Origin: an uncultured Candidatus Saccharibacteria bacterium
GTDB lineage: Bacteria > Patescibacteriota > Minisyncoccia > Minisyncoccales > Staskawiczbacteraceae
Length of the DNA stretch: 64,000 nt
NCBI GenBank assembly: GCA_964479955.1
Contig: CAYZNK010000002.1
Coordinates: forward strand, 7,489 to 71,488
Direction: 5' to 3'
Under the pieces are notes generated by a model, which saw nothing but the letters and a program-made list of their open reading frames with translations, did no database searches and was not told the DNA's origin. Positions 1-64,000 of this stretch are shown here, in pieces. Each line of letters opens with the position of its first letter. Position 1 is the stretch's first letter. The translations under genes and the position numbers were made by a program.

Positions 1-729
1 GTTTCTGTTATTCACGCTTCAAACGAAATTGGCACAATTCAAAAAATAGAAGAAATTGGAAAAATATGCAAAGATGCGGGAGTTTATTTTCATACTGATG
101 CAACACAGTCTTTTGGAAAAATACCCATTGATGTTAAAAAAATGAATATTGATTTGCTGACTGCCTCGTCCCACAAAATTTACGGGCCAAAGGGGGTTGG
201 AATGCTGTTTGTTAAAAAGGGAACAGTCATCCAGCCTATTTTGCACGGCGGAGGGCAGGAAGGGGGGTTAAGAGGGTCAACTGTCAATGTTGCAGGAATA
301 GTGGGGTTTGCCAAAGCAGCTGAGCTTTGTAGCAAAGAAATAAAATCAGAAAGCAAAAGGCTGAAAATTTTAAGAGATAAGTTAATAAAAGAAGTTTTAA
401 AAATAAAAAATTCAAGGCTGAACGGCCACCCAAAAAACAGGCTGGCAAATAATGCAAATTTTTCTTTTGACTTTGTTGAGGGAGAATCTTTGCTGATGCA
501 ACTGGATATGCAGGGTATAGCATGCTCTACAGGGTCTGCGTGTTCTTCTTTTAATCTTGAGCCAAGCCATGTTTTGCTGGCAACAGGATTAAGGCCGGAA
601 CAAGCCCATGGCTCTTTAAGGGTTTCTTTAGGCAGGTTTACAACAAAAAAAGAAATTGAAAAAATAATCAAAGTTTTGCCTGGAATAATTGAAAAAATAA
701 GGTCAATGTCGCCGTTTAAATGCCAATAA
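1..729 (+). CDS. iscS: cysteine desulfurase, NifS/IscS family (5' end outside window)
   Basis: Frame 1 is open from nt 1. Translation has HTDATQSFGK, SSHKIYGPKGVG (PLP-Lys motif) and CSTGSACSS (catalytic Cys loop). Confidence 0.9.
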   Translation, partial: VSVIHASNEIGTIQKIEEIGKICKDAGVYFHTDATQSFGKIPIDVKKMNIDLLTASSHKIYGPKGVGMLFVKKGTVIQPILHGGGQEGGLRGSTVNVAGIVGFAKAAELCSKEIKSESKRLKILRDKLIKEVLKIKNSRLNGHPKNRLANNANFSFDFVEGESLLMQLDMQGIACSTGSACSSFNLEPSHVLLATGLRPEQAHGSLRVSLGRFTTKKEIEKIIKVLPGIIEKIRSMSPFKCQ

Positions 730-739
730 TTTTAATAAT

Positions 740-1267
740 ATGCCAAAAAATAATATAAAAAACAAAAAATGCCCCAGGATTAATGCGTGTTCTGCTTTAT
801 ATACCCCAAAAGTTATGGAGGCTTTTAAAAATCCGCATAATTACGGAAAAATGGAAAATGCGGACGGAATTGGAAAAGTTGGGAATATTGTTTGCGGAGA
901 TGTGATGTGGCTTTATATAAAAGTTGCAGATTCAAAAAAGGGAAAAATAATAAAAGATATAAAATTTGAAACTTTTGGATGCGTTGCGGCAATTTCCACA
1001 AGCTCAATGATAACTGATTTGGCAAAGGGGAAAACAATATCAGAGGCGCTTAAAATAAAAAAAGACGATATTATCAAAAAACTGGGGGGGTTGCCGTCTG
1101 TAAAATACCATTGTTCTGTTTTAGCGGTTGATGCTTTGACTGAAGCGATTTATGATTATTTTTTAAAAAGCAAAAAAGATGCGCCAGAAGATTTGCAGAA
1201 AAAACACGAAAAAATTCAAAAAGAAAAGGAAATAATAGAAAAAAGATACAAAAACTGGTCAAAATAG
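740..1267 (+). CDS. iscU: Fe-S cluster scaffold protein, IscU/NifU N-terminal-domain type
   Basis: Three scaffold Cys contexts are present (VCGDVM, FGCVAAI, KYHCSVLA), and it lies directly after the desulfurase. Confidence 0.88.
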   Translation: MPKNNIKNKKCPRINACSALYTPKVMEAFKNPHNYGKMENADGIGKVGNIVCGDVMWLYIKVADSKKGKIIKDIKFETFGCVAAISTSSMITDLAKGKTISEALKIKKDDIIKKLGGLPSVKYHCSVLAVDALTEAIYDYFLKSKKDAPEDLQKKHEKIQKEKEIIEKRYKNWSK

Positions 1268-1268
1268 T

Positions 1269-1293
1269 CATTGGGGTGTCGGACCTCCCAATA
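1269..1293. repeat. REP hairpin (GGGG class, one stem mismatch)
   Basis: cattggggtgtcggacctcccaat shares the gtcggac core with the other REP copies. Confidence 0.8.
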
Positions 1294-1332
1294 TTTTGGT
1301 TTTTGTTCTTTTAAAATTAAAAATATTTGCAG

Positions 1333-1388
1333 ACGCGTTGTTTGGAGTGTACCCGGGTACATTCCAAGGTATGCTCTAAACAACGCGT
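1333..1388 (+). other. nested palindromes (possible operator or structured RNA) upstream of the cassette promoter
   Basis: ACGCGTTGTTT (1333-1343) pairs with AAACAACGCGT (1378-1388). This encloses the perfect 14-nt palindrome tgtacccgggtaca (1348-1361). Confidence 0.4.
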
Positions 1389-1408
1389 TGCAACGGAAGT
1401 TTGTGTTA

Positions 1409-1437
1409 TTGACAGAACAATGTTTATTTGTTAATAT
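1409..1437 (+). promoter_or_regulatory. sigma70-type promoter of cassette gene 1536-2177
   Basis: TTGACA, 17-nt spacer, TAATAT. Confidence 0.6.
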
Positions 1438-1535
1438 AAAAATACAAATTACGGCGCTGTGCCGCAATTTTTGTTTTTTAAGCAAGGGTTGTTGGGCTTT
1501 ATGCAAAACAGCTAAAACCAAAAGGAGAGTCCGTT

Positions 1536-2177
1536 TTGATGACAAAAACGAGAGTAAGAGTGAGAAGAACCGGTCAAGAGATTTTTGACAATGTTATTGA
1601 CTTTCTAAGGAAGTCGGTTTGCGAGACGGAGGATTCCCGTCTCTCGGTGAGATTGGCTGCAGCTATTGCCAGTTGCACAAAAGAGAAGAGAGATATCGAC
1701 TTGGCTATTTCTTTGGCTTCAGAACACGATAGTCGTAGTCTACGGGCTGAAATGATGGCAATTGTTGCTAAAACTTTGGCAGAGGGCCTTCATTTGGACG
1801 AGGCGCGTGGCATTGCTTACGATATGAAAGGGCTTGATAGATATTGGATAGCTGAAGCCTGGATCTGGATAGCAAGATTTTCTGGTCAAAAAGCAGATGA
1901 AGAAAAATCCAGAGAGGCAATATCGCACATCAACACGCCGGCTTTGAGAAATGAAGCAAGGGAAGATTTAAAACTCTTGCTTCGGCGCCACCAGCACACA
2001 GGCATCCAAAAAGACAAAAAGCATTTGTCTGACCTGCAGACTTTGCGGGTCGTTCTTTCTAAACTGAAAGTCATGGAGGAAGACAGCCATGTCATATCTA
2101 CTAAAGTCACTAGCGTTTATTTGCGCTTTATGGCAGACGGGATTATCGGCATGATTTTTGCCGATGCAATGAAATAG
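1536..2177 (+). CDS. hypothetical all-helical protein (higher-GC, SD-led cassette A)
   Basis: ORF is preceded by AGGAG at 1523-1527 (TTG 1536 / ATG 1539). It has its own promoter and terminator. I recognise no family. Confidence 0.7.
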   Translation: MMTKTRVRVRRTGQEIFDNVIDFLRKSVCETEDSRLSVRLAAAIASCTKEKRDIDLAISLASEHDSRSLRAEMMAIVAKTLAEGLHLDEARGIAYDMKGLDRYWIAEAWIWIARFSGQKADEEKSREAISHINTPALRNEAREDLKLLLRRHQHTGIQKDKKHLSDLQTLRVVLSKLKVMEEDSHVISTKVTSVYLRFMADGIIGMIFADAMK

Positions 2178-2209
2178 CACACCAGGCCCCTGAAAACGGG
2201 GCAAATCAT

Positions 2210-2246
2210 AGCCGGAGAGTTTAATCTTTTCGGCTTGTTTTTTTGA
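2210..2246 (+). terminator. rho-independent terminator
   Basis: agccg...cggct hairpin followed by tgttttttt. Confidence 0.7.
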
Positions 2247-2272
2247 ATTTTTAGGGGTAAATTAAATATTAA

Positions 2273-3355
2273 ATGGAAAAGAAAAATAAAAAAATAAAAG
2301 TAATTGTGGCAATGTCGGGCGGGGTTGACAGTTCGGTTTCGGCACTTTTATTAAAAGAAGCCGGTTTTTCTGTTACAGGGATTATGGGGAAATTTTGGCA
2401 AGAAAAGAATAATAAATTTAGCAAATCAGAGAAAATGGCAAAACAGGTTGCCAAAAAAATCGGTGTTCCGTTTTATACTGTTAACTTTGAAAAAGAATTT
2501 AAGGAAAAAGTTGTTGATTATTTTTTAAGCGATTACAGGCGGGGGAACACCCCAAATCCCTGCGTTGTATGCAACAAAGAAATAAAATTTGGATTGTTGC
2601 TTAAAAAAGCAATAGAAATGGGTGCTGATTTTTTGGCAACAGGACACTACTCCCGCCTGCAGCGGGAAATCCTAAATCCTAAATTCCAAACTCCAAGTAA
2701 ATACAGAATAAAATTATTTAAAGGAAAAGATAAGGCAAAAGACCAGTCGTATTTTTTGTGGCAGTTAAGTCAAAGCCAATTAAAAAATGTTTTGTTTCCT
2801 GTTGGAAATTATACAAAGCCGGAAGTCAGGAGTTTGGCAAAGAAATTTGATTTGCCCGTTGCAGAAACTCCGGAGTCCCAGGAGGTTTGTTTTGTTGATG
2901 GCCCAACAAGCAATTTTTTAAAAAAATATTTAAAAATAAAACCCGGAAAAATCGTTGACATTAAGGGAAACCTAATAGGACAACATAATGGGTTGTGGTT
3001 TTATACAATAGGGCAGAGAAGAGGTCTTGGCATACCGCAGGGGCCATGGTTTGTTGTTGAAAAAGATTTCAAAAAAAATACTTTAATTGTTTCCAAGAAT
3101 AAAAAAGACCTGCTAAAAAAAGAATTTATTGCCAAAAGCATTAACTGGATATCTCCGCAGAATTTGCCGATAAATGCCAAAGTGAAAATAAGGTATAAAA
3201 GCAACTTCGCAGAAGCTAAAATTTTAAAACACACAAAAAACAGCGTTAAAGTTATTTTTAAAACTCCGCAAAAAGCAATAACTCCGGGTCAATCGGCAGT
3301 TTTTTACAAAGGCAAAGAATTGTTGGGCGGAGGAGTTATCGTTGACAGCAAATAA
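2273..3355 (+). CDS. mnmA: tRNA-specific 2-thiouridylase MnmA
   Basis: PP-loop SGGVDSSV, NPCVVCN, DQSYFL and FYKG..LLGGG motifs; 360 aa. Confidence 0.93.
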   Translation: MEKKNKKIKVIVAMSGGVDSSVSALLLKEAGFSVTGIMGKFWQEKNNKFSKSEKMAKQVAKKIGVPFYTVNFEKEFKEKVVDYFLSDYRRGNTPNPCVVCNKEIKFGLLLKKAIEMGADFLATGHYSRLQREILNPKFQTPSKYRIKLFKGKDKAKDQSYFLWQLSQSQLKNVLFPVGNYTKPEVRSLAKKFDLPVAETPESQEVCFVDGPTSNFLKKYLKIKPGKIVDIKGNLIGQHNGLWFYTIGQRRGLGIPQGPWFVVEKDFKKNTLIVSKNKKDLLKKEFIAKSINWISPQNLPINAKVKIRYKSNFAEAKILKHTKNSVKVIFKTPQKAITPGQSAVFYKGKELLGGGVIVDSK

Positions 3356-3383
3356 TCTTTATGTTAGTTTAATTTATTGTTTT

Positions 3384-3412
3384 TTGAAAATCCAAAGTTT
3401 GCTCAAGATAAA
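3384..3412 (+). promoter_or_regulatory. candidate promoter of cassette B
   Basis: TTGAAA, 17-nt spacer, GATAAA. Confidence 0.45.
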
Positions 3413-3424
3413 TGGAGGTCAAAG

Positions 3425-3997
3425 ATGAAGGTTTTTACTACTGGCCAGGTCGCCAAGATTTGCAAAGTAGCTCCGATTACCGTGAGCAGGTGGTTTGACT
3501 CGGGGCGTCTGAAGGGATACCGTATCCCATACTCCCAGGACCGTCGTATTCCGCGAGAGTATTTGATCAAGTTTCTCAAGGAACAGGGAATGCCCTTGGG
3601 AGACCTTGAAGACGATGGGATGGCTAAAGTGCTCATCGTGGCCCAAGACAAAGTTCTTATTGAGAACCTGAAACGTAAGATGCCGGTAGAGCGGTCGTTC
3701 AGAGTCGCTGTTGCTTCGAGCGGTTTTGATGCTGGAATTCAGGCGGAAAGTTTTCACCCGGATTGCGTTATTGTTGACTTTTGCATTGGCAGAACCGAAG
3801 CTCTGCAGATTTGTCAAAACCTGCGAAAAAACAGCGAGTTTACCGAGGTGATCTTGATCGCCTTACTGCCCGATGACGGAGAAACAATAAGTTTTGGTTG
3901 CACAGCAGTCAGAGAGGCTTTCAGGATGCCATTAAACGTGGCGTTGTGTGCCCAACGGATTCGCACGCTTGTTGGAGCAAAAAAAGAACTGTTCTAA
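3425..3997 (+). CDS. DNA-binding protein: N-terminal excisionase/MerR-type HTH fused to a degenerate receiver (REC) domain (cassette B)
   Basis: GGAGG at 3414-3418 lies 6 nt before ATG 3425. TTGQVAKICKVAPITVSRWFDSGRL is the HTH. KVLIVAQD...DCVIVDFCIG...VILIALL...FRMPL is REC-like, with the Asp retained but the DD pair and Lys altered. Confidence 0.75.
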   Translation: MKVFTTGQVAKICKVAPITVSRWFDSGRLKGYRIPYSQDRRIPREYLIKFLKEQGMPLGDLEDDGMAKVLIVAQDKVLIENLKRKMPVERSFRVAVASSGFDAGIQAESFHPDCVIVDFCIGRTEALQICQNLRKNSEFTEVILIALLPDDGETISFGCTAVREAFRMPLNVALCAQRIRTLVGAKKELF

Positions 3998-4030
3998 AAT
4001 CCTAATATCGGGGAATTGGTAGAGGATAAT

Positions 4031-4059
4031 GGGGGTTTAAAATTTACCCCCTTTTTTTT
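4031..4059 (+). terminator. rho-independent terminator
   Basis: ggggg-tttaaaattta-ccccc followed by T8. Confidence 0.8.
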
Positions 4060-4091
4060 GCAATAAATATAATTTTTGGTAAAATAATATT

Positions 4092-4292
4092 ATGAAAATT
4101 ACAGCAAAAACAACATTGGCAAAAATTTTGGAAACAAAAGGAGCCAATAAAATTTTAAAAAAATACGGAGTGCCGTGCTTGTCGTGTCCCATGGCGGCTT
4201 TTGAATTGGAAAAATTGCAAATAGGCCAGGTGTGCAAAATGTATGGCCTGCAAGAAAAAGAAATTTTAAAAGAACTCAATCTCCTAAAATAA
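4092..4292 (+). CDS. small DUF1858-type (redox-disulfide) domain protein
   Basis: 66 aa with a GVPCLSCPMA motif typical of the hybrid-cluster-protein-associated redox disulfide domain. Composition is host-like. Confidence 0.7.
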   Translation: MKITAKTTLAKILETKGANKILKKYGVPCLSCPMAAFELEKLQIGQVCKMYGLQEKEILKELNLLK

Positions 4293-4301
4293 CCCCAGAT
4301 A

Positions 4302-4330
4302 GTCATTGCGGTTCCTGACACCCCAATGAC
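4302..4330. repeat. REP hairpin, chimeric arms (GCGG left / GGGG right)
   Basis: gtcattgcggttcctgacaccccaatgac. Confidence 0.7.
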
Positions 4331-4337
4331 TAATGTA

Positions 4338-4367
4338 ATAAAAAACCGGAACGTATATATGCTCCGG
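4338..4367 (-). terminator. rho-independent terminator of the GNAT gene
   Basis: Minus strand reads ccggagcatatatacgttccgg followed by ttttttatt. Confidence 0.7.
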
Positions 4368-4408
4368 TATTGGGGTTGGTGTCATCTTTGCTGGGATTAG
4401 ATTGAGGA

Positions 4409-4900
4409 CTAATTAATTGTATATCCCATATAGCACACAGGACACGCAGAACCAGGCGTTTTTTTACCAGGCGGATTGTCTGGTTGGTCAAGAAATACGG
4501 AGATATTAACGCAACTGTTTCTTTCTAAGAAGGGCACAGCACTGTCGTTTGTTTCTCGGACCAAAAATAGAATACCCTTTTTCTCGTTGGGTAATAATCT
4601 TGCAAGAATTTTTTCAAACATCTGCGTGCCAACGCCACGGCGTCGCATCTCAGGGGCAGTGGCGAAGTTTAATACGTTAATACGATTCTTGTATAGATCG
4701 TAAATCACGAAACCGATAACCCGGCCGTCGTACTCGGCAATTATACCAAAGCAGTTGCGTTGGCGAAGACAATGGATAAAGTCGTCTTCTGACCAAGGAA
4801 ATTCAAAGCTAGCGGCTTCAATTGCCAGAACTTCTTGCAAGTCACACCGCATTATCCAGCGAATAGTAGTTTTCAACAAACATTCTTGATCAACTGACAT
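4409..4900 (-). CDS. GNAT family N-acetyltransferase, RimI-like (cassette C)
   Basis: AAGGA at 4912-4908 lies 7 nt before ATG 4900. LAIEAASFEFPWSEDDF...RRRGVGTQMFEKILARL is the acetyl-CoA-binding motif. The track start at 4954 is rejected. Confidence 0.82.
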   Translation of the reverse strand: MSVDQECLLKTTIRWIMRCDLQEVLAIEAASFEFPWSEDDFIHCLRQRNCFGIIAEYDGRVIGFVIYDLYKNRINVLNFATAPEMRRRGVGTQMFEKILARLLPNEKKGILFLVRETNDSAVPFLERNSCVNISVFLDQPDNPPGKKTPGSACPVCYMGYTIN

Positions 4901-5052
4901 GATGTTTTCCTTATTTTCAAAGAGCCGACCGTAAAGAACAAAAACTATATTCAAGATAATTCCAAAAATAATTCTGTGTCAAGAGATGTTGATTCAAAAA
5001 ATAAATGTGGTAAAATAATAATTAGATAGTCCGCCAATCGGCGGAAAAAATT

Positions 5053-5493
5053 ATGCGAAAAAATAAAAAAATAATTTTGTTCGTTGCAATTTTAATTGTA
5101 ATTTTTGTTATTGCCATTATGGTTTTTGGCTGGCAGAAAAACGGTAACGAAAATCCGCAGGTAATAAACAATGGCACTGAAGGGATAATTTTGTTTTACG
5201 GACAGGAATGCCCGCATTGCAAGGATTTGGAAGAATGGATAAAAAACAATAAAATAAAAGAAAAAATAAGTTTTACTGAGCTTGAAGTTTATCATAACGA
5301 GGAAAACCAAAACTTGATTATGGAAAAAGCGCGCATTTGTGATTTAGATGAAAGCAGTATCGGAGTCCCATTTTTATGGACAGGAGAAACATGTTTGATA
5401 GGAGGGGAGCCCATTCAGCAATTTTTTCAAAACAATATAAGAAGCCAAGAAAACGCAAGTGAAAATTTACAGATAAATGAGGCCAATCAATAA
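5053..5493 (+). CDS. membrane-anchored thioredoxin-fold protein (CPHC)
   Basis: N-terminal TM helix followed by ILFYGQECPHCKDLEEWI. Confidence 0.75.
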   Translation: MRKNKKIILFVAILIVIFVIAIMVFGWQKNGNENPQVINNGTEGIILFYGQECPHCKDLEEWIKNNKIKEKISFTELEVYHNEENQNLIMEKARICDLDESSIGVPFLWTGETCLIGGEPIQQFFQNNIRSQENASENLQINEANQ

Positions 5494-5992
5494 AAAAACT
5501 TTAATACTATTTTTATCGCTATTTTCTATTTTTGCTTTTGAGGTAAAAGCAGTTTGTCCTGTTTGCGTTGTGGCTGTAGGTTCGGGGGTTGGATTGTGCA
5601 GATGGTTGGGAATTGACGACGCAATAACCGGCCTTTGGATTGGCGGATTAACGGTTGCTGTTATAATGTGGTTTTTAGACTGGTTGGCAAAAAGAAATAT
5701 AAATTTTAAATTCAAAGATATTTTAGTTTGGATTTCTTTTTATGTTTTTGTTCTTTTGCCGCTTTATTCTTTTAACATAATAGGGCATCCTTTTAATAAG
5801 GTTTGGGGAATAGACAAGCTTTTGTTTGGAATAGTTTTGGGAAGCTTTGTGTTCTTATTTTCAACATTTTTAAACGGTTTTTTAAAGAGAAAAAATAACG
5901 GAAAAGTTTTTTTCCCCTATCAAAAAGTGGTTGTTCCGGTTTTATTGCTTTTGCTTTTAAGTCTTGTTTTTTATATCATTGAAATATGTTAA
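5477..5992 (+). CDS. polytopic membrane protein with an N-terminal CPVC motif
   Basis: Signal/TM region followed by AVCPVCVVAVG and about 5 hydrophobic segments. It overlaps the upstream gene by 17 nt. Confidence 0.65.
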   Translation: MRPINKKTLILFLSLFSIFAFEVKAVCPVCVVAVGSGVGLCRWLGIDDAITGLWIGGLTVAVIMWFLDWLAKRNINFKFKDILVWISFYVFVLLPLYSFNIIGHPFNKVWGIDKLLFGIVLGSFVFLFSTFLNGFLKRKNNGKVFFPYQKVVVPVLLLLLLSLVFYIIEIC

Positions 5993-6007
5993 TCAAAAAT
6001 AAATATT

Positions 6008-6538
6008 ATGGAGGTTACAAAAGAAAAGATAGATGAGTTTATAAAAAAAGTAAATTCAAGCAAGGATAATCAGATGGATTTGTCTTCTGACGAAGATTTG
6101 TCTGTTGCAATAATGAATTTAATTTCTATTGAAGAACATTTCTTTTTTACGGGGGCAAAACTCCAAAAACCAGAATATTTTGATTTGCTTAATACTGCAA
6201 GGGAAATGAGAAAAGACCTTTTAAAAAGGATTATCAAAGACCCGGAAGGGGAAGTTTGGTGTATTTCAAAGCATTTGCTTGCAGCTTCAATGAGGCTTGT
6301 AGAAGTTGGCACTAAGGCCCAGGGTCAGCATAAAACGCAAGATGCAGCCGAAATGTTTAAAAAGGCATATGAACTTTACAGTTTATTTTGGGGGATTAAT
6401 CTGAATTTAGTTGGCATTGGGGAGGTAAAAAAAATTGACGAAAATCAGGTTAATAAAAAAGACGAAGACAAAAAAAACGGAATATTGGCAAAGCTTGGGC
6501 AAATGGTACAAAAAGTAATAGATTGCTGTAAAGAATAG
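6008..6538 (+). CDS. hypothetical protein
   Basis: 176-aa ORF with host-like composition. No family recognised. Confidence 0.6.
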   Translation: MEVTKEKIDEFIKKVNSSKDNQMDLSSDEDLSVAIMNLISIEEHFFFTGAKLQKPEYFDLLNTAREMRKDLLKRIIKDPEGEVWCISKHLLAASMRLVEVGTKAQGQHKTQDAAEMFKKAYELYSLFWGINLNLVGIGEVKKIDENQVNKKDEDKKNGILAKLGQMVQKVIDCCKE

Positions 6539-6574
6539 TACGCTGATTTGATTTTAATTTGAGCATTAAAAAAG

Positions 6575-6617
6575 AATTACTGAATTAGTTCAGTAATTAA
6601 TTCAGTAATTTTTTTGC
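6575..6617 (+). terminator. terminator with alternative hairpins
   Basis: aattactgaa-ttag-ttcagtaatt, then aattcagtaat followed by T7. Confidence 0.65.
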
Positions 6618-6646
6618 GTTATTTTAAAATTAAAATTTTTAGTATA

Positions 6647-6707
6647 AGCGGATATCCTTCGTTTTATAAAAACTCAGGATAAATTTATTCGCTTCACTCA
6701 TAAATTT
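6647..6707 (+). promoter_or_regulatory. start-codon-abutting conserved hairpin element, copy a
   Basis: agcggat[ATCCT tcg..ctc AGGAT]aaatttattcgcttcactcataaattt is directly followed by ATG 6708. Confidence 0.45.
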
Positions 6708-7496
6708 ATGTTTGGATTGAACAAAACAACTCCAAGATTCTGCGACCTAAGGGGAAAAGTTGCAATAATAACCGGAGCTAAACAAGGAATGGGCAAGACT
6801 CACGCTTTGCTTTTGGCAAAAGCCGGGGCAAAAGTTGTTGTTTCAGATATTTCAAAAGAAGAATGCCAGCTTGTTGTTGACGAAATTAAAAAACAAAAGG
6901 GAGAAGCAATTGCTGTAAAGTGTGATATAAGCAACAAGGCAGATGTTGACAATATGATTAAGGAAACCCTGGAAAAGTTTAAAAAAATTGATATCTTGGT
7001 AAACAATGCCGGGATTTTTCCGTTCAAGCCGTTTTTAGAACTGTCAGAAAAAGATTTTATGAAAGTGATTGATATTAATTTAAAGGGATATTTTTTGTGC
7101 TCCCAAGCAGCTGCCAAAGAAATGGCAAAACAAAAATCTGGCGCGATTGTGAATATTTCTTCAATCGCAATGGGACAGGTTGGAATGGGGTTTGCCGGAT
7201 TGACTCATTATTGCGCCTCTAAGGGCGGAGTTGTTGGAATGGCAGAGGCTATGGCCCTGGAATTGGCTCCTCTTGGAATAAGGATAAATACAATAGCTCC
7301 AGGAGCTATTGAAACACCGGGAGCTACGGGTGGGGCTGACAAAAAAGGAGATGAATCGATGGTTTCAGTTGTGCCCATGAAACGATGGGGAAAGCCGGAG
7401 GAAATTTCAAATGCAGTTTTGTTTTTGGCTTCCGATGAATCATCTTATATGACAGGCTCTGTAATGGTTGTTGACGGAGGGTGGACAGCAACTTAG
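6708..7496 (+). CDS. short-chain dehydrogenase/reductase (FabG-like)
   Basis: TGAKQGMGK Rossmann motif, NNAG, catalytic YCASKGG. Confidence 0.88.
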   Translation: MFGLNKTTPRFCDLRGKVAIITGAKQGMGKTHALLLAKAGAKVVVSDISKEECQLVVDEIKKQKGEAIAVKCDISNKADVDNMIKETLEKFKKIDILVNNAGIFPFKPFLELSEKDFMKVIDINLKGYFLCSQAAAKEMAKQKSGAIVNISSIAMGQVGMGFAGLTHYCASKGGVVGMAEAMALELAPLGIRINTIAPGAIETPGATGGADKKGDESMVSVVPMKRWGKPEEISNAVLFLASDESSYMTGSVMVVDGGWTAT

Positions 7497-7676
7497 GGAA
7501 ATTTATTCGTAAATTCCCTTGACAGGTCAGTTGGTTACGAATAAAATAGGTTAATAACTAAAATTAAATAAAATTTTTGGCACAACTGAATTCTGCCAAA
7601 TTAAAAAATTGAAATTGTAAAATTAAAACACGAAACATTTTGTATCTGTTTTAAATTTCATTTCATAAAAAATATA

Positions 7677-7838
7677 ATGCCAGAGGCATATTGCGTAAAG
7701 TGTAAAGCAAAAAGGGAAATGAACGACCCAAAAGAAGTCACAATGAATGGCAAAGGAGGAAAAAAGAGAGCTGCAATGACAGGTATCTGCCCGGTTTGCG
7801 GAACAAAAATGTTTAAGATTATGGGCCTGAAGAAATAA
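7677..7838 (+). CDS. 53-aa zinc-ribbon protein (DUF5679-like), below the ORF-track cutoff
   Basis: ATG 7677 to TAA 7836-7838. Translation is MPEAYCVKCKAKREMNDPKEVTMNGKGGKKRAAMTGICPVCGTKMFKIMGLKK. Confidence 0.65.
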   Translation: MPEAYCVKCKAKREMNDPKEVTMNGKGGKKRAAMTGICPVCGTKMFKIMGLKK

Positions 7839-7839
7839 T

Positions 7840-8004
7840 ATCAGCCCTACTGTAAATTAAATTTTTGGTCTGCAAAATCAGAAAAGCTCCTCGTCTTATC
7901 TATTTTATTGATAAAACTCGTCGCTTTTCTGATTTTTCGCCGCAAATCTTTAATTTTCGCAACGGGCAATATTATTTTTCAGTCCCTGGGCCTGAAGAAA
8001 TAAT
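7840..8004. mobile_element. MITE-like long imperfect palindrome with a 17-bp flanking direct repeat
   Basis: gggcctgaagaaataat occurs at 7823-7839 and at 7988-8004. Between them are ~60-nt inverted arms sharing aataatat..aaattaaa..tttg..aaaatcagaaaagc. Confidence 0.6.
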
Positions 8005-8018
8005 CGTTTAATCTTCAA

Positions 8019-8055
8019 AACTAAAATCCGGCTTTCATAGCCGGGTTTTAGTTTG
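8019..8055 (+). terminator. rho-independent terminator
   Basis: aactaaaatccggct-ttcat-agccgggttttagtt followed by tg. Confidence 0.65.
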
Positions 8056-8067
8056 TATAATTAAAAA

Positions 8068-8967
8068 ATGAAAAGAAAATATATTTTTCTGTTTTTAGGA
8101 TTTTTATTTGTGATAAATATTTTTTGTTGGAAAGAAGTTTTTGTTTTAGCCCAAAGTAATAATTTGGAGATTTATTTTTTAAATGTGGGGCAAGGAGACT
8201 CTGCTTTTATTAAAACTCCGGAAAATCATCAAATCATAATTGACGGAGGTCCGACCTCCGTAGCCCTGGAGAAGATAGCAAAAATAATTCCATTTTGGGA
8301 TAAAACAATAGACTTGGTTATTTTAACCCACCCTGAAAAAGACCATATGCAGGGGCTGATGGATATTTTAAAAAGATACAAAGCAGACCATATTTTGGTT
8401 TCAGGGGTTTTAAAAGATTCGGAAGATTATAAAGAGTGGCAAAAAATTTTGCAAAACCAGAAAAACAGGGGAGCAGATGTTATATCAGTAAGGGCAGGAG
8501 ACAGAGCTGTTTTGGGAGACGCTTTAATAAAAATTTTGTATCCTTTGCAGGACTTTTCTGAAGTTAAAACAAATAAAAGCACCAATGAATCCTGTGTAGT
8601 TTCTGACCTGGTTTTTGGCACAAACTCATTTTTGTTTGCCGGAGACATCTCTGCAAAAAACGAAGCAGAAATTATTGCGGCCCCAAGAACCGCAATAACT
8701 GCTGATGTTTTAAAAATTGCGCACCACGGGTCAAAATATTCCACTTCCGAAGAATTTTTAAAGAACGTCGGGCCTGAATTTGCCATAATATCTGTTGGAA
8801 AAAATTCCTACGGCCATCCAACCCAGGAAACTTTGCAAAAATTGGAAAAATTTGGTATACAAGTATTAAGAACAGACACAGACGGCGATATAAAATTTGT
8901 GTCTGACGGTACAAATATTATTGTTAATCCCAAATCCCCAAACCCCAATGCCCAATCCGCTGACTGA
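8068..8967 (+). CDS. ComEC/Rec2-related metallo-beta-lactamase-fold protein (MBL domain only, N-terminal anchor)
   Basis: YFLNVGQGDSAFI, LTHPEKDHMQG and KIAHHGSKYS motifs, with an N-terminal hydrophobic helix. Confidence 0.8.
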   Translation: MKRKYIFLFLGFLFVINIFCWKEVFVLAQSNNLEIYFLNVGQGDSAFIKTPENHQIIIDGGPTSVALEKIAKIIPFWDKTIDLVILTHPEKDHMQGLMDILKRYKADHILVSGVLKDSEDYKEWQKILQNQKNRGADVISVRAGDRAVLGDALIKILYPLQDFSEVKTNKSTNESCVVSDLVFGTNSFLFAGDISAKNEAEIIAAPRTAITADVLKIAHHGSKYSTSEEFLKNVGPEFAIISVGKNSYGHPTQETLQKLEKFGIQVLRTDTDGDIKFVSDGTNIIVNPKSPNPNAQSAD

Positions 8968-9003
8968 CGGATATTTGAGATTTGGTATTTGGATTTTGGG
9001 ATT
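8926..9003. repeat. CCCAA-rich imperfect inverted repeat (IVS-like stem without cargo)
   Basis: aatcccaaatccccaaaccccaatgcccaatccg / loop ctgactga / cggatatttgagatttggtatttggattttgggatt. It shares caatgcccaa with the repeats around 17155-17535. Confidence 0.6.
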
Positions 9004-9010
9004 TTAAATT

Positions 9011-10099
9011 ATGAAGGATATAGAGTTTCCGGTTTTCAAAACAAAAATGCCGGAGTATAAAAAATTTGATTTAACAGACCCTGTCCAGAGGCAGGAGTAT
9101 TTTGAATATAAGGCAGGAGGCGAAATAAAAAGATTAAAAGAATATTTGGAAAAGAATACCTTTATTGTTTATCTGCTTGGCAAGAAAAGCTCTGGCAAGG
9201 GGACTTATGCAAAAATGTTTAAGGAGATTATAGCGCCTGATAAAATTGAGCATTTTTCAATAGGTGATATGATAAGGTCTTTTGATGAAGTTCTTAAAGA
9301 CCCTGTTAAAAAAGAAGAACTGATTGGGTTTTTGCAAAAAAAATACAGGGGCCCTATGCCTTTGCAAGATATTATAAAATCAATGGAAGAAAGGTCAACA
9401 AAAGTTCTTTTGCCCTCTGAATTGATTTTGGCATTGACAGAAAGAGAGATTTCAAAACTTGGCAAAAAGGCTATTTTTATTGACGGATTTCCAAGGGATA
9501 TGGACCAGGTTTCTTATTCTTTGTTTTTTAAGAGTCTTATTGATTACAGGGAAGACCCGGACATTTTTGTTATGATTGATGTCCCAACAAATGTCATTGA
9601 CCAAAGGGTAAAATCAAGGGTTATTTGTCCTATCTGTAATACATCAAGAAGCCTGAAGCTTTTACCGACAAAAAATGTTGAATATGATTTGGTAGATAAA
9701 AAATTTCATTTAATATGCGATAATTCAGCTTGTCCTTCTTTGCAATCAGGCAAAGGAGCAAGAATGATAACAAAAGAAGGAGATGAGTCGGGAATTGACC
9801 CAATAAGGCCAAGACTAGAAAAAGATGAAGTTTTGATGGGACAAATTTACAAAATGCACGGAATTAAGAAAGTGTTTTTAAGAAATTCAATTCCCGTAAG
9901 TCAAGTTAAAGAATATACGGATGATTATGAAATTACGCCAGAATTTTCTTATTTATGGGATGAAGAATCTAAAAAAGTTATAACATCAGAAAAACCATGG
10001 GAAGTCAAAGATGATGAAGGGGTTGATTGTAATAGCTTAATGCCGCCACCTGTTGTTGTGTCTTTGATAAAGCAATTAGTGAATGCTCTTGGCATATAA
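9011..10099 (+). CDS. adenylate-kinase-like NMP kinase paralogue with extended C-terminus
   Basis: P-loop GKKSSGKGT, FIDGFPRD, Cys-containing LID-like CPICN...C..SAC; 362 aa. The canonical adk is at 41789. Confidence 0.7.
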   Translation: MKDIEFPVFKTKMPEYKKFDLTDPVQRQEYFEYKAGGEIKRLKEYLEKNTFIVYLLGKKSSGKGTYAKMFKEIIAPDKIEHFSIGDMIRSFDEVLKDPVKKEELIGFLQKKYRGPMPLQDIIKSMEERSTKVLLPSELILALTEREISKLGKKAIFIDGFPRDMDQVSYSLFFKSLIDYREDPDIFVMIDVPTNVIDQRVKSRVICPICNTSRSLKLLPTKNVEYDLVDKKFHLICDNSACPSLQSGKGARMITKEGDESGIDPIRPRLEKDEVLMGQIYKMHGIKKVFLRNSIPVSQVKEYTDDYEITPEFSYLWDEESKKVITSEKPWEVKDDEGVDCNSLMPPPVVVSLIKQLVNALGI

Positions 10100-10103
10100 A
10101 AAG

Positions 10104-10130
10104 TTTGTGGGGTGTCGGAGACCCCACAAA
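10104..10130. repeat. REP hairpin
   Basis: tttgtggggtgtcggagaccccacaaa. Confidence 0.8.
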
Positions 10131-10260
10131 ATCTTGACCTGGTTTTAAAAAGATATAAAATAAAGATAGCTCTGATATTTTAAATTAGATTCTATACGAA
10201 CTTTTTTTATGGGAGTTTGATATTTTTTAAGGCCGTGGCCTTAAAATGAGAACACCCACC

Positions 10261-10423
10261 AGACCTGCTGTTTAATAATTTTTCGTAACGAAAATTGAAA
10301 GATTTGAAGCGAAAATTATAAAAAATGAGGAGGTTTATATATAATATAAGCCGACGAATTTTTGATAATTTGTAGCCAAATATTTCAATTTGCAGTAGAA
10401 AGAAATTATTAAACAGCAGGTCT
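10261..10423. mobile_element. MITE-like long palindrome, same family as 7840-8004
   Basis: Perfect 21-nt terminal inverted repeat agacctgctgtttaataattt / aaattattaaacagcaggtct. The inner arms share aaattgaaaKatttg..aaattaTNaaaaat. Confidence 0.6.
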
Positions 10424-10569
10424 AATAATTTTGCTAGAAATCTAAAAAAATATTAGGGCAACAAAAAACAATTCGTTTAAGGCGAGTTGTTTTTTTGTTT
10501 TTAACTTTGCTTCCATGTTAAAATAAATAAAATAAGCGTGATTTTCATAATTAATACAACTAACCAGAG

Positions 10570-10595
10570 TTTGTGGGGTGTCCGGCACCCCACAA
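10570..10595. repeat. REP hairpin
   Basis: tttgtggggtgtccggcaccccacaa, immediately upstream of the RAYT gene. Confidence 0.8.
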
Positions 10596-10617
10596 CTAAA
10601 TAGTTTATTTTATAAAA

Positions 10618-11415
10618 ATGAAAATAAAACAGACACAATTAGTTAACAATGAAGTTTATCACATCATCTTAAGGGCAGTTGGCGATAGCTCTGTTTTTAA
10701 CGATCAGAATGACTATTATCGTGGTATTTTTTCCATCTACGAATTCAATAATTCGAAACCAACAGAAATATGGCTGAGGCGAATACAACGTAAAAAAGAG
10801 AAACTCCTTGAAAAACAGGAAGCATTGGGGTGTCCAGCATTGGGGTGTCCGACACCCCAACATTGTGCGACAAAAATAGTCATTGGGGTGTCGGACACCC
10901 CAATGACTAAAGAGGATGATAAGAGAGATAAATTTGTGGAGGTGTTGGCGTTTGCTTTTATGCCAAATCACATTCATTTGTTGCTTAAACAATTAAAAGA
11001 TTGTGGCATAAGTAAATTTATGCAAAAAGTTGGTGGAGGATATGCAAATTATTTTAATAAAAAATATAATCGCAAAGGGCATTTATTTAATAAGTTTAAA
11101 TCAGTTTATATCACTAATGATGACCAACTAAAAACAGTTTTTGCATATATTCACACAAATCCTTTATCTTTTGTGGAACCTAAATGGAAAGAAAATGGGA
11201 TTAAAGATGAAAATAAAGCAGTTAAATTTTTAGAAAAAGAATATAGGTGGTCAAGTCATTTTGATTATCTTGGCAAGAAAAATTTTCCGTCTGTGACCAA
11301 CAGAGATTTCCTTTCAGAAATAATGGGAGGAGAACAAGGATGCAGAGAAGCAATTAGGGATTGGATAAAATATAAAAAAGACATTAATAATTTTGGTGAT
11401 ATTATTTTAGAATAA
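10618..11415 (+). CDS. REP-associated tyrosine transposase (RAYT; IS200/IS605 TnpA-like Y1 HUH enzyme)
   Basis: YHIILRAV, HUH motif MPNHIHLLL and catalytic Tyr context AYIHTNP. REP hairpins flank it on both sides. Confidence 0.85.
   Translation: MKIKQTQLVNNEVYHIILRAVGDSSVFNDQNDYYRGIFSIYEFNNSKPTEIWLRRIQRKKEKLLEKQEALGCPALGCPTPQHCATKIVIGVSDTPMTKEDDKRDKFVEVLAFAFMPNHIHLLLKQLKDCGISKFMQKVGGGYANYFNKKYNRKGHLFNKFKSVYITNDDQLKTVFAYIHTNPLSFVEPKWKENGIKDENKAVKFLEKEYRWSSHFDYLGKKNFPSVTNRDFLSEIMGGEQGCREAIRDWIKYKKDINNFGDIILE
10823..10907. repeat. REPIN (inverted REP pair plus a partial third copy) embedded in-frame in the RAYT ORF
   Basis: cattggggtgtccag + cattggggtgtccgacaccccaa + cattgtgcgacaaaaatagt + cattggggtgtcggacaccccaatgac. 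It translates as ALGCPALGCPTPQHCATKIVIGVSDTPMT. Confidence 0.8.
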
Positions 11416-11422
11416 TTTAGCG

Positions 11423-11479
11423 GTCATTTTGCGGTCTCCGACACCGCAAGAATCTTGCGGTGTCGGAGACCGCAATGAC
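11423..11479. repeat. REPIN (inverted REP pair, GCGG class)
   Basis: ttgcggtctccgacaccgcaa-gaatc-ttgcggtgtcggagaccgcaa, flanked by gtcatt/aatgac. Confidence 0.8.
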
Positions 11480-11566
11480 TATTTGAAAGGGAAGTTATTC
11501 ACAGTGTTGACATCAAGAATTTATGATAAAATAAATAAAAATAGAAGTAGAAATTTAAAATTCTTA

Positions 11567-14500
11567 ATGCGATTAATGAGGGGAAATACCGCAAGAAAAA
11601 AAAGAGGAAAGAATTTTTCAAAACAAAAGTTCATTTTTTTGTTAAAATTTTTATTTCCTAAGAATATATTTTTATCACTGCTATCGGGGTTGGTCTGGGC
11701 CGGTTTGTTTTCTGTTGTTATCTATACTTTTGCAACTCCTCCCACAAGCCCCTATACATTGGGTGAAACTTTAAATCCATCTTGCGCTCCCGGATCAACA
11801 AATTGTACCGTCACCGAGCTTGCGGCTTATTCTTTTGGTTCTAATAATTTTTCAGGCACCGGAAATTTTGTAACAACAGGATCGGGATCATTTGGAAGTT
11901 TGGTTTTAACAACGTCAGCCTTGGAGGTTGGTTACGGAGGAACGGGCGTTGCGTCAATTGCGGCAGGTTCTGTTTTGGCGGCAAACACAGCCAATACGCT
12001 AACTGCAATAAATTCAACATCCGGAACCATGTATTTGAAGAATGTTGACGGAACAATCAGTTGGGGGGAAGTTTCATTAGGCTCTTATGTGCCGTACACT
12101 GGAGCAACATCAGATGTAAATTTGGGAGTAAATAATATTATTTCTTCAAAGTTAATTGGAGGTTCTGAAACTACTTCTGACCTTTCTCTTCAAACAACCT
12201 CAGGAATTGGAGCGACTGGAGCTGATATGCATTTTCTTGTTGGAAACAATGGTGGAACGGAAGCGATGACAATATTAAATTCTGGAGCAATAGGAATTGG
12301 AACAACCACACCACAAGTAAGCTTGCACAATAACGGTGACTTTATTACAAAGGGTCCATGGGCAGATGTCCGAGCTTATGGAGCAACCGGAGATGGAGTA
12401 ACCGATGATACTACGGCTGTTCAAGCTGCGTTGACCGCTTCACTAAATGTATATTTTCCCGCTGGAACATATTTGGTTTCAAATCTTACTGCCCAAACAG
12501 GTCAGCGTATTTTTGGAGATGGTACTCAGTCATCAATACGTTTTAAGGATGGGTCAACTGGATATCTGTTTGAATTATCTACTAAAGTGGTTCAATTTTC
12601 TAATCTTGACATAGACGGAGGAAGCAACACAGATAAATCTGCCACCGAATCAGCTGGAACACGCAGTGGTATTCACATGTCTTCAAACAATACTGGAAGC
12701 TCTATTCAAAACGTAGCCATTCACGGATTTGATAATATTGGTCTTGCATTTAATGGACTTGCTTCTCAGCCGGGATATGTAAACCCACCGGTAACAACAG
12801 GTGTAAGCGTTTATTATAATTACGTGGGTATAGATACTGGCGTAGGCGAAACTAATGGTGCTGAATATATGAGAATGTCTGATATTAATTCTTTTGGAAA
12901 TAGATATGGAATAATAATAAATTCTGGCAATATGACTTTTGCTGATTGTCATATCGATGGTAATGGTTATGGTGTTACCATTACAGACGCTTTTAACAAT
13001 GCTCATGGAACCATAGTTGGCAGTACTATAAACCACAATTTGTTATACGGTTTTTATATTGATGGAGCAAGTAATGGTTTTTCTATTACCGGTAACCAAA
13101 ATTATTACAGCAATGTTTATGTTAAAGATTCAACAGGAATTAATTTTAGAGGAAATACTTTTGGATCTTCAACTTTTACTTTTAGTGGAGGTGGTGTTAA
13201 TATGCTTGAAGGAAATTATTTTGTTTCTACACCATCTTTTTCAAGAACAAACGACAATTTTATAATTTCAGATAATTATACGGGCTCAAGTCCAACGTCT
13301 GTTAGCTCTGGTTTACAAATATATTCCGGACTTGGTTCAGTAAAAGCTTCGGCATTATCAACCTATGCTGCGCCAGTAAATATTGTTACGCCTAATCCAT
13401 TTAGTGGTACATCTACAGCTAATTCGGTTCCAAGTTTAGCAAGCAACGTTGCTATTACCACAAGTGATGCTTGGGGCAAAGATATTGGTGGTGTTTTAGG
13501 ATTGGGCGGGCAATATAATACAGCAGTAACATATCCACAGGTTATTTTTGGAGCATTAAGAGGAGGTAAAAGTACTGTTACAGATGGCGATATGGCCGGT
13601 TATTTAGGAATTTATACAAATAGCGGATCTGCTCTTTCTGAAGTAGCTAGATTTGATAACAATGGTTATCTTGGCATTGGCGTGGAAGCCCCATCGCAAG
13701 AGCTGGATGTTGTTGGCGATATTGAGCTTGAAGACACAACCTCAGATGACACCGGCGTTATCTACAAAGGAGCAAACAGGTTTTTACATAACTTCCATCA
13801 CCCGACTGGAAGCACTGCTGTGCCTACGGGTCAGAATACCTTTGTAGGCGAAGGAGCTGGAAATTTTACAATGGGAAGTACGGCAACAGAGACTTATCAC
13901 GGAAGTTATAATACTGGTGTAGGTTATCAAGCATTACAAGCCAATACCACAGGATTCTACAACACAGCGAATGGTGTGTCTGCCCTCTACTCCAATACCA
14001 CAGGAAGTTACAACGTTGCGAATGGCTCTAATGCCCTCCGCATGAACACCACAGGAAGTTACAACACAGCGAATGGTGTGTCTGCCCTCTCCTCCAATAC
14101 CACAGGAAGCTACAACACAGCGAATGGTGTGTCTGCCCTCTCCTCCAATACCACAGGAAGCTACAACACAGCGAATGGTGTGTCTGCCCTCCGCTTAAAC
14201 ACCACAGGAAACTCCAACACAGCGAATGGTATGAATGCCCTTTTTTCCAACAAAACAGGCTCTAATGGTGTGGCTATTGGGACTGAATCACAATACTATG
14301 CTAATGACACCTTAACCCCGTGGACAAACTACAACACCTCAGTTGGGTATCAGGCTTTAAGGGGTTCTACCACCGCCGCCGACAACACCGGCAACTACAA
14401 CACAGCGTTGGGATATCAGTCTCTGCTTAACATTACAACAGGAAGCCATAATACAGCAGTAGGGTATATGGCAGGATACTACATTGCAGGCGGAGCAGTA

Positions 14501-17131
14501 AATAACACAATATCTGACTACTCAGTGTACCTTGGAAACTCAACTAAAGCCTCTGCTGACAATGCCCAGAACGAGATTGTGATTGGATATGACGCAACAG
14601 GTCTTGGCAGTAACTCCGTTGTTTTGGGAAATTCAAGTATTACCACAACAGTCCTGCGTGGAGCTGTTGGTATTGGCGTGGAAGCCCCATCGCAAGAGCT
14701 GGATGTTGTTGGCGATATTGAGCTTGAAGACACAACCTCAGATGACACCGGCGTTATCTACAAAGGAGCAAACAGGTTTTTACATAACTTCCATCACCCG
14801 ACTGGAAGCACTGCTGTGCCTACGGGTCAGAATACCTTTGTAGGCGAAGGAGCTGGAAATTTTACAATGGGAAGTACGGCAACAGAGACTTATCACGGAA
14901 GTTATAATACTGGTGTAGGTTATCAAGCATTACAAGCCAATACCACAGGATTCTACAACACAGCGAATGGTGTGTCTGCCCTCTACTCCAATACCACAGG
15001 AAGTTACAACGTTGCGAATGGCTCTAATGCCCTCCGCATGAACACCACAGGAAGTTACAACACAGCGAATGGTGTGTCTGCCCTTTTTTCCAACAAAACA
15101 GGTTCTAATGGTGTAGCTATTGGTTATGATTCTCAGAGATATGCCAACGACACCGCAGTGGCTTGGGCAAACTACAACACCTCAGTTGGGTATCAGGCTT
15201 TAAGGGGTTCTACCACAGCGGCAAACAATACGGGGAATGAAAATAGTGTATTTGGATACCAAACACTTTACGCTAATACTTCGGGTCAAAAAAATTCTGC
15301 GATTGGAACTTGGTCTTTATATTCCAACACTACAGGAAGCTACAATACAGGAATTGGATGGGGAACTCTTTATAACAATACCACGGGTAATTCTAATATT
15401 GCACTTGGATATGAAGCGGGAAGATATATTGCTGATGGTTCAACATCTAATACTACATCTGATTACAGTATATATATTGGTAGAGGCGTAAAAGCCTCTG
15501 CTGACGATGCCCAGAACGAGATTGTGATTGGATATAATACGACAGGACAGGGAAATAATACAATCACATTCGGCAATACCTCAATGGTTGGGGCTTACTT
15601 CTTGGCAGACGATTATAAAACCTACTGGGGAGCAGGAAAAAATGCTTCAATCAACTATGATGGAGATAATATGTATTTTAATAGTCAGGAAGTTGGAGTT
15701 GGCAGTTTTATTTTTTCAGGAGGCAATGTTGGCATTGGAACAGTAACCACTCCAACTAACGCAAAATTAGTTGTAAACGGAGGCATAGCTGTTGGTGCTG
15801 ATGCATTAAATAATACAATCAGCACAGGTTCTTTGGGAGACGGAACTACCACTTTATATGTAGGCACATATACGGTAGATACCACGGCTCCTTCAGATAT
15901 AATTACAAAAGAAGAAATAGTTTCAACAAGTTATGGATTGGAAGATTTATTAAAACTGTCTGTTAAAAATTACAAATATAAAAGACAATATGTTAATGAA
16001 GGCGCGGTTCAAGAGGAACACACAGGTTTGATTGCCCAGGATGTTGAACAGATTTATCCTGAGGCTGTTATATACAGGTCGGATGGGCTTAAGGCTATTA
16101 ACTATACAAAAATGATTCCGCTGATTATCAGTTCTATACAGGAACTTTCTGCGGGAAAAACTTTGTCAGATAATGGAACTTGGGGTGAAGGCACAGTTTT
16201 TGGTTTGGAAGATTCTTCTTTTACGGCTCAGCTAAAGCTGGCTTTTACCAGCCTTGGAATCTATATTGAAAAAGGAGTGGCTACTTTTGAGGAAGTCATT
16301 GCGCAAAAAGCAACCATAAAAACAGCAAAGGTTGAAGGTCTTGAAATGGTTGATAAGACAACCGGCGAAATTTGGTGCACGCAGATTAGCAACGGCGAAT
16401 GGACAAAAACAAAAGGAGAATGTAATCCTTCCGTTGTGACTCAGGAAACTTCAACAGAAAGTTCTACACAAATAGAGACTGCGCTTGAAATTCAAACAAC
16501 AACGCAAAATGAAGTATCTTCAGAAGAAATCGTAGAAGAAGTCAAAGAAAAAGTTAAAGAAGAGGTTAAAGAAGAAGTGAGTCAGCAGGTTGCAGAAAAA
16601 ATTAAAGACCAAGTGGTCCAGGAGGTTACAGAACAAGTGACAGAACAGATAACAGAGGCAGTTCAACAGGTTACAGAACAAAGCAACGAAGCAAAACATT
16701 CGGCTAACGAAGCGCAACAGTCTGCAAAAGAGTCTCAAAAACATGCCGAACAAGCCCAGCAGGCTGTAGAAAAATCAACAAAACAGCAGGTAGAGGAAAT
16801 AGAACAAGAAGAAGCAGTAGAACCTGTTGAGGCTGTTGAAACCGTTGAAACCCTTGAAGTTGAATCAGCTGAGGAACCAACTGTTGAACAGCCCCAAGAA
16901 GAACAGCAGTCATCAGTTGGAGATTTAATACAAGAAACAACAGCGGGGTTGTTTAGCGGAGTTATGAATTTCATAAAATGGCTGTTTGGTTCTGCGGCCC
17001 AGACGGTTTCAAAGGCCGTCCCCGCGGATGTTATGCAGTCAACAGCCAGTTTATCATCAAGCGTTTCAGATAATTTTATACAGGGGATTAAACAGATAAT
17101 AAATGATGTTAAGAATATTTTGAAATTCTAA
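11567..17131 (+). CDS. giant membrane-anchored surface fibre protein: beta-helix (pectate-lyase-like), repeated fibre modules, peptidase-S74 intramolecular-chaperone domain and a Glu/Gln-rich tail
   Basis: ATG 11567 is chosen because upstream codons read through the REPIN. TM helix LSLLSGLVWAGLFSVVIY. DVRAYGATGDGVTDDTTAVQAAL..YFPAGTYLV. Recurrent G.GIG...P...L.V.G motifs. SDIITKEEI...GLIAQDVEQIYPEAV...INYTKMIPLIISSIQEL. Confidence 0.8.
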   Translation: MRLMRGNTARKKRGKNFSKQKFIFLLKFLFPKNIFLSLLSGLVWAGLFSVVIYTFATPPTSPYTLGETLNPSCAPGSTNCTVTELAAYSFGSNNFSGTGNFVTTGSGSFGSLVLTTSALEVGYGGTGVASIAAGSVLAANTANTLTAINSTSGTMYLKNVDGTISWGEVSLGSYVPYTGATSDVNLGVNNIISSKLIGGSETTSDLSLQTTSGIGATGADMHFLVGNNGGTEAMTILNSGAIGIGTTTPQVSLHNNGDFITKGPWADVRAYGATGDGVTDDTTAVQAALTASLNVYFPAGTYLVSNLTAQTGQRIFGDGTQSSIRFKDGSTGYLFELSTKVVQFSNLDIDGGSNTDKSATESAGTRSGIHMSSNNTGSSIQNVAIHGFDNIGLAFNGLASQPGYVNPPVTTGVSVYYNYVGIDTGVGETNGAEYMRMSDINSFGNRYGIIINSGNMTFADCHIDGNGYGVTITDAFNNAHGTIVGSTINHNLLYGFYIDGASNGFSITGNQNYYSNVYVKDSTGINFRGNTFGSSTFTFSGGGVNMLEGNYFVSTPSFSRTNDNFIISDNYTGSSPTSVSSGLQIYSGLGSVKASALSTYAAPVNIVTPNPFSGTSTANSVPSLASNVAITTSDAWGKDIGGVLGLGGQYNTAVTYPQVIFGALRGGKSTVTDGDMAGYLGIYTNSGSALSEVARFDNNGYLGIGVEAPSQELDVVGDIELEDTTSDDTGVIYKGANRFLHNFHHPTGSTAVPTGQNTFVGEGAGNFTMGSTATETYHGSYNTGVGYQALQANTTGFYNTANGVSALYSNTTGSYNVANGSNALRMNTTGSYNTANGVSALSSNTTGSYNTANGVSALSSNTTGSYNTANGVSALRLNTTGNSNTANGMNALFSNKTGSNGVAIGTESQYYANDTLTPWTNYNTSVGYQALRGSTTAADNTGNYNTALGYQSLLNITTGSHNTAVGYMAGYYIAGGAVNNTISDYSVYLGNSTKASADNAQNEIVIGYDATGLGSNSVVLGNSSITTTVLRGAVGIGVEAPSQELDVVGDIELEDTTSDDTGVIYKGANRFLHNFHHPTGSTAVPTGQNTFVGEGAGNFTMGSTATETYHGSYNTGVGYQALQANTTGFYNTANGVSALYSNTTGSYNVANGSNALRMNTTGSYNTANGVSALFSNKTGSNGVAIGYDSQRYANDTAVAWANYNTSVGYQALRGSTTAANNTGNENSVFGYQTLYANTSGQKNSAIGTWSLYSNTTGSYNTGIGWGTLYNNTTGNSNIALGYEAGRYIADGSTSNTTSDYSIYIGRGVKASADDAQNEIVIGYNTTGQGNNTITFGNTSMVGAYFLADDYKTYWGAGKNASINYDGDNMYFNSQEVGVGSFIFSGGNVGIGTVTTPTNAKLVVNGGIAVGADALNNTISTGSLGDGTTTLYVGTYTVDTTAPSDIITKEEIVSTSYGLEDLLKLSVKNYKYKRQYVNEGAVQEEHTGLIAQDVEQIYPEAVIYRSDGLKAINYTKMIPLIISSIQELSAGKTLSDNGTWGEGTVFGLEDSSFTAQLKLAFTSLGIYIEKGVATFEEVIAQKATIKTAKVEGLEMVDKTTGEIWCTQISNGEWTKTKGECNPSVVTQETSTESSTQIETALEIQTTTQNEVSSEEIVEEVKEKVKEEVKEEVSQQVAEKIKDQVVQEVTEQVTEQITEAVQQVTEQSNEAKHSANEAQQSAKESQKHAEQAQQAVEKSTKQQVEEIEQEEAVEPVEAVETVETLEVESAEEPTVEQPQEEQQSSVGDLIQETTAGLFSGVMNFIKWLFGSAAQTVSKAVPADVMQSTASLSSSVSDNFIQGIKQIINDVKNILKF
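13676..14088 (+). repeat. 413-bp segment, copy 1 of a perfect in-frame duplication
   Basis: By eye it is identical base for base to 14672-15084 (offset 996 bp = 332 codons). Confidence 0.85.
13955..14260 (+). repeat. six tandem 51-bp (17-aa) repeats, (S/F)YNTANGVSALxSNTTG
   Basis: Units read off the sequence; the central units are near-identical at nucleotide level. The second module (14951-15103) has only three units. Confidence 0.8.
14672..15084 (+). repeat. 413-bp segment, copy 2 of the perfect in-frame duplication
   Basis: Identical to 13676-14088. Confidence 0.85.
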
Positions 17132-17135
17132 TTTC

Positions 17136-17177
17136 TAAAAAATCCCAAAACCCAATGACCAATGCCCAACAAAATCC
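17136..17177. repeat. left inverted repeat bracketing the four-helix-bundle gene
   Basis: ccaatgcccaacaaaatcc (17159-17177) is the perfect reverse complement of 17559-17577. The outer CCCAA-rich part matches imperfectly. Confidence 0.75.
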
Positions 17178-17535
17178 TAAAATAGAAAACCCTAAAAAGT
17201 ATGATTTAGTTGAGAGAACGACAAAATTTAGCAAGGATATTATAGATTTTTTAAAAAAAGTTCCAGAAAATTCAATAACTAAACCGATAATAAATCAATT
17301 AATAAGGTCTGGAACAAGCATAGGGGCTAATTATTGCGAAGCAGATGAAGCAAATTCTAAAAAGGATTTTATTAATAAAGTTTGTATTTCTAAAAAAGAA
17401 ACAAAAGAAACTAAATATTGGTTGGAATTACTTGCTTATACGCTACCAGAGTTAAAAGATAAATCCAGAACTTTATGGAAAGAAGCTCAAGAGTTTAATC
17501 TTATATTTGCATCTATAATTAAAAAATGTAAATAA
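17155..17535 (+). CDS. four-helix-bundle protein (23S rRNA intervening-sequence protein family)
   Basis: QLIRSGTSIGANYCEA...KDF..K..I..KE..ET.YWLELL signature of the family. The start codon lies inside the left inverted repeat. Confidence 0.85.
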   Translation: MTNAQQNPKIENPKKYDLVERTTKFSKDIIDFLKKVPENSITKPIINQLIRSGTSIGANYCEADEANSKKDFINKVCISKKETKETKYWLELLAYTLPELKDKSRTLWKEAQEFNLIFASIIKKCK

Positions 17536-17558
17536 AACGTTTTGGGATTTAAGAGATT

Positions 17559-17600
17559 GGGATTTTGTTGGGCATTGGATTTTGGAATTTGGATTTTTAA
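17559..17600. repeat. right inverted repeat bracketing the four-helix-bundle gene
   Basis: ggattttgttgggcattgg followed by attttggaatttggattttt. Confidence 0.75.
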
Positions 17601-17622
17601 ATTTTAATTTTTGAATTTTATA

Positions 17623-20019
17623 ATGAGTTTTAGTCATAAAAAATTTTTGTTTACTCTTTGCCCTGTTTTTTTGGGATTATTTTTTTGCTGTGCGTCTTGC
17701 GCTTTGGCAAACGGAACCATTGATTCTACTGAAAAATATGCTTGGTCAGAAAATATGGGATGGATTGTTTTTTCAACAGATGGGGCGGGAAGCGTAAGCA
17801 TTTCTGATTCTGAATTAACCGGATATGCCTGGTCTGACAATTACGGATGGATAAATTTGGCGCCTGCGGGTTCGGGGGTAAAAAATACAACTGACGGAGT
17901 TTTATCGGGATACGCATGGGGGGAAAATACCGGCTGGATAAATTTTAGCGGAGTGACAATAAATTCTTCGGGATATTTTACAGGAGCTGCAACAGGAACT
18001 ATTTGCGGGGATATTAGTTTTGACTGCAGTAATTGCAAGGTTAAAACTGATTGGACTCCTTCTTCGGGGACAGTAGAGTCAACGCCATCGGGGAGTGTTG
18101 GCGGGGGAAGCTCGGAAATCTCCATCGGTTTTTTAATAAATAATGGAGCTGATGCAACAAATAGCCAGAATGTGGTTTTAAATTTTCCGGCAATGCTTAG
18201 TATCTCAGAGGTATCTGTTTCAAACTATGAAAACTTTGACAATGCGAAGGTTGAAGAGTTCCAGAAAACAAAAAATTGGGTTTTATTGCCCGGAGACGGA
18301 GAAAAAACAGTTTATGTCAAATTTTTTACCAAATACGGAAATCCTTATTATATCTCGCAGGACAGCATTGTGCTGGATACGGTTGGGCCGGAATTGTCAA
18401 TAACAAAAATCAAAGAAAGTTATAACATATCAGAGAGCGTTATAATAGGGGGGACAACTGAGCCAGAAAGCAGAATTGATTTGCTAATTGATAATGTTTA
18501 CTATACGCAGTTTTCAGCTGACAAATTAGGCAGTTGGCTGGTAAATTTAGGAGAATATGATATGGGGAGTCATAACTTAAAACTTGCGGCAAAGGATTTG
18601 GCAGGAAATTTTGGGAAAACGGTGGATGTTGATTTTTCAGTGAAACAGCCAGAGATCACAGAAGGAGAACCGCAGAAAGGAATCTCTGAAACAATGACTG
18701 AAACCTTGTTGCCATTTTTGGGAGTTATAAGAGACAGATTAAATGTATTGTTTCCCAATATAATAAAGCCAAAAGAAGTTGAGCCCACAGAGGTTGTTGT
18801 TGTTCCTAAGGTTGCGCCTTTAAGCTTTAGCGCTAAATGGAATCTTTTGCCAGAAAAAGAGATAAGGGAGTTTGTACTGTCTCCTTTGCCTGAAGACATA
18901 CGAATTATTGCAAAAAAATTTCCCGAATTAAGCGACACGCTTTCTAATGTTGGGATTGAAAAAATTACTGATGTTTCAAAATTAAAATTAGTTTCTTTTA
19001 AACTGCCCAGCATTACACAGACAGCAAATTTTTTGGAAGGAGATTTGGAGACAAAAGAACTATCTTCAACTGTTGGAATCCCTATAGCTTCCCTTACAAG
19101 CTATGCCAAAAGCCAAATTCCTTCTGAAATTATCTTTTCAAAGACGGGCGGGGGAAAAATTGATTTTAATACCCAGCTTTCAATTAATGATGCTGGAAAA
19201 ACCGAACAAAGAATTTCCACGCTTACAAGAAATATTGTTCAGTTTATAGTTAAGGTTGATAATCCCGTCAAAGCAATTAAGGGATATCTTGTTTTTAAGT
19301 CCAGGCAATATAAAAAAATATCTTCAGGAGTGTCTTTAAACAGCCTGACAGCATCTTTAATGTTTGATAATCCAGATTTTACAGAGCCAACGGAAAAAGA
19401 AATAATAGATACAAATGAGTCCGAAACAAAGCTTGTTTTACAGGAATTTGATTTTATTGACACAGGTGACGGAGTTTATACAGCCGATGTAGAAATGCCT
19501 GTTGTTAAAGGAGAATATGAAGTTATGGCAATTATAAATTATAAAAATGAGGCCCTTGGAATAAAACAGTTAAATCTGATAACGGTTGTTGACCCCGAGG
19601 GATATGTTTATGAGAAGTCAGGAGATAAAGAGACGCGCATTTCGGGAGCCATAGTTTCGCTTTATTGGCTTAATCCGTCAACAAAACAATACGAGCTTTG
19701 GCCCGGAGAAAATTTTCAGCAGGAAAACCCGCAAGTAACTGACGTCACGGGGAATTATTCATTTTTAGTTCCAAACGGGTTTTATTATATTAAAGTTTCA
19801 GCTCCAGGATATCTAATATATGATGGAAAGCCGCTTGAAGTCAAAGAGGGTTCCGGGGTGCATATAAATATTGAATTGAAGACAAAATATTGGTGGCTCA
19901 GTGCTATTGACTGGAAGACTGTTTTGCTGATAATAGCCGTTGCGATGGTCTTGTACAATTTTTATCGCGACAGGGCAAGAGACTTATCTTTTAAAAATCA
20001 GGTTGGAAGCAAAATGTAA
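17623..20019 (+). CDS. large secreted surface protein with GYAW(S/G)(E/D)N.GWI repeats, Ig-like region, CarboxypepD_reg-like domain and C-terminal TM anchor
   Basis: Signal peptide; three repeats (KYAWSENMGWIVF, GYAWSDNYGWINL, GYAWGENTGWINF); GAIVSLYW...TDVTGNYSFLVPNGFYYIKVSAPGY; C-terminal VLLIIAVAMVLY. Confidence 0.75.
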   Translation: MSFSHKKFLFTLCPVFLGLFFCCASCALANGTIDSTEKYAWSENMGWIVFSTDGAGSVSISDSELTGYAWSDNYGWINLAPAGSGVKNTTDGVLSGYAWGENTGWINFSGVTINSSGYFTGAATGTICGDISFDCSNCKVKTDWTPSSGTVESTPSGSVGGGSSEISIGFLINNGADATNSQNVVLNFPAMLSISEVSVSNYENFDNAKVEEFQKTKNWVLLPGDGEKTVYVKFFTKYGNPYYISQDSIVLDTVGPELSITKIKESYNISESVIIGGTTEPESRIDLLIDNVYYTQFSADKLGSWLVNLGEYDMGSHNLKLAAKDLAGNFGKTVDVDFSVKQPEITEGEPQKGISETMTETLLPFLGVIRDRLNVLFPNIIKPKEVEPTEVVVVPKVAPLSFSAKWNLLPEKEIREFVLSPLPEDIRIIAKKFPELSDTLSNVGIEKITDVSKLKLVSFKLPSITQTANFLEGDLETKELSSTVGIPIASLTSYAKSQIPSEIIFSKTGGGKIDFNTQLSINDAGKTEQRISTLTRNIVQFIVKVDNPVKAIKGYLVFKSRQYKKISSGVSLNSLTASLMFDNPDFTEPTEKEIIDTNESETKLVLQEFDFIDTGDGVYTADVEMPVVKGEYEVMAIINYKNEALGIKQLNLITVVDPEGYVYEKSGDKETRISGAIVSLYWLNPSTKQYELWPGENFQQENPQVTDVTGNYSFLVPNGFYYIKVSAPGYLIYDGKPLEVKEGSGVHINIELKTKYWWLSAIDWKTVLLIIAVAMVLYNFYRDRARDLSFKNQVGSKM

Positions 20020-20050
20020 AATTTCTTGTTAATTAAAAAAAACAAAAAAG

Positions 20051-20440
20051 ATGATAATAAACTTAAAAGAAATATATTTAAGCCGTAAAAAAATAATATT
20101 GTTTTTATTGTTGGTTTTTGCGCTGTTTGGAATTATTCTTCTTGCAATAAAATGTTGCTCCCTTAAATCAAGGGTTGATGCTTTAGAGTTTGAAAACAGC
20201 AATCAGAAAATAAACAGGGATGTTGTAGTATTTCTGAAACTTTTTATTGAAAAAATTCTGCAAGGAGAAGAAGAGGTTTCTTTTGAGGACAGGTTAAAGC
20301 TTGAAAATTCGGTAAGAGACCTGAAAGACAAAGAAGTCTTATCTTTATGGGAGAATTTTACACAAGCTAAGACCTCGGAAGAAGCCCAGTTTTCTCTTAA
20401 AAATTTGTTGCGGGCATTGGTTGATAAAATAGTTTATTGA
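20051..20440 (+). CDS. small N-terminally anchored protein, paralogue of 23258-23620
   Basis: FIEKILQGEEEVSFEDRLKLENSV...SEEAQ...LLRALVDKIVY aligns with the 23258 product. Confidence 0.65.
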   Translation: MIINLKEIYLSRKKIILFLLLVFALFGIILLAIKCCSLKSRVDALEFENSNQKINRDVVVFLKLFIEKILQGEEEVSFEDRLKLENSVRDLKDKEVLSLWENFTQAKTSEEAQFSLKNLLRALVDKIVY

Positions 20441-20510
20441 TTTTCACTAGATTTTTAAGAAATAAATTTATATAATAAAATAACAAAAAATTAAAATAAA
20501 TTTAAAAATT

Positions 20511-22697
20511 ATGGCAGAAAATTCTCTTGGAATTAAAATATGCAACCAGGTGATGAGATATAGTATTTTTGTTTTGATATCTTTGACACCCTTGTTCTTT
20601 TTTCCGTTTACGTCGGATGTTTTGGATTTTAATAAACAGACGCTGGCGCTTTTTCTGTCATTTATTGCCCTCTTTGCCTGGATGATAAAGGCTATGATTT
20701 CTGGTAAGCTTGAAATAAATTTAAGTAAAGTTCATATATTCTCAGGATTGCTGTTTTTGGCTTATCTGTTATCAACTATTTTTTCAATTAACAGATATGG
20801 CAGTTTTTGGGGCTCTTCTCAATCCGGAGCAAATTCTTTTATCACGGTTTTATCGCTGTTCATAGTATATTTTTTAATAAGCAATGCTTTTTCAAGAAAA
20901 GATATTTTCTCTTCAGCTGTTATTTTATTGGTCTCTGTCGCAGTTTCTCAAATTATTGGGATATTCCAGTTGTTCGGGTTATTTATAATCCCTTTTGATT
21001 TTGCAAAAACGGTTTCGTTTAACACGTTGGGAAGCGTAGGCGCCTTGGGGTTTTTATCTTCTATTTTGTTGCCGCTTGTAATTATATTATTTATTTTTTC
21101 TAAGAAGTGGCTTAAAGTTTTTTTGGGATTTCAACTTTTTCTTTCAATTCTGCTGTTTTACATGTTAAATTATCCGTCTGTTTGGTGGACAACAATAGCG
21201 GGTTCTGCCCTCATTATGTCTTTTATGACGCTAAAGAGAAACATGTTTGATGTCCGATGGATATCTTTGCCCGTATTCTTTTTGGCAGTTTCTTTATTTT
21301 TTGTAGTTTTAAATCCTCAAATGGGAATTGCCCGCCAAACAAGCGAAATTTTTCTATCACAGGGAACAACCTTAGATATAGCGACAAAATCTCTTAAGGA
21401 AAATCCTGTTTTCGGTTCTGGGCTTGGAACATTTAGTTATAATTTTTCCAAATTTAAAGACGTTGAATTTAATAAGAGCTCTTTATGGAATTTTACGTTC
21501 AATAAGGGTTCATCTGAATTCTTAAGTGGCTTGGCAACAACAGGAGTAGTGGGAGCCTTGGCATTTTTAGCTTTTTTGATTTTTGTGATTTTTTGTTCAG
21601 TTAGATTTTTTATATCTGAAAAACTTACAAAAATTTCAATAGAAACAGAGGATGAAAATTACTTGAACAAGGCTTTGGTGATGGGCTTTGGGATAAGTTT
21701 TATTGTTGAATGCATAGTTTACTTTTTATATAATACAAACACTGTTCTGAGCTTTGTTTTCTTTTTTCTGGCTTCGGGGCTGGCGTATCTAACCGCAAGG
21801 GAAATAAAGACACACACACTGAATCAGTCTTCGTTGTTGACGCTTGTTGTGACTTTTATATTCACACTTGCTTTTATATTTGGGTTGGGAATCCTTATTT
21901 TAGATGGGCAAAGGTATATAGCTGAAATAAAATATTATAATAGTTTGGTTGCTTTTAACAAGGATGACTTGGAGAGTGGAATTAAAAGCCTGGAATCTGC
22001 GGCAAGTCTTAATCCATCTTCTGATTTATATTTTAGGCAGCTTTCGCAGGCATACCTTTTAAATCTCCGGAAAAAAACAGAAAATGTAAATGCAGATGAA
22101 CTGACCGATGAACAAAAGGATGAAATTCAGACGCTTTTGGCAAATTCAATAAATGCAGGCAAGATTGCCACGGATTTAAATAAAAAAAGCGCTGTTAACT
22201 GGTCTTCAAGGGGATATGTTTATCAAAATTTATTTGGATTTTTGACTGATGCCGGTACATGGGCTATAAATTCTTATGAAGAGGCATTGAAATTGGACCC
22301 AAACAGCCCCTATCTGTACGCACAAGAAGGATATGTAAACTTAATGTCTGCTTCGGGATTGGGACAAGACAACGCATCTAAAAAAACAGAATTGCTATCC
22401 GCCGCAAAAGAGAAGTTGGAAAAATCAATTGAATTGAATCCGGGTTATTCCGATGCCTTTTACTATCTGGGGTTGGTTTACAATTCAATGGGCAACAAAG
22501 CAAAGGCAATAGAGCAATTTGAAAAAATTAAAGAATTGGACCCAAATAATAAAGATATCCAGAAAATAATTGACGACTTAAAGGCTGGAAAAATAACAAC
22601 AGAATCTTTTACAGAGCAAAATCCGCCCAAAGACAATACTCCTGAAGCCAGCCTTAAAAATCCTCCAGAGGGAACAGAAGAAACGGAGTCTGAATAG
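20511..22697 (+). CDS. O-antigen ligase-like (Wzy_C) polytopic membrane protein with C-terminal TPR repeats
   Basis: At least 10 hydrophobic segments, GSGLGTFSYNF loop motif, C-terminal TPR-like AFYYLGLVYNSMGNKAKAIEQFEKIKELDPNN. Confidence 0.75.
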   Translation: MAENSLGIKICNQVMRYSIFVLISLTPLFFFPFTSDVLDFNKQTLALFLSFIALFAWMIKAMISGKLEINLSKVHIFSGLLFLAYLLSTIFSINRYGSFWGSSQSGANSFITVLSLFIVYFLISNAFSRKDIFSSAVILLVSVAVSQIIGIFQLFGLFIIPFDFAKTVSFNTLGSVGALGFLSSILLPLVIILFIFSKKWLKVFLGFQLFLSILLFYMLNYPSVWWTTIAGSALIMSFMTLKRNMFDVRWISLPVFFLAVSLFFVVLNPQMGIARQTSEIFLSQGTTLDIATKSLKENPVFGSGLGTFSYNFSKFKDVEFNKSSLWNFTFNKGSSEFLSGLATTGVVGALAFLAFLIFVIFCSVRFFISEKLTKISIETEDENYLNKALVMGFGISFIVECIVYFLYNTNTVLSFVFFFLASGLAYLTAREIKTHTLNQSSLLTLVVTFIFTLAFIFGLGILILDGQRYIAEIKYYNSLVAFNKDDLESGIKSLESAASLNPSSDLYFRQLSQAYLLNLRKKTENVNADELTDEQKDEIQTLLANSINAGKIATDLNKKSAVNWSSRGYVYQNLFGFLTDAGTWAINSYEEALKLDPNSPYLYAQEGYVNLMSASGLGQDNASKKTELLSAAKEKLEKSIELNPGYSDAFYYLGLVYNSMGNKAKAIEQFEKIKELDPNNKDIQKIIDDLKAGKITTESFTEQNPPKDNTPEASLKNPPEGTEETESE

Positions 22698-22734
22698 GAA
22701 AATATTAGTTTGTGATAAAATCCAAATAATTAAT

Positions 22735-23256
22735 ATGGATAACCTTTTAAGGGCATTTATTATTTTTTCCGTTGCGTTTTTTGTGGTTTTGGTTGGTTTT
22801 TATGCAATAAAAATTGATGTCCTAAAAGATGATTTTCCAGTAAAAATAGAAATAAGCGAACCTGATAAAGTTTATAGACCAACAGAGGAAGTTGTGGTAA
22901 CAGGCAAGGCAAACCCGGAGTGTGAAATTTTTTTGTCTTGGTCTGGAAAGGTAGGCTTGGTTGAGTCTGACAAAAACGGAAATTGGGCTGCAAACTTAGG
23001 CACAATGCCGGAGGGAAAATACGGATTCCAGGCAATTTCCAATGGGCCTCATGACAGCCAAAGCATTTCATCTGTTCAGATTATTATAAGCGATAGCGCA
23101 GAATATCATAAAGAAAATATTTTTTCTGCAAATGGCATTAAGAATTTATTGGCATCTTTTTATTCCGGAATAAAAAACATTCCCAATAATTTGACTTCTG
23201 TTTCGCGGTCAGCGCCTCTTATTTTAAAAAACGATTGGAACTTAATTAAATTTTAA
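22735..23256 (+). CDS. membrane-anchored Ig-like-domain protein
   Basis: N-terminal TM, then VVVTGKANPECEIFLSW...DKNGNWAANLGTMPEGKYGFQA. Confidence 0.6.
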   Translation: MDNLLRAFIIFSVAFFVVLVGFYAIKIDVLKDDFPVKIEISEPDKVYRPTEEVVVTGKANPECEIFLSWSGKVGLVESDKNGNWAANLGTMPEGKYGFQAISNGPHDSQSISSVQIIISDSAEYHKENIFSANGIKNLLASFYSGIKNIPNNLTSVSRSAPLILKNDWNLIKF

Positions 23257-23257
23257 T

Positions 23258-23620
23258 ATGAAAAAAATAACAGCGCTTTATATTGCAATTGTTTTGATTT
23301 TTATTGCAAGCTTGGTTTGCAATGTCTATTTTTATTCAGAATACAGGTCTGCTAAAAAACGATATGACGATTTTTCAAAAATAAAAGAGTTTAATGAAAA
23401 AGTTATTTTTTTCAATAAAATTTTTGTTGAAAAAGTTTTGATAAAAAGCGAGCAGGTTTCTTATGAAGACAGGATAAAATTAGAAAATGCTGTTATTGCC
23501 ACAGAAGATGATGAGCTGATAAACCAATGGCATTCTTTTTTAAACTCAAAAACAGAAGCCGAAGCTCAAGAACAAACAAAGCGGCTTCTTTTCCTGTTTG
23601 CCACAAAAATTATTTACTAA
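23258..23620 (+). CDS. small N-terminally anchored protein, paralogue of 20051-20440
   Basis: FVEKVLIKSEQVSYEDRIKLENAV...EAEAQEQTKRLLFLFATKIIY. Confidence 0.65.
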   Translation: MKKITALYIAIVLIFIASLVCNVYFYSEYRSAKKRYDDFSKIKEFNEKVIFFNKIFVEKVLIKSEQVSYEDRIKLENAVIATEDDELINQWHSFLNSKTEAEAQEQTKRLLFLFATKIIY

Positions 23621-23638
23621 TTTAATCTCAACAGTCAG

Positions 23639-23664
23639 CTTGTGGGGTGTCCGACACCCCAATA
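23639..23664. repeat. REP hairpin
   Basis: cttgtggggtgtccgacaccccaata. Confidence 0.8.
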
Positions 23665-23671
23665 ATGCAAC

Positions 23672-23697
23672 AAAAAATCCCGTATAACGGGATTTTT
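23672..23697. terminator. bidirectional terminator hairpin
   Basis: aaaaaatcccg-tataa-cgggatttttt. Confidence 0.7.
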
Positions 23698-23706
23698 TGT
23701 TTGCAT

Positions 23707-23777
23707 TCGGGCTGCTGGGAGTTGCACCCAGGTCTTACGCACCCCATGCGCAAATACTGCTGCTGTACTACAGCCCG
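23707..23777 (-). tRNA. candidate tRNA-Pro (anticodon GGG) with non-canonical D and T loops
   Basis: Hand fold of the minus strand. Acceptor CGGGCTG/CAGCCCG. D stem GTAC/GTAT. Anticodon stem TGCGC/GCGTA with loop AUGGGGU. T stem CTGGG/CCCAG. C1-G72 and A73 fit tRNA-Pro. However the D loop AGCAGCA lacks GG and the T loop is TGCAACT. No encoded CCA. Confidence 0.55.
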
Positions 23778-23820
23778 CCTACGCTTGCTGGCTTCGGCGG
23801 GCAAGCCCGCCTACGCTTGA
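23772..23820. repeat. 16-nt direct repeat overlapping the tRNA 5' end, with a GC hairpin between the copies
   Basis: agcccgcctacgcttg occurs at 23772-23787 and 23805-23820. gcccgcc...ggcgggc stem. Confidence 0.65.
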
Positions 23821-23845
23821 GAGCTATCGGAGATCTGTAAAATTT

Positions 23846-24034
23846 TTAAACTCTAGACATTTTCTTAATGCATTTTGCGCAAGCCAAAACTCTTTTTCCG
23901 TTTGGCAGTCTTGCCCATTGCAAATTAGGTTTTTGCCTTCTTTTGGAAGTTGGGTTGTATTTACCCCTAAGCTTTACGAGAGTATTTACCACAGCTGATC
24001 TTTTTTGGCAAATTGAACAAATTTTTTCTGACAT
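23846..24034 (-). CDS. rpmB: 50S ribosomal protein L28
   Basis: MSEKICSICQKRSAVVNTLVKLRGKYNPTSKRRQKPNLQ. Confidence 0.9.
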   Translation of the reverse strand: MSEKICSICQKRSAVVNTLVKLRGKYNPTSKRRQKPNLQWARLPNGKRVLACAKCIKKMSRV

Positions 24035-24130
24035 TTTATTTTAATTTTAGTCTTGTTGTTAATAGTTTTTATTATATACTATTTCCAAAAAAATTCAAGT
24101 ATGATATATTAAAGATAAATATATAATAGT

Positions 24131-24766
24131 ATGTTTACCTCAACCGCCATTACAATTTTTTCTTTGATTGTGCTTTTGTTTTCCGTAATTATCCATGAAT
24201 TAGCCCACGGATATGTTGCTTATTCTTTGGGAGACCCAACAGCAAAATATGCAGGCAGGCTTACCCTAAACCCTTTAAAGCATCTTGACGCATTTGGCTC
24301 TGTGATTTTGCCGCTTATGCTTTTAATCGCCAGCGCGGGGCAGGGGCCTATTTTTGGCTGGGCAAAGCCGGTTCCTATTAATCCCTATAACTTCAAAGAC
24401 CAAAAATGGGGAGCATTAAAGGTTGCAATTTCCGGGCCTGCGACAAATTTTGCCATTGCTGTAATTTTTGGATTGCTTATAAGATTTTTAAATATGCCTT
24501 TGTCTGTTCCGTTTATACAGCTTTTAAGCATTATTGTAATTTATAACTTTTTGTGGGGAATTTTTAATTTGATTCCAATACCTCCCCTGGACGGCTCATG
24601 GATATTGTTCAGGTTTTTTCCGCCAGGGTTTGAGAAAATAAGGATGTTTCTGGAGCAGTATGGGCTCTTTATTTTAATTTTCTTTATATTTTTTAACGGC
24701 CTTTCATGGCTGAATTCATTATCAACCGCATTGTATATGCTGGTCACAGGCGCGCAGTTTTTCTAA
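24131..24766 (+). CDS. site-2 protease family (peptidase M50) membrane metalloprotease
   Basis: HELAHG zinc motif and a polytopic membrane profile. Confidence 0.85.
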   Translation: MFTSTAITIFSLIVLLFSVIIHELAHGYVAYSLGDPTAKYAGRLTLNPLKHLDAFGSVILPLMLLIASAGQGPIFGWAKPVPINPYNFKDQKWGALKVAISGPATNFAIAVIFGLLIRFLNMPLSVPFIQLLSIIVIYNFLWGIFNLIPIPPLDGSWILFRFFPPGFEKIRMFLEQYGLFILIFFIFFNGLSWLNSLSTALYMLVTGAQFF

Positions 24767-24789
24767 ATTGGATAATTTTATAATTTATC

Positions 24790-24818
24790 TTGACTCCATC
24801 TTGATTATTTGCTAATAT
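24790..24818 (+). promoter_or_regulatory. candidate str-operon promoter
   Basis: TTGACT, 17-nt spacer, TAATAT, followed by the palindrome aagcgcttaagcgctt. Confidence 0.5.
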
Positions 24819-24880
24819 AATATTTATAAAAAGCGCTTAAGCGCTTGTTTTAAAACAAAAAATTAAAAACAAAAACAAAA

Positions 24881-25291
24881 GTGCCAACAATTCATCAACT
24901 AATCAAAAAAAACAGAAAGAATAAGAAGGGGGTTAAAAAAACCGTTGCTTTGCAGCGCGGTTTTAATGTTTTAAAAAACAGGCCAACACGATATTTTTCT
25001 CCTTTTAAAAGGGGGGTATGCATAAAAGTTTTTACTCAAACTCCAAAAAAACCAAACTCAGCTTTAAGAAAAGTTGCCAGAGTTAAATTGTCAAACGGAA
25101 TGGAAGTTACAGCCTATATTCCAGGAGAGGGGCACAATTTGCAAGAGCACTCGGTTGTGTTAATAAGAGGCGGAAGAGTTAAAGATTTACCAGGAGTAAG
25201 GTATCATGTTGTAAGGGGGGTTTTAGATACGGGCGGAGTTGAAAACAGAAAGCAGGAAAGGTCTAAATATGGAACAAAAAAACCTAAATAG
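24881..25291 (+). CDS. rpsL: 30S ribosomal protein S12
   Basis: GTG start; PTIHQLIKK...[10 protein letters not shown]...[14 protein letters not shown]. Confidence 0.96.
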
Positions 25292-25303
25292 AATTTATTT
25301 TAC

Positions 25304-25768
25304 ATGAGAAGAGCATATAAAAAACACAAAATAGCGCCAGACAGGATTTACAATGACGTATCCATTTCCCAACTTATAAACAAAATAATGGAAGACGGTA
25401 AAAAGGCAACAGCCCAAAAAATTGTTTATGGATCTTTTGATATTATAAAAGAAAAAACAAAAAAAGAGCCGTTTGAAATTTTCAAGCAGGCAATTGAAAA
25501 TGTTTCTCCGCTTTTGGAAGTAAAGCCAAAAAGAATTGGGGGAGCCACTTATCAAGTGCCAATGGAAGTAAGAGGAGAAAGAAAAATAGCGTTGTCTTTT
25601 AAATGGATAATTGATTCAGCCAGGTCAAAAAAAGGAAAATCAATGGCTGAAAAATTAGCTGAAGAGTTAATTTTGGCGTCAAAAAACGAGGGAAACGCAA
25701 TAAAAAAGAAACAGGATACTCACAGAATGGCAGAAGCAAACAAAGCTTTTGCGCACTTTGCCAGATAA
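25304..25768 (+). CDS. rpsG: 30S ribosomal protein S7
   Basis: Canonical S7 sequence ([11 protein letters not shown]...[14 protein letters not shown]). Confidence 0.96.
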
Positions 25769-25812
25769 TTTTTGCTACTAAATTTGCTCAGTAGCAAATT
25801 TAGTAGCAAAAA
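25769..25812. repeat. long perfect hairpin between rpsG and the antisense gene
   Basis: ttgctactaaatttgct-cagt-agcaaatttagtagcaa forms a 17-bp perfect stem, extendable by flanking T/A runs. Confidence 0.7.
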
Positions 25813-25849
25813 ACCCCGCGGATGAACCGAAGGGTATGTTGAGATTTTC

Positions 25850-26098
25850 TTAAACAGGTTCTTCTTTACAGGGAAGTTTTTCAAGTATTTCACGGGTATT
25901 AGGCATCAGTCTTCTGATGTCAAATTCTGTCTCATTTTCTCTTAAAAAATAAAGGATTGTTACCTCAATATTAGCTGAGGCGACCATTAGCGCTAAGCAA
26001 TCTTTAGAAATTCCGGTGAAAGCGTTAATGCTTGCAACATTTTCTGTGATAAGCCGCTGAATTTCACAGAATTTTTGGAAAAGAACAGAAAGTTTCAT
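25850..26098 (-). CDS. hypothetical 82-aa protein antisense to the str operon (cassette D)
   Basis: AAGGA at 26110-26106 lies 7 nt before ATG 26098. Upstream TTGACT..TATAAT-like boxes. The track start 26173 is rejected. Confidence 0.55.
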   Translation of the reverse strand: MKLSVLFQKFCEIQRLITENVASINAFTGISKDCLALMVASANIEVTILYFLRENETEFDIRRLMPNTREILEKLPCKEEPV

Positions 26099-26238
26099 AC
26101 AACGTTCCTTTATAATAGAAGGTTGGTTGTCATCAGAATTGATAATATTATAAAACAAAATAAAAATAGTCAAGTCAATTTAAATATTTAATCATTTTAA
26201 ATTATTTTAAAATTTAACATTAAAAATTAAAAATTAAA

Positions 26239-26294
26239 CAGAGGTAACCCTTCGTTCGACTCGGGGTAAATTTATTCGCCTCGCTCATAAATTT
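26239..26294 (+). promoter_or_regulatory. start-codon-abutting conserved hairpin element, copy b
   Basis: cagaggta[ACCC ttcgttcgactc GGGT]aaatttattcgcctcgctcataaattt is directly followed by ATG 26295. Confidence 0.45.
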
Positions 26295-28370
26295 ATGGCC
26301 AGACAACATCCATTAGATAAATTAAGAAATATTGGAATTATTGCGCACATTGATGCTGGGAAAACAACATTTTCTGAGCGCCTTTTGTTTTATACCGGAG
26401 TTTCCCATAAAATAGGAGAAGTACACGAGGGAGAGGCAGTTATGGATTGGATGGTGCAGGAAAGGGAAAGGGGAATTACAATTACTTCGGCGGCCACAAC
26501 AATGTACTGGAAAGACTACCAGATAAACCTTATTGACACTCCTGGCCACATTGACTTTACAGCAGAAGTGCAGAGGTCTTTGAGGGTTTTGGACGGAGCT
26601 GTTGTTGTGTTTGACGGAGTTGCAGGAGTAGAGTCCCAATCAGAAACAGTGTGGAGGCAGGCAGACAAATACTCTGTGCCAAGAATGTGCTTTATAAATA
26701 AGTTGGACAGAATGGGAGCATCTTTTGAAAAAAGTTTTCAGTCAATATTAAACAAACTTACAACAAACGCAGTTGCAATTTCAATTCCAATGGGGGTTGA
26801 AGAAAAGATGTCAGGCGTTATTGATTTGCTGAAAATGAAGGCATTGTACTTTGAAGGCGAAAAGGGAACTGAAGTTATAGAAAAAGAAATTCCGGAAGAA
26901 TGGAAGGCAGAAGCCGAAGAATGGCACAAAAAAGCCATTGAAAGAATTGCAGGAGAAGATGACGGGCTGACAGAAAAATTTTTGGAAGGAAAAGAAATTT
27001 CTTTGGAAGAATTGAAAAAAGCTTTAAGAAAAGCGGTTTTAGATTACAAGCTGGTGCCTGTTTTATGCGGAACTGCCTTAAAAAACAAGGGAGTTCAGCC
27101 TGTTTTGGATGCAGTTGTTGATTATATGCCCTCTCCTTTAAATCTGCCCCCTGAAAAGGGAACAGACCCAAAAACAGGGGCTGTTATTGAAAGAAAAGCG
27201 GACGACAGTGAGCCGTTTTCGGCTTTGGTTTTCAAAGTTGCCACAGACCCTTTTGTTGGAACTTTGACTTATTTTAGGATTTATTCAGGAAAGCTTGAAA
27301 AAGGCTCTTATGTTTTAAACGCCAACACAGGAGAACAGGAAAGAATTGCCAGAATTTTAAGGATGCATGCTGACGAAAGAAAAGAGCTTGATGTTTTGTA
27401 TGCGGGAGAAATTGGGGCAACGGTTGGATTAAAAGCAACAAGCACGGGGCATACTTTGTGCGCAAAGGAAGCTCCGATTATCTTGGAAAAAATTGTGTTT
27501 CCTGAGCCTGTTATTGGAATCCGTGTTGAGCCAAAGACAAAAGCCGACCAGGAAAAGCTTATTATGTCTATCAGAAAACTTACTGAAGAAGACCCAACGT
27601 TTAGGATTAAAGAGGATTTGGAAACCGGTGAAACAATTATTTCTGGAATGGGAGAATTGCATTTGGATATTATTGCAGACAGATTGAGAAGGGAGTTTCA
27701 CGTTGAAGCCAATTACGGCAAGCCTCAAGTAGCTTATAGAGAGACAATTACCGCAGAGGGGCAGGGCGAAGAAAAATATGTAAGGCAGTCGGGAGGAAAA
27801 GGACAATACGGACATGTGCTGTTAAAAGTTGCTCCAAAAGAAAGGGGAGCAGGATTTGAATTCGTTGACGAAATTAAGGGAGGAGTTATTCCAAAAGAAT
27901 TTATCAAACCCATTGAAAAGGGAGTACAGGAGGCAATGGACAAGGGAATTGTTGCGGGATATCCTATGGTTGATGTTCAGGTCACACTATATGACGGAAG
28001 TTATCACGAAGTTGACTCTTCTGAGTTTGCCTTTAAAATTGCGGGTTCAATGGCATTTCAGCATGCCGCTAGAAATTCAAAGCCGGTTATTTTGGAGCCA
28101 ATTATGAAAGTGGAAATTGTTACCCCTGAAAACTTTTTTGGGCAGGTTATTTCCGATGTTTCTTCAAGAAGAGGAAAAATAGAGGAAACTTCAGAAAGAG
28201 TTGGAATGAAAGTTATTGACGCAATGATTCCTTTGTCAGAAACATTTGGATACGCAACATCTTTAAGGTCTTTGACCGAAGGCAGGGCGTCATTTACAAT
28301 GGAATTTAACAAATATGAGCAGGTTCCAGGAAACGTTGCGCAGGAAATTATTGATGGCAAGAGAAAATAG
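26295..28370 (+). CDS. fusA: translation elongation factor G
   Basis: [27 protein letters not shown]; 691 aa. Confidence 0.97.
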
Positions 28371-28404
28371 AGATATTAGTATTTATAACTCTAAAAATAT
28401 AAAA

Positions 28405-28430
28405 AGTGATAGGACATCCTATCACTTTTT
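28405..28430 (+). terminator. rho-independent terminator after fusA
   Basis: agtgatagg-acat-cctatcact followed by tttt. Confidence 0.65.
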
Positions 28431-28456
28431 AGTTAGCAAGCTCCAACCTTGCAAGA

Positions 28457-28505
28457 ATTGGGGTGTCGGACACCCCAATATTGTGCGACAAAAATAGCCA
28501 TTGTA
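28457..28505. repeat. REP hairpin plus the REPIN linker sequence (half REPIN)
   Basis: aattggggtgtcggacaccccaatattgtgcgacaaaaatagccattg. The linker is the same as in 10861-10885. Confidence 0.8.
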
Positions 28506-28557
28506 ATAAAAAAGCGCCTTGTCCTAACAAAGACTTGGCGCGCCTCGAGTTCGCTAG

Positions 28558-28607
28558 TTTGCGAGGTCGGACCTCGCAAGGTTTTTGCGAGGTCGGACCT
28601 CGCAAAA
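28558..28607. repeat. two direct REP hairpins (GCGAG class)
   Basis: ttgcgaggtcggacctcgcaa occurs twice, separated by ggttt. Confidence 0.8.
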
Positions 28608-28611
28608 CTTT

Positions 28612-29010
28612 TTAGTATTCTGCACAGCTGCCGGAAGATTCTTCAGTGGAAGGATTTTTGACTGCGGGAAATTCGCAGGTATCCTCAATATTGTCTTGTT
28701 TAGGTTCTTTTTCTTGAGGGTCTCCGATACCCGCAAGTTCAAGCCCAAATCTTTTTAAGAATTTCTTGGCTCGTTCCACCGCTGGATCCCAATGGATACG
28801 ATTTGAATGTCCCTTGATTAATCCACGAATAATTCCTGCGAATTCTTCGTGTTTTTCGTTAGCGCGGCGTTTAAAATACGCCCGCCGGGACAAAGGAAGC
28901 GCTACAACACTTGTAAGTTCCCAGCCTTGTTCGGCGAGTTGGCCAATAATGATTTGTTCATCGGATGCGTCTCCGCATAGGTCGTAGACACAAAATTTCC
29001 ACTTTTTCAT
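28612..29010 (-). CDS. hypothetical protein with N-terminal DUF4177-like domain, antisense between fusA and tuf (cassette E)
   Basis: AGGAG at 29021-29017 lies 6 nt before ATG 29010. MKKWKFCVYDL...QLAEQGWELTSVVAL...AYFKR resembles DUF4177. The track start 29196 is rejected. Confidence 0.65.
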   Translation of the reverse strand: MKKWKFCVYDLCGDASDEQIIIGQLAEQGWELTSVVALPLSRRAYFKRRANEKHEEFAGIIRGLIKGHSNRIHWDPAVERAKKFLKRFGLELAGIGDPQEKEPKQDNIEDTCEFPAVKNPSTEESSGSCAEY

Positions 29011-29119
29011 CACATTCTCCTTTGCGTAAGCGAATATGGAAAGAACTAATAAAATAATATCAAAAATAAGAAATTTGTCAAAGATTTTGGATTGTTTTTT
29101 GAAAATATAAAACACCCTC

Positions 29120-29148
29120 TTGACTATTAAAAAAAAATAGAATAATAT
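29120..29148 (+). promoter_or_regulatory. candidate dedicated tuf promoter
   Basis: TTGACT, 17-nt spacer, TAATAT. The leader contains gtacaaat...atttgtac and gcgcc...ggcgc hairpins. Confidence 0.5.
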
Positions 29149-29257
29149 AAAATTATTAAAAGGCAGTACAAATGCCAAGAGGTTATTTGTACACAAATAA
29201 AATAAAAAAGTAATTAAATTTTTGCGCCTGGCAAATGGCGCGAGAAAAAAATAATCA

Positions 29258-30454
29258 ATGGCAACAGAAAAATTTGAGAGGTCAAAACCTCACGTAAATA
29301 TTGGTACTATTGGTCACGTTGACCATGGAAAAACCACATTGTCAGCTGCAATTATGAAAGCTTCAAAATTGCGCGGATTTAAAGCATCTGAAAAAGATGT
29401 TGACCAGATTGACGCATCTCCGGAAGAAAAAGCAAGAGGAGTGACAATTTCCATTACTCACTTGGAATGCGAAACTCCAAAAAGGCACTATGCAGTTATT
29501 GACTGCCCAGGACACGCTGACTATATTAAAAACATGATTACGGGAGCCGCTCAAATGGACGGAGGAATTTTGCTTGTATCAGCTCCAGACGGTCCTATGC
29601 CTCAGACAAGAGAGCATATTTTGCTTGCCCACCAGGTTGGATTGCCGTCATTGGTTGTGTTTATGAACAAGTGCGATATGGTTGATGACCCTGAAATTTT
29701 GGATTTGGTTGAATCAGAAATTAGGGAATTATTGAAAAAGAACAAATATCCTGGAGATGAAATACCTATTATAAGGGGTTCAGCCACAAAAGCATTGGCC
29801 GCAACATCTGTTGATGATGCCGCTATAAAGCCAATTATTGAATTATTGGATGCCTGCGATAATTATATTCCAGAACCAAAAAGAGAATTAGACAAGCCTT
29901 TTGCAATGGCAGTAGAAGATGTATTCTCAATTGAAGGAAGGGGAACAGTTGCAACAGGAAGAATTGAAAGGGGAATTATTAAGCCAAATGATGAAATTGA
30001 AATAATTGGTATTAGGCCAACACAAAAAACAGTAGTTGTTTCAGTGGAAATGTTCCAAAAATCTTTAGACGAAGGAAGAGCCGGAGATAATGTTGGGCTT
30101 TTGTTGAGAGGATTAAAGAAAGAAGATATTGAGAGAGGACAAGTTTTATGCAAACCAGGCTCAATTACCCCTCACACAGAGTTTGAATGCGAAGTGTATG
30201 TATTGTCAAAAGACGAAGGAGGAAGGCACACTCCGTTTTTCTCGGGATACAAGCCTCAGCTTTATATCAGAACATCCGATATTACAGGCGACGTAACACT
30301 ACCTCAGGGAACTGAAATGGTTATGCCTGGAGACACTGCAAATTTAACTGTTAAATTGATAGCACCTGTTGCATTAGAAGAAAAACAAGGCTTTGCTATA
30401 AGAGAAGGAGGAAAAACTGTTGGCGCCGGAATTGTAACAAAGATAATAAAATAA
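29258..30454 (+). CDS. tuf: translation elongation factor Tu
   Basis: [21 protein letters not shown]; 398 aa. Confidence 0.98.
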
Positions 30455-30457
30455 GAC

Positions 30458-30847
30458 ATGCCAGCAAAGAAATCAACAACTCCAAAAGCAAAATCCTCAA
30501 CAGCCGTTAAGGCGGTAAAACAGGAAAAGCAAATCAAGGAAGGCTTGGCAAAGCTCCGCATAAAATTGCGGGCTTACGACCATAAAATAATTGATAATTC
30601 CTGCCGCCAAATTGTTGATATTGCAAACAGGTACGGAGCTGAAATAATAGGCCCGGTTCCTTTGCCAACAGAGATTCTGAAATACACCGTAAACAGGTCT
30701 TCTTTTGTCCATAAAAATGCAAGGGAGCAGTTTGAGATGAGAGTGCACAAAAGGGTTATTGATATCTTAAATCCTGACCAGGAAATCATAGAAGCATTAA
30801 GAGAGATGAATTTGCCTTCAGGTGTGGATATAACAGTAAAGATTTAA
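30458..30847 (+). CDS. rpsJ: 30S ribosomal protein S10 with ~27-aa Lys/Ala-rich N-terminal extension
   Basis: LRIKLRAYDHKIID...SSFVHKNAREQFEMRVHKRVIDI. Confidence 0.95.
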   Translation: MPAKKSTTPKAKSSTAVKAVKQEKQIKEGLAKLRIKLRAYDHKIIDNSCRQIVDIANRYGAEIIGPVPLPTEILKYTVNRSSFVHKNAREQFEMRVHKRVIDILNPDQEIIEALREMNLPSGVDITVKI

Positions 30848-30850
30848 AAC

Positions 30851-31111
30851 ATGTTCTATGTCTATGTTTTGAAAAGTCGAAAAGACGGCAAACATTACAT
30901 AGGATTTAGTACAGACTTAAAGAATAGATTTAAAGACCACTGTGAGGGTAAGGTCAGAGCTACATCGTATAGAAGACCATTAGAACTTATTTATTACGAA
31001 GCCTATAAAGAGAGAAACATAGCCCAGAAAAGAGAGAGGCAATTAAAAGGTGGAAAAGCACACATTATACTTATAAAAAGATTAAAGGAAGGAGTTGAGT
31101 CTTCACCTTAA
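30851..31111 (+). CDS. stand-alone GIY-YIG nuclease-domain protein
   Basis: FYVYVLKSRKDGKHYIGFSTDLKNRFKDH...RERQLKG. It starts 3 nt after the rpsJ stop. Confidence 0.85.
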   Translation: MFYVYVLKSRKDGKHYIGFSTDLKNRFKDHCEGKVRATSYRRPLELIYYEAYKERNIAQKRERQLKGGKAHIILIKRLKEGVESSP

Positions 31112-31120
31112 GGTGAAGAC

Positions 31121-31149
31121 TTGACATTACGGTAAAAATTTAATAGTAT
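31121..31149 (+). promoter_or_regulatory. candidate promoter for rplC and downstream genes
   Basis: TTGACA, 17-nt spacer, TAGTAT, directly after the hairpin agtcttcacc-ttaa-ggtgaagact. Confidence 0.55.
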
Positions 31150-31232
31150 AACTACATTAGACAATAGTTAACTTCTCCGAAAAATGGCTTTGCCATCTCG
31201 GGGTCAACAACATTGCCAATATGCTTGAAATG

Positions 31233-31254
31233 CTGGGCAATCTGCCCAGTTTTT
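31233..31254 (+). terminator. leader terminator/attenuator hairpin upstream of rplC
   Basis: CTGGGCA-atc-TGCCCAG followed by ttttt. An alternative pairing, attgccaa...tgggcaat, is possible. Confidence 0.5.
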
Positions 31255-31284
31255 CGTTAAGATTCAAAATCAATAAATTTAAAC

Positions 31285-31875
31285 ATGAAATTTATATTAG
31301 GTCACAAGATAGGAATGTCTCAGATGTTTGATAAAAACGGAAAGTTAAATCCGGTGACTTTAATTACAGCAGGGCCGTGCTATGTTTTGCAGAAAAAAAC
31401 AAAAGAAAAAGACGGATATGAGGCAACACAAATAGGATTTGAAAAAATTGAAAAGAAAAACAAAATCAAAAAAACAATGAAAGGAAAGGAGTTTAAATTT
31501 GTTAGGGAAGAAAGAGGCGCAGACGAAAAAAGTACAGGAGATGAGATAAATATTTCTTTGTTTCAGGAGGGTGATACCATAAAGGTTGCAGGGTTTTCAA
31601 AAGGAAAAGGGTTTCAGGGGGCTGTAAAAAGGCATGGGTTTCACGGAAGAAGAGCAACCCACGGAGCAAAACACGAACAAAGGACAATCGGTTCTGTTGG
31701 AACAAGGTTTCCTCAACACGTTATGAAGGGTAGAAAAATGCCAGGCCGCATGGGAAATGAGAGGGTGACAGTTAAAAATTTGAAAATATTAAAAGTTGAT
31801 TTGGAAAATAATTTGTTAGTTATAAAAGGAGCAGTGCCCGGAAAGAACGGAGCTCTTTTGGAAATCAGAGGATAA
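31285..31875 (+). CDS. rplC: 50S ribosomal protein L3
   Basis: Canonical L3 (GKGFQGAVKRHGF.G...HG). Confidence 0.96.
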   Translation: MKFILGHKIGMSQMFDKNGKLNPVTLITAGPCYVLQKKTKEKDGYEATQIGFEKIEKKNKIKKTMKGKEFKFVREERGADEKSTGDEINISLFQEGDTIKVAGFSKGKGFQGAVKRHGFHGRRATHGAKHEQRTIGSVGTRFPQHVMKGRKMPGRMGNERVTVKNLKILKVDLENNLLVIKGAVPGKNGALLEIRG

Positions 31876-31887
31876 TTTCACAGTTTT

Positions 31888-32517
31888 ATGAAAACAGATG
31901 TTTACAATCAAGAAGGCAAAATAGTCGGAAGCGCAAATTTGCCAAAAGAAATATTTGAAGTAAGTTTCAATGCTGATTTGGTGCATCAGGTTTTGGTTTC
32001 AATGAACTCAAACAAAAGACAGAATTCTGCACATACAAAAAATAGAGGAGAGGTGCGCGGGGGAGGAAAAAAGCCATGGAGGCAGAAAGGAACAGGACGA
32101 GCAAGGCACGGGTCTTCAAGGTCTCCTATATGGAGAGGCGGAGGAATTACCTTCGGTCCCAGAAATGAAAAAAATTATGTCAAGGATATCCCTAAAAAGA
32201 TGAGGAGAAAGGCCTTGTTTATGCTTCTTTCAGAAAAATTAAAGTCAAACCAATTGGTTGTCTTGGATGGAATTGAACCAAAATCAGGAAAAACAAAGGA
32301 AATGGCAGAGATGTTGAAAAAATTGCCATGCAAGGGCCAAAATACATTAATTGCCTTGCCAAATTATGATAAAAAAATTGTTTTGTCTGCAAGGAATATT
32401 AAGAAAACATCAATTGAAGAGACAAGAAATTTGAATGTCCTAAACCTGTTAGATTATAAGTATTTATTATTGACAAAAGACGGAATTAAAACAATAGAAA
32501 ATACATTTTTGAAATAA
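31888..32517 (+). CDS. rplD: 50S ribosomal protein L4
   Basis: GGGKKPWRQKGTGRARHGS.RSPIWRGGG. Confidence 0.96.
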   Translation: MKTDVYNQEGKIVGSANLPKEIFEVSFNADLVHQVLVSMNSNKRQNSAHTKNRGEVRGGGKKPWRQKGTGRARHGSSRSPIWRGGGITFGPRNEKNYVKDIPKKMRRKALFMLLSEKLKSNQLVVLDGIEPKSGKTKEMAEMLKKLPCKGQNTLIALPNYDKKIVLSARNIKKTSIEETRNLNVLNLLDYKYLLLTKDGIKTIENTFLK

Positions 32518-32540
32518 TTAGAAATTAGAAATTCGTTATT

Positions 32541-32996
32541 ATGGCTTTATTAGACTTTTTAAAAAATAAAAATAATACCCAAAATGCAGACAAAGCAAAA
32601 AAAGGCGTCAAAAAGGCAGAACAAAAGCCCGAGAAAGTTTTGGCTGAATCTGATTCCAAAAAAGTGGAAAAAACAAAAGTTAGCCAGCCTATTGCCAAAC
32701 AAAAACCGAAAAAAACAGGAAGTTTTTCTTATGAAGCTGTTAAAAAGCCGCACATTTCAGAAAAAGCTACATATTTATCAGAAAAAAATCAATATGTATT
32801 TCAAGTTTCACCTGGATTTAATAAAACAGAAATTAAAAAATCTATAGAGGGGATTTACGGAGTAGATGTGTTATCGGCGAATATAGTGAAAATTCCGGCA
32901 AAGAAAAGGAGAATTGGCAGGACGGAAGGTTTTAAAAGAGGATATTCAAAAATAATAGTTAAAATAAAAGAAGGCCAGAAAATTGAAATTTTATAA
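32541..32996 (+). CDS. rplW: 50S ribosomal protein L23 with ~60-aa Lys-rich N-terminal extension
   Basis: C-terminal ~90 aa is canonical L23 (KPHISEKAT...YVFQV...NKTEIKK). Confidence 0.92.
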   Translation: MALLDFLKNKNNTQNADKAKKGVKKAEQKPEKVLAESDSKKVEKTKVSQPIAKQKPKKTGSFSYEAVKKPHISEKATYLSEKNQYVFQVSPGFNKTEIKKSIEGIYGVDVLSANIVKIPAKKRRIGRTEGFKRGYSKIIVKIKEGQKIEIL

Positions 32997-33023
32997 AATT
33001 TTTAAAATAAGAGATTCAAAATA

Positions 33024-33860
33024 ATGAAACTGTATAAACCAACAACTCCATCAAGAAGGAAGATGTCAGGAATAGATTTCTCTTTGCTTTCCAAGAAAAA
33101 GCCCGAGAAAAGCCTTTTGAAATACGTGAAAAGATGCGTTGGTAGGTCAAAATCAACAGGGAGAATTACAACAAGGCACAAAGGCGGGGGAGTTAAAAAG
33201 TTTTATAGGATCATTGAATTTTCACAAACAAAGATTAATATCCCAGCAAAAGTGATTGCTTTGGAGTACGACCCAAACAGGACTGCTTTTATTGCGCTTA
33301 TAGAATACCAAGAAAACAAAGAGAAACAATATATTATAGCTCCGCAAGGATTAAAAGTGGGAAACGATGTTATTTTTTCTGAAAATGAAAAAATTTTGTT
33401 GAATCCGGGGAACAGAACATTGTTGAAAAACATCCCAATTGGAACAGCTGTTTATAATATTGAATTGGAGCCAGGGAAAGGAGGAAAGATTGTCAGGTCA
33501 GCAGGAAGTTCGGCGCAGGTTTTGGCTCATGACGGAGATTATGTTAACTTAAAAATGCCTTCAACAGAAGTAAGAAAATTTAGTGGAAATTGTTTTGCTT
33601 CAATTGGAATGGTTTCAAATCCGGAAAACAGATTTTACAGGGTTGGAAAAGCGGGTAAAAACAGGCACAAAGGAATAAGGCCGACAGTAAGAGGTTCTGC
33701 AATGAATCCTGTTGACCATCCGCATGGAGGAGGAGAAGGAAGACAGCCAATTGGATTAAAACATCCTAAGACTCCGTGGGGAAGGCCGGCATTGGGGGTA
33801 AAAACAAGAAATAAGAAAAAGTGGTCAAATAAATTGATAATTCAAAGACGCAAAAAATAA
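33024..33860 (+). CDS. rplB: 50S ribosomal protein L2
   Basis: GRITTRHKGGG...VRGSAMNPVDHPHGGGEG. Confidence 0.97.
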   Translation: MKLYKPTTPSRRKMSGIDFSLLSKKKPEKSLLKYVKRCVGRSKSTGRITTRHKGGGVKKFYRIIEFSQTKINIPAKVIALEYDPNRTAFIALIEYQENKEKQYIIAPQGLKVGNDVIFSENEKILLNPGNRTLLKNIPIGTAVYNIELEPGKGGKIVRSAGSSAQVLAHDGDYVNLKMPSTEVRKFSGNCFASIGMVSNPENRFYRVGKAGKNRHKGIRPTVRGSAMNPVDHPHGGGEGRQPIGLKHPKTPWGRPALGVKTRNKKKWSNKLIIQRRKK

Positions 33861-33904
33861 TCGAGCAAAGCGAGAAATATTATTCACTTCGTTCATAAAT
33901 TATC

Positions 33905-34237
33905 ATGGCAAGAAGTTTAAAAAAAGGTCCGTATATTGACGAAAAATTATTGAAAAAAGTATTGGGCCTGAGAAAAGACGAAAAAAAGATTATAAAGACA
34001 TGGGCAAGGCATTCTTCTATCTCTCCGGAAATGATTGGCTGTACTTTTGGCGTACATAATGGAAAGGAATTTGTTCCGGTTTATGTTTCAGAGGATATGG
34101 TGGGCCATAAATTAGGAGAATTTGCCGCAACAACTAGATTTTTGAGGCATGGAGGAAAAATACAAAAAGCCATAGAAGCCGGAGAGGAACAAAAACAGGC
34201 AGTTAAAATAGAGCAGTCATCTGTTGCCAAGAAATAA
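33905..34237 (+). CDS. rpsS: 30S ribosomal protein S19
   Basis: [11 protein letters not shown]...[12 protein letters not shown]...[12 protein letters not shown]. Confidence 0.96.
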
Positions 34238-34274
34238 TTATGAAAAAGGTTTTTAGACTTTTAAATATAAAAAA

Positions 34275-34754
34275 ATGGAAATAAAGGTAAAATTAAACAA
34301 TTTAAGGACAGCACCAAGAAAGACCAGACTGGTTGTTGATTTGGTAAGAGGAAAAAAGTTGGCAGAAGCTCAGAGCATTCTTTCTTTTACCGTGAATAAA
34401 ACAGCGAGAAATGTTTTAAAACTTTTGAATTCAGCCGTAGCTTCAGCAACAAATGATTTTCACATGGATCAGTCAACCCTTTTTGTATCTAAAATAACTG
34501 TTGATGAAGGACCAAAATTAAAAAGGTGGCACCCTATGTCTAGGGGAAGGGCTTATCCTATTATAAAAAGGACTTCTCATGTATGCCTTGTATTAAGTGA
34601 CGGAAAGAATGAAGTATCAGAGGAAAAAACAGAAAAGCATGCAAATAAAAAAACAGAGATTAAAAAAATACAGCAAGAAAAACCAAAAGCAAAAAAGACA
34701 ACAAAGGCCGTAAAGGACGCAAAAACCAAGAGAAAACAGACTAAAAATAAATAG
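34275..34754 (+). CDS. rplV: 50S ribosomal protein L22 with Lys-rich C-terminal extension
   Basis: RTAPRKTRLVVDLVRGK...EGP.LKRW.PMSRGRAYPI.KRTSH. Confidence 0.95.
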   Translation: MEIKVKLNNLRTAPRKTRLVVDLVRGKKLAEAQSILSFTVNKTARNVLKLLNSAVASATNDFHMDQSTLFVSKITVDEGPKLKRWHPMSRGRAYPIIKRTSHVCLVLSDGKNEVSEEKTEKHANKKTEIKKIQQEKPKAKKTTKAVKDAKTKRKQTKNK

Positions 34755-34762
34755 TTAAAAGT

Positions 34763-35416
34763 ATGGCTCATAAAGTTCACCCAAAATCATATAGAATAAA
34801 AGGAACGGAAGACTGGAATATCCGCGGATTTTATGGTAAAAAAATGCCTCGATATCTTCAGGAGGATATTTTGGTAAAAGATTTTTTAAGGGGAAAATTA
34901 TCTGATGCTTCTGTTGCCAATATACAAATAGAACATTCTGAAAATAAAATAAACATTATAATTGAAACCGCAAGGCCGGGATTGATAATAGGAAGAGGAG
35001 GAAACGGTATAGAATTATTAAAAACCGAAATTGAAAAAAAGATAAGAAAAAAATTAAAAACAGGAGAATTAAGAGAAATAAAATTAGAAATTAAGGAAGT
35101 GAAGAACCCATGGGTTTCATCTGCATTGATTGCACAGATAATAGCCCAGCAGATAGAAAAAAGAATGCCCTTCAGACAAGTTTTGAAAAAATCAATCGAA
35201 AAGGCAATGTCAAGCAGAGAAGCGCTTGGAATAAGGATAGAAGTTTCAGGAAGATTGAACGGAATTGAAATCGCAAGAAGGGAATGGCTGTCTCAGGGAA
35301 AGATGCCAAGAAACACAATAAGAGCTGATATTGATTATGCCCAAAGCGAGGCTCATTGTACATATGGTAAAATTGGAATAAAGGTCTGGATATATAAAGG
35401 CGAAAAATTTGAATAA
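34763..35416 (+). CDS. rpsC: 30S ribosomal protein S3
   Basis: HKVHP...RPGLIIGRGG (KH domain). Confidence 0.96.
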   Translation: MAHKVHPKSYRIKGTEDWNIRGFYGKKMPRYLQEDILVKDFLRGKLSDASVANIQIEHSENKINIIIETARPGLIIGRGGNGIELLKTEIEKKIRKKLKTGELREIKLEIKEVKNPWVSSALIAQIIAQQIEKRMPFRQVLKKSIEKAMSSREALGIRIEVSGRLNGIEIARREWLSQGKMPRNTIRADIDYAQSEAHCTYGKIGIKVWIYKGEKFE

Positions 35417-35446
35417 AAAAGAATATAGATTTTAAACTCAAAAATT

Positions 35447-35866
35447 ATGGCTATTTTAATGCCCAAAAAAGTAAAACACAGAAAATGGCACAGAGGAAAG
35501 TCTAAAGGAATTGAAACAAGAGCAACAGAAATTAATTTTGGCAGTTTTGGGTTAAAATCATTGGACACCAAATGGATTACAGCAAGGCAGTTGGAAGCGT
35601 CAAGGAGGTATATAATAAGATATCTTAAAAAGGGAGGGAAGCTTTGGGTAAGAGTTTTTCCAGATAAGCCGGTTACTTTCAAGGGGTCAGAGGTTGGAAT
35701 GGGAGGAGGAAAAGGAGGTGTTGATCACTATGTTTTTCCGATAAGGCCAGGAAGGATGATATTTGAACTGGACGGATTAAAGGAAGAGATAGCCAAGGAA
35801 GCGCTTGAAGGAGCAGCAATGAAGCTTCCTATAAAAACAAAATTTGTCAAAAAAGAATCGCAATAA
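35447..35866 (+). CDS. rplP: 50S ribosomal protein L16
   Basis: MPKKVKHRK.HRG...ARQLEA.RR...MGGGKG. Confidence 0.96.
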   Translation: MAILMPKKVKHRKWHRGKSKGIETRATEINFGSFGLKSLDTKWITARQLEASRRYIIRYLKKGGKLWVRVFPDKPVTFKGSEVGMGGGKGGVDHYVFPIRPGRMIFELDGLKEEIAKEALEGAAMKLPIKTKFVKKESQ

Positions 35867-35881
35867 ACAATAACCTTGATT

Positions 35882-36082
35882 ATGAAAGCTAAAGAATTAT
35901 TTAAAAAAGACAAAAAAGAATTGGAAAAATTGGTTCAAGAGCACAGAAAAAAGCTGAGCGACCTTAGGTTTAACTTTTCATCCAATAAGCTTAAAAATAC
36001 AAAGGAAATAAATAATCATAAAAAAGATATTGCAAGAATATTGACTGTGAAAAAAGAACTGGAAAGCAAGACAAAGCAATAA
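35882..36082 (+). CDS. rpmC: 50S ribosomal protein L29
   Basis: MKAKELFKKDKKELEKLVQEHRKKLSDLRF. ATG 35882 is preferred to TTG 35876. Confidence 0.9.
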   Translation: MKAKELFKKDKKELEKLVQEHRKKLSDLRFNFSSNKLKNTKEINNHKKDIARILTVKKELESKTKQ

Positions 36083-36111
36083 AACATATTTAATTTTTAA
36101 ATTTTAAAATT

Positions 36112-36345
36112 ATGCCAAAAAGAAAATTAAAAGGAACAGTGGTTTCAGATAAAATGCAAAAAACTATTGTGGTTCAGGTGGAAAGCATAAAAGAGCACCC
36201 AAAATACAAAAGAAGATTTAAAATGCACAAAAAATACAAGGCGCATGACGAGAATAGAGAGTATCATATTGGAGATAAGGTTGTAATAGAAGAAATGGCC
36301 CCTGTTTCAAAAGATAAAAAATGGAAGGCAATCGGGCGAATATAA
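36112..36345 (+). CDS. rpsQ: 30S ribosomal protein S17
   Basis: KLKGTVVSDKMQKTIVV.VE....HPKYKR....KKYKAHDE. Confidence 0.95.
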   Translation: MPKRKLKGTVVSDKMQKTIVVQVESIKEHPKYKRRFKMHKKYKAHDENREYHIGDKVVIEEMAPVSKDKKWKAIGRI

Positions 36346-36368
36346 TTTATTCCGTTTATAAAATTATC

Positions 36369-36737
36369 ATGATTCAAACACGTTCAATGTTAAAAGTCGC
36401 AGACAATTCCGGCGCAAAGATAATCCAGGTTATCAATATTCCGGGAGGAACAAGAAGAAGATATGCTCAGTTAGGAGACGTTATTGTTGCTGCGGTTAAG
36501 AAAGCAGAACCAAGAAAATTAGTTAAAAAACACGACAAAGTAAAAGCGGTTATCATAAGGCAAAGGAAAGAATATAAAAGAACGGACGGCTCTTACATAA
36601 GGTTTGACGATAATGCGGCCGTAATATTGGGAGACGGAAAGATGCCAAAAGGAAGCAGGGTCTTGGGGCCTGCGCCAAAAGAGCTGAAAGAAAAAGGTTT
36701 TGACAAGATAGCAATGATGGCTTCGGAGCTTCTTTAA
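36369..36737 (+). CDS. rplN: 50S ribosomal protein L14
   Basis: MIQTRSMLKVADNSGAK. The track start 36321 would overlap rpsQ and is rejected. Confidence 0.96.
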   Translation: MIQTRSMLKVADNSGAKIIQVINIPGGTRRRYAQLGDVIVAAVKKAEPRKLVKKHDKVKAVIIRQRKEYKRTDGSYIRFDDNAAVILGDGKMPKGSRVLGPAPKELKEKGFDKIAMMASELL

Positions 36738-36792
36738 TAATCGGTATAAGTATAAAATTGAAACAAAATAGAAATACAATATATTAAGAATT

Positions 36793-37125
36793 ATGAAAGT
36801 AAAAAAAGGCGATACAATTTTGGTAATATCCGGAAAGGACAAAGGAAAAACAGCAAAGGTAGTAAAAGCATTTCCCAAAGAAAGCCAGATTTTAGTTGAA
36901 AATGTAAATTTAAAGAAAAAACATATAAGGCCCAAAAAAGAAGGAGAAAAAGGCCAGGTAGTCCAACTTCCAGCTCCAATTGATGTTTCTAACGCCAAAA
37001 TTATTTGTCCAAAATGCGGAAAAGCCACAAGGATAGGATATAAGATAGAAAAGCCGTCAAAAGACAAAACAGCCGTAAAATTCCAAAAAGAAAGAATTTG
37101 CAAAAAATGCAAAAGCAAGATTTAA
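36793..37125 (+). CDS. rplX: 50S ribosomal protein L24 (with CPKC...CKKC zinc-ribbon-like C-terminus)
   Basis: MKVKKGDTILVISGKDKGKTAKV. Confidence 0.93.
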   Translation: MKVKKGDTILVISGKDKGKTAKVVKAFPKESQILVENVNLKKKHIRPKKEGEKGQVVQLPAPIDVSNAKIICPKCGKATRIGYKIEKPSKDKTAVKFQKERICKKCKSKI

Positions 37126-37166
37126 CAGATTTTTAGATTGAAGCTTAAAGTTTTAAATAAAAATAA

Positions 37167-37721
37167 ATGAATTTAAAAGAAAAATACAAAAAAGAAATAA
37201 TCCCAGAACTCCAGAAAAAATTTGGATATAAGAATAAAATGGCCGTCCCGGCTATTAAAAAAGTTGTTGTAAACAGCTGTTTTGGCAAAAGCGTTATTGG
37301 AAAAACGGGGTCGGAAAGAGAAAAGATTCAAAATCTTATAATGCAGGATTTAGCTTTAATTACAGGGCAAAAACCCATTTTAATCAAGTCAAAAAAATCA
37401 ATAGCAGGTTTTAAGTTAAGAGAGAATTTGGAAATTGCGGCGAAAACAACATTGAGAAAACAAAAAATGTGGGATTTTATAGAAAGAACAATTTCCCTGA
37501 CTTTGCCAAGGTCAAGAGATTTTAAGGGAATAAATCAAAAATCGGTTGATAAAAATGGAAATTTAAACATAGGATTTAAGGAGCATATCATGTTCCCTGA
37601 AATTTTTACTGAAAAAGAAAAAACAATCTTCGGTTTGGAAATTACATTTAGCACAAATGCAAAAAGCAGGGAAGAAGGAATGGAATTATACAAATTATTG
37701 GGATTTCCCATAAAAGAATAA
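37167..37721 (+). CDS. rplE: 50S ribosomal protein L5
   Basis: Canonical L5 in the spc-operon position. Confidence 0.95.
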
Positions 37722-37725
37722 TAAT

Positions 37726-37911
37726 ATGGCAAAAATATCACAAATAGCAAAATCAAACAAAAAACCCAAGTTTTCTTCAAGGGCCGTAAATAGGTGTTTT
37801 AAGTGCGGAAGAAGGCATGGTTTTATGAGAAAATTTGGACTTTGCAGGATATGTTTTAGAGAATTATCAAACAAAGGGGAAATCCCGGGAATTAAAAAAT
37901 CATCTTGGTAA
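37726..37911 (+). CDS. rpsN: 30S ribosomal protein S14, zinc-binding type Z
   Basis: 61 aa; [23 protein letters not shown]. Confidence 0.95.
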
Positions 37912-37972
37912 AATAATTTATAGATAAAATCGAAATATAATTGTCCCGCTTACAGGGATTTATGTAAAAAAT

Positions 37973-38362
37973 ATGATTGACCCAATTACGGAAATGTTAA
38001 ATCAAATAAGGAATGCGCAAGCTGTCAAAAAGACAGAAGTTTTGGTTCCTTTTTCAAAAATTAAAAATGAGATTGCAATGATTTTTTTGAAAGAAGGATT
38101 TGCAGAGGATGTAAAAAAGTCCGTGAAAGCAGGGCAGAAGGCTCTGAAAATTGTCTTAAAGTATGACAATGGGGAGCCTGTGATTTCGGGGATAAAAAGG
38201 ATTTCAAAGCAGGGCCAAAGAATTTATGAAAAGTCAACTGAAATTAAAAAAGTGCACGGCGGATACGGCATATCAATAATTTCAACACCAAAAGGGTTAA
38301 TGACAAATAAAGATGCGAGAAAGCAAAAATTGGGAGGAGAGGTCATCTGCCAAGTTTGGTAA
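37973..38362 (+). CDS. rpsH: 30S ribosomal protein S8
   Basis: DPITEMLNQIRNA; C-terminal GGEVICQVW. Confidence 0.95.
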   Translation: MIDPITEMLNQIRNAQAVKKTEVLVPFSKIKNEIAMIFLKEGFAEDVKKSVKAGQKALKIVLKYDNGEPVISGIKRISKQGQRIYEKSTEIKKVHGGYGISIISTPKGLMTNKDARKQKLGGEVICQVW

Positions 38363-38397
38363 TAAATATTTCAGCTTATTTTTAAGTTTATAAAATT

Positions 38398-38943
38398 ATG
38401 TCACGAATAGGAAAAAAACCAATTATAATAACAGAAGGGGTTAAAATTGATATTTCTGAAACTGAGGTTAAAGTTGCAGGTCCCAAGGGAGAGTTAAGGC
38501 AAGCAATGCACCCTGAAATTAAAGTTGAACTTTCAGAGGGAAAAGTTTTTGTTTCTCCCAAATCAAAGCTGTCAAAAAAGGGCCGGGGATTGTGGGGGCT
38601 TTATAGAGTTTTGATATCAAATATGATTGAAGGAGTAAGCAAGGGATTTGAGAAAAAGCTTGAAATTGAAGGAGTTGGATTTAAGGCGGCTGTTGCAGCA
38701 GACAAATTAGTTTTAAATCTTGGTTTTGTAAATCCTGTTGAAATTAAAAAGCCCGAAGGGATCACCTTTACAGTTGAAAAAAATTTAATAACAGTTTCGG
38801 GGATTGACAAGCAACTTGTCGGAGAAACTGCGGCAATTATCAGAAAACAAAAGAAAGCAGAACCATATAAGGGGAAAGGAATTAAATACCAGGGAGAAAA
38901 AATAAGAAGGAAAGAAGGTAAAAAGGTTGTTTCTTCAAAATAG
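38398..38943 (+). CDS. rplF: 50S ribosomal protein L6
   Basis: MSRIGKKPI...EPYKGKGIKY.GE. Confidence 0.95.
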   Translation: MSRIGKKPIIITEGVKIDISETEVKVAGPKGELRQAMHPEIKVELSEGKVFVSPKSKLSKKGRGLWGLYRVLISNMIEGVSKGFEKKLEIEGVGFKAAVAADKLVLNLGFVNPVEIKKPEGITFTVEKNLITVSGIDKQLVGETAAIIRKQKKAEPYKGKGIKYQGEKIRRKEGKKVVSSK

Positions 38944-39015
38944 ACGTCACTTATAAATTATATAATTAATCATTTAGTCAAAATAATATTTTTTGACCTC
39001 GCTCATAATTATAAA

Positions 39016-39366
39016 ATGTCAGTAAAAAAAATAAAAAAAGAAAGGAGGCATCTGAAAATCAGGGCAAAGATCAGCGGAACAGGAAAAAGGCCAAGGCTTT
39101 GTGTTTTTAGGTCTATAAACCATATTTATGCTCAGCTGATAAACGATGAAAATGGAAAGGTTTTGGTTTCTGTTTCAGACAAGGATATTTCAGGAAAAAA
39201 GAAAATAACAAAAACAGAATCTGCAAAGGAAGTAGGAAAAATTTTAGCTAAAAAGGCAATTGATAGCAAAATAACAGAAGTTGTTTTTGATAGAGGGGGG
39301 TTAATTTTTTTCGGAAGAGTAAAATCTTTGGCTGAGGGAGCAAGGGAAGGAGGACTGAAATTCTAA
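39016..39366 (+). CDS. rplR: 50S ribosomal protein L18
   Basis: [17 protein letters not shown]...FDRGG...[15 protein letters not shown]. Confidence 0.95.
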
Positions 39367-39399
39367 TTTTCAATTATCAATTTTCAATTTTTAAAAATT

Positions 39400-39957
39400 A
39401 TGGAAGACGTAAAAACAACGGAAAAAATAGAAACAGATAAAAAGCCAGAACCATTTAAACAAGTTCGCAGGGCTGGTTTTGGAAGGGCTGGTTTTGGAAG
39501 GGCTGTTGCAAAAGATGAGTTTGAGTCAAAGCTTTTAGATTTGGCAAGGGTTACCAGGGTTACGGGCGGAGGAAAAAGATTAAGATTTAGGGCAGTTATA
39601 ATAGCCGGAAATAAAAAGGGGAAAATTGGAATAGGAATAGACAAGGGTAGGGACGTTTCCCAGGCCGTTGAAAAAGCAACCAGAAATGCCAAAAAGAATT
39701 TAATGGAAGTTATAATCACAGACGGAACAATACCTCATGAAGTGATAGCAAAGGCAGGACCTGCTGTTGTTATGCTAAAGCCCCAGAAAACAGGCAGAGG
39801 TTTAGTTGCAGGAGGAGTTGTAAGAGCAATTTGCGAATTGGCTGGAATCAAAAACATATCTTCTAAAATTCTTTCAGGGTCAAAGAATAAATTAAACAAT
39901 GCCAGAGCAACAATGGAAGCATTAAAAAAACTTAAAAATATAAAAAATAAAAAATAA
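39400..39957 (+). CDS. rpsE: 30S ribosomal protein S5 with N-terminal extension containing a tandem RAGFG repeat
   Basis: V.RVTRVTGGGKRLRFRA...GIG.GK..DV..A..KA. The 15-nt unit agggctggttttgga occurs twice at 39469-39498. Confidence 0.95.
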   Translation: MEDVKTTEKIETDKKPEPFKQVRRAGFGRAGFGRAVAKDEFESKLLDLARVTRVTGGGKRLRFRAVIIAGNKKGKIGIGIDKGRDVSQAVEKATRNAKKNLMEVIITDGTIPHEVIAKAGPAVVMLKPQKTGRGLVAGGVVRAICELAGIKNISSKILSGSKNKLNNARATMEALKKLKNIKNKK

Positions 39958-39990
39958 GTTTTATTTTTAAGTTTTTATATTTTAAAAATT

Positions 39991-40422
39991 ATGCAATTAC
40001 ACGAATTAAAGCCAACACATAAAAATAAATCCAAGAAAAGAGTGGGAAGAGGAGGAAAGAAAGGCACATATTCAGGTAAAGGATTAAAGGGTCAGAGTTC
40101 AAGGGCAGGAAGAAAGATGGTTCCGATAATAAGGGAAATAATAAAGAGGTATCCAAAGCTTAAAGGATACAGGAGATTTGTTTTTGAAAATAAAACAGCT
40201 ATAATTAATTTAGATACAATAGAAAAGAATTTTAAGGACGGAGATTCAGTAAATCCAAAAATTTTGATTGAAAAGGGAATTATAAGTTTAATGAAAGGAA
40301 AGATTCCTAAAGTTAAGATACTGGGAGATGGGAAAATTTCAAAAAAAATAACTGTTGAAAAATGCAATCTTTCAGATTCTGCGAAAGAGTCGATTAAAAA
40401 AGCCGGAGGATCAATAAAATAA
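39991..40422 (+). CDS. rplO: 50S ribosomal protein L15
   Basis: MQLHELKP...RVGRGGKKGTYSGKG.KGQ. It follows rpsE directly, with no L30 gene between them. Confidence 0.95.
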   Translation: MQLHELKPTHKNKSKKRVGRGGKKGTYSGKGLKGQSSRAGRKMVPIIREIIKRYPKLKGYRRFVFENKTAIINLDTIEKNFKDGDSVNPKILIEKGIISLMKGKIPKVKILGDGKISKKITVEKCNLSDSAKESIKKAGGSIK

Positions 40423-40505
40423 GCGAGACGTCCTTCGCTTTATATAATGAATTATTATATATCAATATAAAGCTCAGGATGATTTATTCGCTAAGCTCAT
40501 AAATC
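40422..40505 (+). promoter_or_regulatory. start-codon-abutting conserved hairpin element, copy c (expanded loop)
   Basis: agcgagacg[TCCT tcgctttatata...tatataaagctc AGGA]tgatttattcgctaagctcataaatc is directly followed by ATG 40506. Confidence 0.45.
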
Positions 40506-41783
40506 ATGTGGTACGAAAAAATAACTTTTCTCTTCAAAGATAAAGACCTAAGAAAAAAATTTCTTTTTGTAATTTTTTTGTTTGTTGTTTTCAGAATAGC
40601 CGCAAATATCCCAATCCCGGGCATTGGAACGGAAAATTTGAAGAAAATGTTTGACCAAAATCAGGCGTTTGGATTAATGAATATATTTACGGGAGGGGCT
40701 ATGAGTAACTTTTCAATTGCTCTTTTGGGGCTTGGTCCTTATATCACGGCAACCATTATTCTGCAACTGCTTACAATGATTTTTCCTGCGTTAGAAAGAA
40801 TGTACAAGGAAGAAGGAGAAGCGGGTAGGCAAAAATTCAACCAATACTCAAGACTGTTTGCAATTCCCCTTGCTGCCTTCGAGGCTTACGGAATGCTGGC
40901 TGTTTTTCAGAATCAGGGAATGATTACGGGATTATCCCTGCCGGTTTTAATAAGCTCTATTATAACAATTACAGCCGGTTCAATGTTCTTGATGTGGATT
41001 GGAGAAATTATTTCAGAGCAGGGAATGGGCAATGGAATATCCCTTTTAATTTTTGCCGGAATAGTTGCCACTTTGCCTATAAATATTTTCCAGACTTTTG
41101 TGGTATGGGATGTGTCAAAAATTCCTTCTTATATTTTGTTTGCGGTTTTGTCTGTTGTAATAATAGCAAGCGTTGTCATAATCACAGAAGCCCGCAGAAA
41201 CATACCTGTTTCTTATGCAAAAAGAGTAAGGGGGGCAAAGATGTACGGTGGAGTTTCAACATATTTGCCATTAAGCGTTAATCCGGCTGGAGTTATCCCT
41301 ATTATCTTTGCAATGTCCATACTTTTATTTCCTTCAATGATAGCTACTTATCTGGGAACATACCCGGGAGTTGTGGGGGCTGTTGCAACAAGCATTGGAT
41401 TACTTTTTAATAATGCCTGGGTTCATGGAATTTTATATTTTTTATTGGTAATTCTTTTTACATATTTTTACACAGCAGTAACATTTGACCCGAAAGCAAT
41501 TGCTGAAAATTTACAAAAGATGGGAGGGTTTATTCCAGGAGTAAGGCCGGGAAATTCAACTTCTACTTTCATGAGCCATATTTTAAACAGGGTTTTGTTC
41601 ACAGGAGCCATGTTTTTGGGCCTCATAGCAGTTCTTCCATCAATTGTTTCCGGAATTACAGGAGTTTCTGGGTTCTCATTTCTGGTTGGAGGAACATCTT
41701 TGTTAATCGTTGTCAGTGTCGTTTTAGAAACAGTAAGGCAGATAAATTCCCAGCTTCAAATGCGGGAATACGACGCCTTTTAA
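40506..41783 (+). CDS. secY: preprotein translocase subunit SecY
   Basis: 10-TM profile and canonical position after rplO. Confidence 0.96.
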   Translation: MWYEKITFLFKDKDLRKKFLFVIFLFVVFRIAANIPIPGIGTENLKKMFDQNQAFGLMNIFTGGAMSNFSIALLGLGPYITATIILQLLTMIFPALERMYKEEGEAGRQKFNQYSRLFAIPLAAFEAYGMLAVFQNQGMITGLSLPVLISSIITITAGSMFLMWIGEIISEQGMGNGISLLIFAGIVATLPINIFQTFVVWDVSKIPSYILFAVLSVVIIASVVIITEARRNIPVSYAKRVRGAKMYGGVSTYLPLSVNPAGVIPIIFAMSILLFPSMIATYLGTYPGVVGAVATSIGLLFNNAWVHGILYFLLVILFTYFYTAVTFDPKAIAENLQKMGGFIPGVRPGNSTSTFMSHILNRVLFTGAMFLGLIAVLPSIVSGITGVSGFSFLVGGTSLLIVVSVVLETVRQINSQLQMREYDAF

Positions 41784-41788
41784 AAAAA

Positions 41789-42499
41789 ATGGATAAACAC
41801 GTTGTAATAATATTTGGCCCTCCCGGGGCAGGAAAAGGAACTCAGTCAGAGCTTTTATCTTCAAAAACAGGCGCTTATTTGTTTGAAACAAGCAGAATTT
41901 TGGAAAGAGAATTTGAAAAAGCGGAGAATCTTCCTGAAGATTCAAAAGAAAGATATATTGAATTTGACGGCCAAAAATTTGACATTCTGCACGAATACAA
42001 AATTTGGAAGCAAGGAATATTATGCGACCCTCCGTTTGTGACATACTTGGTTATTGAAGAAATTAAAAAACTTTTTGAGGAAGGAAAAAGTTTAATTTTG
42101 GCGGGTTCCCCAAGGACTCTTTACGAGGGAGAAAAAATAATGCCATTGATAGAGGAACTGTACGGGAAAGAAAACATAAAAACACTTTTAATTGATATTA
42201 GTCCGGAAGTTACAACATGGAGAAATACCCACAGGAGAATTTGCAAACTGGTAAGGCATTCAATCTTATTTACAAAAGAAACAGAACCTTTAACTATTTG
42301 CCCCTTGGACGGTTCTGAGCTTGTTAAAAGGGAGGGCTTGGATGACCCAGAATCAATAAAAGTAAGGCTTACGCAGTATAAAGAAAGGACTTTCCCAATA
42401 TTTGATTTTTTTGAGAAAAAAGGATTCAAAATCAAAAAAGTAAATGGAGAGCAGGATGTTTCTGATGTATATGACGATATTTTAAAAGAAATCAAATGA
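41789..42499 (+). CDS. adk: adenylate kinase
   Basis: GPPGAGKGTQ P-loop; canonical position after secY. Confidence 0.88.
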   Translation: MDKHVVIIFGPPGAGKGTQSELLSSKTGAYLFETSRILEREFEKAENLPEDSKERYIEFDGQKFDILHEYKIWKQGILCDPPFVTYLVIEEIKKLFEEGKSLILAGSPRTLYEGEKIMPLIEELYGKENIKTLLIDISPEVTTWRNTHRRICKLVRHSILFTKETEPLTICPLDGSELVKREGLDDPESIKVRLTQYKERTFPIFDFFEKKGFKIKKVNGEQDVSDVYDDILKEIK

Positions 42500-43242
42500 T
42501 TACGATAAAAACCCCGGAAGAAATAAAAATAATGCAGGAATCAGGAAAAATCCTGGCAAATGTCCTGCAAAAGCTGGAGAAAATGGTAAAGCCGGGAATT
42601 ACTACGATTGAATTAGACAGGGCCGCAGAGGCCCTGATTTTGTCTTTTGGTGCAAGGCCTGCTTTTAAAAATTATAATAAATTCCCCTATTCTTTATGCG
42701 CTTCTGTAAATGAAGATGTTGTGCATGGATATCCATCCGATTATAAATTAAAAGACGGAGATGTTGTTGGTTTGGACCTTGGGGTTGTTTACAAGGGATA
42801 TTATTCTGATATGGCCTCAACAATTGCTGTTGGCAAAGTTTCTTTTGAAGCAAAAAGATTAATTGCAGACACTAAAAAATCTTTGATGGTTGGCATAAAA
42901 AAAGCAAAAATTGGAAACACAATAGGGGATATTGGAAATGCAATTCAGAAGTATGTTGAGCCTAAAGGGTATGGAATTATAAAGGATTTGTGCGGACACG
43001 GAATAGGCAAAGACTTGCATGAAGACCCTCAAATTCCAAATTATGGCCAAAAAGGAGAAGGAGAGATGCTTGTTGAAGGAATGGTTATTTGCATTGAACC
43101 CATGCTTTCAATGGGAGACTGGAGGCTAAAACGCTCCAAAGACGGCTATGGCTATGCAACAAGAGACGGTTCGCTTTCAGCCCATTTTGAGCATACAATT
43201 GCCGTTACAAAGTCCGGCCCTAAAATTCTTACTAAAAATTAA
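42496..43242 (+). CDS. map: type I methionine aminopeptidase
   Basis: Metal ligands in the contexts GLDLGV..GYYSDM, GHGIG, ICIEP, HFEHT. Confidence 0.95.
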   Translation: MITIKTPEEIKIMQESGKILANVLQKLEKMVKPGITTIELDRAAEALILSFGARPAFKNYNKFPYSLCASVNEDVVHGYPSDYKLKDGDVVGLDLGVVYKGYYSDMASTIAVGKVSFEAKRLIADTKKSLMVGIKKAKIGNTIGDIGNAIQKYVEPKGYGIIKDLCGHGIGKDLHEDPQIPNYGQKGEGEMLVEGMVICIEPMLSMGDWRLKRSKDGYGYATRDGSLSAHFEHTIAVTKSGPKILTKN

Positions 43243-43276
43243 AATCCTTGCAGATGTTCAGCAAGGATTTTTTTAT
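43243..43276 (+). terminator. rho-independent terminator after map
   Basis: aatccttgc-agatgttca-gcaaggatt followed by tttttat. Confidence 0.75.
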
Positions 43277-43323
43277 TTCTGCTGATGTGTTAGTATCATA
43301 TAATATAATATAATAATCAAAAT

Positions 43324-44028
43324 ATGAAAAATTTAATTGTTGCAAACTGGAAGATGAACCCTTCTGAAAAAAAACAAGCAGAAGAAATTTTTAATAAAAT
43401 AAAATCCGGAATAGGGAGCTTAAAATCAGAAGTTGTAGTTTGCCCACCGTTTGTTTATTTGCCGTTATTGAATGGCATAACTCTTGGAGCTCAGAATATT
43501 TTTTATAGAGAGGGGAATGCTTTTACAAGCGGAATATCCGGAGAAATGCTAAAAGATTTAGGGGTTGAATATGTGATAATAGGACATTCAGAAAGCAGAA
43601 AATATTTGAAAGAAACAGACGAGGTTATTAATATAAAAATAAAAGAGGCGATAAAATTTGGATTTAAAATTATTTTTTGCATTGGGGAAACGGCAGAAGA
43701 AAAGGACGGCGACAAGAAAAATGAGGTTTTAGAAAGGCAGATAAAAACAGGGTTGCAGGGCGTTGAAAACTTGGATGATATAAATATTGCTTATGAGCCG
43801 GTTTGGGCAATTGGCACGGGAAATAATTGCTCTGCAGAAGAGACAAAACAAACAATTGAATTTATAAGAGGTTTTGTTGGGGCAAACACAAGAGTGCTTT
43901 ACGGAGGAAGCGTGAAAAGCGAAAACTCCGGAGACTACATTAAGAAAGCGGGTTCCGACGGCTTGCTGGTTGGAGGAGCGTCTTTGAACTCTGAAGAATT
44001 TATTAAAATTGTAAAATCAGCTGAATAA
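43324..44028 (+). CDS. tpiA: triosephosphate isomerase
   Basis: ANWKMN, IGHSESR, AYEPVWAIGTG, GGASL. Confidence 0.95.
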   Translation: MKNLIVANWKMNPSEKKQAEEIFNKIKSGIGSLKSEVVVCPPFVYLPLLNGITLGAQNIFYREGNAFTSGISGEMLKDLGVEYVIIGHSESRKYLKETDEVINIKIKEAIKFGFKIIFCIGETAEEKDGDKKNEVLERQIKTGLQGVENLDDINIAYEPVWAIGTGNNCSAEETKQTIEFIRGFVGANTRVLYGGSVKSENSGDYIKKAGSDGLLVGGASLNSEEFIKIVKSAE

Positions 44029-44040
44029 ATAATTCTTAAA

Positions 44041-44068
44041 AAGCGTCCTTAGCCAAAGGCGCTTTTTA
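44041..44068 (+). terminator. terminator after tpiA
   Basis: aagcgtcctt-agcc-aaaggcgct followed by ttttatt. Confidence 0.6.
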
Positions 44069-44079
44069 TTCAGATTGTC

Positions 44080-44108
44080 TTGACATTAGTTTATATAAAT
44101 GGTATAAT
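44080..44108 (+). promoter_or_regulatory. consensus sigma70 promoter of cassette F
   Basis: TTGACA, exactly 17 nt, TATAAT. Confidence 0.7.
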
Positions 44109-44156
44109 AAATAATAGGCACAAAACAACGGTCCGCTTACAAAAGGAGGAATAGCG

Positions 44157-44543
44157 ATGAACCGTCAAAGCAGGGGTTTGTTGGATTTGGTGGATGTCCT
44201 TGTTACAAGACGAGCCGGTCTTCAGCAATCGCTGGCAGGAGAGTTGCGTTTTCTTAGGTCGGTTCCTCAAGAAAACATCCTTAACCTTCCGGACTCTGCA
44301 TTGAGTTCGGAAGGTTTGGAGGTTGCTTCCCGCCTTGCCGAAGAGAAGAGCAACGAGCTTCTCCTTATTGAGGAAGCCTTAGGGCGGGTTGAAAACGGTC
44401 TTCACGGTGTTTGTGAAAGATGTGGAAAGAGAATCCCGCAGGCTCGAATGGAAGCTGTACCCCACGCAACCCGTTGCGTAAAATGCCAGCGGGTTTACGA
44501 AATTGAGTGCGCTGTTGATGAAAAGGACTTAGTTGAAGCCTGA
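44157..44543 (+). CDS. DksA/TraR-family C4 zinc-finger protein (cassette F)
   Basis: AGGAGG at 44144-44149 lies 7 nt before the ATG. C-terminal CERCGKRIPQARMEAVPHATRCVKCQ preceded by a coiled-coil region. Confidence 0.82.
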   Translation: MNRQSRGLLDLVDVLVTRRAGLQQSLAGELRFLRSVPQENILNLPDSALSSEGLEVASRLAEEKSNELLLIEEALGRVENGLHGVCERCGKRIPQARMEAVPHATRCVKCQRVYEIECAVDEKDLVEA

Positions 44544-44573
44544 TACTTCAACAGTGGCGCCCAGTCAAGATAT

Positions 44574-44611
44574 GCCCTTCAGACAGAGAGTTTGAAGGGC
44601 TTTTTATTTTT
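44574..44611 (+). terminator. rho-independent terminator
   Basis: gcccttc-agacagagagttt-gaagggc followed by tttttattttt. Confidence 0.8.
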
Positions 44612-44666
44612 GTAAAAAAACATAAAACATTGCCATGAATATTTTTTTGTTGTAAAATAATAAAAT

Positions 44667-46439
44667 ATGAAGTCCTCCGAATTAAGAGAAAAATATCTTG
44701 AATTTTTTAAATCCAAGGGGCATAAAATAATTCCCTCTGCTTCTTTGATTCCTGAAAATGACCCTACGGTTTTATTCACAACAGCCGGAATGCATCCCCT
44801 GGTGCCTTATTTGTTGGGCCAAAAACATCCAGAGGGTACAAGGTTGGTTAATGCGCAAAAATGCATAAGAACCGGAGATATTGACGACGTTGGGGATGAT
44901 ACTCATCTTACATTTTTTGAAATGCTTGGAAATTGGTCTTTGGGGGATTACTGGAAAGATGAGGCAATAAAATGGTCTTTTGAATTTTTAACAAAAGAGC
45001 TTAAAATTCCCTTAGAAAGGCTGGCTGTAACTTGTTTTGCAGGAGACAAAGATGCTCCAAAAGATGAAGAATCTGCAAAAATTTGGGAAAGCCTTGGAAT
45101 AAAAAAGGAAAGGATCGCTTTTCTTCCAAAAGAAGACAACTGGTGGGGGCCTGCTGGAAAAACTGGGCCATGCGGACCGGATACGGAAATGTTTTATTGG
45201 AAAGACAATACTGATAAAGCTCCTAAAAAATTTGACCCAAAAGATAAAAACTGGGTTGAGATATGGAACGATGTTTTTATGCAGTATATAAAAGATGAAA
45301 ATGGAAATTTTAATCCCGCCCTACAAAAAAATGTTGATACGGGAATGGGTTTAGAAAGGACAATAGCTGTTTTGAATGGAAAAGAAAATGTTTACGAAAC
45401 AGATTTATTTTTGCCGATTATAAAAAAAATTGAAGAACTAAGCGGTAAAAAATATGAAGATAATAAGAAAGCATTTAGAATAATAGCTGATCATATAAAG
45501 AGTATTTCATTTCTAATTTCTGAAGGAATTGTTCCGTCCAATAAAGCAGGTGAAAGAGGTTCTGTGTTATTCAACTTGATAAGGGATTCTTATAAAGTCG
45601 GCTTAGAGTTAGGTTTAAAACCTGAAAAAGATTTTGATGATTTGACAGAGATTGTAAAAGATATCTATAAAAATACAGGCTATTTGGATGCTAAATTAGA
45701 ATCAAGAGATGTAAAAAAATATGTAATTAAAGAAGAGCAAAGAATTGAAAAAATTATGGAAACTGGAATTAGTGATACATCAACTGCTATGTCCGAATCA
45801 GATTACGATCCTTATACTTGGTATTCTACATCTGGAGTACCATATCCTATACTTGAAGAAGAATGGAGAAAGAGGCACGGGGACACAGAAGGATTTAGAT
45901 TGAGATTTGAAGAGGGAAAAAGACGACATCAAGAGTTGAGTAGGACGGCGAGCGCTGGAATGTTTAAGGGGGGATTGGCTGATAATAGCGAGGAAACCAC
46001 GAAACTGCATACGGCCGCCCATTTAATGTTAGCCGGGCTTAGAAAGGTTTTGGGTGACGACGTTTTTCAGAAGGGGAGCAATATTACTGCCGAAAGATTA
46101 AGGTTTGACTTTTCACATAAAGAAAAAATGACCAGTGAACAAATAGAAGATGTAGAAAATTTTGTAAATGATATAATAAAAAAAGACCTACCTGTTTTAA
46201 TCGAACAAATGCCTATTGAAAAAGCAAAGGAAACCGGAGCTATGGGTATTTTTGAATCAAAATACGGCCAAATGGTAAAAATTTATACAATAAAAGACAA
46301 AGAAAATATTGTCAGCAGGGAAATTTGCGGAGGGCCGCATGTTGAACATACAGGAGTTTTGGGACATTTTAAAATACAAAAAGAAGAAAGTTCTTCTTCT
46401 GGAGTAAGAAGAATCAAAGCAGTACTTGAAAATTTTTAA
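44667..46439 (+). CDS. alaS: alanyl-tRNA synthetase, short form (catalytic and editing domains, no C-Ala domain)
   Basis: REKYLEFFKSKGH..IPSASL...FTTAGM at the N-terminus. HTAAHLM and CGGPHV editing-domain motifs. 590 aa. Confidence 0.88.
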   Translation: MKSSELREKYLEFFKSKGHKIIPSASLIPENDPTVLFTTAGMHPLVPYLLGQKHPEGTRLVNAQKCIRTGDIDDVGDDTHLTFFEMLGNWSLGDYWKDEAIKWSFEFLTKELKIPLERLAVTCFAGDKDAPKDEESAKIWESLGIKKERIAFLPKEDNWWGPAGKTGPCGPDTEMFYWKDNTDKAPKKFDPKDKNWVEIWNDVFMQYIKDENGNFNPALQKNVDTGMGLERTIAVLNGKENVYETDLFLPIIKKIEELSGKKYEDNKKAFRIIADHIKSISFLISEGIVPSNKAGERGSVLFNLIRDSYKVGLELGLKPEKDFDDLTEIVKDIYKNTGYLDAKLESRDVKKYVIKEEQRIEKIMETGISDTSTAMSESDYDPYTWYSTSGVPYPILEEEWRKRHGDTEGFRLRFEEGKRRHQELSRTASAGMFKGGLADNSEETTKLHTAAHLMLAGLRKVLGDDVFQKGSNITAERLRFDFSHKEKMTSEQIEDVENFVNDIIKKDLPVLIEQMPIEKAKETGAMGIFESKYGQMVKIYTIKDKENIVSREICGGPHVEHTGVLGHFKIQKEESSSSGVRRIKAVLENF

Positions 46440-46480
46440 TTTCAAACTTTAAATCAATTTTAAATTTTAAATTATTTCAC

Positions 46481-47764
46481 ATGCCAAAAAAAATTTACGA
46501 TATAAAATCGCCCAAAACCGCTGCTAAAGCAGAAAAGGAAATAAAGGAGTTTTTGAGCCAAGATCCAAAACCAATAAAAAGAAGCAGTCTAAAGAAAAAA
46601 GAAAAACAATCTTCGCGTAAAATTTGGATAATTGCGATTATTCTTATTTTGTTTGCAATAGGGGGATATTTGTATTTTAAATTGCAAAAAGTAAATATAG
46701 AAATTTGGCCAAAACTTGAAAACTTAAGTTATGAGCAGACAGTTACTGCCAGCCAGTCTTTTGAAATTGTGGATTTGTCTGAAAACCTTATTCCTGCCAA
46801 ATATATTGAAGTTGAAAAAACCGGAAACAAGGATTTTGACGCAACTGGAAACGCTTCAGACGAAGGAAAAGCAACAGGAACAATAACCGTCTATAACAAA
46901 TATAGTCCGGCAACATCAATAACCTTAAAGCAGGGAACCCATTTTTTATCTGATTCTGGAAAATACTTTAAGACATTGGAAAGGATTGTAATTCCGGCTG
47001 CAAAAACAAGCGGCGGAAAAGTTACACCGGGTTCAATTGAGGCAAAAGTTGAAGCCGTAGAAGGAGGAGATGGATATAATATAGGGCCAGCCAATTTTTC
47101 AGTCCCAAAGCTATCTGGAAGCTCTTATTATTACAGCATTTACGGAATATCAAAAGACGCAATGGCCGGAGGATTCTCCGGGAGTGTTAAAAAGATTACA
47201 GAAAGCGATATATCCGAAGCTAAGTCAGAACTTATAAAAATCGTCTCTGCGGAATCTTTTGAAAGCATAAAAAGCCAGTTGGATGAAGATTATATCTTGT
47301 TAGACAATGCAGTTTTCTATGAAACATTAAGCTCTGGAACTGATGCAAAATCAGGCGAGATAAAAGAGCAGTTTAATTATCAAGCGACCGTTAAAACAAA
47401 GGCTCTGGCATTTAAAAAGTCGGACCTTGATAAGTTTGCAAAGAATTATATTGTTTCAGAAATGTCAGAAAACTATGCGGTTTTTGAGCCAAGCATTAAA
47501 TCGGAATATACTTTAAAATCAATAGATATTGAAGAATCAGAGGCTGTTCTTGAAATCAAATTTTCAGCGGATGTTTACAGAAACATAAATAAGAATCTCC
47601 TGTCCTTGCTATTGACCGGAAAAAATAAAAATCAAATAAACGAAACTATAAACAATAATTTAACGGATTCAGTATCAAAGGTTGAAATAAAATTTTTCCC
47701 GTTTTGGATAACAAAATCCCCTAAAAACCAAAAGTCGGTTGAAATTGAGCTGAATTTCCAATAA
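46481..47764 (+). CDS. hypothetical N-terminally anchored extracytoplasmic protein
   Basis: Lys-rich N-terminus, TM helix IWIIAIILILFAIGGYLYF, beta-rich remainder (ATGTITVYN...). Only a weak impression of baseplate-J-like proteins. Confidence 0.55.
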   Translation: MPKKIYDIKSPKTAAKAEKEIKEFLSQDPKPIKRSSLKKKEKQSSRKIWIIAIILILFAIGGYLYFKLQKVNIEIWPKLENLSYEQTVTASQSFEIVDLSENLIPAKYIEVEKTGNKDFDATGNASDEGKATGTITVYNKYSPATSITLKQGTHFLSDSGKYFKTLERIVIPAAKTSGGKVTPGSIEAKVEAVEGGDGYNIGPANFSVPKLSGSSYYYSIYGISKDAMAGGFSGSVKKITESDISEAKSELIKIVSAESFESIKSQLDEDYILLDNAVFYETLSSGTDAKSGEIKEQFNYQATVKTKALAFKKSDLDKFAKNYIVSEMSENYAVFEPSIKSEYTLKSIDIEESEAVLEIKFSADVYRNINKNLLSLLLTGKNKNQINETINNNLTDSVSKVEIKFFPFWITKSPKNQKSVEIELNFQ

Positions 47765-47863
47765 AAAAGCATGGCGCCGACAAAACCCGCAAATAATTGG
47801 GTGGGGACTTGATTTTTATTTTCTAATTTGTTATTATAAAAAGGTATTAGAAATTGACCAATA

Positions 47864-48094
47864 ATGGATCAAAACGGAAAAAATTCCAAAAATATCAAAA
47901 AAGAAGGGAGGGTTACAGAGGCTTTACCAAATGCTTTTTTTAGGGTATTATTAGAAGATGGAAACGAAATATTGGGGTTTCTTTCAGGAAAGATGAGAAT
48001 GCACAGAATCACAATTTTACCGGGGGACAGGGTTTCAGTTGAGATGACGCCATATGATGATAAAAAAGGAAGAATAGTTTATCGTTTGAAATAA
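47864..48094 (+). CDS. infA: translation initiation factor IF-1
   Basis: [19 protein letters not shown]...[29 protein letters not shown]. Confidence 0.96.
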
Positions 48095-48115
48095 AAACAG
48101 ATATTGGTTATTTTA

Positions 48116-48162
48116 CCCCGCCCTTTGCGCTAATTAACAAAAAGTTAGCTTAAAGGGCGGGG
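48116..48162 (+). other. GC-rich nested hairpin between infA and rpmJ
   Basis: ccccgcccttt...aaagggcgggg forms an 11-bp stem enclosing gctaa...ttagc. It is followed by ttctcatataattt. Confidence 0.5.
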
Positions 48163-48191
48163 TTCTCATATAATTTATAGATTGCAAAATA

Positions 48192-48308
48192 ATGAAGACC
48201 AGATCGTCAATTAAAAAAATGTGTGATAGTTGTAAAATCATCAAAAGAGAGGGTCGTATTTATGTTATATGTAAAAAAAATCCAAAGCACAAACAACGCC
48301 AGGGATAA
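48192..48308 (+). CDS. rpmJ: 50S ribosomal protein L36 (below the ORF-track cutoff)
   Basis: [38 protein letters not shown]. Confidence 0.93.
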
Positions 48309-48340
48309 TAAACTAATTTAAAATTTAAAAATTTTTAGTT

Positions 48341-48730
48341 ATGCCAAGAATAGCGGGGGTCAATATACCCGAAAACAAAAGAATAGAAATAGCTTTGACT
48401 TATATATATGGAATAGGCAGGCCTTTGAGTAAAAAAATTCTGGATGATGTAAAAATAAACGCAGATAAAAAATCTTCTGATTTGTCTTCAGAAGAAATAA
48501 ACACCCTTAAAGAATACATAGAAAAGAGATATAAAATAGAAGGGGATTTGAGAAGACAGATAATGGTGAATGTTAAGAGATTAAAAGATATCGGCACATG
48601 GAGAGGCCATAGGCACTCAAGAGGTTTGCCTGTTAGGGGACAAAGGACAAAAACCAACAACAGAACTGTTAGGGGAAATGTAAGGAAGACAATGGGTTCA
48701 GGGCGCAAACCGCCGGCAATGCCAACATAG
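48341..48730 (+). CDS. rpsM: 30S ribosomal protein S13
   Basis: [24 protein letters not shown]. Confidence 0.96.
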
Positions 48731-48755
48731 AATGCAACTTATTAACAAATAAAAA

Positions 48756-49211
48756 ATGGGAAAAAAACATATAATAGAAACAAATCAAGAAGAGTTAATA
48801 AAAGAGGGTGAAAAAGTCCAGGCAGCAGTGTCAAAAGAAGCTAAAATAAACCCAACTGTTGCCAGGGTAAAAGATGGAAAGATTTATGTATCGTCTTCTT
48901 ATAATAATACACTGTTAACTCTTACTAATCAGAGAGGACAGGTTTTAGCATGGAAGTCAGCGGGTTCTGTTGGTTTTAAAGGCGCTAAAAAGGCAACCTC
49001 TTTTGCCGCATCCAGAGTTGCCGAAACTATTGCAAATGTTTGCAAAAAAATGGGAATTGAAAAAATAGAAGTTTTGATAAAGGGCATCGGAGCAGGCAGA
49101 GAATCAGCTGTAAGGACATTAGTTTCTCAGGGAATAAATATTTCTTCAATCAGGGATATAACTCCAATTCCCCACAACGGATGCAAACCTAAAAAAATAA
49201 GAAGGGTCTAA
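48756..49211 (+). CDS. rpsK: 30S ribosomal protein S11 (N-terminal extension)
   Basis: SSYNNTLLTLT...G.V.AW.SAG..GFKG.KK.T.FAA. Confidence 0.95.
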   Translation: MGKKHIIETNQEELIKEGEKVQAAVSKEAKINPTVARVKDGKIYVSSSYNNTLLTLTNQRGQVLAWKSAGSVGFKGAKKATSFAASRVAETIANVCKKMGIEKIEVLIKGIGAGRESAVRTLVSQGINISSIRDITPIPHNGCKPKKIRRV

Positions 49212-49232
49212 AATAAGCCCGAAATAAATTTT

Positions 49233-49862
49233 ATGAAATACGATCAATGTAAAACTTGCAGAAGATTAGGACAAAAACTCTTTTTAAAAGGGGATCGTTG
49301 TTTTTCGCAGAAATGTGCAATGTTAAAAAGAGCATATGCACCAGGTTTGCAGAAAAAGAGAAAGGGCGGGAGCGCTTCGGCTTATAAAAAATCATTGGAA
49401 GAAAAGCAATCTCTAAAGAAGTGGTATGGGGTTTCAGAAAGACAGTTTAAAAAATATGTTTTGGAAACTTTGTCCAAAATGGGAAAAGTTGAAAATGTTT
49501 CAAACGAACTTATCAAAAAACTGGAGCAGAGGTTGGATAATGTAATTTTTAGGCTGGGATTTGCAAAATCAAGGGCGCATGCGAGGCAAACAGTTTGTCA
49601 CAGTCATTTCTTAGTTAACGGAAAAGCTATCAATATCGCATCTTATCAAGTAAAGAAAAACGATGTTATTACAATAAAGCCAACCAAAAAAAATAAGGGA
49701 GTATTTAAAGATTTAGCAGAGGATTTAAAGAAAAAAGAAGTGCCCGCATGGCTTGTGTTAAATAAGGAAAAATTAGAAGGAAAAATATCCGGAGAGCCAA
49801 ACATAGATGAGGTAAAGCCTCCGGCAGAGATTTCAACAATTTTCGAATTTTATTCACGTTAA
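49233..49862 (+). CDS. rpsD: 30S ribosomal protein S4
   Basis: CKTCRRLG.KLFLKGDRC; S4 RNA-binding domain LDNVIFRLGFA.SR..ARQ.V.H.H..VNG. Confidence 0.95.
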   Translation: MKYDQCKTCRRLGQKLFLKGDRCFSQKCAMLKRAYAPGLQKKRKGGSASAYKKSLEEKQSLKKWYGVSERQFKKYVLETLSKMGKVENVSNELIKKLEQRLDNVIFRLGFAKSRAHARQTVCHSHFLVNGKAINIASYQVKKNDVITIKPTKKNKGVFKDLAEDLKKKEVPAWLVLNKEKLEGKISGEPNIDEVKPPAEISTIFEFYSR

Positions 49863-49880
49863 TTTTAATCAATTTAATTT

Positions 49881-49951
49881 TAGATTTTTGGGATGCAAGG
49901 CGATAGCCCTTCGACTACGCTCAGGGCTGATATCTGCAGACTAAAAATCTA
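49881..49951 (+). promoter_or_regulatory. multi-stem structured element upstream of rpoA (related inner hairpin)
   Basis: Outer stem tagattttt / aaaaatcta. Inner hairpin AGCCCT-tcgactacgctc-AGGGCT has the same TCG...CTC loop ends as copies a-c. Confidence 0.4.
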
Positions 49952-49957
49952 CAAAAA

Positions 49958-50929
49958 ATGATTTCACTTCCATTACCGCCAAAAGTAATTCAAAAGAAGA
50001 AAAATCAGGCAGTATTTGAAATAGAAGGATTGTATCCCGGATACGGAGTTACAATAGGAAACGCCTTAAGAAGGGTGCTGCTTTCATCTCTGCAGGGAGC
50101 CGCAGTTACTGAAGTTAAAATAAAGGGTGTTCCTCACGAATTTTCAACTATGCCGGGCATTTTGGAAGATGGGATAATGATTCTTTTGAATATTAAAAAT
50201 TTAAGATTTAAAATTTTTGAAGGAGATTCCCATAAGGTGGAATTAAAGGTGAAAGGAGACAAGGTTATAACAGGGGGAGACTTAAAGGTCCCTTCCCAGT
50301 TAAAAATTGTCAATCCTGAATCACACATTGCAACAATAACCGACAAGAACACTGAGTTTGAAATGGAACTTTTGGTTGAAAAAGGAATAGGATATGAGCC
50401 AAAAGATAGGAGAAAGAATTCGGGTACAGCCAAAAAGTCTGAGATAGGATCTATTGCATTGGATGCAATATTTTCTCCCATAAGAAATGTAAATTTTCAA
50501 ATTGAAAATATGCGCGTAGGCGACAGGACTGATTTTGATAAGTTGAATTTGGAAATAGAAACAGATGGAACAATCGCTCCCGAAGAAGCTTTTTTTGAGG
50601 CCTGTGATATTTTATTAAAGCATTTCAATATCATTTTTTCTGGAAATCCTGAAGGAAAGGATTCTAATAAAGGAAATAATGACAGTAAAAAAGACGAGTC
50701 TGAAAAAGAGGTTAGTGCTGATGCCGACCCGCTGAAAACTTCTGTTGAGGATATGAAATTAACCGGCAGAACGCTCAATGCCCTGTTAAAGAATAATATA
50801 AAAAACATTGGACAAATCATCAAAAAATCAGAAAATGATTTGCTTGAATTAGATGGAATGGGAGAAAAAGCCATTTCTGAAATTAAGAGAAAAATTAAAA
50901 AAATCGGGTTAAATTTGAAACAAGATTAG
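49958..50929 (+). CDS. rpoA: DNA-directed RNA polymerase alpha subunit
   Basis: N-terminal domain GYG.T.GNALRRVLLSS..GAA; C-terminal domain with L..R..N.L....I..I..L. Confidence 0.95.
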   Translation: MISLPLPPKVIQKKKNQAVFEIEGLYPGYGVTIGNALRRVLLSSLQGAAVTEVKIKGVPHEFSTMPGILEDGIMILLNIKNLRFKIFEGDSHKVELKVKGDKVITGGDLKVPSQLKIVNPESHIATITDKNTEFEMELLVEKGIGYEPKDRRKNSGTAKKSEIGSIALDAIFSPIRNVNFQIENMRVGDRTDFDKLNLEIETDGTIAPEEAFFEACDILLKHFNIIFSGNPEGKDSNKGNNDSKKDESEKEVSADADPLKTSVEDMKLTGRTLNALLKNNIKNIGQIIKKSENDLLELDGMGEKAISEIKRKIKKIGLNLKQD

Positions 50930-50958
50930 AAACATCAACGAATATAGAAAACAGAAAC

Positions 50959-51309
50959 ATGAGAAATTTAAACAAAGGAAAACAGCTTTCATTGAAAAAG
51001 GGGCCAAGAACAGCGTTGTTAAAAACATTGGTCAATAGTTTTTTTCTGCATGAAAAAATTAAGACAACTGAAACAAAGGCAAAAGCTATAAAGCCAATAA
51101 TTGAAAAAATGATAACAAGGGCCAAGAATCCAAGCGTGGCAAACCGCAGGATTTTATCAAAATACGCCACTAAAATAATAACAAAAAAGATAGTTGACCA
51201 GATTGCCCCTATTTATAAAGAAAAATCAGGAGGATACACAAGGATAATAAAATTGGGGCAAAGAAGTTCTGATGGTGCAAAAATAGCAATAATAGAATTA
51301 GTCAAATAA
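50959..51309 (+). CDS. rplQ: 50S ribosomal protein L17
   Basis: R.LVNSFFLHEKIKTTE.KAK; GGYTRI.KLG.R..D. Confidence 0.94.
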   Translation: MRNLNKGKQLSLKKGPRTALLKTLVNSFFLHEKIKTTETKAKAIKPIIEKMITRAKNPSVANRRILSKYATKIITKKIVDQIAPIYKEKSGGYTRIIKLGQRSSDGAKIAIIELVK

Positions 51310-51320
51310 AGTCCCGAATT

Positions 51321-51680
51321 ATGGAAACAATACAAAGAAAAAAAATAGAAATAGATGCGTCTGGCAAAAGCCTTGGAAGACTTGCGGTGCAAGTAGCTGT
51401 TTTACTCAGAGGAAAGAATAAGCCTAATTTTGTTGCCTATATAGATATGGGAGATTTTGTTGTTGTTAAAAATATTGAAAAAATGAAGTTTACTGGTAAC
51501 AAACTGGAAGACAAAAATTATTTTAGATTTACGGGGTATTTGGGAAATATGAAGGAAACTACATTAAAAGAATTTTTAGCAAAAAAAGGCCCTAAAGAGG
51601 TTCTAAGAACAGCTGTAATGGGAATGCTTACAAAAAATAAGTTAAGAAATTTGCAGATTAAAAGACTTAAATTTGAATAA
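51321..51680 (+). CDS. rplM: 50S ribosomal protein L13
   Basis: IDASGKSLGRLA..VA.LLRGK.KP. Confidence 0.94.
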   Translation: METIQRKKIEIDASGKSLGRLAVQVAVLLRGKNKPNFVAYIDMGDFVVVKNIEKMKFTGNKLEDKNYFRFTGYLGNMKETTLKEFLAKKGPKEVLRTAVMGMLTKNKLRNLQIKRLKFE

Positions 51681-51684
51681 AAAT

Positions 51685-52254
51685 ATGGCAGAGAAAAAGA
51701 CAACTAAAAAAACAGCTAAAAAAGCCAAGGAAGAAATTGAGGTTTTAGAAGAAGCTCCGAAAGAGGAAACTTCAAAAATAGAAAATATTTCAGGCGACGA
51801 AATGGCGGAAGAAGATATTTCAAAAGAAATTGCACAGGCTATCAAAGAGAATACCGGAAAGCCCGACCGCTATTTTGAAGCAATTGGCAGAAGGAAAACA
51901 GCTGTTGCCAGGGTTCGCCTTTTCACAAGAGGGGAGAAAGAATTTATTATAAACAATAAACAATATAAAAAATATTTTGTTTCAGTTGAGGACCAGGAAA
52001 TGGCGGTTTCGTCAATGAAAAAAATGAATTGTTTGGATAAGTTCAGGGTAACTGTTATTGTAAGAGGAGGGGGGCATAGGGCACAGGCAGAAGCGATAAG
52101 ACACGGAACCGCAAGAGTGCTTGTTGATTTCAATGCAAACTTTAGAAAGAGGCTTAGGAAAGCAGAATACCTTACAAGAGACCCGAGGATGAGAGAAAGA
52201 AAGAAATTCGGATTAAAGAGGGCAAGAAAATCCCCGCAGTGGTCAAAGAGGTAG
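51685..52254 (+). CDS. rpsI: 30S ribosomal protein S9 with ~60-aa acidic/Lys-rich N-terminal extension
   Basis: GRRKTAVARVRL...GGG...QAEAIRHG.AR....RD.R..ERKK.G..KARK.PQ.SKR. Confidence 0.94.
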   Translation: MAEKKTTKKTAKKAKEEIEVLEEAPKEETSKIENISGDEMAEEDISKEIAQAIKENTGKPDRYFEAIGRRKTAVARVRLFTRGEKEFIINNKQYKKYFVSVEDQEMAVSSMKKMNCLDKFRVTVIVRGGGHRAQAEAIRHGTARVLVDFNANFRKRLRKAEYLTRDPRMRERKKFGLKRARKSPQWSKR

Positions 52255-52257
52255 TAT

Positions 52258-52297
52258 AAAACTAAATTAAAGCCGCCGAAAGGCGGCTTTTAGTTTT
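52258..52297 (+). terminator. rho-independent terminator ending the ribosomal superoperon
   Basis: aaaactaaattaaagccgcc-gaaa-ggcggcttttagtttt. Confidence 0.8.
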
Positions 52298-52304
52298 GAT
52301 TTAC

Positions 52305-52333
52305 TTGATATTCGGGAGCAGATACAATATAAT
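52305..52333 (+). promoter_or_regulatory. candidate promoter of the nuclease gene
   Basis: TTGATA, 17-nt spacer, TATAAT. Confidence 0.55.
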
Positions 52334-52339
52334 AATTTT

Positions 52340-53008
52340 ATGTTGAAAGAACTAATTGATAAATTTTATCTTGAAAACCAAAAAAATAAAGAGCAGACAA
52401 GGTTTTATATAACGGACGCCGGCAAATGTTCAAGGGCTGTTTTTTTTAAATTCAAAAATGCGCCCAAAGAGCCCACCCATCCAAGAATTATGCGTATTTT
52501 TGAGCATGGAGAGAACATCCACAGGTCAATTTTTAATGTTTTGTACAGGTTAAAAATTGGAGTCACCACTGAAATCCCCATACCTTCTCAGGAAATAGTT
52601 TCGGGAAGAGCTGACGCAATTTTATGCATGGATAATGAAAACTATGTTTTGGATATTAAAAGCATAAATAGTATGATTTTCAGGAATTTAGCTTCCCCAA
52701 AGGAAGAAAATATATACCAAATACAGCTTTACATGCATTTTTTTGGGATTAAAAAGGGGATACTGCTTTATGTCGACAAGGACCAGCAGGAATTAAAAGA
52801 GTTTTTTCTCAATTATGACGAAAAATTATGCAACGAACTTATGGGTAAATTCCATGCGCTAAAGAGCCAGATTGAATCTGATATTTTACCTGAGAGGCTG
52901 GGGGACTACCCAAAAAATTGGCAGTGTAATTATTGTGTATTTAAGGAAATTTGCAAGTCGGCAAACGCGGCAGATTTTAAAATAGAAAATAAAGCACAGT
53001 TAGTGTAG
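52340..53008 (+). CDS. PD-(D/E)XK nuclease, Cas4/RecB-like, with 4-Cys cluster (orphan)
   Basis: GKCSRAV...GRADAIL...VLDIKS...YQIQLYMH...WQCNYCVFKEIC (C..CX2CX5C). Confidence 0.8.
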   Translation: MLKELIDKFYLENQKNKEQTRFYITDAGKCSRAVFFKFKNAPKEPTHPRIMRIFEHGENIHRSIFNVLYRLKIGVTTEIPIPSQEIVSGRADAILCMDNENYVLDIKSINSMIFRNLASPKEENIYQIQLYMHFFGIKKGILLYVDKDQQELKEFFLNYDEKLCNELMGKFHALKSQIESDILPERLGDYPKNWQCNYCVFKEICKSANAADFKIENKAQLV

Positions 53009-53011
53009 CTT

Positions 53012-53047
53012 GAAAAAAACGCCGATGTTTTTTCGGCGTTTTTTTTA
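53012..53047. terminator. bidirectional terminator between convergent genes
   Basis: aaaaaaacgccga-tgtttttt-cggcgtttttttt. Confidence 0.8.
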
Positions 53048-53060
53048 TTTTCTTTTTATC

Positions 53061-54458
53061 TTATTGGGCAAGCCTTTCAGAATAATATAAGGTTCCGCCA
53101 TTTAAAACATAGACCTTGCCGTCTTCTGTATTAAAAAATATTTGTGGATTTCTGCTGTCTGCAGAGGGTTCAAAATTAAGAGGGAGCTGAACCTGGTTAA
53201 TGTTTCCCCTGTAATCTATTTCAGAAACTATTATTTTATTTCCTGATTGAAAAACTATATAGTCATTATTAAGCCAATAGCAGTCTGTAATGGTTTCCGG
53301 GTAGTTTGAAGAAAATATTTTTACATTGTTTTCACTGTCAGATACTTTTTTCCCCGCTTTGTCTATAAATGTATAAAGGTATATGCCGGAATTGTTGTAA
53401 TAAACCATATTTTTGTTATCTGGAGAGCGTAGGAGGTCGCAGTTATCTATTGCAACACCAAAGTCTTTAAATTTCATTGTTTCGGAATCATATTCATACA
53501 GAGCTGTGCTTGCCATTAAAAATATTTTTTCTCCCGCAACTTTAATATCGCAGTTTTGGGTGATTGGAAATGAATTTTCTTCTGAAATAAGCGTTTCCAT
53601 TGTCTTGCCTGAAATATCAGACCTGCTTAATATTCCTTCTGTAGAAAGCCAGAGGATGCTGTTGTTTTCAATTTTATAAGACACTAAATTTTTAATTAAA
53701 ATTTCAGCTTTGTCATTTTCGGCCAGGTAGAGAGAGTTGTTCTTTATATAAAAAATTTGTTTTGAATTTTGAGGGTTAAAAGAAATTCCCGAACAATATG
53801 AATTTAAAAAAGAAACGGGAGCTGTTGCCTGGATTTCCTTTGAAAAATCAAGAAGATAGTAGAAAGTACCACTTGAATTTTGCGTTTTTACTATGGCTTT
53901 GTCTGAATTTTCGGACCATATTAAATCAGTGACAGCTGTGTTTTTAAGCGCTAAACTGTATGTTTTTTTATTATTTAAAGAATTTATTTTGAAATATTCA
54001 AAATCAAGCGATTTTGTATTTGACAGCTCGGCTAATATGTATTTTTTATCCGCAGAAAAGAAAAATTGCTCAACATCCCGGGAAATAATATACATGCCGA
54101 TATTTTTTTTGAATAAAACTATATTTTCAAGTTTTGTGACTTCTTTTTCTTTTACTTCAATTGTTTTCTGGTAATCAAAATACCCATCCTTTTTTATAAG
54201 AATGGAATGCTCTTTAGGAATTAAATCCAAAACAAATACGGAATCTGAAAACATTTTTGGTTTTTCTGGCATTTTTGAGTCAATAATAACCTCTGAGGCT
54301 TGCGGAGATGTTCTTATGTAAATCCCTCCCGTTGCTATTATTTCCATTTTTTCAAAGTCAATTTTATATCCCATTGAATATAGTACTATCCATGGAGAGA
54401 GAACCAAAAACAGGGTGATGCACAATCCTAAAACTATAATTCTTGTTCTTTTTTTCAT
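53061..54458 (-). CDS. membrane-anchored PEGA-domain protein with beta-propeller-like C-terminal region
   Basis: N-terminal TM. IRTSPQASEVIIDS...HSILIKKDGYFDYQKTIEVKEKE (PEGA-like), followed by repetitive beta-strand sequence. Confidence 0.7.
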   Translation of the reverse strand: MKKRTRIIVLGLCITLFLVLSPWIVLYSMGYKIDFEKMEIIATGGIYIRTSPQASEVIIDSKMPEKPKMFSDSVFVLDLIPKEHSILIKKDGYFDYQKTIEVKEKEVTKLENIVLFKKNIGMYIISRDVEQFFFSADKKYILAELSNTKSLDFEYFKINSLNNKKTYSLALKNTAVTDLIWSENSDKAIVKTQNSSGTFYYLLDFSKEIQATAPVSFLNSYCSGISFNPQNSKQIFYIKNNSLYLAENDKAEILIKNLVSYKIENNSILWLSTEGILSRSDISGKTMETLISEENSFPITQNCDIKVAGEKIFLMASTALYEYDSETMKFKDFGVAIDNCDLLRSPDNKNMVYYNNSGIYLYTFIDKAGKKVSDSENNVKIFSSNYPETITDCYWLNNDYIVFQSGNKIIVSEIDYRGNINQVQLPLNFEPSADSRNPQIFFNTEDGKVYVLNGGTLYYSERLAQ

Positions 54459-54726
54459 TTTTATATTTTAATTTAATATATCTTGCCTGAATATAGATGG
54501 TTTTTACTCATAGGCCGCATACGGCTATGGATTTTCGTTCGCAAGTTCCTATATTTTAAATTTTACCACAAAAATTTATTTTTTGAATATTGACATATTA
54601 TTTTACCGTGTTATCAAGTCATTGAATAATCAAATTTTTGCAAAAAATTTAAACCTTGCCAAGTTCATTTTTTTAGATTAAAATAAAAATGCCGATACTT
54701 ATTATAATACGTATTGCGCTCATAAA

Positions 54727-55980
54727 ATGGATAAATTTATAATCAACGGAAAAAAGATTCTAAACGGAGAAATTGAAGTAAGGGGTTCAAAAAATTCAGC
54801 AGGTCCTGCCTTGATGGCAGCTTTGCTATCCAAAGAAGAATGCATTATAGGTAATGTTCCTTTTATTGAAGACATTGCAAACATTTTAGATGTTTTTGAA
54901 AGCATGGGAGTGAAGGTAGAAAGAATGGAAAATAATGAAGTAAAGATAAACGCCAGTGTCATTGACCCTGCAAAAATGGATTTAGAAAAGGCTTCAAAAA
55001 CCAGAATTTCAGTTTTGTTTTTTGGCCCGCTTTTGGCAAGAGTCAAAAAATTTAAAATTTCTCCGCCGGGAGGTGACAGGATTGGCTTAAGGCCCATTTC
55101 GGTGCAGTTGAGAGCGCTGGAAAAGATTGGAGCCAAAATCGTCCAAAAGGAAAATTTATATGATGTAGACTGCAAATCTCTGCAGGGAGCTGAAATTGTC
55201 CTTGGAGAATTTTCTGTCACATCAACCGAAACTGTCATGCTGGCTGCTGTTTTAGCAAACGGAAAAACGGTAATAAAGGGAGCTGCCGCCGAGCCCCATG
55301 TTCAGGATTTGGGCCAAATGCTTTTAAAAATGGGCGCAAAAATAGAAGGGCTTGGAACCCATACAATAACAATAATTGGCGTCAAAGAACTGCGCGGATG
55401 CGAACATAAAGTAATATCAGATCCGCTGGAGGCCGGAACATTTATTGTTTTGGGGGCGTTAGGGGGAGGAAAATTAAAAGTTAAGAATGTAAACCCCGAA
55501 CACTTAGATTTGTTTTTGGCAAAACTTGAGGAAATGAATGTTAATTTTGAAAAAGCTGATGATTGTGTTATAGTTTCATATTCGCCAGATTTAAAGCCGG
55601 TAAAAGTTCAGGCGCTTCCTTATCCTGGATTTCCAACTGATTTGTTGCCGATAATAATGCCGCTTTTGTTAAAGGCTAATGGAAAAAGCCTGGTGCATGA
55701 CCCCTTGTATGAAAACAGATTTAATTACGTTCAGCAATTAAGAAAAATGGAGGCTGATATTGAAATAGTTGACCCGCACAGGGCGTTTGTTTTTGGTCCG
55801 TCCAAACTTGTTGGCGCAAAAATTGATTCATGGGATATAAGGGCGGGGGCATGTTTGGTTATAGCCGCTTTATCAGCAGAAGGGCAGACAGTTATTGAAA
55901 ACGCTTTTCAGATTGACAGAGGATATGAAAAGATAGAAGAAAGACTGCAGAAAATAGGAGCAGATATAAAGCGAATTTAA
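54727..55980 (+). CDS. murA: UDP-N-acetylglucosamine 1-carboxyvinyltransferase (Asp at the catalytic Cys position)
   Basis: 417 aa. GSKNSAGPALMAALL. PPGGDRIGLRPI aligns to the E. coli PGGCAIGARPVD loop. Confidence 0.94.
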   Translation: MDKFIINGKKILNGEIEVRGSKNSAGPALMAALLSKEECIIGNVPFIEDIANILDVFESMGVKVERMENNEVKINASVIDPAKMDLEKASKTRISVLFFGPLLARVKKFKISPPGGDRIGLRPISVQLRALEKIGAKIVQKENLYDVDCKSLQGAEIVLGEFSVTSTETVMLAAVLANGKTVIKGAAAEPHVQDLGQMLLKMGAKIEGLGTHTITIIGVKELRGCEHKVISDPLEAGTFIVLGALGGGKLKVKNVNPEHLDLFLAKLEEMNVNFEKADDCVIVSYSPDLKPVKVQALPYPGFPTDLLPIIMPLLLKANGKSLVHDPLYENRFNYVQQLRKMEADIEIVDPHRAFVFGPSKLVGAKIDSWDIRAGACLVIAALSAEGQTVIENAFQIDRGYEKIEERLQKIGADIKRI

Positions 55981-55997
55981 AATTCAAGATTTTTATT

Positions 55998-57005
55998 ATG
56001 CTTCACAATAAAATCGCAATTGATTTAGGAACATGCAATTCTCTTGTTTATGTAAGGGGCAAGGGCGTTGTTTTATATGAGCCTTCGGTTGTGGCAGTTT
56101 CTTTGTCAGAAAACAGAATTTTGGCAGTTGGGGAAGAAGCAAAAGAAATGATTGGCAGAACCCCTGCCGACATCAAGGTTTACAGGCCCCTTAAGGACGG
56201 GGTGATTGCTGATTATAAGGTTACGCAGGCAATGATGCGTTATTTTATGGCTAAGACATCAAGCGGGTTCAAACCTTTTAAGCCCGAGCTTGTAATATCG
56301 GTTCCTGCCGGAATAACAAGCACTGAAAAAAGAGCTGTAATAGAAGCCGCAATGTCAGCTGGAGCAAAAATAGCCTATGTTGCAAAAGAGCCTATTTTGG
56401 CTGCGATTGGGGCGGGTATACCAATTAACTCGTGTTCAGGGCACATGATTATCAATATAGGAGGAGGAACATCCGAAGTTGCTGTCATATCTTTGGGGGG
56501 GATAGTGGCTGCGCATTCAGCCAGGGTTGCAGGAGATAAGATTGACCTGGCAATCGCAGAGTATATAAAGAAAAAATACAATTTAGCTATTGGAACCCAA
56601 TCTGCAGAAGAAATAAAAATAAAAGTCGGTACAGCCTTGCCTCAGAAAGAATTGAAGTTTTTGGAAATACAGGGAAGGGATTTGATTTTGGGTTTGCCCA
56701 GAAACATCAAAATATCCAATAACGACGTATGTGAAGCAATATCGGATGTTTTGGCTGAAATTATCCAGGCGGTAAAATTTGTTTTATCTGAAACCCCTCC
56801 GGAACTTTCGGCTGATATAATGAATAAGGGTATAATAATGGCTGGCGGTGGGTCGTTATTGCCAAAAATAAACGAACTTGTTGCACAAAGCACCGGTGTG
56901 CCGTGTTTTATTGCAGAAGAGCCTTTATTTTGCGTTGTCAAAGGAACCGGAACTGTTTTAGAGCATTTGGATGATTACAAAAAAGTTGTAATGTCAAAAA
57001 AATAA
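55998..57005 (+). CDS. mreB: rod-shape-determining actin homologue MreB (copy 1)
   Basis: IAIDLGTCNSLVY...GGGTSEVAVISLGG...GGGSLL. Confidence 0.94.
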   Translation: MLHNKIAIDLGTCNSLVYVRGKGVVLYEPSVVAVSLSENRILAVGEEAKEMIGRTPADIKVYRPLKDGVIADYKVTQAMMRYFMAKTSSGFKPFKPELVISVPAGITSTEKRAVIEAAMSAGAKIAYVAKEPILAAIGAGIPINSCSGHMIINIGGGTSEVAVISLGGIVAAHSARVAGDKIDLAIAEYIKKKYNLAIGTQSAEEIKIKVGTALPQKELKFLEIQGRDLILGLPRNIKISNNDVCEAISDVLAEIIQAVKFVLSETPPELSADIMNKGIIMAGGGSLLPKINELVAQSTGVPCFIAEEPLFCVVKGTGTVLEHLDDYKKVVMSKK

Positions 57006-57035
57006 AAAATAATATATTATTGTTGTTAAATCGCA

Positions 57036-57875
57036 ATGCCTGATTTAAATGAAAAACAGTGGGATTTTTTGAAAAACAGATATGAGTCCGGGCAATTAGC
57101 TCATGCATATTTGTTTTCAGGGCAAGGGGGCATAGGAAAAAAAGAAACGGCAAAAAAATTTTTAAAATATGTCAATTGTCTGTCTCTGAAAAAGCCTTGC
57201 GGAAACTGTATAAATTGCCAGATGATTGAAAAAGAAAATTTTCCGGATTTAATGACAATAAAGTCGGAGGAATCAGGAGAGATACAAATTGCCAAAATCC
57301 GCGAAGTCCAGAATTTTTTAAATTATAAATCTTATTACGGACACTTAAAGGCAGTTATTGCGGAAGATTCAGAAAAAATGAATCAGGAGGCGCAAAGCTG
57401 TTTTTTAAAAACCCTTGAAGAGCCAAAAGGAAAAACGATTATTTTTCTAATCTCTTCAAAGCCGGAAATATTATTGGAGACAATAAGGTCAAGATGCCAG
57501 CAGATAAAATTTTTTGGCAGGAAGATGCAAGACAAGGGAAGCGAAACGCAGGAAAAAGAGATTTTAAAAGGGATTTTAGCGGTGTCGGGCAAGGATTTTT
57601 CGGAAAAATTCAAATACGCAAAATCTTTGGATTTTGAAAAACAGAAATTAAGCGACATATTGGAGGTTTTTGAAAAATATTTAAGGTATTTGCTGCTCAA
57701 GAAGACTGGCGTAGAAGAAAAAAGCTATTTTTCTGACGTATCGTCTTGTATGGAAAAGTATCCAATTTCAAAGCTTCAGAATGTAATAAACATAACAGAA
57801 GATATAAGCAGCAAATTGTTTTTTACAAATGTCAGCCAAAAATTGGCATTGGAAACATTATTGCTGGAAATTTAA
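57036..57875 (+). CDS. holB: DNA polymerase III delta-prime subunit
   Basis: AHAYLFSGQGGIGKK, Zn module C.NC.NCQ, SRCQ. Confidence 0.85.
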   Translation: MPDLNEKQWDFLKNRYESGQLAHAYLFSGQGGIGKKETAKKFLKYVNCLSLKKPCGNCINCQMIEKENFPDLMTIKSEESGEIQIAKIREVQNFLNYKSYYGHLKAVIAEDSEKMNQEAQSCFLKTLEEPKGKTIIFLISSKPEILLETIRSRCQQIKFFGRKMQDKGSETQEKEILKGILAVSGKDFSEKFKYAKSLDFEKQKLSDILEVFEKYLRYLLLKKTGVEEKSYFSDVSSCMEKYPISKLQNVINITEDISSKLFFTNVSQKLALETLLLEI

Positions 57876-57894
57876 TTAAAAATAAAGTCATTTT

Positions 57895-58449
57895 ATGAGT
57901 TACAAAGATTTTATAGAAAAGGCAAAACCGGAATTTGAAAAATCTTTCAAATTTTTGGAAGGAGAAATGGCAAAAATAAGGACATCAAGGGCTTCTCCTG
58001 CCTTGATTGAAGATATAGAGGTCAACGCATTTGGCTCAAAGTTTGCATTAAAACAGCTGGGGTCAATTTCAACGCCTCAGACAAATCAGATTTTAATACA
58101 ACCCTGGGATGCTTCTTACATTGAGCCGATAGAAAAGGCAATTTCGCAGTCAGGGCTTGGCATGTCGGCAGTTGTGGACAAAAATATAATAAGGCTTAGT
58201 CTGCCCTTGCTTACAGAAGAGTACAGACACCAATTAAGTAAGACCTTGAATGAAAAAGCAGAACAGGCAAAGCAGACAATGCGAAGGGCAAGAGAAGACT
58301 GCTGGAATAAGATTCAGGCTGCTCAAAAGGCAAAAGAAATTTCAGAAGACGATAAATTCCGCGGAAAAGACGAATTGCAAAAAGTTGTTGACGAATATAA
58401 CGAAAAAATAAAAAACCTGTTGGAAAAGAAAAAACAGGAAATCGTGTAG
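57895..58449 (+). CDS. frr: ribosome recycling factor
   Basis: 184 aa; RTSRASPALIEDI.V...G; coiled C-terminal part. Confidence 0.94.
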   Translation: MSYKDFIEKAKPEFEKSFKFLEGEMAKIRTSRASPALIEDIEVNAFGSKFALKQLGSISTPQTNQILIQPWDASYIEPIEKAISQSGLGMSAVVDKNIIRLSLPLLTEEYRHQLSKTLNEKAEQAKQTMRRAREDCWNKIQAAQKAKEISEDDKFRGKDELQKVVDEYNEKIKNLLEKKKQEIV

Positions 58450-58490
58450 CGAAAAACGAATTTCTAATTTATAATTTATAATTCTATTTT

Positions 58491-59621
58491 ATGATTTCAA
58501 ACATCTTACTCCTAATATTAGCTTTTCTTAGCCTTATTGTCTTAATGATAATCCATGAATTCGGGCATTTTATAATAGCAAAAAAATTTGGGGTAAGAGT
58601 TGATGAATTTGGAATCGGATATCCTCCAAGAATATTTGGAAAAAAAATAGGCGAGACAATTTATTCTGTAAATTGGATTCCTCTTGGCGCATTTGTCAGG
58701 ATTTTTGGGGAAGAGGGAGGCATTGACGACTACAGAAGTTTTACGGGATTAAAAATTTGGAAAAGGGCGCTAATAATAGTGGGAGGGGTGGCGGCTTTTT
58801 GGTTGGCCTCAATACTTATTTTTTCTGTTGTGTTTGCAATTGGGACAGATTTGCCAATAGGCGACAATGATGTTGTCGGTCTTGAAAACCCAAAAGTGAT
58901 AGTTGCTGAAGTTGTTTCAGGTTCTCCTGCAAAGGAAGCGGGGTTAAAGACAGGAGATATTATTTTAAATATAAAAGCAGGTCAGATTGATGAAAAAGTA
59001 GAAAAAATCAGCCAGTTTAAGGAAATCACATCCGGCCATAAGGGGGAAGAAATAACTTTAGGAATTGAGAGACAGGGGCAAGAAATGAATGTTTTACTTA
59101 CACCAAGAAGCGATTTTCCTGAAGGCCAGGGACCTGTTGGAATTGGCCTGCAAAGAATAGCAACGCTGATACAGAAATATCCATGGTATTTGGCTCCGAT
59201 AAAAGGGGCAGCTTACACTTGGCAGACAACTGTTTTGGCTTTGCAGGGATTGTATTCAATATTTGCAGGATTATTCACGGGTCAAGGTGCTCCTCAAGGA
59301 GCTGAATTTGCTGGGCCTTTGGGAATTACAATTTTTTTGGCAAATGCGGCAAGCTATGGCGCTGGTTTCTTTTTGTATTTTATAGGGTCAATATCAATAT
59401 TTATTGCAATATTTAATTTGTTTCCCATTCCGGCCCTAGACGGAGGAAAGTTGATATTTTTAATCATTGAAAAAATAAAAGGTAGGCCGGTTTCAGTAAA
59501 AGTTGAACAGGCAATCACAATGTTTTTTTTCATTTTGCTGATTTCTTTGTCAATATTCATAACAATAAAGTTTGACGTTCCAAGGTTTGCAGATTACTTA
59601 AAGTCATCTCTGCAACAGTAA
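58491..59621 (+). CDS. rseP: RseP-type site-2 protease (M50) with PDZ domain
   Basis: HEFGHF zinc motif, PDZ-like SGSPAKEAGLKTGDIIL, C-terminal NL.PIPALDGG. Confidence 0.9.
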   Translation: MISNILLLILAFLSLIVLMIIHEFGHFIIAKKFGVRVDEFGIGYPPRIFGKKIGETIYSVNWIPLGAFVRIFGEEGGIDDYRSFTGLKIWKRALIIVGGVAAFWLASILIFSVVFAIGTDLPIGDNDVVGLENPKVIVAEVVSGSPAKEAGLKTGDIILNIKAGQIDEKVEKISQFKEITSGHKGEEITLGIERQGQEMNVLLTPRSDFPEGQGPVGIGLQRIATLIQKYPWYLAPIKGAAYTWQTTVLALQGLYSIFAGLFTGQGAPQGAEFAGPLGITIFLANAASYGAGFFLYFIGSISIFIAIFNLFPIPALDGGKLIFLIIEKIKGRPVSVKVEQAITMFFFILLISLSIFITIKFDVPRFADYLKSSLQQ

Positions 59622-59674
59622 AAATTATTTTAATTAATTAGGCTAAATAATTTTGCAAAGGCAAAATTAAAAAT

Positions 59675-60913
59675 ATGCTTCAATCGCAATTATTTTACAA
59701 AACAACAAAAGAAAAAACCCAGGACGCAGAGTCTGTTTCTGCTGATTTGCTGCAAAGGGCAGGGTATATTGACCAGGTTATGTCGGGAGTTTATACTTTT
59801 TTGCCTATGGGTCTAAAAGTAATGCAGAAGATTGAAAACATTGTCAGAAGAAACATGGAAAAAGCCGGCGGCCAGGAAATCTTGATGCCTGTTTTGCAGC
59901 CAAAAGAAAACTGGCAGAAAACCGGCAGATGGCAAAACTTTGATGTTTTATTCAGGCTGAAAGGGTCGGGGGATAAGGAATATGCTTTGGGTCCCACGCA
60001 TGAAGAAATTGTGTCTCCTTTAGCAAAAAAAAATATTTTTTCATACAAAGATTTGCCTTTTGCCCTTTTTCAAATCCAAACAAAATTCAGAGATGAATTA
60101 AGGCCAAAAGCGGGGTTATTGAGAACAAGGGAGTTTTTAATGAAAGACCTTTATTCTTTCCATGAGAGCCAGGAAGATTTGGATAAGTATTATAGCAAAA
60201 TGGTAAAAGCTTACTTTGATGTTTACAGGGAAATAGGGATTAAAGACAAAACCTATCTTACCTTTGCATCAGGGGGAACTTTTTCAAAATATTCCCATGA
60301 ATTTCAAATGGAGTCTGATGCCGGAGAAGATGTAATATATGTGTGCAAAAAATGCAAAACAGCAATAAATAAGGAAATAAAAGCGGAAAATGCGGTTTGT
60401 CCGGAATGCTCCAGCGACGACTTTGAAGAAAAAAAAGCGATTGAAGTGGGAAACATATTTAAATTGGGAACAAAATATTCTTTGCCTTTTGACCTTAAAT
60501 TTCACGATAAATACGGTGCCGAAAAGCCGGTTATAATGGGATGTTACGGTATAGGAATTTCAAGAATATTAGGGGCAACGGTTGAGGCCAATAATGACGA
60601 GAAGGGGATTGTCTGGCCAAAAAACATAGCGCCTTATTCAGCCCATATAATTGCGGTTGAGAATAATAAAAAAGTAGTATCAACTGCTGAAAAAATATAC
60701 ACAGGTTTACAAAAGAAAAATATTGATATATTATACGACGATAGGCAAGACAAATCGGTTGGAGAAAAATTTGCAGAAGCCGATTTAATAGGAATTCCTT
60801 TGAGGATTGTGGTGTCTGAAAAAACATTAAAAAGCAATTCTTTTGAAGTAAAAGAAAGGAACAAAAAAACAGTAAAATTAGTTAAACTAAAACAGATTGA
60901 AAAAATATTTTAA
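59675..60913 (+). CDS. proS: prolyl-tRNA synthetase, short form without INS editing domain, with a CxxC..CxxC insert
   Basis: LLQRAGYI.Q..SG.Y..LP.G, class II motifs, YVCKKCKTAINKE......CPEC; 412 aa. Confidence 0.9.
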   Translation: MLQSQLFYKTTKEKTQDAESVSADLLQRAGYIDQVMSGVYTFLPMGLKVMQKIENIVRRNMEKAGGQEILMPVLQPKENWQKTGRWQNFDVLFRLKGSGDKEYALGPTHEEIVSPLAKKNIFSYKDLPFALFQIQTKFRDELRPKAGLLRTREFLMKDLYSFHESQEDLDKYYSKMVKAYFDVYREIGIKDKTYLTFASGGTFSKYSHEFQMESDAGEDVIYVCKKCKTAINKEIKAENAVCPECSSDDFEEKKAIEVGNIFKLGTKYSLPFDLKFHDKYGAEKPVIMGCYGIGISRILGATVEANNDEKGIVWPKNIAPYSAHIIAVENNKKVVSTAEKIYTGLQKKNIDILYDDRQDKSVGEKFAEADLIGIPLRIVVSEKTLKSNSFEVKERNKKTVKLVKLKQIEKIF

Positions 60914-60915
60914 TT

Positions 60916-61989
60916 ATGCCCAGGAAAACACTAAATAAACTTTTTTCTTTTTTATCCATTGATATGGCCATTGACCTTGGGACGGCAAATTCTTTGGTTT
61001 ATGCAAAAGATAGAGGAATAATAATAAACGAACCTTCAGTTGTTGCGGTAAATAATAAAACAGGTCAGATTTTAGCAATAGGCGAGGAAGCAAAAAAAAT
61101 GGTTGGCAGGACACCTGCTTATATTTCAGCTGCAAGGCCATTGGTGAACGGAGTAATATCAAACTTTGAGGTGACAGAGCAGATGCTAAGGTATTTTATT
61201 GAAAAAGCATCATCGTCTTCAAAAAAAATATTTAGGGCGGCTATTTTCCCAAGAGTTATAATAGGCATACCTTGCGGAGTTACTGAAGTTGAAAGAAAGG
61301 CTGTCAGGGATGCGGCAAAAAATGCAGGAGCAAGAACGGTTTTTTTGATTGAGGAACCTTTAGCTTCTGCTATTGGAGCAAAACTTCCAATTCAAGAACC
61401 AGGAGGAAACTTTATTGTTGACATAGGGGGCGGGACAACAGAAGTAGCCGTCATTTCTTTGGGAGGGATTGTGACATCAAAAAGTTTAAGAGTTGCTGGT
61501 GATAAATTAAATGATGATATTATACAGTTTGCACAAAAAGAATATAAGCTTTTGATAGGCGAAAGAACAGCGGAGCTGATAAAAATAAATATTGGTTCGG
61601 CTTTGCCTACCAGAGAGAAAAAAGAGATGCCTATGCGCGGAAGAAACTTGGTCACAGGTCTTCCTGAAGAGGTAGTAGTATTTAACGATGACATACAAAG
61701 GGCATTGGACAGGTCAATAAAACAAATTATTTTAGCAATAAAAACAACCATTGAGGAAACTCCTCCGGAATTGCTTGCAGATGTTATGTCAAACGGAATT
61801 TATTTAGCTGGCGGTGGGTCTCTGCTTTCAGGATTAGATGCGCTTATTTCAAAGGAGACCAAGATGCCATGCAAGATTATTGATGACCCGCTTACCTCTG
61901 TTGTAAGGGGGGCCGGATTGGCTTTAGAAAACGCAAACACCCTTGCACAGATAGTTTCAAGAGAAGAAGATGAGTCATTTTCAGTTTGA
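60916..61989 (+). CDS. mreB: MreB paralogue (copy 2)
   Basis: LSIDMAIDLGTANSLVY...DIGGGTTEVAVISLGG...GGGSLL. Confidence 0.92.
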   Translation: MPRKTLNKLFSFLSIDMAIDLGTANSLVYAKDRGIIINEPSVVAVNNKTGQILAIGEEAKKMVGRTPAYISAARPLVNGVISNFEVTEQMLRYFIEKASSSSKKIFRAAIFPRVIIGIPCGVTEVERKAVRDAAKNAGARTVFLIEEPLASAIGAKLPIQEPGGNFIVDIGGGTTEVAVISLGGIVTSKSLRVAGDKLNDDIIQFAQKEYKLLIGERTAELIKINIGSALPTREKKEMPMRGRNLVTGLPEEVVVFNDDIQRALDRSIKQIILAIKTTIEETPPELLADVMSNGIYLAGGGSLLSGLDALISKETKMPCKIIDDPLTSVVRGAGLALENANTLAQIVSREEDESFSV

Positions 61990-62027
61990 TAAATTTTTTA
62001 ATATAATCGTTAATTAATTTTAAATAA

Positions 62028-62318
62028 ATGATATCCAAAGAAGAAGTAAAGCACATAGCAAAGCTTTCCAGGCTTGAGCTGACCGAGCAAGAAATAGAAA
62101 AAATGCAAGAAGATATGTCTGTTGTATTGGATTATTTTGAATTACTGAAAAAGGTTCCAAAATCCGCCGAGGATTCTAAGGATTTTGGCCAGAAATCAAT
62201 AGGCATAGAGGAAACAAGAGCAGATGAGGCGGTTTCAAGCTATAATATAAAAGATAAGTTGATAGCAAAGTATCCCGCAAAAAAGGATGATTACATAAAA
62301 GTAAAAACAATACTTTAA
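62028..62318 (+). CDS. gatC: Asp/Glu-tRNA amidotransferase subunit C
   Basis: 96 aa; V.HIAKLSRLELTEQE. Confidence 0.92.
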   Translation: MISKEEVKHIAKLSRLELTEQEIEKMQEDMSVVLDYFELLKKVPKSAEDSKDFGQKSIGIEETRADEAVSSYNIKDKLIAKYPAKKDDYIKVKTIL

Positions 62319-62327
62319 TCTCACAAA

Positions 62328-63767
62328 ATGGAATTAACTGACCTGACAATAAAGCAAGCGCACAAAGGATTGAAGAACAGAGAATTTTCTTCTGTTGATT
62401 TGACAAAAGCTTATTTGGAAAAAATTAAAAAATCAAATAAAGAAATAAACGCCTATTTGTCGGTTTATGAAAAAGAAGCGCTTTTGCAGGCAGAATCAGC
62501 CGACCAAAAAATTGTTTCAGGAGATTTTGGAGAATTGACGGGAATTCCTTGCGCAATTAAGGATGCCATAATGGTTGATGGCCAAAAATGCACTGCTGCT
62601 TCAAAAATTTTGGAAGATTATATTGCCCCATATGACGCAACTGTTATTAAAAAACTAAAGGAAAAGGGGGCTGTTATTTTGGGAAAAACAAATACGGATG
62701 AGTTTACAATGGGTTCGTCAACAGAAAATTCTGCCTTTGGCGCAACAAAAAATCCTCACGATATAACAAGAGTTGCGGGAGGAAGTTCGGGCGGGTCAGC
62801 TGCAGCTGTTGCAGGTAATATGGCTTCTTTTGCCTTGGGCTCTGATACCGGGGGCTCAATAAGGCAGCCTGCTTCCCTTTGCGGAGTTGTGGGATTATGC
62901 CCCACATACGGCGCTGTTTCCAGATACGGACTGATTGCGCACGCTTCATCGCTTGACCAGATTGGGCCGTTTTCAAAAAATGTTGAAGACGCAGAAGCCG
63001 TCTTTAAGGCAATTTCCGGAAAAGACAGCATGGACGCAACTTCGGCAAACTATCTGTATGAAAAAATTGAAAGTTTTGAAAAGCCCCTTACAATAGGAAT
63101 TCCCAAAGAATATTTTGCAGAGGGCATAGACCCAGAAGTTGAAAAAATAATCAAAAGCGCAATAAAAAAAGCGGAAGACTTGGGATTTAAAATCAAAGAA
63201 ATAAGCCTTCCTCTCACAGAATACGCGCTTGCCTGCTATTATATAATTGACCCTTCTGAAATATCTGCCAACCTGTCAAGGTTTGACGGCATAAGATACG
63301 GCCTGTCTTTGCAAAACGGAGACTTAAATGATGTTTATTTCAAAAGCAGGGGAAAGGGATTGGGTCAGGAAGTGAAAAGAAGGATTATGATAGGAACATA
63401 TTGTCTGTCTTCAGGATACTATGATGATTATTATAAAAAAGCCCAGGAAGTCAGAAGCCTTATACGCCAGGATTTTGCAAAAGCCTTTGAAAAAACAGAT
63501 TTGCTTTTTTGCCCCGTATCTCCTTTTCCCGCCTTTAAGATAGGAGAAAAAATGAATAATCCAATGTCAATGTATTTAGCTGATATTTATACTGTGCCGT
63601 TAAAGCTTGCAGGCTTGCCGGGTCTTTCTTTGCCAGCGGGAAAAATTAAAAATCCCTCAACAAGTTCAGATTCCGGCGGATTGCCAGTGGGTTTGCAGAT
63701 AATAGGGAATCATTTTCAAGAAAATAAAATTTTAAATGTGGCATTGCAAATGGAAAAAGTGTTATAA
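62328..63767 (+). CDS. gatA: Asp/Glu-tRNA amidotransferase subunit A
   Basis: Amidase signature [28 protein letters not shown]. Confidence 0.96.
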
Positions 63768-63802
63768 TAATAAAATACTTTTAACTATTTAAAATTTTAG
63801 CA

Positions 63803-64000
63803 ATGAATCTGGAAGAAATTTTTAATTTTTCCGAGATAAAAGAATTTATCTATTTTGTTTCCTCTCCCGAAATACAGGGGATTCTTCTGCCCGTGAAAGT
63901 AGTTTTTATTTTTTTCAGCTTGTTTTTTTTGGCGGCAGTGATTTACTTCATGTTTAATAGTACATGGATGAGATATAAATTTTTAGAAGATACTTTTGAA
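63803..64000 (+). CDS. hypothetical membrane protein, 3'-truncated by the window edge
   Basis: ATG 63803, open to the end of the window. Translation is MNLEEIFNFSEIKEFIYF...VVFIFFSLFFLAAVIYFMF. Confidence 0.45.
   Translation, partial: MNLEEIFNFSEIKEFIYFVSSPEIQGILLPVKVVFIFFSLFFLAAVIYFMFNSTWMRYKFLEDTFE

Follow-up and report, generated by a model that had tools for sequence, protein, structure and literature searches.

The window, i.e. the whole stretch of 64,000 nucleotides analysed here, carries between two protein-coding genes a small gene enclosed by inverted repeats. The features discussed in the following are:

8926..9004, + strand: cargo-less heptamer hairpin, (AATCCCC)x4.7 at 8926-8958 and (ATTTGGG)x4.6 at 8973-9004, occupying the spacer between a ComEC-like and an adenylate-kinase-like gene
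11429..17131, + strand: upstream neighbour, 1900 aa, a secreted or surface protein of very large size and rich in repeats, with a Peptidase_S74 chaperone domain and tail-spike-like PHROG matches
17132..17622, + strand: whole cassette, by sequence reading the entire spacer from the stop codon of the 1900-aa gene (17129-17131) to the ATG of the 798-aa gene (17623)
17139..17208, + strand: left arm, C/A-rich tandem heptamers (AATCCCA AAACCCA ATGACCA ATGCCCA ...), holding the 19-mer 17159-17177 and the start codon
17155..17535, + strand: gene for a four-helix-bundle protein (PF05635/TIGR02436) of 126 aa, assigned by HMM, PDB profile, AlphaFold, Foldseek and dN/dS
17529..17598, + strand: right arm, G/T-rich tandem heptamers (TTGGGAT TTTGTTG GGCATTG GATTTTG GAATTTG GATTTTT), holding the 19-mer 17560-17578
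17623..20019, + strand: downstream neighbour, 798 aa, N-terminus resembling a signal peptide, CarboxypepD_reg domain, hydrophobic segment at the C-terminus

The true start of the 1900-aa gene probably lies downstream of the TTG, near 11568. Neither rRNA nor an rnc gene was found in the window, no Rfam family reached its gathering score in the 64 kb, and in 16900-17800 there was no match even at E<=1. The absence of an rRNA context, asserted in a preliminary description of this DNA, is thereby borne out, both neighbours being protein genes.

The four-helix-bundle signature ascribed to the 126-aa ORF in that description was recovered by PF05635 (E 1.3e-16, 61.2 bits, cut-off 33.8) as well as by TIGR02436, "four helix bundle protein" (E 1.7e-22, 79.7 bits, cut-off 24), and the PDB profile match was 2rld (E 1.2e-23). 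An AlphaFold model with a pLDDT of 90 places helices at residues 19-34, 42-64, 69-96 and 98-125; residues 1-14, encoded by the left arm, have a pLDDT below 50 and are predicted to be disordered. Foldseek returned 2RLD (TM 0.75-0.87) and 2GSC (TM 0.75-0.83), followed by the Avd structures 4DWL and 8UB7 (TM 0.60-0.65). In sequence and fold the protein is much nearer to 2RLD and 2GSC, which are of the IVS type, than to Avd. The entries of the solved relatives each comprise five chains. From the family motif GxxRxxxSxxxNxxE with its R-x3-S-x3-N-x2-E core (PMC3936711), R51, S55, N59 and E62 are present and the leading G is replaced by Q48. S55, N59 and E62 are invariant in 32 homologues, R51 nearly so. 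Judged by its substitution rates (dN 0.15, dS at least 1.47, dN/dS about 0.10), the protein is under purifying selection, a point absent from the preliminary description. An origin of the protein from a defence system or a phage was rejected, as neither PADLOC nor PHROG gave a match and tblastn only two weak phage matches.

The gene is bracketed by a perfect 19-nt inverted repeat, CCAATGCCCAACAAAATCC at 17159-17177 and GGATTTTGTTGGGCATTGG at 17560-17578. The repeat itself and the position of its left arm had been given correctly before; the right arm, placed at 17559-17577, has to be moved by 1 nt to the right. In 20 shuffled versions of the window the longest perfect inverted repeats reached just 12-15 nt. 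The 19-mers are part of imperfect arms of 70 nt (17139-17208 and 17529-17598) that are 74% complementary and form the first-ranking inverted repeat of the 64-kb window, with a local-alignment score for arm pairing of 58 against a control mean of 18.6; inverted complementarity can be followed outwards as far as about 17123 and 17610. Each arm is an array of tandem heptamers, the two being inverted relative to each other, which had not been noticed earlier. In the right arm, tandem-repeat detection delimits TTGGATT x3.3 at 17575-17597.

RNA folding closed the long stem on both strands (z -3.9 and -4.9), with an uninterrupted helix of 22 pairs. As had been described, the ATG and the first codons (codons 2-8; MTNAQQN) lie inside the left arm, and in the predicted fold the UGA of AUGA falls into a 3-nt internal loop; the spans given by duplexfold are too permissive for placing the start codon relative to the stem. 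No direct repeat was evident at the outer ends by reading, although a short target-site duplication would be hidden in these A/T-rich repetitive ends.

A stem without cargo had been claimed for 8926-9003 (here 8926-9004), and the claim was to fall if the similarity to the cassette proved insignificant. The hairpin turned out to be the window's best match to either arm of the cassette, in each case on the correct strand, with scores of 33 and 40 compared to 99.9th percentiles of 27 and 33, and it is itself predicted to fold (-27.3 kcal/mol, z -3.8). The ORF upstream of it continues through its left arm, ending in NPKSPNPNAQSAD and the stop codon. Two local alignments between cassette and hairpin indicate that cargo-less copies correspond to the cassette minus its ORF: homology stops at the ATG and restarts at the stop codon, with blocks -1 to 15 nt apart. 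The 64-kb window holds two copies, the cassette and this hairpin. At another locus (L076), three cargo-less hairpins were found in one operon, a ratio of 3:1 to the cassette, and up to four copies in 4.7 kb. Solo A/T heptamer arrays were seen in other spacers of the window, too (39365-39391, 46430-46473 and 58459-58483).

The preliminary description would have been refuted if the flanking repeats were not conserved around other copies of the gene family. They are conserved. The same build recurs around some 140 relatives of the gene in Patescibacteria, Planctomycetes, Verrucomicrobia and cultured cyanobacteria; as far as sequences can tell, the architecture spans phyla, which had not been recognised before. 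Compared to controls of the same geometry, about 70 of 72 loci of the genome set lie above the controls (typical inverted-repeat score 40-60; control mean about 17, maximum about 25), and 70 of 71 loci of the metagenome set exceed the control 95th percentile (median 43 vs 17). Heptamer periodicity is a family-wide trait, with a lag-7 autocorrelation of the arms of 0.57-0.60 (controls 0.27) and a median of 3.5-3.9 heptamer copies per arm (controls 2.0). Perfect arrays occur in cultured cyanobacteria, e.g. (GTAATTC)4...ORF...(TTACGAA)4 and (CAATTCG)4...ORF...(CGAATTG)4. The arm sequences diverge widely across lineages and the copy number of the heptamers varies as well; one genome (L020) carries two cassettes with different heptamers. 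Arms pair better with the partner from their own locus than with foreign arms (median score 44 vs 23; duplex energy -43.1 vs -34.6 kcal/mol, permutation p <1e-4). In many relatives the arms consist of A/T only, e.g. AATTTTA or AATTTTC, so that a G-quadruplex reading of the arms does not hold in general; the right arm in the window contains three GGG runs and does not meet the requirement of at least four.

In every locus tested the ORF has the same direction as at least one of its neighbours, mostly as both, a further point missing from the preliminary description. Relative to the two neighbours, the counts were 52+43 for (+,+), 8+7 for (+,-), 10+2 for (-,+) and 0 for (-,-), i.e. 95 loci sense to both neighbours and 0/122 antisense to both. 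The arms directly adjoin the neighbouring stop and start codons. A promoter or terminator of the cassette's own was rejected: promoter-like sites were about as frequent as expected by chance, and the search for a terminator of the cassette found none. Among 389 arm mismatches, 56 were compatible with G-U pairing in the sense strand and 69 in the antisense strand, without enrichment of sense-strand wobble pairs. The missing bias means that the stem could count equally as DNA, or that homogenisation at the DNA level keeps the arms alike. The G-U asymmetry as a test of RNA-level selection neither supports nor excludes an RNA stem.

That the unit is portable, as had been proposed, is supported by several comparisons. 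Homologues about 75% identical stand in unrelated operons, e.g. between atpG and atpD in one genome (L084) and at uvrB/ruvA in another (L082). At the junction occupied by the cassette, a syntenic relative (L087) shows an empty orthologous site with a spacer of just 4 nt. Compared to a related genome (L081), the ORF is 99.0% identical, whereas the five flanking genes reach 82.6-85.7%. Cargo-less hairpins point in the same direction. Two reservations apply: the contig of the related genome ends inside the cassette, so assembly chimerism may underlie the contrast of 99% vs 84%, and the syntenic relative is rather distant (neighbouring gene 56% at the amino acid level), so loss of the cassette instead of gain is not excluded. 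Some cassettes are inherited vertically, those of L147 and L154 being orthologous, and a 22-nt indel documents a change in heptamer copy number by slippage. Taken together, the comparisons support a putative mobile-type unit; the mechanism of its mobility was not shown.

We assign a probability of roughly 0.6 to the following interpretation: a single, complete selfish cassette of the IVS type occupies 17132-17622, one of a widespread kind that lies between cistrons and has no promoter; it is a PF05635 ORF atop an imperfect hairpin of inverted heptamer arrays (about 3-6 each), co-transcribed with its host operon and looped out. Read-through of the operon would transcribe the cassette. The arms would then pair in the transcript, loop the insert out and bring the upstream stop codon and the downstream start codon together, in parallel to rRNA IVSs, which preserve the helix that they interrupt. 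By analogy with the 23S IVSs of Coxiella and Leptospira, which share the ORF family and the heptamers, the stem may be a substrate of RNase III. Translation might have to wait until the stem opens or is cut, the start codon lying in one of its internal loops. The PF05635 protein, which is related to Avd (pentameric and RNA-binding), would act on the heptamer arrays. Spread probably proceeds via the arms by an unknown mechanism, be it recombination into cargo-less hairpins already in place or a step assisted by a protein. There is no direct evidence for a function at the RNA level, and RNase III cleavage, transcription, translation and the role of the protein are all inferred.

Alternatively it might be that the heptamer hairpins are the older and primary class of element, arising or expanding by slippage, and that ORF and inner arm ends spread by homologous recombination or gene conversion via the arms, without a dedicated enzyme. 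We regard this as doubtful though quite possible, as copies with and without the ORF differ by a clean indel at the apex of the hairpin, cargo-less hairpins are locally commoner than cassettes (the 3:1 ratio at L076), heptamer copy number shifts by slippage as in the 22-nt indel, and the far higher conservation of the cassette than of its same-site flanks fits conversion. Such recombinational homing leaves unexplained the site without any hairpin (the 4-nt spacer) and the strong conservation of the protein, and the two cassettes with different heptamers in a single genome (L020) speak against it as well.

An unlikely explanation is a DNA transposon or MITE. The arms would then be terminal inverted repeats that a transposase acting in trans recognises as DNA, either double-stranded or in single-stranded hairpins; this transposase could come e.g. 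from 10618-11415, a Y1/RAYT-like gene, with the four-helix-bundle gene as passenger and the cargo-less hairpins as non-autonomous derivatives. The arms do resemble terminal inverted repeats, short derivatives are present in multiple copies, there is no G-U bias toward RNA pairing, and the Y1 transposase-like gene lies 6 kb from the cassette. However, the repeats around this RAYT-like gene are not heptamer arrays but REP palindromes of its own (GGGGTGTCGGACACCCC type), quite different in sequence, for which reason we rejected it as mobiliser, although it is not excluded in principle. Arms that vary in sequence and copy number between lineages do not look like ends specific to a transposase, a target-site duplication is not visible, the absence of loci antisense to both neighbours (0/122) would need a separate explanation, and PF05635 is the sole gene always travelling with the arms.

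It is very improbable that the gene is an ordinary resident, e.g. a host regulator or RNA-binding protein, flanked by generic intergenic heptamer arrays with incidental symmetry and nothing mobile about them. Solo A/T heptamer arrays in other spacers of the window, the over-representation of heptamer repeats in bacteria (PMC4692102) and the vertical inheritance in L147 and L154 would fit, but inverted pairing is specific to the PF05635 flanks at nearly all of the about 140 loci compared to same-geometry controls, close homologues stand in unrelated operons including one inside atpG-atpD, an empty syntenic site exists, and the ORF is 99% identical where its flanks are 84% identical.

Bacteria of the CPR (candidate phyla radiation) often carry diversity-generating retroelements (DGRs). 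An assignment of the gene to Avd, as accessory protein of a DGR that diversifies the neighbouring surface proteins, can practically be dismissed in spite of an Avd-like fold (4DWL, 8UB7, TM 0.60-0.65), large surface proteins as neighbours and the frequent occurrence of PF05635 beside DGR reverse transcriptases (PMC10053308), since Pfam scans found no RT domain in the neighbours or most other large ORFs of the window, a direct-repeat scan of 11400-20100 found no TR/VR-like pair with adenine-specific differences (only internal duplications of 100% and 98% identity and 51-nt arrays, all within the 1900-aa gene), and sequence and fold are nearer to 2RLD and 2GSC.

The selfish cassette remains our preferred reading, and a more far-reaching version of it can be offered only tentatively, being rather improbable on present evidence. 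In this version the PF05635 pentamer would be the trans-acting partner of the heptamer arrays, with about one heptamer per subunit; a very large hairpin family spanning phyla would have the cassette as its autonomous form and the cargo-less copies as its non-autonomous members. Such a family may include rRNA IVS stems, the cyanobacterial STRR, the inverted GGGAATC pairs of Xanthomonas and the CPR operon spacers. If so, a mobile or self-maintaining system would be driven by a small, non-enzymatic RNA- or DNA-binding protein, and the long-noted heptamer excess of bacteria would be accounted for, too.

ORF-bearing 23S IVSs have been without explanation since 1993, and the excess of heptamers (STRR, GGGAATC arrays) is known and likewise unexplained. 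The present evidence unites both: one gene family within inverted heptamer arrays, sense-oriented in ordinary operons of distant phyla, with ORF-less hairpins alongside. We did not find this connection between PF05635 and heptamer hairpins in the searchable literature. If the selfish-cassette reading is true, the rRNA IVS would be just one special form of an element that generally lies between cistrons, and the heptamer arrays a concrete candidate ligand for a family of thousands of proteins without known function outside DGRs. Culturable test systems would exist, e.g. Nostoc punctiforme pNPUN02, Dolichospermum pAfl69 and Xanthomonas. As regards annotation, the reading accounts for "four helix bundle protein" genes within conserved operons and for contig breaks at these sites.

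Among known systems, the ORF-bearing 23S IVSs of Leptospira, Coxiella burnetii and Xanthomonas and the CPR rRNA inserts share with the cassette the PF05635 "S23p" ORF, an enclosing inverted-repeat stem and heptamers. The kinship with 23S IVSs suggested in the preliminary description is backed by the IVS of C. burnetii, which combines the same ORF family, tandem heptamers (GACAGAT x3-4, variable copy number) and a stem cut by RNase III (PMC4990558). PF05635 ORFs occur in rRNA inserts of CPR bacteria (bioRxiv 10.1101/2024.02.27.582315), ORF-less versions of rRNA IVSs exist, and these IVSs are regarded as selfish elements that spread by horizontal transfer (PMC4990558; bioRxiv 10.1101/2024.02.27.582315). 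Two hallmarks of the type are met by the cassette in the window, i.e. terminal inverted repeats forming an enclosing stem, and a PF05635 ORF in the loop with adjoining tandem heptamers as in Coxiella. Insertion into a 23S or 16S rRNA helix is not met: the window copy lies between protein genes of an mRNA operon, whereas IVSs lie in an rRNA helix. A PF05635 ORF is known from another protein-coding context, between cmr3 and cmr2. The Coxiella ORF is apparently untranslated and decaying (PMC4990558), whereas that of the cassette is under strong purifying selection, and excision by RNase III has been demonstrated for the IVS but is only inferred for the cassette.

Heptamer simple sequence repeats (SSRs) are over-represented in bacteria, e.g. 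(GGGAATC)n in Xanthomonas and GGGGAYT/STRR in Nostoc, Anabaena and Calothrix; they mostly comprise about 4 units, often as convergent pairs in the spacers between co-oriented genes, are transcribed, and differ in copy number among relatives while the repeat type is retained (PMC4692102). Inverted heptamer pairs of about 4 units in spacers of co-oriented genes are likewise what we find, the window units GGGATTT, GGGCATT and GGAATTT are of the GGGANTN type, and perfect inverted heptamer arrays flank cyanobacterial PF05635 genes. The published work treats the repeats as cargo-free G-quadruplex formers without a link to PF05635 (PMC4692102), whereas many cassette arms are A/T-only and cannot form a G-quadruplex.

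The multi-copy imperfect hairpins of about 80-150 nt in operon spacers known as Correia/nemis (Neisseria), ERIC (enterobacteria) and REP/BIME resemble the cassette family, and Correia elements are cleaved by RNase III within mRNAs. Their arms are unique terminal inverted repeats, whereas those of the cassette are tandem heptamer arrays; no target-site duplication is visible, and a subset of the cassette family carries a conserved gene at the apex. Only the copy at 8926-9004 is short and non-coding like a MITE, the cassette encoding a conserved protein of 126 aa. The REP palindromes of GGGGTGTCGGACACCCC type around the RAYT-like gene form a separate repeat family of the window. With Avd the protein has the four-helix-bundle fold in common; Avd is pentameric, binds nucleic acids and is part of an RNP with RNA (4DWL, 8UB7), whereas for the cassette no RT turned up in the ORFs scanned and there is neither TR/VR nor a retrohoming context; the protein's sequence is much closer to the 2RLD type. 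Integron gene cassettes are promoter-less single-ORF units, too, depending on external transcription and possessing an imperfect hairpin-forming repeat. In the heptamer cassettes, however, one half of the repeat lies on each side of the ORF, where an integron cassette has a single attC at the ORF's end; integrase and array are both lacking, and the units are scattered singly inside housekeeping operons.

The spacer between the 1900-aa gene and the 798-aa gene holds an IVS-type cassette (IVS, intervening sequence of 23S rRNA) situated in an mRNA operon. Its heptamer-array architecture, previously unremarked, is conserved across phyla. In the window it consists of the following elements:

17155-17535, + strand: 126-aa four-helix-bundle ORF (PF05635, 23S_rRNA_IVP, E 1.3e-16, above the gathering score; TIGR02436, E 1.7e-22)
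17139-17208 / 17529-17598: imperfect arms of 70 nt, 74% complementary, ranking first among the inverted repeats of the window

The perfect 19-nt inverted repeat of the preliminary description is real (17159-17177 / 17560-17578, the right arm having been placed 1 nt off); the longest perfect inverted repeats of the shuffled window reached only 12-15 nt. The left arm is built of tandem heptamers (AATCCCA, AAACCCA, ATGACCA, ATGCCCA, continuing), which are complemented by the right arm (TTGGATT x3.3 by TRF). RNA folding of each strand closes the stem of the 70-nt arms (z -3.9 and -4.9), including an uninterrupted 22-pair helix; the A of the ORF's AUG is paired in this fold and UGA lies within a 3-nt internal loop. 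Arm complementarity persists up to the upstream gene's stop codon and, on the other side, to about 13 nt in front of the downstream ATG (17623). As it thereby reaches nearly both neighbouring genes, the cassette is the entire spacer, 17132-17622. No terminator was found at the cassette, and promoter-like sites were not more frequent there than in shuffles. The window gave no match to rRNA or any other Rfam family, in agreement with the lack of rRNA context noted before. A tRNA-Pro(GGG) was called by ARAGORN at 23707-23777 (-); the whole-window Rfam scan at gathering threshold returned no family.

A profile built from 32 homologues matched PDB 2RLD at E 1.2e-23. The AlphaFold model of the protein (pLDDT 90) contains helices at residues 19-34, 42-64, 69-96 and 98-125, residues 1-14 being disordered. 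Foldseek placed the IVS-type 'S23p' proteins 2RLD and 2GSC on top, followed by Avd (4DWL, 8UB7; TM 0.60-0.65). In the alignment of the 32 homologues, 35 columns show no variation, S55, N59 and E62 among them, and R51 is nearly invariant; these residues form the motif R51-x3-S55-x3-N59-x2-E62, already noted for the PF05635 family (PMC3936711). The taxon names carried by homologues suggest a Patescibacteria-like MAG as the source. Compared with the homologue locus L082, the ORF shows a dN of 0.148, a dS of 1.47 and a dN/dS of 0.10; against L084, dS is saturated. Judged from these sequence data, the cassette protein is functional and under selection. Its N-terminal MTNAQQNP represents left-arm heptamers read in frame. 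Since this peptide is translated arm outside the fold, the conserved MTNxQxNP of homologues is most likely a by-product of arm conservation.

We compared 80 loci from species-representative genomes and 80 from metagenomes. Inverted repeats were scored by aligning each upstream flank locally with the reverse-complemented downstream flank, and same-geometry controls were taken from elsewhere in each locus. Flanking repeats are conserved around other copies of the family: about 70 of 72 testable genome loci scored above controls, typically 40-60 (controls: mean ~17, maximum ~25), and in 70 of 71 metagenome loci the score lay above the 95th percentile of controls (median 43 vs 17). Autocorrelation of the arms was 0.57-0.60 at lag 7 and 0.51-0.53 at lag 14 (controls 0.27), with a median of 3.5-3.9 heptamer copies per arm (controls 2.0), a longest uninterrupted inter-arm helix of 14 pairs (median; 9 in controls) and a median inter-arm duplex energy of -43.5 kcal/mol. 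The heptamer type depends on the lineage (AATTTTC, AATTTTA, AATGACG, TAATGTC, AAATGCC and others). Left arms match their own right arm (median score 44) better than foreign ones (23); in the closest subfamily the duplex energies are -43.1 vs -34.6 kcal/mol (permutation p below 1e-4). Arm similarity increases with protein identity (Spearman 0.41), a correlation confounded by host relatedness. The purest pattern occurs in finished sequences of cultured cyanobacteria, namely Dolichospermum pAfl69, (GTAATTC)4(GGAATTT)6 - ORF - (TTACGAA)4, and Nostoc punctiforme pNPUN02, (CAATTCG)4 - ORF - (CGAATTG)4. The prepilin-like gene cluster of locus L020 contains two cassettes with unlike heptamers 2.2 kb apart (4939-5403 and 7150-7635), and a solo direct array (AATTTTA)x4 at 6518-6548 in the spacer between them.

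According to simple gene calls, the cassette gene is in sense orientation to both neighbours in 52+43 loci, and to one in 18+9; no locus has it antisense to both. Same-strand neighbours occur at a background rate of 79%. The fit is tight: often 0-10 nt separate the upstream stop from the left arm and 0-20 nt the right arm from the next start (median distances 46 nt from upstream gene to cassette ATG and 76 nt from cassette stop to downstream gene).

Arm-like sequences arranged as hairpins without an ORF were found elsewhere in many related loci, and the window holds one such hairpin together with solo arrays:

8926-9004: cargo-less hairpin, (AATCCCC)x4.7 + (ATTTGGG)x4.6, -27.3 kcal/mol, z -3.8
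32516-32533: solo array (AATTAGA)x2.6, without inverted partner
39365-39391: solo array (AATTTTC)x3.9, without inverted partner
46430-46473: solo array (AAATTTT)x6.7, without inverted partner
58459-58483: solo array (AATTTAT)x3.6, without inverted partner

The hairpin occupies the whole spacer between a ComEC-like and an adenylate-kinase-like gene and is the window's best match to both cassette arms, so that the similarity proposed earlier for 8926-9003 holds. The ComEC-like ORF (8068-8967) runs through the left arm to a stop codon at the apex; its C-terminus (...NPKSPNPNAQSAD*) is therefore heptamer-encoded. The solo A/T-rich arrays take up short spacers of co-oriented genes, several amid small, closely spaced ORFs. 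In locus L076, the spacers of a four-gene operon are three hairpins of ~110 nt and one cassette, whose arms belong to the same family and whose ORF sits exactly at the apex. We read this operon as pyruvate/2-oxoacid:ferredoxin oxidoreductase from ORF layout and translated sequence, without domain search. In 13 hairpin/cassette pairs homology typically ends at the ATG (+1 to +5; ~+33 where the arm is translated) and restarts at the stop codon (-6 to +2). The clearest cargo-less copies have -1 to 15 nt between their two homology blocks.

The preliminary inference of a portable cassette is supported by these ORF-less derivatives, by unrelated sites, by an empty site and by an ORF far more conserved than its flanks. 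Homologues with 74-79% protein identity and the same CCCAAT-type arms are located in the ATP synthase operon, where atpG and atpD enclose the cassette (L084), and between uvrB and ruvA (L082). Locus L087 retains the synteny of the window (799-aa, 128-aa, TPR 735-aa, 175-aa and 118-aa genes), and its upstream gene shares a homologous C-terminus with the 1900-aa protein (51% over the final 83 aa); the junction of the upstream and 799-aa genes measures only 4 nt, without cassette or hairpin. At the same locus in a related genome (L081), identity is 99.0% for the ORF (296 nt compared) and 92% for the right arm, as against 82.6-85.7% for five flanking genes. Flank divergence and a dN/dS of ~0.1 predict far more synonymous change than seen, implying recent transfer or conversion. 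In L081 (contig k141_198590, ERZ27247363), unrelated contig-end sequence (1-125) stands in place of the left arm and roughly 28 initial codons. With the contig boundary inside the cassette and unrelated sequence over the first ~100 nt of the contig, the comparison could rest on a chimeric assembly; the missing cassette start may reflect genuine truncation, or else the assembly may have broken or become chimeric at the repeat. Cassette copies are not all recent, as L147 and L154 are orthologous cassettes with identical left arms and right arms differing by a 22-nt indel (~three heptamers).

The data establish anatomy, conservation, sense orientation, tight spacer fit, selection on the protein, signs of relocation and ORF-less derivatives; the mechanism is inferred. 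The cassette would be transcribed by read-through from the host operon, and its arms would pair, loop the insert out and bring the upstream stop beside the downstream start. As these are 4 nt apart in the empty site of L087, looping-out would keep the operon continuous, in the way that an IVS leaves the rRNA helix intact. RNase III may cleave the arm stem, and translation might begin at the AUG held in it. By analogy with pentameric Avd in the RNP of diversity-generating retroelements (DGR), the protein may bind nucleic acid at the heptamer arrays. Arm mismatches show no sense-strand G-U excess (56 vs 69 of 389), which counts against an RNA-only view; it remains possible that the arms act, or are homogenised, at the DNA level. 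Cassettes might spread by recombination into existing hairpins. This would account for the clean indels at the apex, though not for insertion where no hairpin exists, and the route of movement of the portable cassette is unresolved, as the earlier caution had it. Readings as a DGR accessory gene (no RT in the neighbours or the other large ORFs scanned, no TR/VR in 11400-20100), a defence or phage gene (no PADLOC or PHROG match, only two weak phage tblastn hits) or a known RNA family (no match) were rejected. So was, without being ruled out in principle, a REP mobilised by the following gene, which has its own, different palindromes:

10618-11415: RAYT-like Y1 transposase gene (PF01797, E 2.7e-11; REP_Tyr_transpos below cut-off)

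REP-type palindromes (TTGGGGTGTCGGACACCCCAA and variants) surround this gene (10105-10134, 10566-10595, 11430-11484), occur within the ORF itself (10821-10909, including a 15-nt tandem duplication) and recur at 28447-28470 and 28558-28612. This system is distinct from the heptamer hairpins. The gene-free 518-nt spacer 10100-10617 is highly structured (-176.6 kcal/mol), with an inverted repeat at ~10258-10280 / 10408-10428 and no Rfam match. Furthermore, 7823-8003 looks like a MITE insertion with target-site duplication: a 147-nt palindrome (7840-7986, -53 kcal/mol, z -7.3) is bordered on both sides by the 17-nt direct repeat GGGCCTGAAGAAATAAT, which repeats the stop and the codons just before it from a small zinc-ribbon-like ORF (7678-7838). 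The 1900-aa protein (11429-17131) matches a Peptidase_S74 intramolecular chaperone domain as well as PHROGs for phage tail spikes and virion structure (E down to 9e-66). As a REP palindrome overlaps the ORF called from TTG 11429, the true start of the gene probably lies near 11568. The gene contains a 300-nt direct repeat (13671-13970 = 14667-14966, 100% identical), extended at 98% (13941-14093 = 14937-15089), and arrays of 51-nt period (region 13671-15140), due either to recent internal duplication or to assembly collapse or expansion.

We found no literature that connects genes of the PF05635 family with inverted heptamer arrays outside rRNA; as search coverage was incomplete, this is absence of evidence only. 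In a cyanobacterial CRISPR operon, a PF05635 ORF separates cmr3 from cmr2. Xanthomonas has (GGGAATC)n arrays, reported by Rehm et al., which are mostly of 4 units, are transcribed, lie between co-oriented genes and form 70-75 convergent pairs. The same authors reported GGGGAYT arrays in Nostoc; they took the arrays as possible G-quadruplexes and did not mention S23p (PMC4692102). rRNA inserts of bacteria of the candidate phyla radiation also carry PF05635 ORFs (bioRxiv 10.1101/2024.02.27.582315). The 23S IVS of Coxiella burnetii contains an ORF of the same family, immediately in front of which lie three to four tandem GACAGAT heptamers, variable in number, and RNase III cleaves at the first of them (PMC4990558). 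That ORF is apparently untranslated and decaying (PMC4990558), in contrast to the window ORF with its dN/dS of 0.10 against L082.

Follow-up and report, generated by a model that had tools for sequence, protein, structure and literature searches.

Antisense small genes in expanded spacers on both sides of fusA in the str cluster of an uncultured Candidatus Saccharibacteria bacterium

In a 64-kb stretch of DNA (the window) from an uncultured Candidatus Saccharibacteria bacterium, a member of the reduced-genome Patescibacteria (CPR), each of the two spacers flanking fusA holds an open reading frame on the opposite strand. Both antisense genes resemble cargo that is tolerated in variable spacers, and not a proven new regulator. 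The one between fusA and tuf, here called orfB, is a real gene that is conserved in sequence and in position, and its N-terminal domain is under purifying selection. The one between rpsG and fusA, orfA, is an orphan. We favor as the probable explanation that the spacers flanking fusA are insertion-tolerant slots in which small genes have been captured.

The str cluster and its two expanded spacers

Few bacterial gene arrangements are as stable as the str-S10 cluster, which serves as an anchor for synteny and phylogeny. Small multigene insertions within it have nevertheless been documented, such as tusDCB and bfd-bfr. The window keeps the usual order of the four genes (rpsL, rpsG, fusA, tuf), with the S10 operon next, and its rpsL and rpsG proteins are 96-97% identical to their counterparts in L081, a related locus. 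The classical str arrangement, in which short spacers separate four neighboring genes of one strand, is not found here, as 526 bp separate rpsG from fusA and 887 bp separate fusA from tuf, with opposite-strand ORFs in both. Whereas the described str-S10 insertions lie between operons and apparently on the sense strand, those of the window lie antisense inside the classical str unit; they are accompanied by promoters of their own and by a terminator that can act in both directions, and one is fixed across its clade. Gene calls together with motif and hairpin checks recovered the gap sizes, the antisense ORFs and the other features that an earlier note on this DNA had listed, with the adjustments given below (Table 1). 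The promoters and terminators are consensus matches, for which sigma-70-type rules were assumed to be valid in this phylum. The promoter-like sites of rpsL-rpsG, orfA and tuf have identical hexamers.

Table 1. Features of the str cluster, in window coordinates
Feature	Position	Strand	Basis
rpsL-rpsG promoter-like site, TTGACT-17-TAATAT, TG ahead of -10 box	24790-24818	+	consensus match
rpsL	24881-25291	+	gene call
rpsG	25304-25768	+	gene call
Perfect 20-bp AT-rich hairpin abutting rpsG stop codon	25769-25812		folding
orfA, 82-aa orphan ORF, predicted helical	25850-26098	-	ORF call
SD-like AAGGAA, 7 nt 5' of orfA ATG	26105-26110	-	motif search
orfA promoter-like site, TTGACT-17-TAATAT	26145-26173	-	consensus match
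Two-hairpin leader element abutting fusA start codon, without SD box	26239-26294	+	copies elsewhere
fusA (EF-G, 691 aa)	26295-28370	+	gene call
Candidate intrinsic terminator common to convergent fusA and orfB; A5, 14-15 bp stem, T5	28400-28431		folding
Three REP-like palindromes, 3' region of orfB	28457-28479, 28558-28580, 28584-28606		repeat search
orfB, 132 aa: DUF4177-like N-domain (residues 1-50), middle module (54-93), conserved C-terminal motif IEDTCEFPAVK	28612-29010	-	ORF call, profile, alignment
SD box AAGGAG, 7 nt 5' of orfB ATG	29017-29022	-	motif search; same motif before homologues
orfB promoter, TTGACA-16-TATTAT with TG extension, 11/12 matches	29054-29081	-	consensus match
tuf promoter, TTGACT-17-TAATAT	29120-29148	+	consensus match
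tuf leader hairpin GCGCC-UGGCAAAU-GGCGC, 12-15 nt before ATG	29219-29246	+	folding; conservation
tuf	29258-30454	+	gene call
rpsJ	30458-30847	+	gene call

Both spacers are expanded relative to relatives, as had been claimed: L001 has only 3 bp between rpsG and fusA and 97 bp between fusA and tuf, and the rpsG-fusA spacer of L107 is 20 bp. The fusA-tuf spacer measured 25-283 bp in the other bacteria sampled. However, to call the cluster universally conserved, as the earlier note did, is too strong for this group, since loci whose fusA is closest to that of the window often have a fusA-tuf spacer of 0.3-3 kb or no tuf within 6 kb. A GIY-YIG gene located between rpsJ and rplC, which is truncated in L103, is further evidence of mobile cargo in the cluster.

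The fusA-tuf spacer and the orfB family

Promoters of tuf that are independent of the upstream genes are known from other bacteria: those of E. coli tufA lie inside fusA, Bacillus has one in the fus-tuf spacer, and in Rickettsia fus and tuf are separated. Similarly, tuf of the window appears to have its own sigma-70-type promoter just 3' of fusA, and co-transcription with fusA would not be obligatory. The window differs in that a conserved terminator and an opposite-strand cassette are added to the spacer. The tuf promoter was present in 11 of the 11 loci compared, with an invariant -35 box and a -10 box of the form TAnnAT at a distance of exactly 17 nt. Since these loci include L001 and L002, both of which have no orfB, this boundary is ancestral and older than the insertion, and the promoter is not new to the window as had been proposed. 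The hairpin in the tuf leader shows compensatory changes in three of its six pairs across seven loci.

The terminator that follows fusA, formerly placed at 28405-28430, is present and slightly longer, with arms at 28400-28414 and 28417-28431. On both strands it forms a stable stem-loop (-17.7 kcal/mol, with only four G-C pairs) followed by a U-run. Because A5 precedes the stem and T5 follows it, it can by its sequence act in both directions, and its sequence is almost unchanged in L081 and L103. The combination of this terminator with a conserved tuf promoter makes it likely that fusA-tuf co-transcription has been lost. The earlier note had suggested either such a loss or interference by convergent transcription; the second part fares less well, because a bidirectional terminator would confine the overlap of fusA and orfB transcripts to the hairpin, which argues against strong interference there. 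At the other end of the insert, the orfB promoter, which is also kept in L081 and L103, stands back to back with that of tuf, with the -35 boxes approximately 40 bp apart, and the two could be coupled.

Three REP hairpins with a REPIN linker had also been described in this spacer. The three REPs are real: they belong to a family with the consensus TTG[CG]GGnGTC[CG]GACnCC[CG]CAA, of which the 64-kb window holds approximately 12 copies where 0.01 would be expected by chance. These short imperfect palindromes lie mostly between ORFs, although two or three fall inside long, mechanically called ORFs, and related copies occupy the same spacer in L081 and L103. Like proteobacterial REP and REPIN sequences, the copies in the window are GC-rich and numerous, are often paired and often lie 3' of convergent genes. 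The REPIN assignment did not hold, since the two copies of the doublet (at 28561 and 28587) share the plus-strand reading GTCGGAC and thus form a tandem, not an inverted, pair; the doublet still folds as one long hairpin, each unit being a palindrome in its own right. The spacer copies differ from the proteobacterial elements in this tandem arrangement and in belonging to a lineage-specific sequence family. A true inverted pair is found elsewhere in the window, at 11429-11475.

The protein encoded by orfB resembles the DUF4177 family (PF13783), which includes PEG 446 and YjzH, in having a domain of approximately 50-60 residues with the pattern W-E-Y...GWELV...FKR and probably also in a predicted strand-helix-strand-strand fold. 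It differs in a signature of its own (MKKW..V.DL.GD...E, LPLCRRAYFKR), in additional C-terminal modules and in a fixed genomic address. Its direct match to PF13783 covers residues 16-48 only and scores 17 bits (E = 0.0069), below the gathering score of 25 bits. However, a profile of the orfB family reaches PF13783-annotated proteins (P0030, P0031 and P0034-P0036; E 6e-7 to 6e-4), and one family member, P0003, itself has a faint PF13783 match. AlphaFold2 modeled the N-domain at pLDDT 93-97 with strands at residues 4-11, 31-37 and 42-49 and a helix at 15-27, a predicted topology that agrees with the DUF4177 models described in PMC11322243, this being a comparison of model with model. Foldseek against the PDB gave nothing significant (best E = 0.067), a sequence profile search of the PDB found nothing, and there was no match to orfB in PHROGs, PADLOC or NCBIfam.

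A word-indexed protein search with orfB returned only the query, and the family was found by an exhaustive HMMER scan, which gave 25 matches in 1.84 billion representative proteins; a narrower family alignment was used for the metagenome scan. Every homologue with readable context lies antisense between fusA and tuf, in ten lineages (including the window) whose fusA genes are 80-98% identical, and the sole organism name given for these relatives is Candidatus Staskawiczbacteria. Three viral-contig matches to the profile (L110-L112) showed 33-45% identity. The N-domain is only 38-62% identical within the family, versus 80-98% for EF-G, and the tails are highly variable. For the N-domain, dN/dS was 0.12-0.32 in nine of ten unsaturated pairs, a mark of purifying selection. 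Relatives have larger cassettes, with two conserved single-pass membrane peptides of 34 and 36 aa, the stop codon of the latter overlapping the start of the DUF4177-like gene. Tandem paralogues also occur in relatives; these keep the N-domain and a KREIPE linker but diverge strongly in their C-terminal extensions. In the window and its closest relatives the membrane peptides have been lost and orfB is retained.

SD boxes precede orfA, orfB and all of the relatives' cassette ORFs, whereas the core genes lack them; within the window an SD motif was found at 4 of 69 ORFs, compared with 16% in random sequence. The codon-usage score is 0.09 bits per codon for both orfA and orfB and 0.23-0.46 for core genes. 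Together these properties fit an accessory or foreign origin.

The rpsG-fusA spacer and its variable cargo

The perfect hairpin immediately 3' of rpsG had been reported as 17 bp (25772-25809); a T/A extension lengthens it to 20 bp. It folds at -25.1 and -25.6 kcal/mol (z = -10 and -8). Its runs of T and of A are themselves stem sequence; the plus strand continues with ACCCCGCGG and the minus strand with TTATCTGG. No U-run follows on either strand, and the hairpin therefore does not qualify as a canonical intrinsic terminator. L103 has a decayed copy of it, and L081 has a different hairpin in the same place. Folding found no canonical terminator in the rpsG-fusA spacer, and a relaxed scan for a fusA promoter gave only weak, non-conserved candidates. 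The leader element of fusA has further copies before the genes at 6708 and 40506 of the window, before fusA of L081 and before tuf of L096; alone, it folded no better than shuffled sequences (z = -0.6). A search of Rfam revealed no known RNA family in either spacer, giving spurious hairpin matches only.

In relatives, this spacer contains a variety of inserts. L088 carries HicB and HicA on the sense strand (HicA Pfam E = 3.4e-13), L093 and L096 an antisense ORF of 86 or 94 aa that is unrelated to orfA, and L081 and L103 a non-coding element of approximately 190 nt with an antisense promoter and no conserved ORF. The antisense promoters, which in the relatives were read by eye from the sequences of this region, also aligned, and not by a promoter scan, are TTGAC[TA]-17-TAATAT in L093 and L096, where they are homologous, and TTGACA/TTAACA-16-TATAAT in L081 and L103. 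Thus an antisense promoter is found in five lineages at the end of the spacer next to fusA, with differing cargo downstream. The fusA-tuf spacer of more distant relatives holds solo PhdYefM-like ORFs, a Phd and RelE-like pair (identified by eye) or inserts of 1-3 kb. Genes of the type II toxin-antitoxin kind, a small selfish cargo, are carried by relatives in both spacers flanking fusA (HicAB in one; Phd-like ORFs, at one locus with the RelE-like partner, in the other), which indicates that these slots accept such cargo. In contrast, neither orfA nor orfB has a match among toxin or antitoxin families, and there is only one ORF per spacer in the window.

It is possible, though we hold it doubtful, that orfA is not a functional gene and that its spacer contains no more than an insert in decay or an antisense transcript without coding capacity, the frame of 82 codons (107 when the whole open frame is counted) being a remnant or a very young ORF. 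The sole match to orfA among 5.8 billion proteins was itself, no Pfam, NCBIfam, PHROGs or PADLOC family matched, and tblastn found no match in phages or plasmids. A viral-contig match (L109) was rejected as chance, as it falls antisense to a real 98-aa gene. The conservation that the earlier note had made its test of the antisense ORFs was thus found for orfB, kept in its clade at the same spot, and not for orfA, which is absent even from relatives with 95-96% identical EF-G. The low confidence of the AlphaFold2 model (pLDDT 56) and the antisense promoter without a conserved ORF in L081 and L103 point in the same direction, as does codon usage in one respect: 42% of known spurious ORFs reach the score of orfA, and, taken absolutely, the score fails to tell either orfA or orfB apart from spurious ORFs. 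Nevertheless, the orfA frame ranks first of the six, with a score equal to that of the validated orfB, and when the gap was dinucleotide-shuffled, a longer open frame arose in just 0.2% of cases (P = 0.002). Its SD box is correctly spaced in a genome where SD motifs are rare, and its promoter hexamers are those of rpsL and tuf.

Origin and possible roles of the inserts

The earlier note had proposed that the inserted genes may exploit or modulate the expression of translation factors, and we regard it as unlikely that the antisense units regulate the expression or function of these factors; no result connects either protein with control of EF-G or EF-Tu. Such regulation could operate through antisense or convergent transcription from the orfA and orfB promoters that cuts read-through into fusA and tuf, through co-control of the orfB and tuf promoters, or through binding of the DUF4177-like protein to fusA or tuf mRNA, EF-G, EF-Tu or the ribosome. 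Consistent with these routes are the strict position of orfB across its clade, the back-to-back promoters and the retention of an antisense promoter near fusA in five lineages whatever the cargo. In addition, the hairpin 3' of rpsG has no U-run, so that antisense transcription from orfA could continue into rpsG, and the B. subtilis DUF4177 protein YjzH has been reported among candidate RNA-binding proteins (bioRxiv 10.1101/2025.03.21.644579). However, the bidirectional terminator limits transcript overlap, the tuf promoter predates the insert, and the rpsG-fusA cargo is not conserved and includes sense-strand toxin-antitoxin genes. Moreover, orfB evolves far faster than its neighbors, with highly variable tails, and L001 lives without it. 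A specific version, in which the SD-led orfB family, expressed divergently from tuf, is a lineage-specific fusA/tuf partner acting on the expression or function of EF-Tu or EF-G, for example by binding the folded tuf leader or either factor directly, with the antisense promoter upstream of fusA as a second arm, seems to us quite unlikely. The strict clade-wide position does not decide the matter: vertical inheritance is enough to explain it, and the same pattern would follow from a role connected with fusA or tuf.

We consider it very improbable that the cassette between fusA and tuf is a small polymorphic module of a toxin-immunity or bacteriocin-like kind, with a DUF4177-like effector, membrane peptides for immunity or export and the str cluster as merely a stable site: the membrane peptides, the overlap of the 36-aa stop codon with the next start and the tandem paralogues with divergent extensions would suit it, as would the reported antibacterial activity of PEG 446, a 66-aa DUF4177 protein of Clostridium tyrobutyricum (PMC11322243; one study of an incompletely purified protein), but orfB has no signal or leader peptide, no transporter is nearby, PADLOC and toxin families gave no match, and the window and its closest relatives dispensed with the peptides while keeping orfB.

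Capture of accessory genes remains the explanation that we prefer, and the function of the cargo is probably unrelated to EF-G or EF-Tu. The host clade is related to Candidatus Staskawiczbacteria (Paceibacteria), and its two fusA-flanking spacers would be tolerant of insertion. The fusA-tuf spacer would already have been an operon boundary, with a fusA terminator and a separate promoter for tuf-rpsJ, when the clade ancestor gained an opposite-strand cassette of small SD-led genes around a DUF4177-like protein. This cassette would then have been inherited vertically while diverging rapidly and being remodeled, with extra membrane peptides or paralogues in some relatives, a single cassette gene in the window and its closest relatives and, in the window, fusion of the middle module into orfB. 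The cassette is absent from L001 (fusA 86% identical) but present in L107 (80%), which requires either a loss or a second gain. No mobility signature was found for either insert, neither flanking direct repeats or target-site duplications nor an integrase. As judged from the predicted signals, orfB would be transcribed from a strong promoter divergent from that of tuf, and its transcript would end, beyond the REP-filled 3' region, at the terminator common with fusA. The rpsG-fusA spacer would be a younger slot with faster turnover, in which the antisense promoter drives lineage-specific cargo, in the window the orphan orfA.

In this reduced-genome CPR lineage, then, the spacers around fusA appear to have become small variable islets, one of which holds a clade-wide, fast-evolving antisense small-protein cassette. 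The finding gives a DUF4177-like subfamily a defined and conserved genomic address, sets accessory genes led by SD boxes against core genes that lack them, and offers a natural example of a putative bidirectional terminator and back-to-back promoters within an essential cluster. A partnership of orfB with fusA or tuf, if true, would be a previously unknown clade-specific regulatory layer in the CPR str cluster. If the cassette acts on EF-Tu or EF-G expression it would constitute such a new layer; if not, these are accessory genes that settled where deletion is unlikely.

Layout of the fusA-tuf boundary

The earlier note had described the rpsL-rpsG-fusA-tuf (str) unit as broken twice, and all the elements that it listed were found in the window from an ORF map and the raw sequence. 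The rpsG-fusA and fusA-tuf spacers, which hold the antisense ORFs designated orfA and orfB, measure 526 bp and 887 bp, respectively. A sense-strand ORF with a GIY-YIG nuclease domain interrupts the window's cluster at a third point. Two related loci, L103 and L104, have only a truncated remnant of it (residues 46-86, 90% identical), and a third, L107, carries a 233-aa ORF at the rpsJ-rplC junction.

Genes and signals in and around the str unit of the window
Feature	Position	Strand	Character
rpsL promoter-like site	24790-24818	+	hexamers identical to those of the tuf promoter-like site
rpsL	24881-25291	+	ORF map, raw sequence
rpsG	25304-25768	+	ORF map, raw sequence
hairpin 3' of rpsG	25769-25812		perfect 20-bp stem, -25 kcal/mol, z about -10
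orfA	25850-26098	-	AAGGAA 7 nt 5' of ATG
orfA promoter	26173..26145	-	TTGACT-17-TAATAT
fusA	26295-28370	+	ORF map, raw sequence
terminator 3' of fusA	28400-28431	both	A5, 14-15 bp stem, T5; -17.7 kcal/mol each
three GC-rich palindromes after terminator	28457-28479, 28558-28580, 28584-28606
orfB	28612-29010	-	Shine-Dalgarno (SD) box AAGGAG 7 nt 5' of ATG
orfB promoter	29081..29054	-	TTGACA-16-TATTAT, TG extension, 11/12 matches
tuf promoter-like site	29120-29148	+	TTGACT-17-TAATAT
tuf	29258-30454	+	ORF map, raw sequence
rpsJ	30458-30847	+	ORF map, raw sequence
GIY-YIG nuclease-domain ORF	30851-31111	sense	86 aa, between rpsJ and rplC, Pfam E = 9.6e-15

Since both strands fold equally well, the terminator downstream of fusA is predicted to be bidirectional. 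It is nearly base-for-base alike in the window and in L081 and L103, two loci whose EF-G is 95-96% identical to that of the window. With such a terminator, the transcripts of the converging fusA and orfB genes would be expected to share no more than the hairpin, which argues against strong convergent interference at this junction. The terminator likewise speaks for fusA and tuf forming two transcription units, so that the suggested loss of co-transcription is likely between these two genes.

The tuf promoter had been taken to be new. An alignment of the 170 nt that precede tuf covered 11 loci, among them L001, a Staskawiczbacteria genome with 86% identical EF-G and a 97-bp spacer, and L002, with other genes in its fusA-tuf spacer. 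All 11 have the -35 box TTGACT unchanged, followed at a spacing of exactly 17 nt by a -10 box of the form TAnnAT. As it is shared with L001 and L002, the promoter is ancestral, older than the insert and no consequence of the break. The tuf leader further contains a hairpin, GCGCC-UGGCAAAU-GGCGC (29219-29246), that is located 12-15 nt ahead of the start codon and is also found in L081, L103, L088, L091, L086 and L001; three of its six pairs show compensatory changes across the seven loci. A second leader hairpin, GTACAAAT...ATTTGTAC (around 29165-29195), is common to the window, L081 and L103.

The orfB family and its fixed position

A word-indexed protein search with orfB returned only the protein itself, and the DUF4177 match in Pfam was sub-threshold (17 bits, cut-off 25). 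When 1.84 billion representative proteins were scanned exhaustively with HMMER, 25 matched, about twenty of them small (56-128 aa) and aligning to orfB residues 1-57. The family signature is MKKWxxxVxDLxGDxxxE...GWELVSVVxLPLCRRAYFKR. A search with the family profile reached PF13783-annotated proteins, and its sole match with an organism name was a hypothetical protein of Candidatus Staskawiczbacteria. With the family alignment as input, AlphaFold2 modeled residues 1-50 as strand-helix-strand-strand with pLDDT 93-97, a predicted topology that agrees with the one in the model published for PEG 446, a DUF4177 protein (PMC11322243). Over the first 48 codons, dN/dS was 0.12-0.32 in nine of ten unsaturated pairs, which places the frame under purifying selection.

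The genomic context of orfB homologues was read from contig look-ups and a metagenome scan and checked by tblastn. Wherever this context was readable, the gene lay antisense between fusA and tuf, with no exception, across ten distinct protein lineages including that of the window (EF-G 80-98% identical to the window's). This constancy of position is the principal finding. The synteny comparison bears out the fusA-tuf break as fixed in a clade, and orfB, with its homologues and signs of selection, as a genuine gene whose genomic position is fixed.

The content around this gene varies. The closest orthologues are shorter than orfB (92 aa in L081, 93 aa in L103), and the window's protein has an extra middle module, residues 54-93, which in L086 is a stand-alone 67-aa gene in the same spacer. 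A C-terminal motif, IEDTCEFPAVK, is common to the window, L081, L103 and L084. In L088, L091, L093 and L096 the antisense strand encodes two conserved single-pass membrane peptides upstream of the DUF4177-like gene, one of 34 aa (MSFDVIFVLFVGAIAIFLFFQGQIPKKKDKENRL-like) and one of 36 aa (MKSxVKVIxNIAIILFLIAFLFLLLCLQPVTKEKKS), the latter with a stop codon that overlaps the start of the DUF4177-like gene; all these ORFs have SD boxes. The window, L081 and L103 have lost both peptides. Other contigs (L092, L097, L098) carry two or three tandem DUF4177-like paralogues that agree in the N-domain and in a KREIPE(P)P linker and differ widely in their C-terminal extensions, reaching 366 aa with Cys/His-rich stretches, which suggests a polymorphic small-protein family. 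Together, these variants point to the fusA-tuf spacer as a small variable islet around one conserved domain.

For wider comparison, 80 genome loci were retrieved with EF-G. In the non-Patescibacteria among them, fusA and tuf lie 25-283 bp apart. Of the loci closest to the window, some of whose records bear doubtful organism labels, five have a fusA-tuf spacer of at most 200 bp, four one of 0.3-0.6 kb and six one of 1.1-3 kb, and another three lack tuf within 6 kb. In six more distant Paceibacteria (L006, L010, L015, L017, L022, L058) the spacer holds a solo sense-strand PhdYefM-like ORF, which reaches the Pfam threshold in L006 and stays below it in L017 and L022; in L011 it holds a pair resembling, by eye, Phd and a RelE-like protein. 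Insertions between operons have been reported in papers on the conserved operon supercluster (PMC6735719, PMC8046335), and our literature search yielded no account of an antisense cassette that sits within the str unit throughout a clade.

Turnover in the rpsG-fusA spacer

The rpsG-fusA spacer is only 3 bp in L001 and 20 bp in L107. In L081 and L103 it measures 302 bp and 380 bp, with no conserved ORF and a shared element of about 190 nt that carries a near-consensus antisense promoter (TTGACA/TTAACA-16-TATAAT) and could represent a small antisense RNA; the window has orfA at this site instead. L088 has sense-strand HicB-like and HicA genes here (HicA Pfam E = 3.4e-13). L093/L094 and L096 have homologous antisense ORFs of 86 and 94 aa that matched no family. 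The antisense promoter adjoining fusA is, by eye, homologous in the window, L093 and L096 (TTGAC[TA]-17-TAATAT, TTTTATTTTG spacer), and the coding sequence behind it shows no homology between the window and the other two. This promoter thus seems to predate orfA, with its cargo exchanged, and the spacer appears to be a fast-turnover slot.

The homologue search called for by the earlier note found no relative of orfA in a collection of 5.8 billion proteins, and the ORF is missing from relatives with 95-96% identical EF-G, so that the cargo is lineage-specific. Pfam, NCBIfam, PHROGs, PADLOC and phage and plasmid records gave no match; a single viral-contig match was dismissed as chance, lying on the antisense strand of another gene. 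The predicted structure is helical with low confidence (pLDDT 56). Since its open frame is long (exceeded in 0.2% of shuffles) and the best of six, with a codon score equal to that of orfB, and since an SD box and a promoter accompany it, we consider it likely that orfA is expressed as a protein. The hairpin downstream of rpsG holds its T5 and A5 within the stem and is followed by a U-run on neither strand; it is predicted to be stable, yet no canonical terminator, and none was found downstream of rpsG. Promoter candidates upstream of fusA are weak and non-conserved, and read-through from rpsG to fusA against the orfA promoter is plausible.

Repeats, leaders and the origin of the inserts

Roughly a dozen sites in the window carry GGGGTGTCGGACACCCC or a variant of it, where chance would give 0.01, and these form a real repeat family of short GC-rich palindromes (REPs). 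The three REP hairpins after fusA were confirmed, but the accompanying REPIN, an inverted pair, was ruled out: the doublet at 28558-28606 is tandem, with GTCGGAC in the same orientation in both copies. Although tandem, it still folds into a hairpin of -40 kcal/mol, as each of its units is a palindrome. True inverted, REPIN-like pairs lie at 11429-11475 and 10840-10901, adjoining the start of a 1900-aa ORF, and one makes a 23-bp stem. Another REP copy (23643-23661) adjoins a tRNA-Pro(GGG) at 23707-23777, called by ARAGORN and scoring 47.5 bits against the Rfam tRNA model in a permissive run, and absent from the whole-window Rfam run at the gathering threshold.

Part of the Parcubacteria are reported to have lost the anti-SD motif (PMC9297842). 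Of the window's 69 ORFs that reach 120 aa, only 4 have an SD motif (GGAG, GAGG or AGGA) upstream, against 16% of random 17-mers; the leaders of core genes are A/T-rich and lack SD boxes (e.g. 24851-24880, 25274-25303, 26265-26294, 29228-29257). SD boxes are present on orfA, orfB and all cassette ORFs of relatives, and the codon scores of orfA and orfB are below those of core genes; both features would fit an accessory or foreign origin. Two further SD-led genes lie at 1536-2177 (no Pfam family) and 44157-44543 (DksA/TraR zinc finger). An element of two hairpins, about 55 nt long (..CCTTCG..CTCAGGrTAAATTTATTCGCyTCrCTCATAAATTT-ATG), runs right up to the start codon of unrelated genes, namely fusA (26239-26294), an SDR gene and secY (further sites at 6650-6707 and about 40470-40505), as well as fusA in L081 and tuf in L096. 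Its stems appear by eye, uncounted, to co-vary between copies, and in a genome that lacks SD boxes it could be a mobile leader or an element for translation initiation.

The interruption of the cluster thus stands, and the tuf promoter is not new. Control of translation factors by the antisense genes is improbable, as no tie of either the orfA or the orfB protein to translation-factor expression was found, the tuf promoter is ancestral and the rpsG-fusA cargo is lineage-specific. Other cargo met in the str-S10 spacers of the window and its relatives includes the GIY-YIG gene, HicB/HicA and the PhdYefM-like ORFs. The best reading, which we hold with moderate confidence, is the capture of accessory genes at permissive spacers of an essential cluster.
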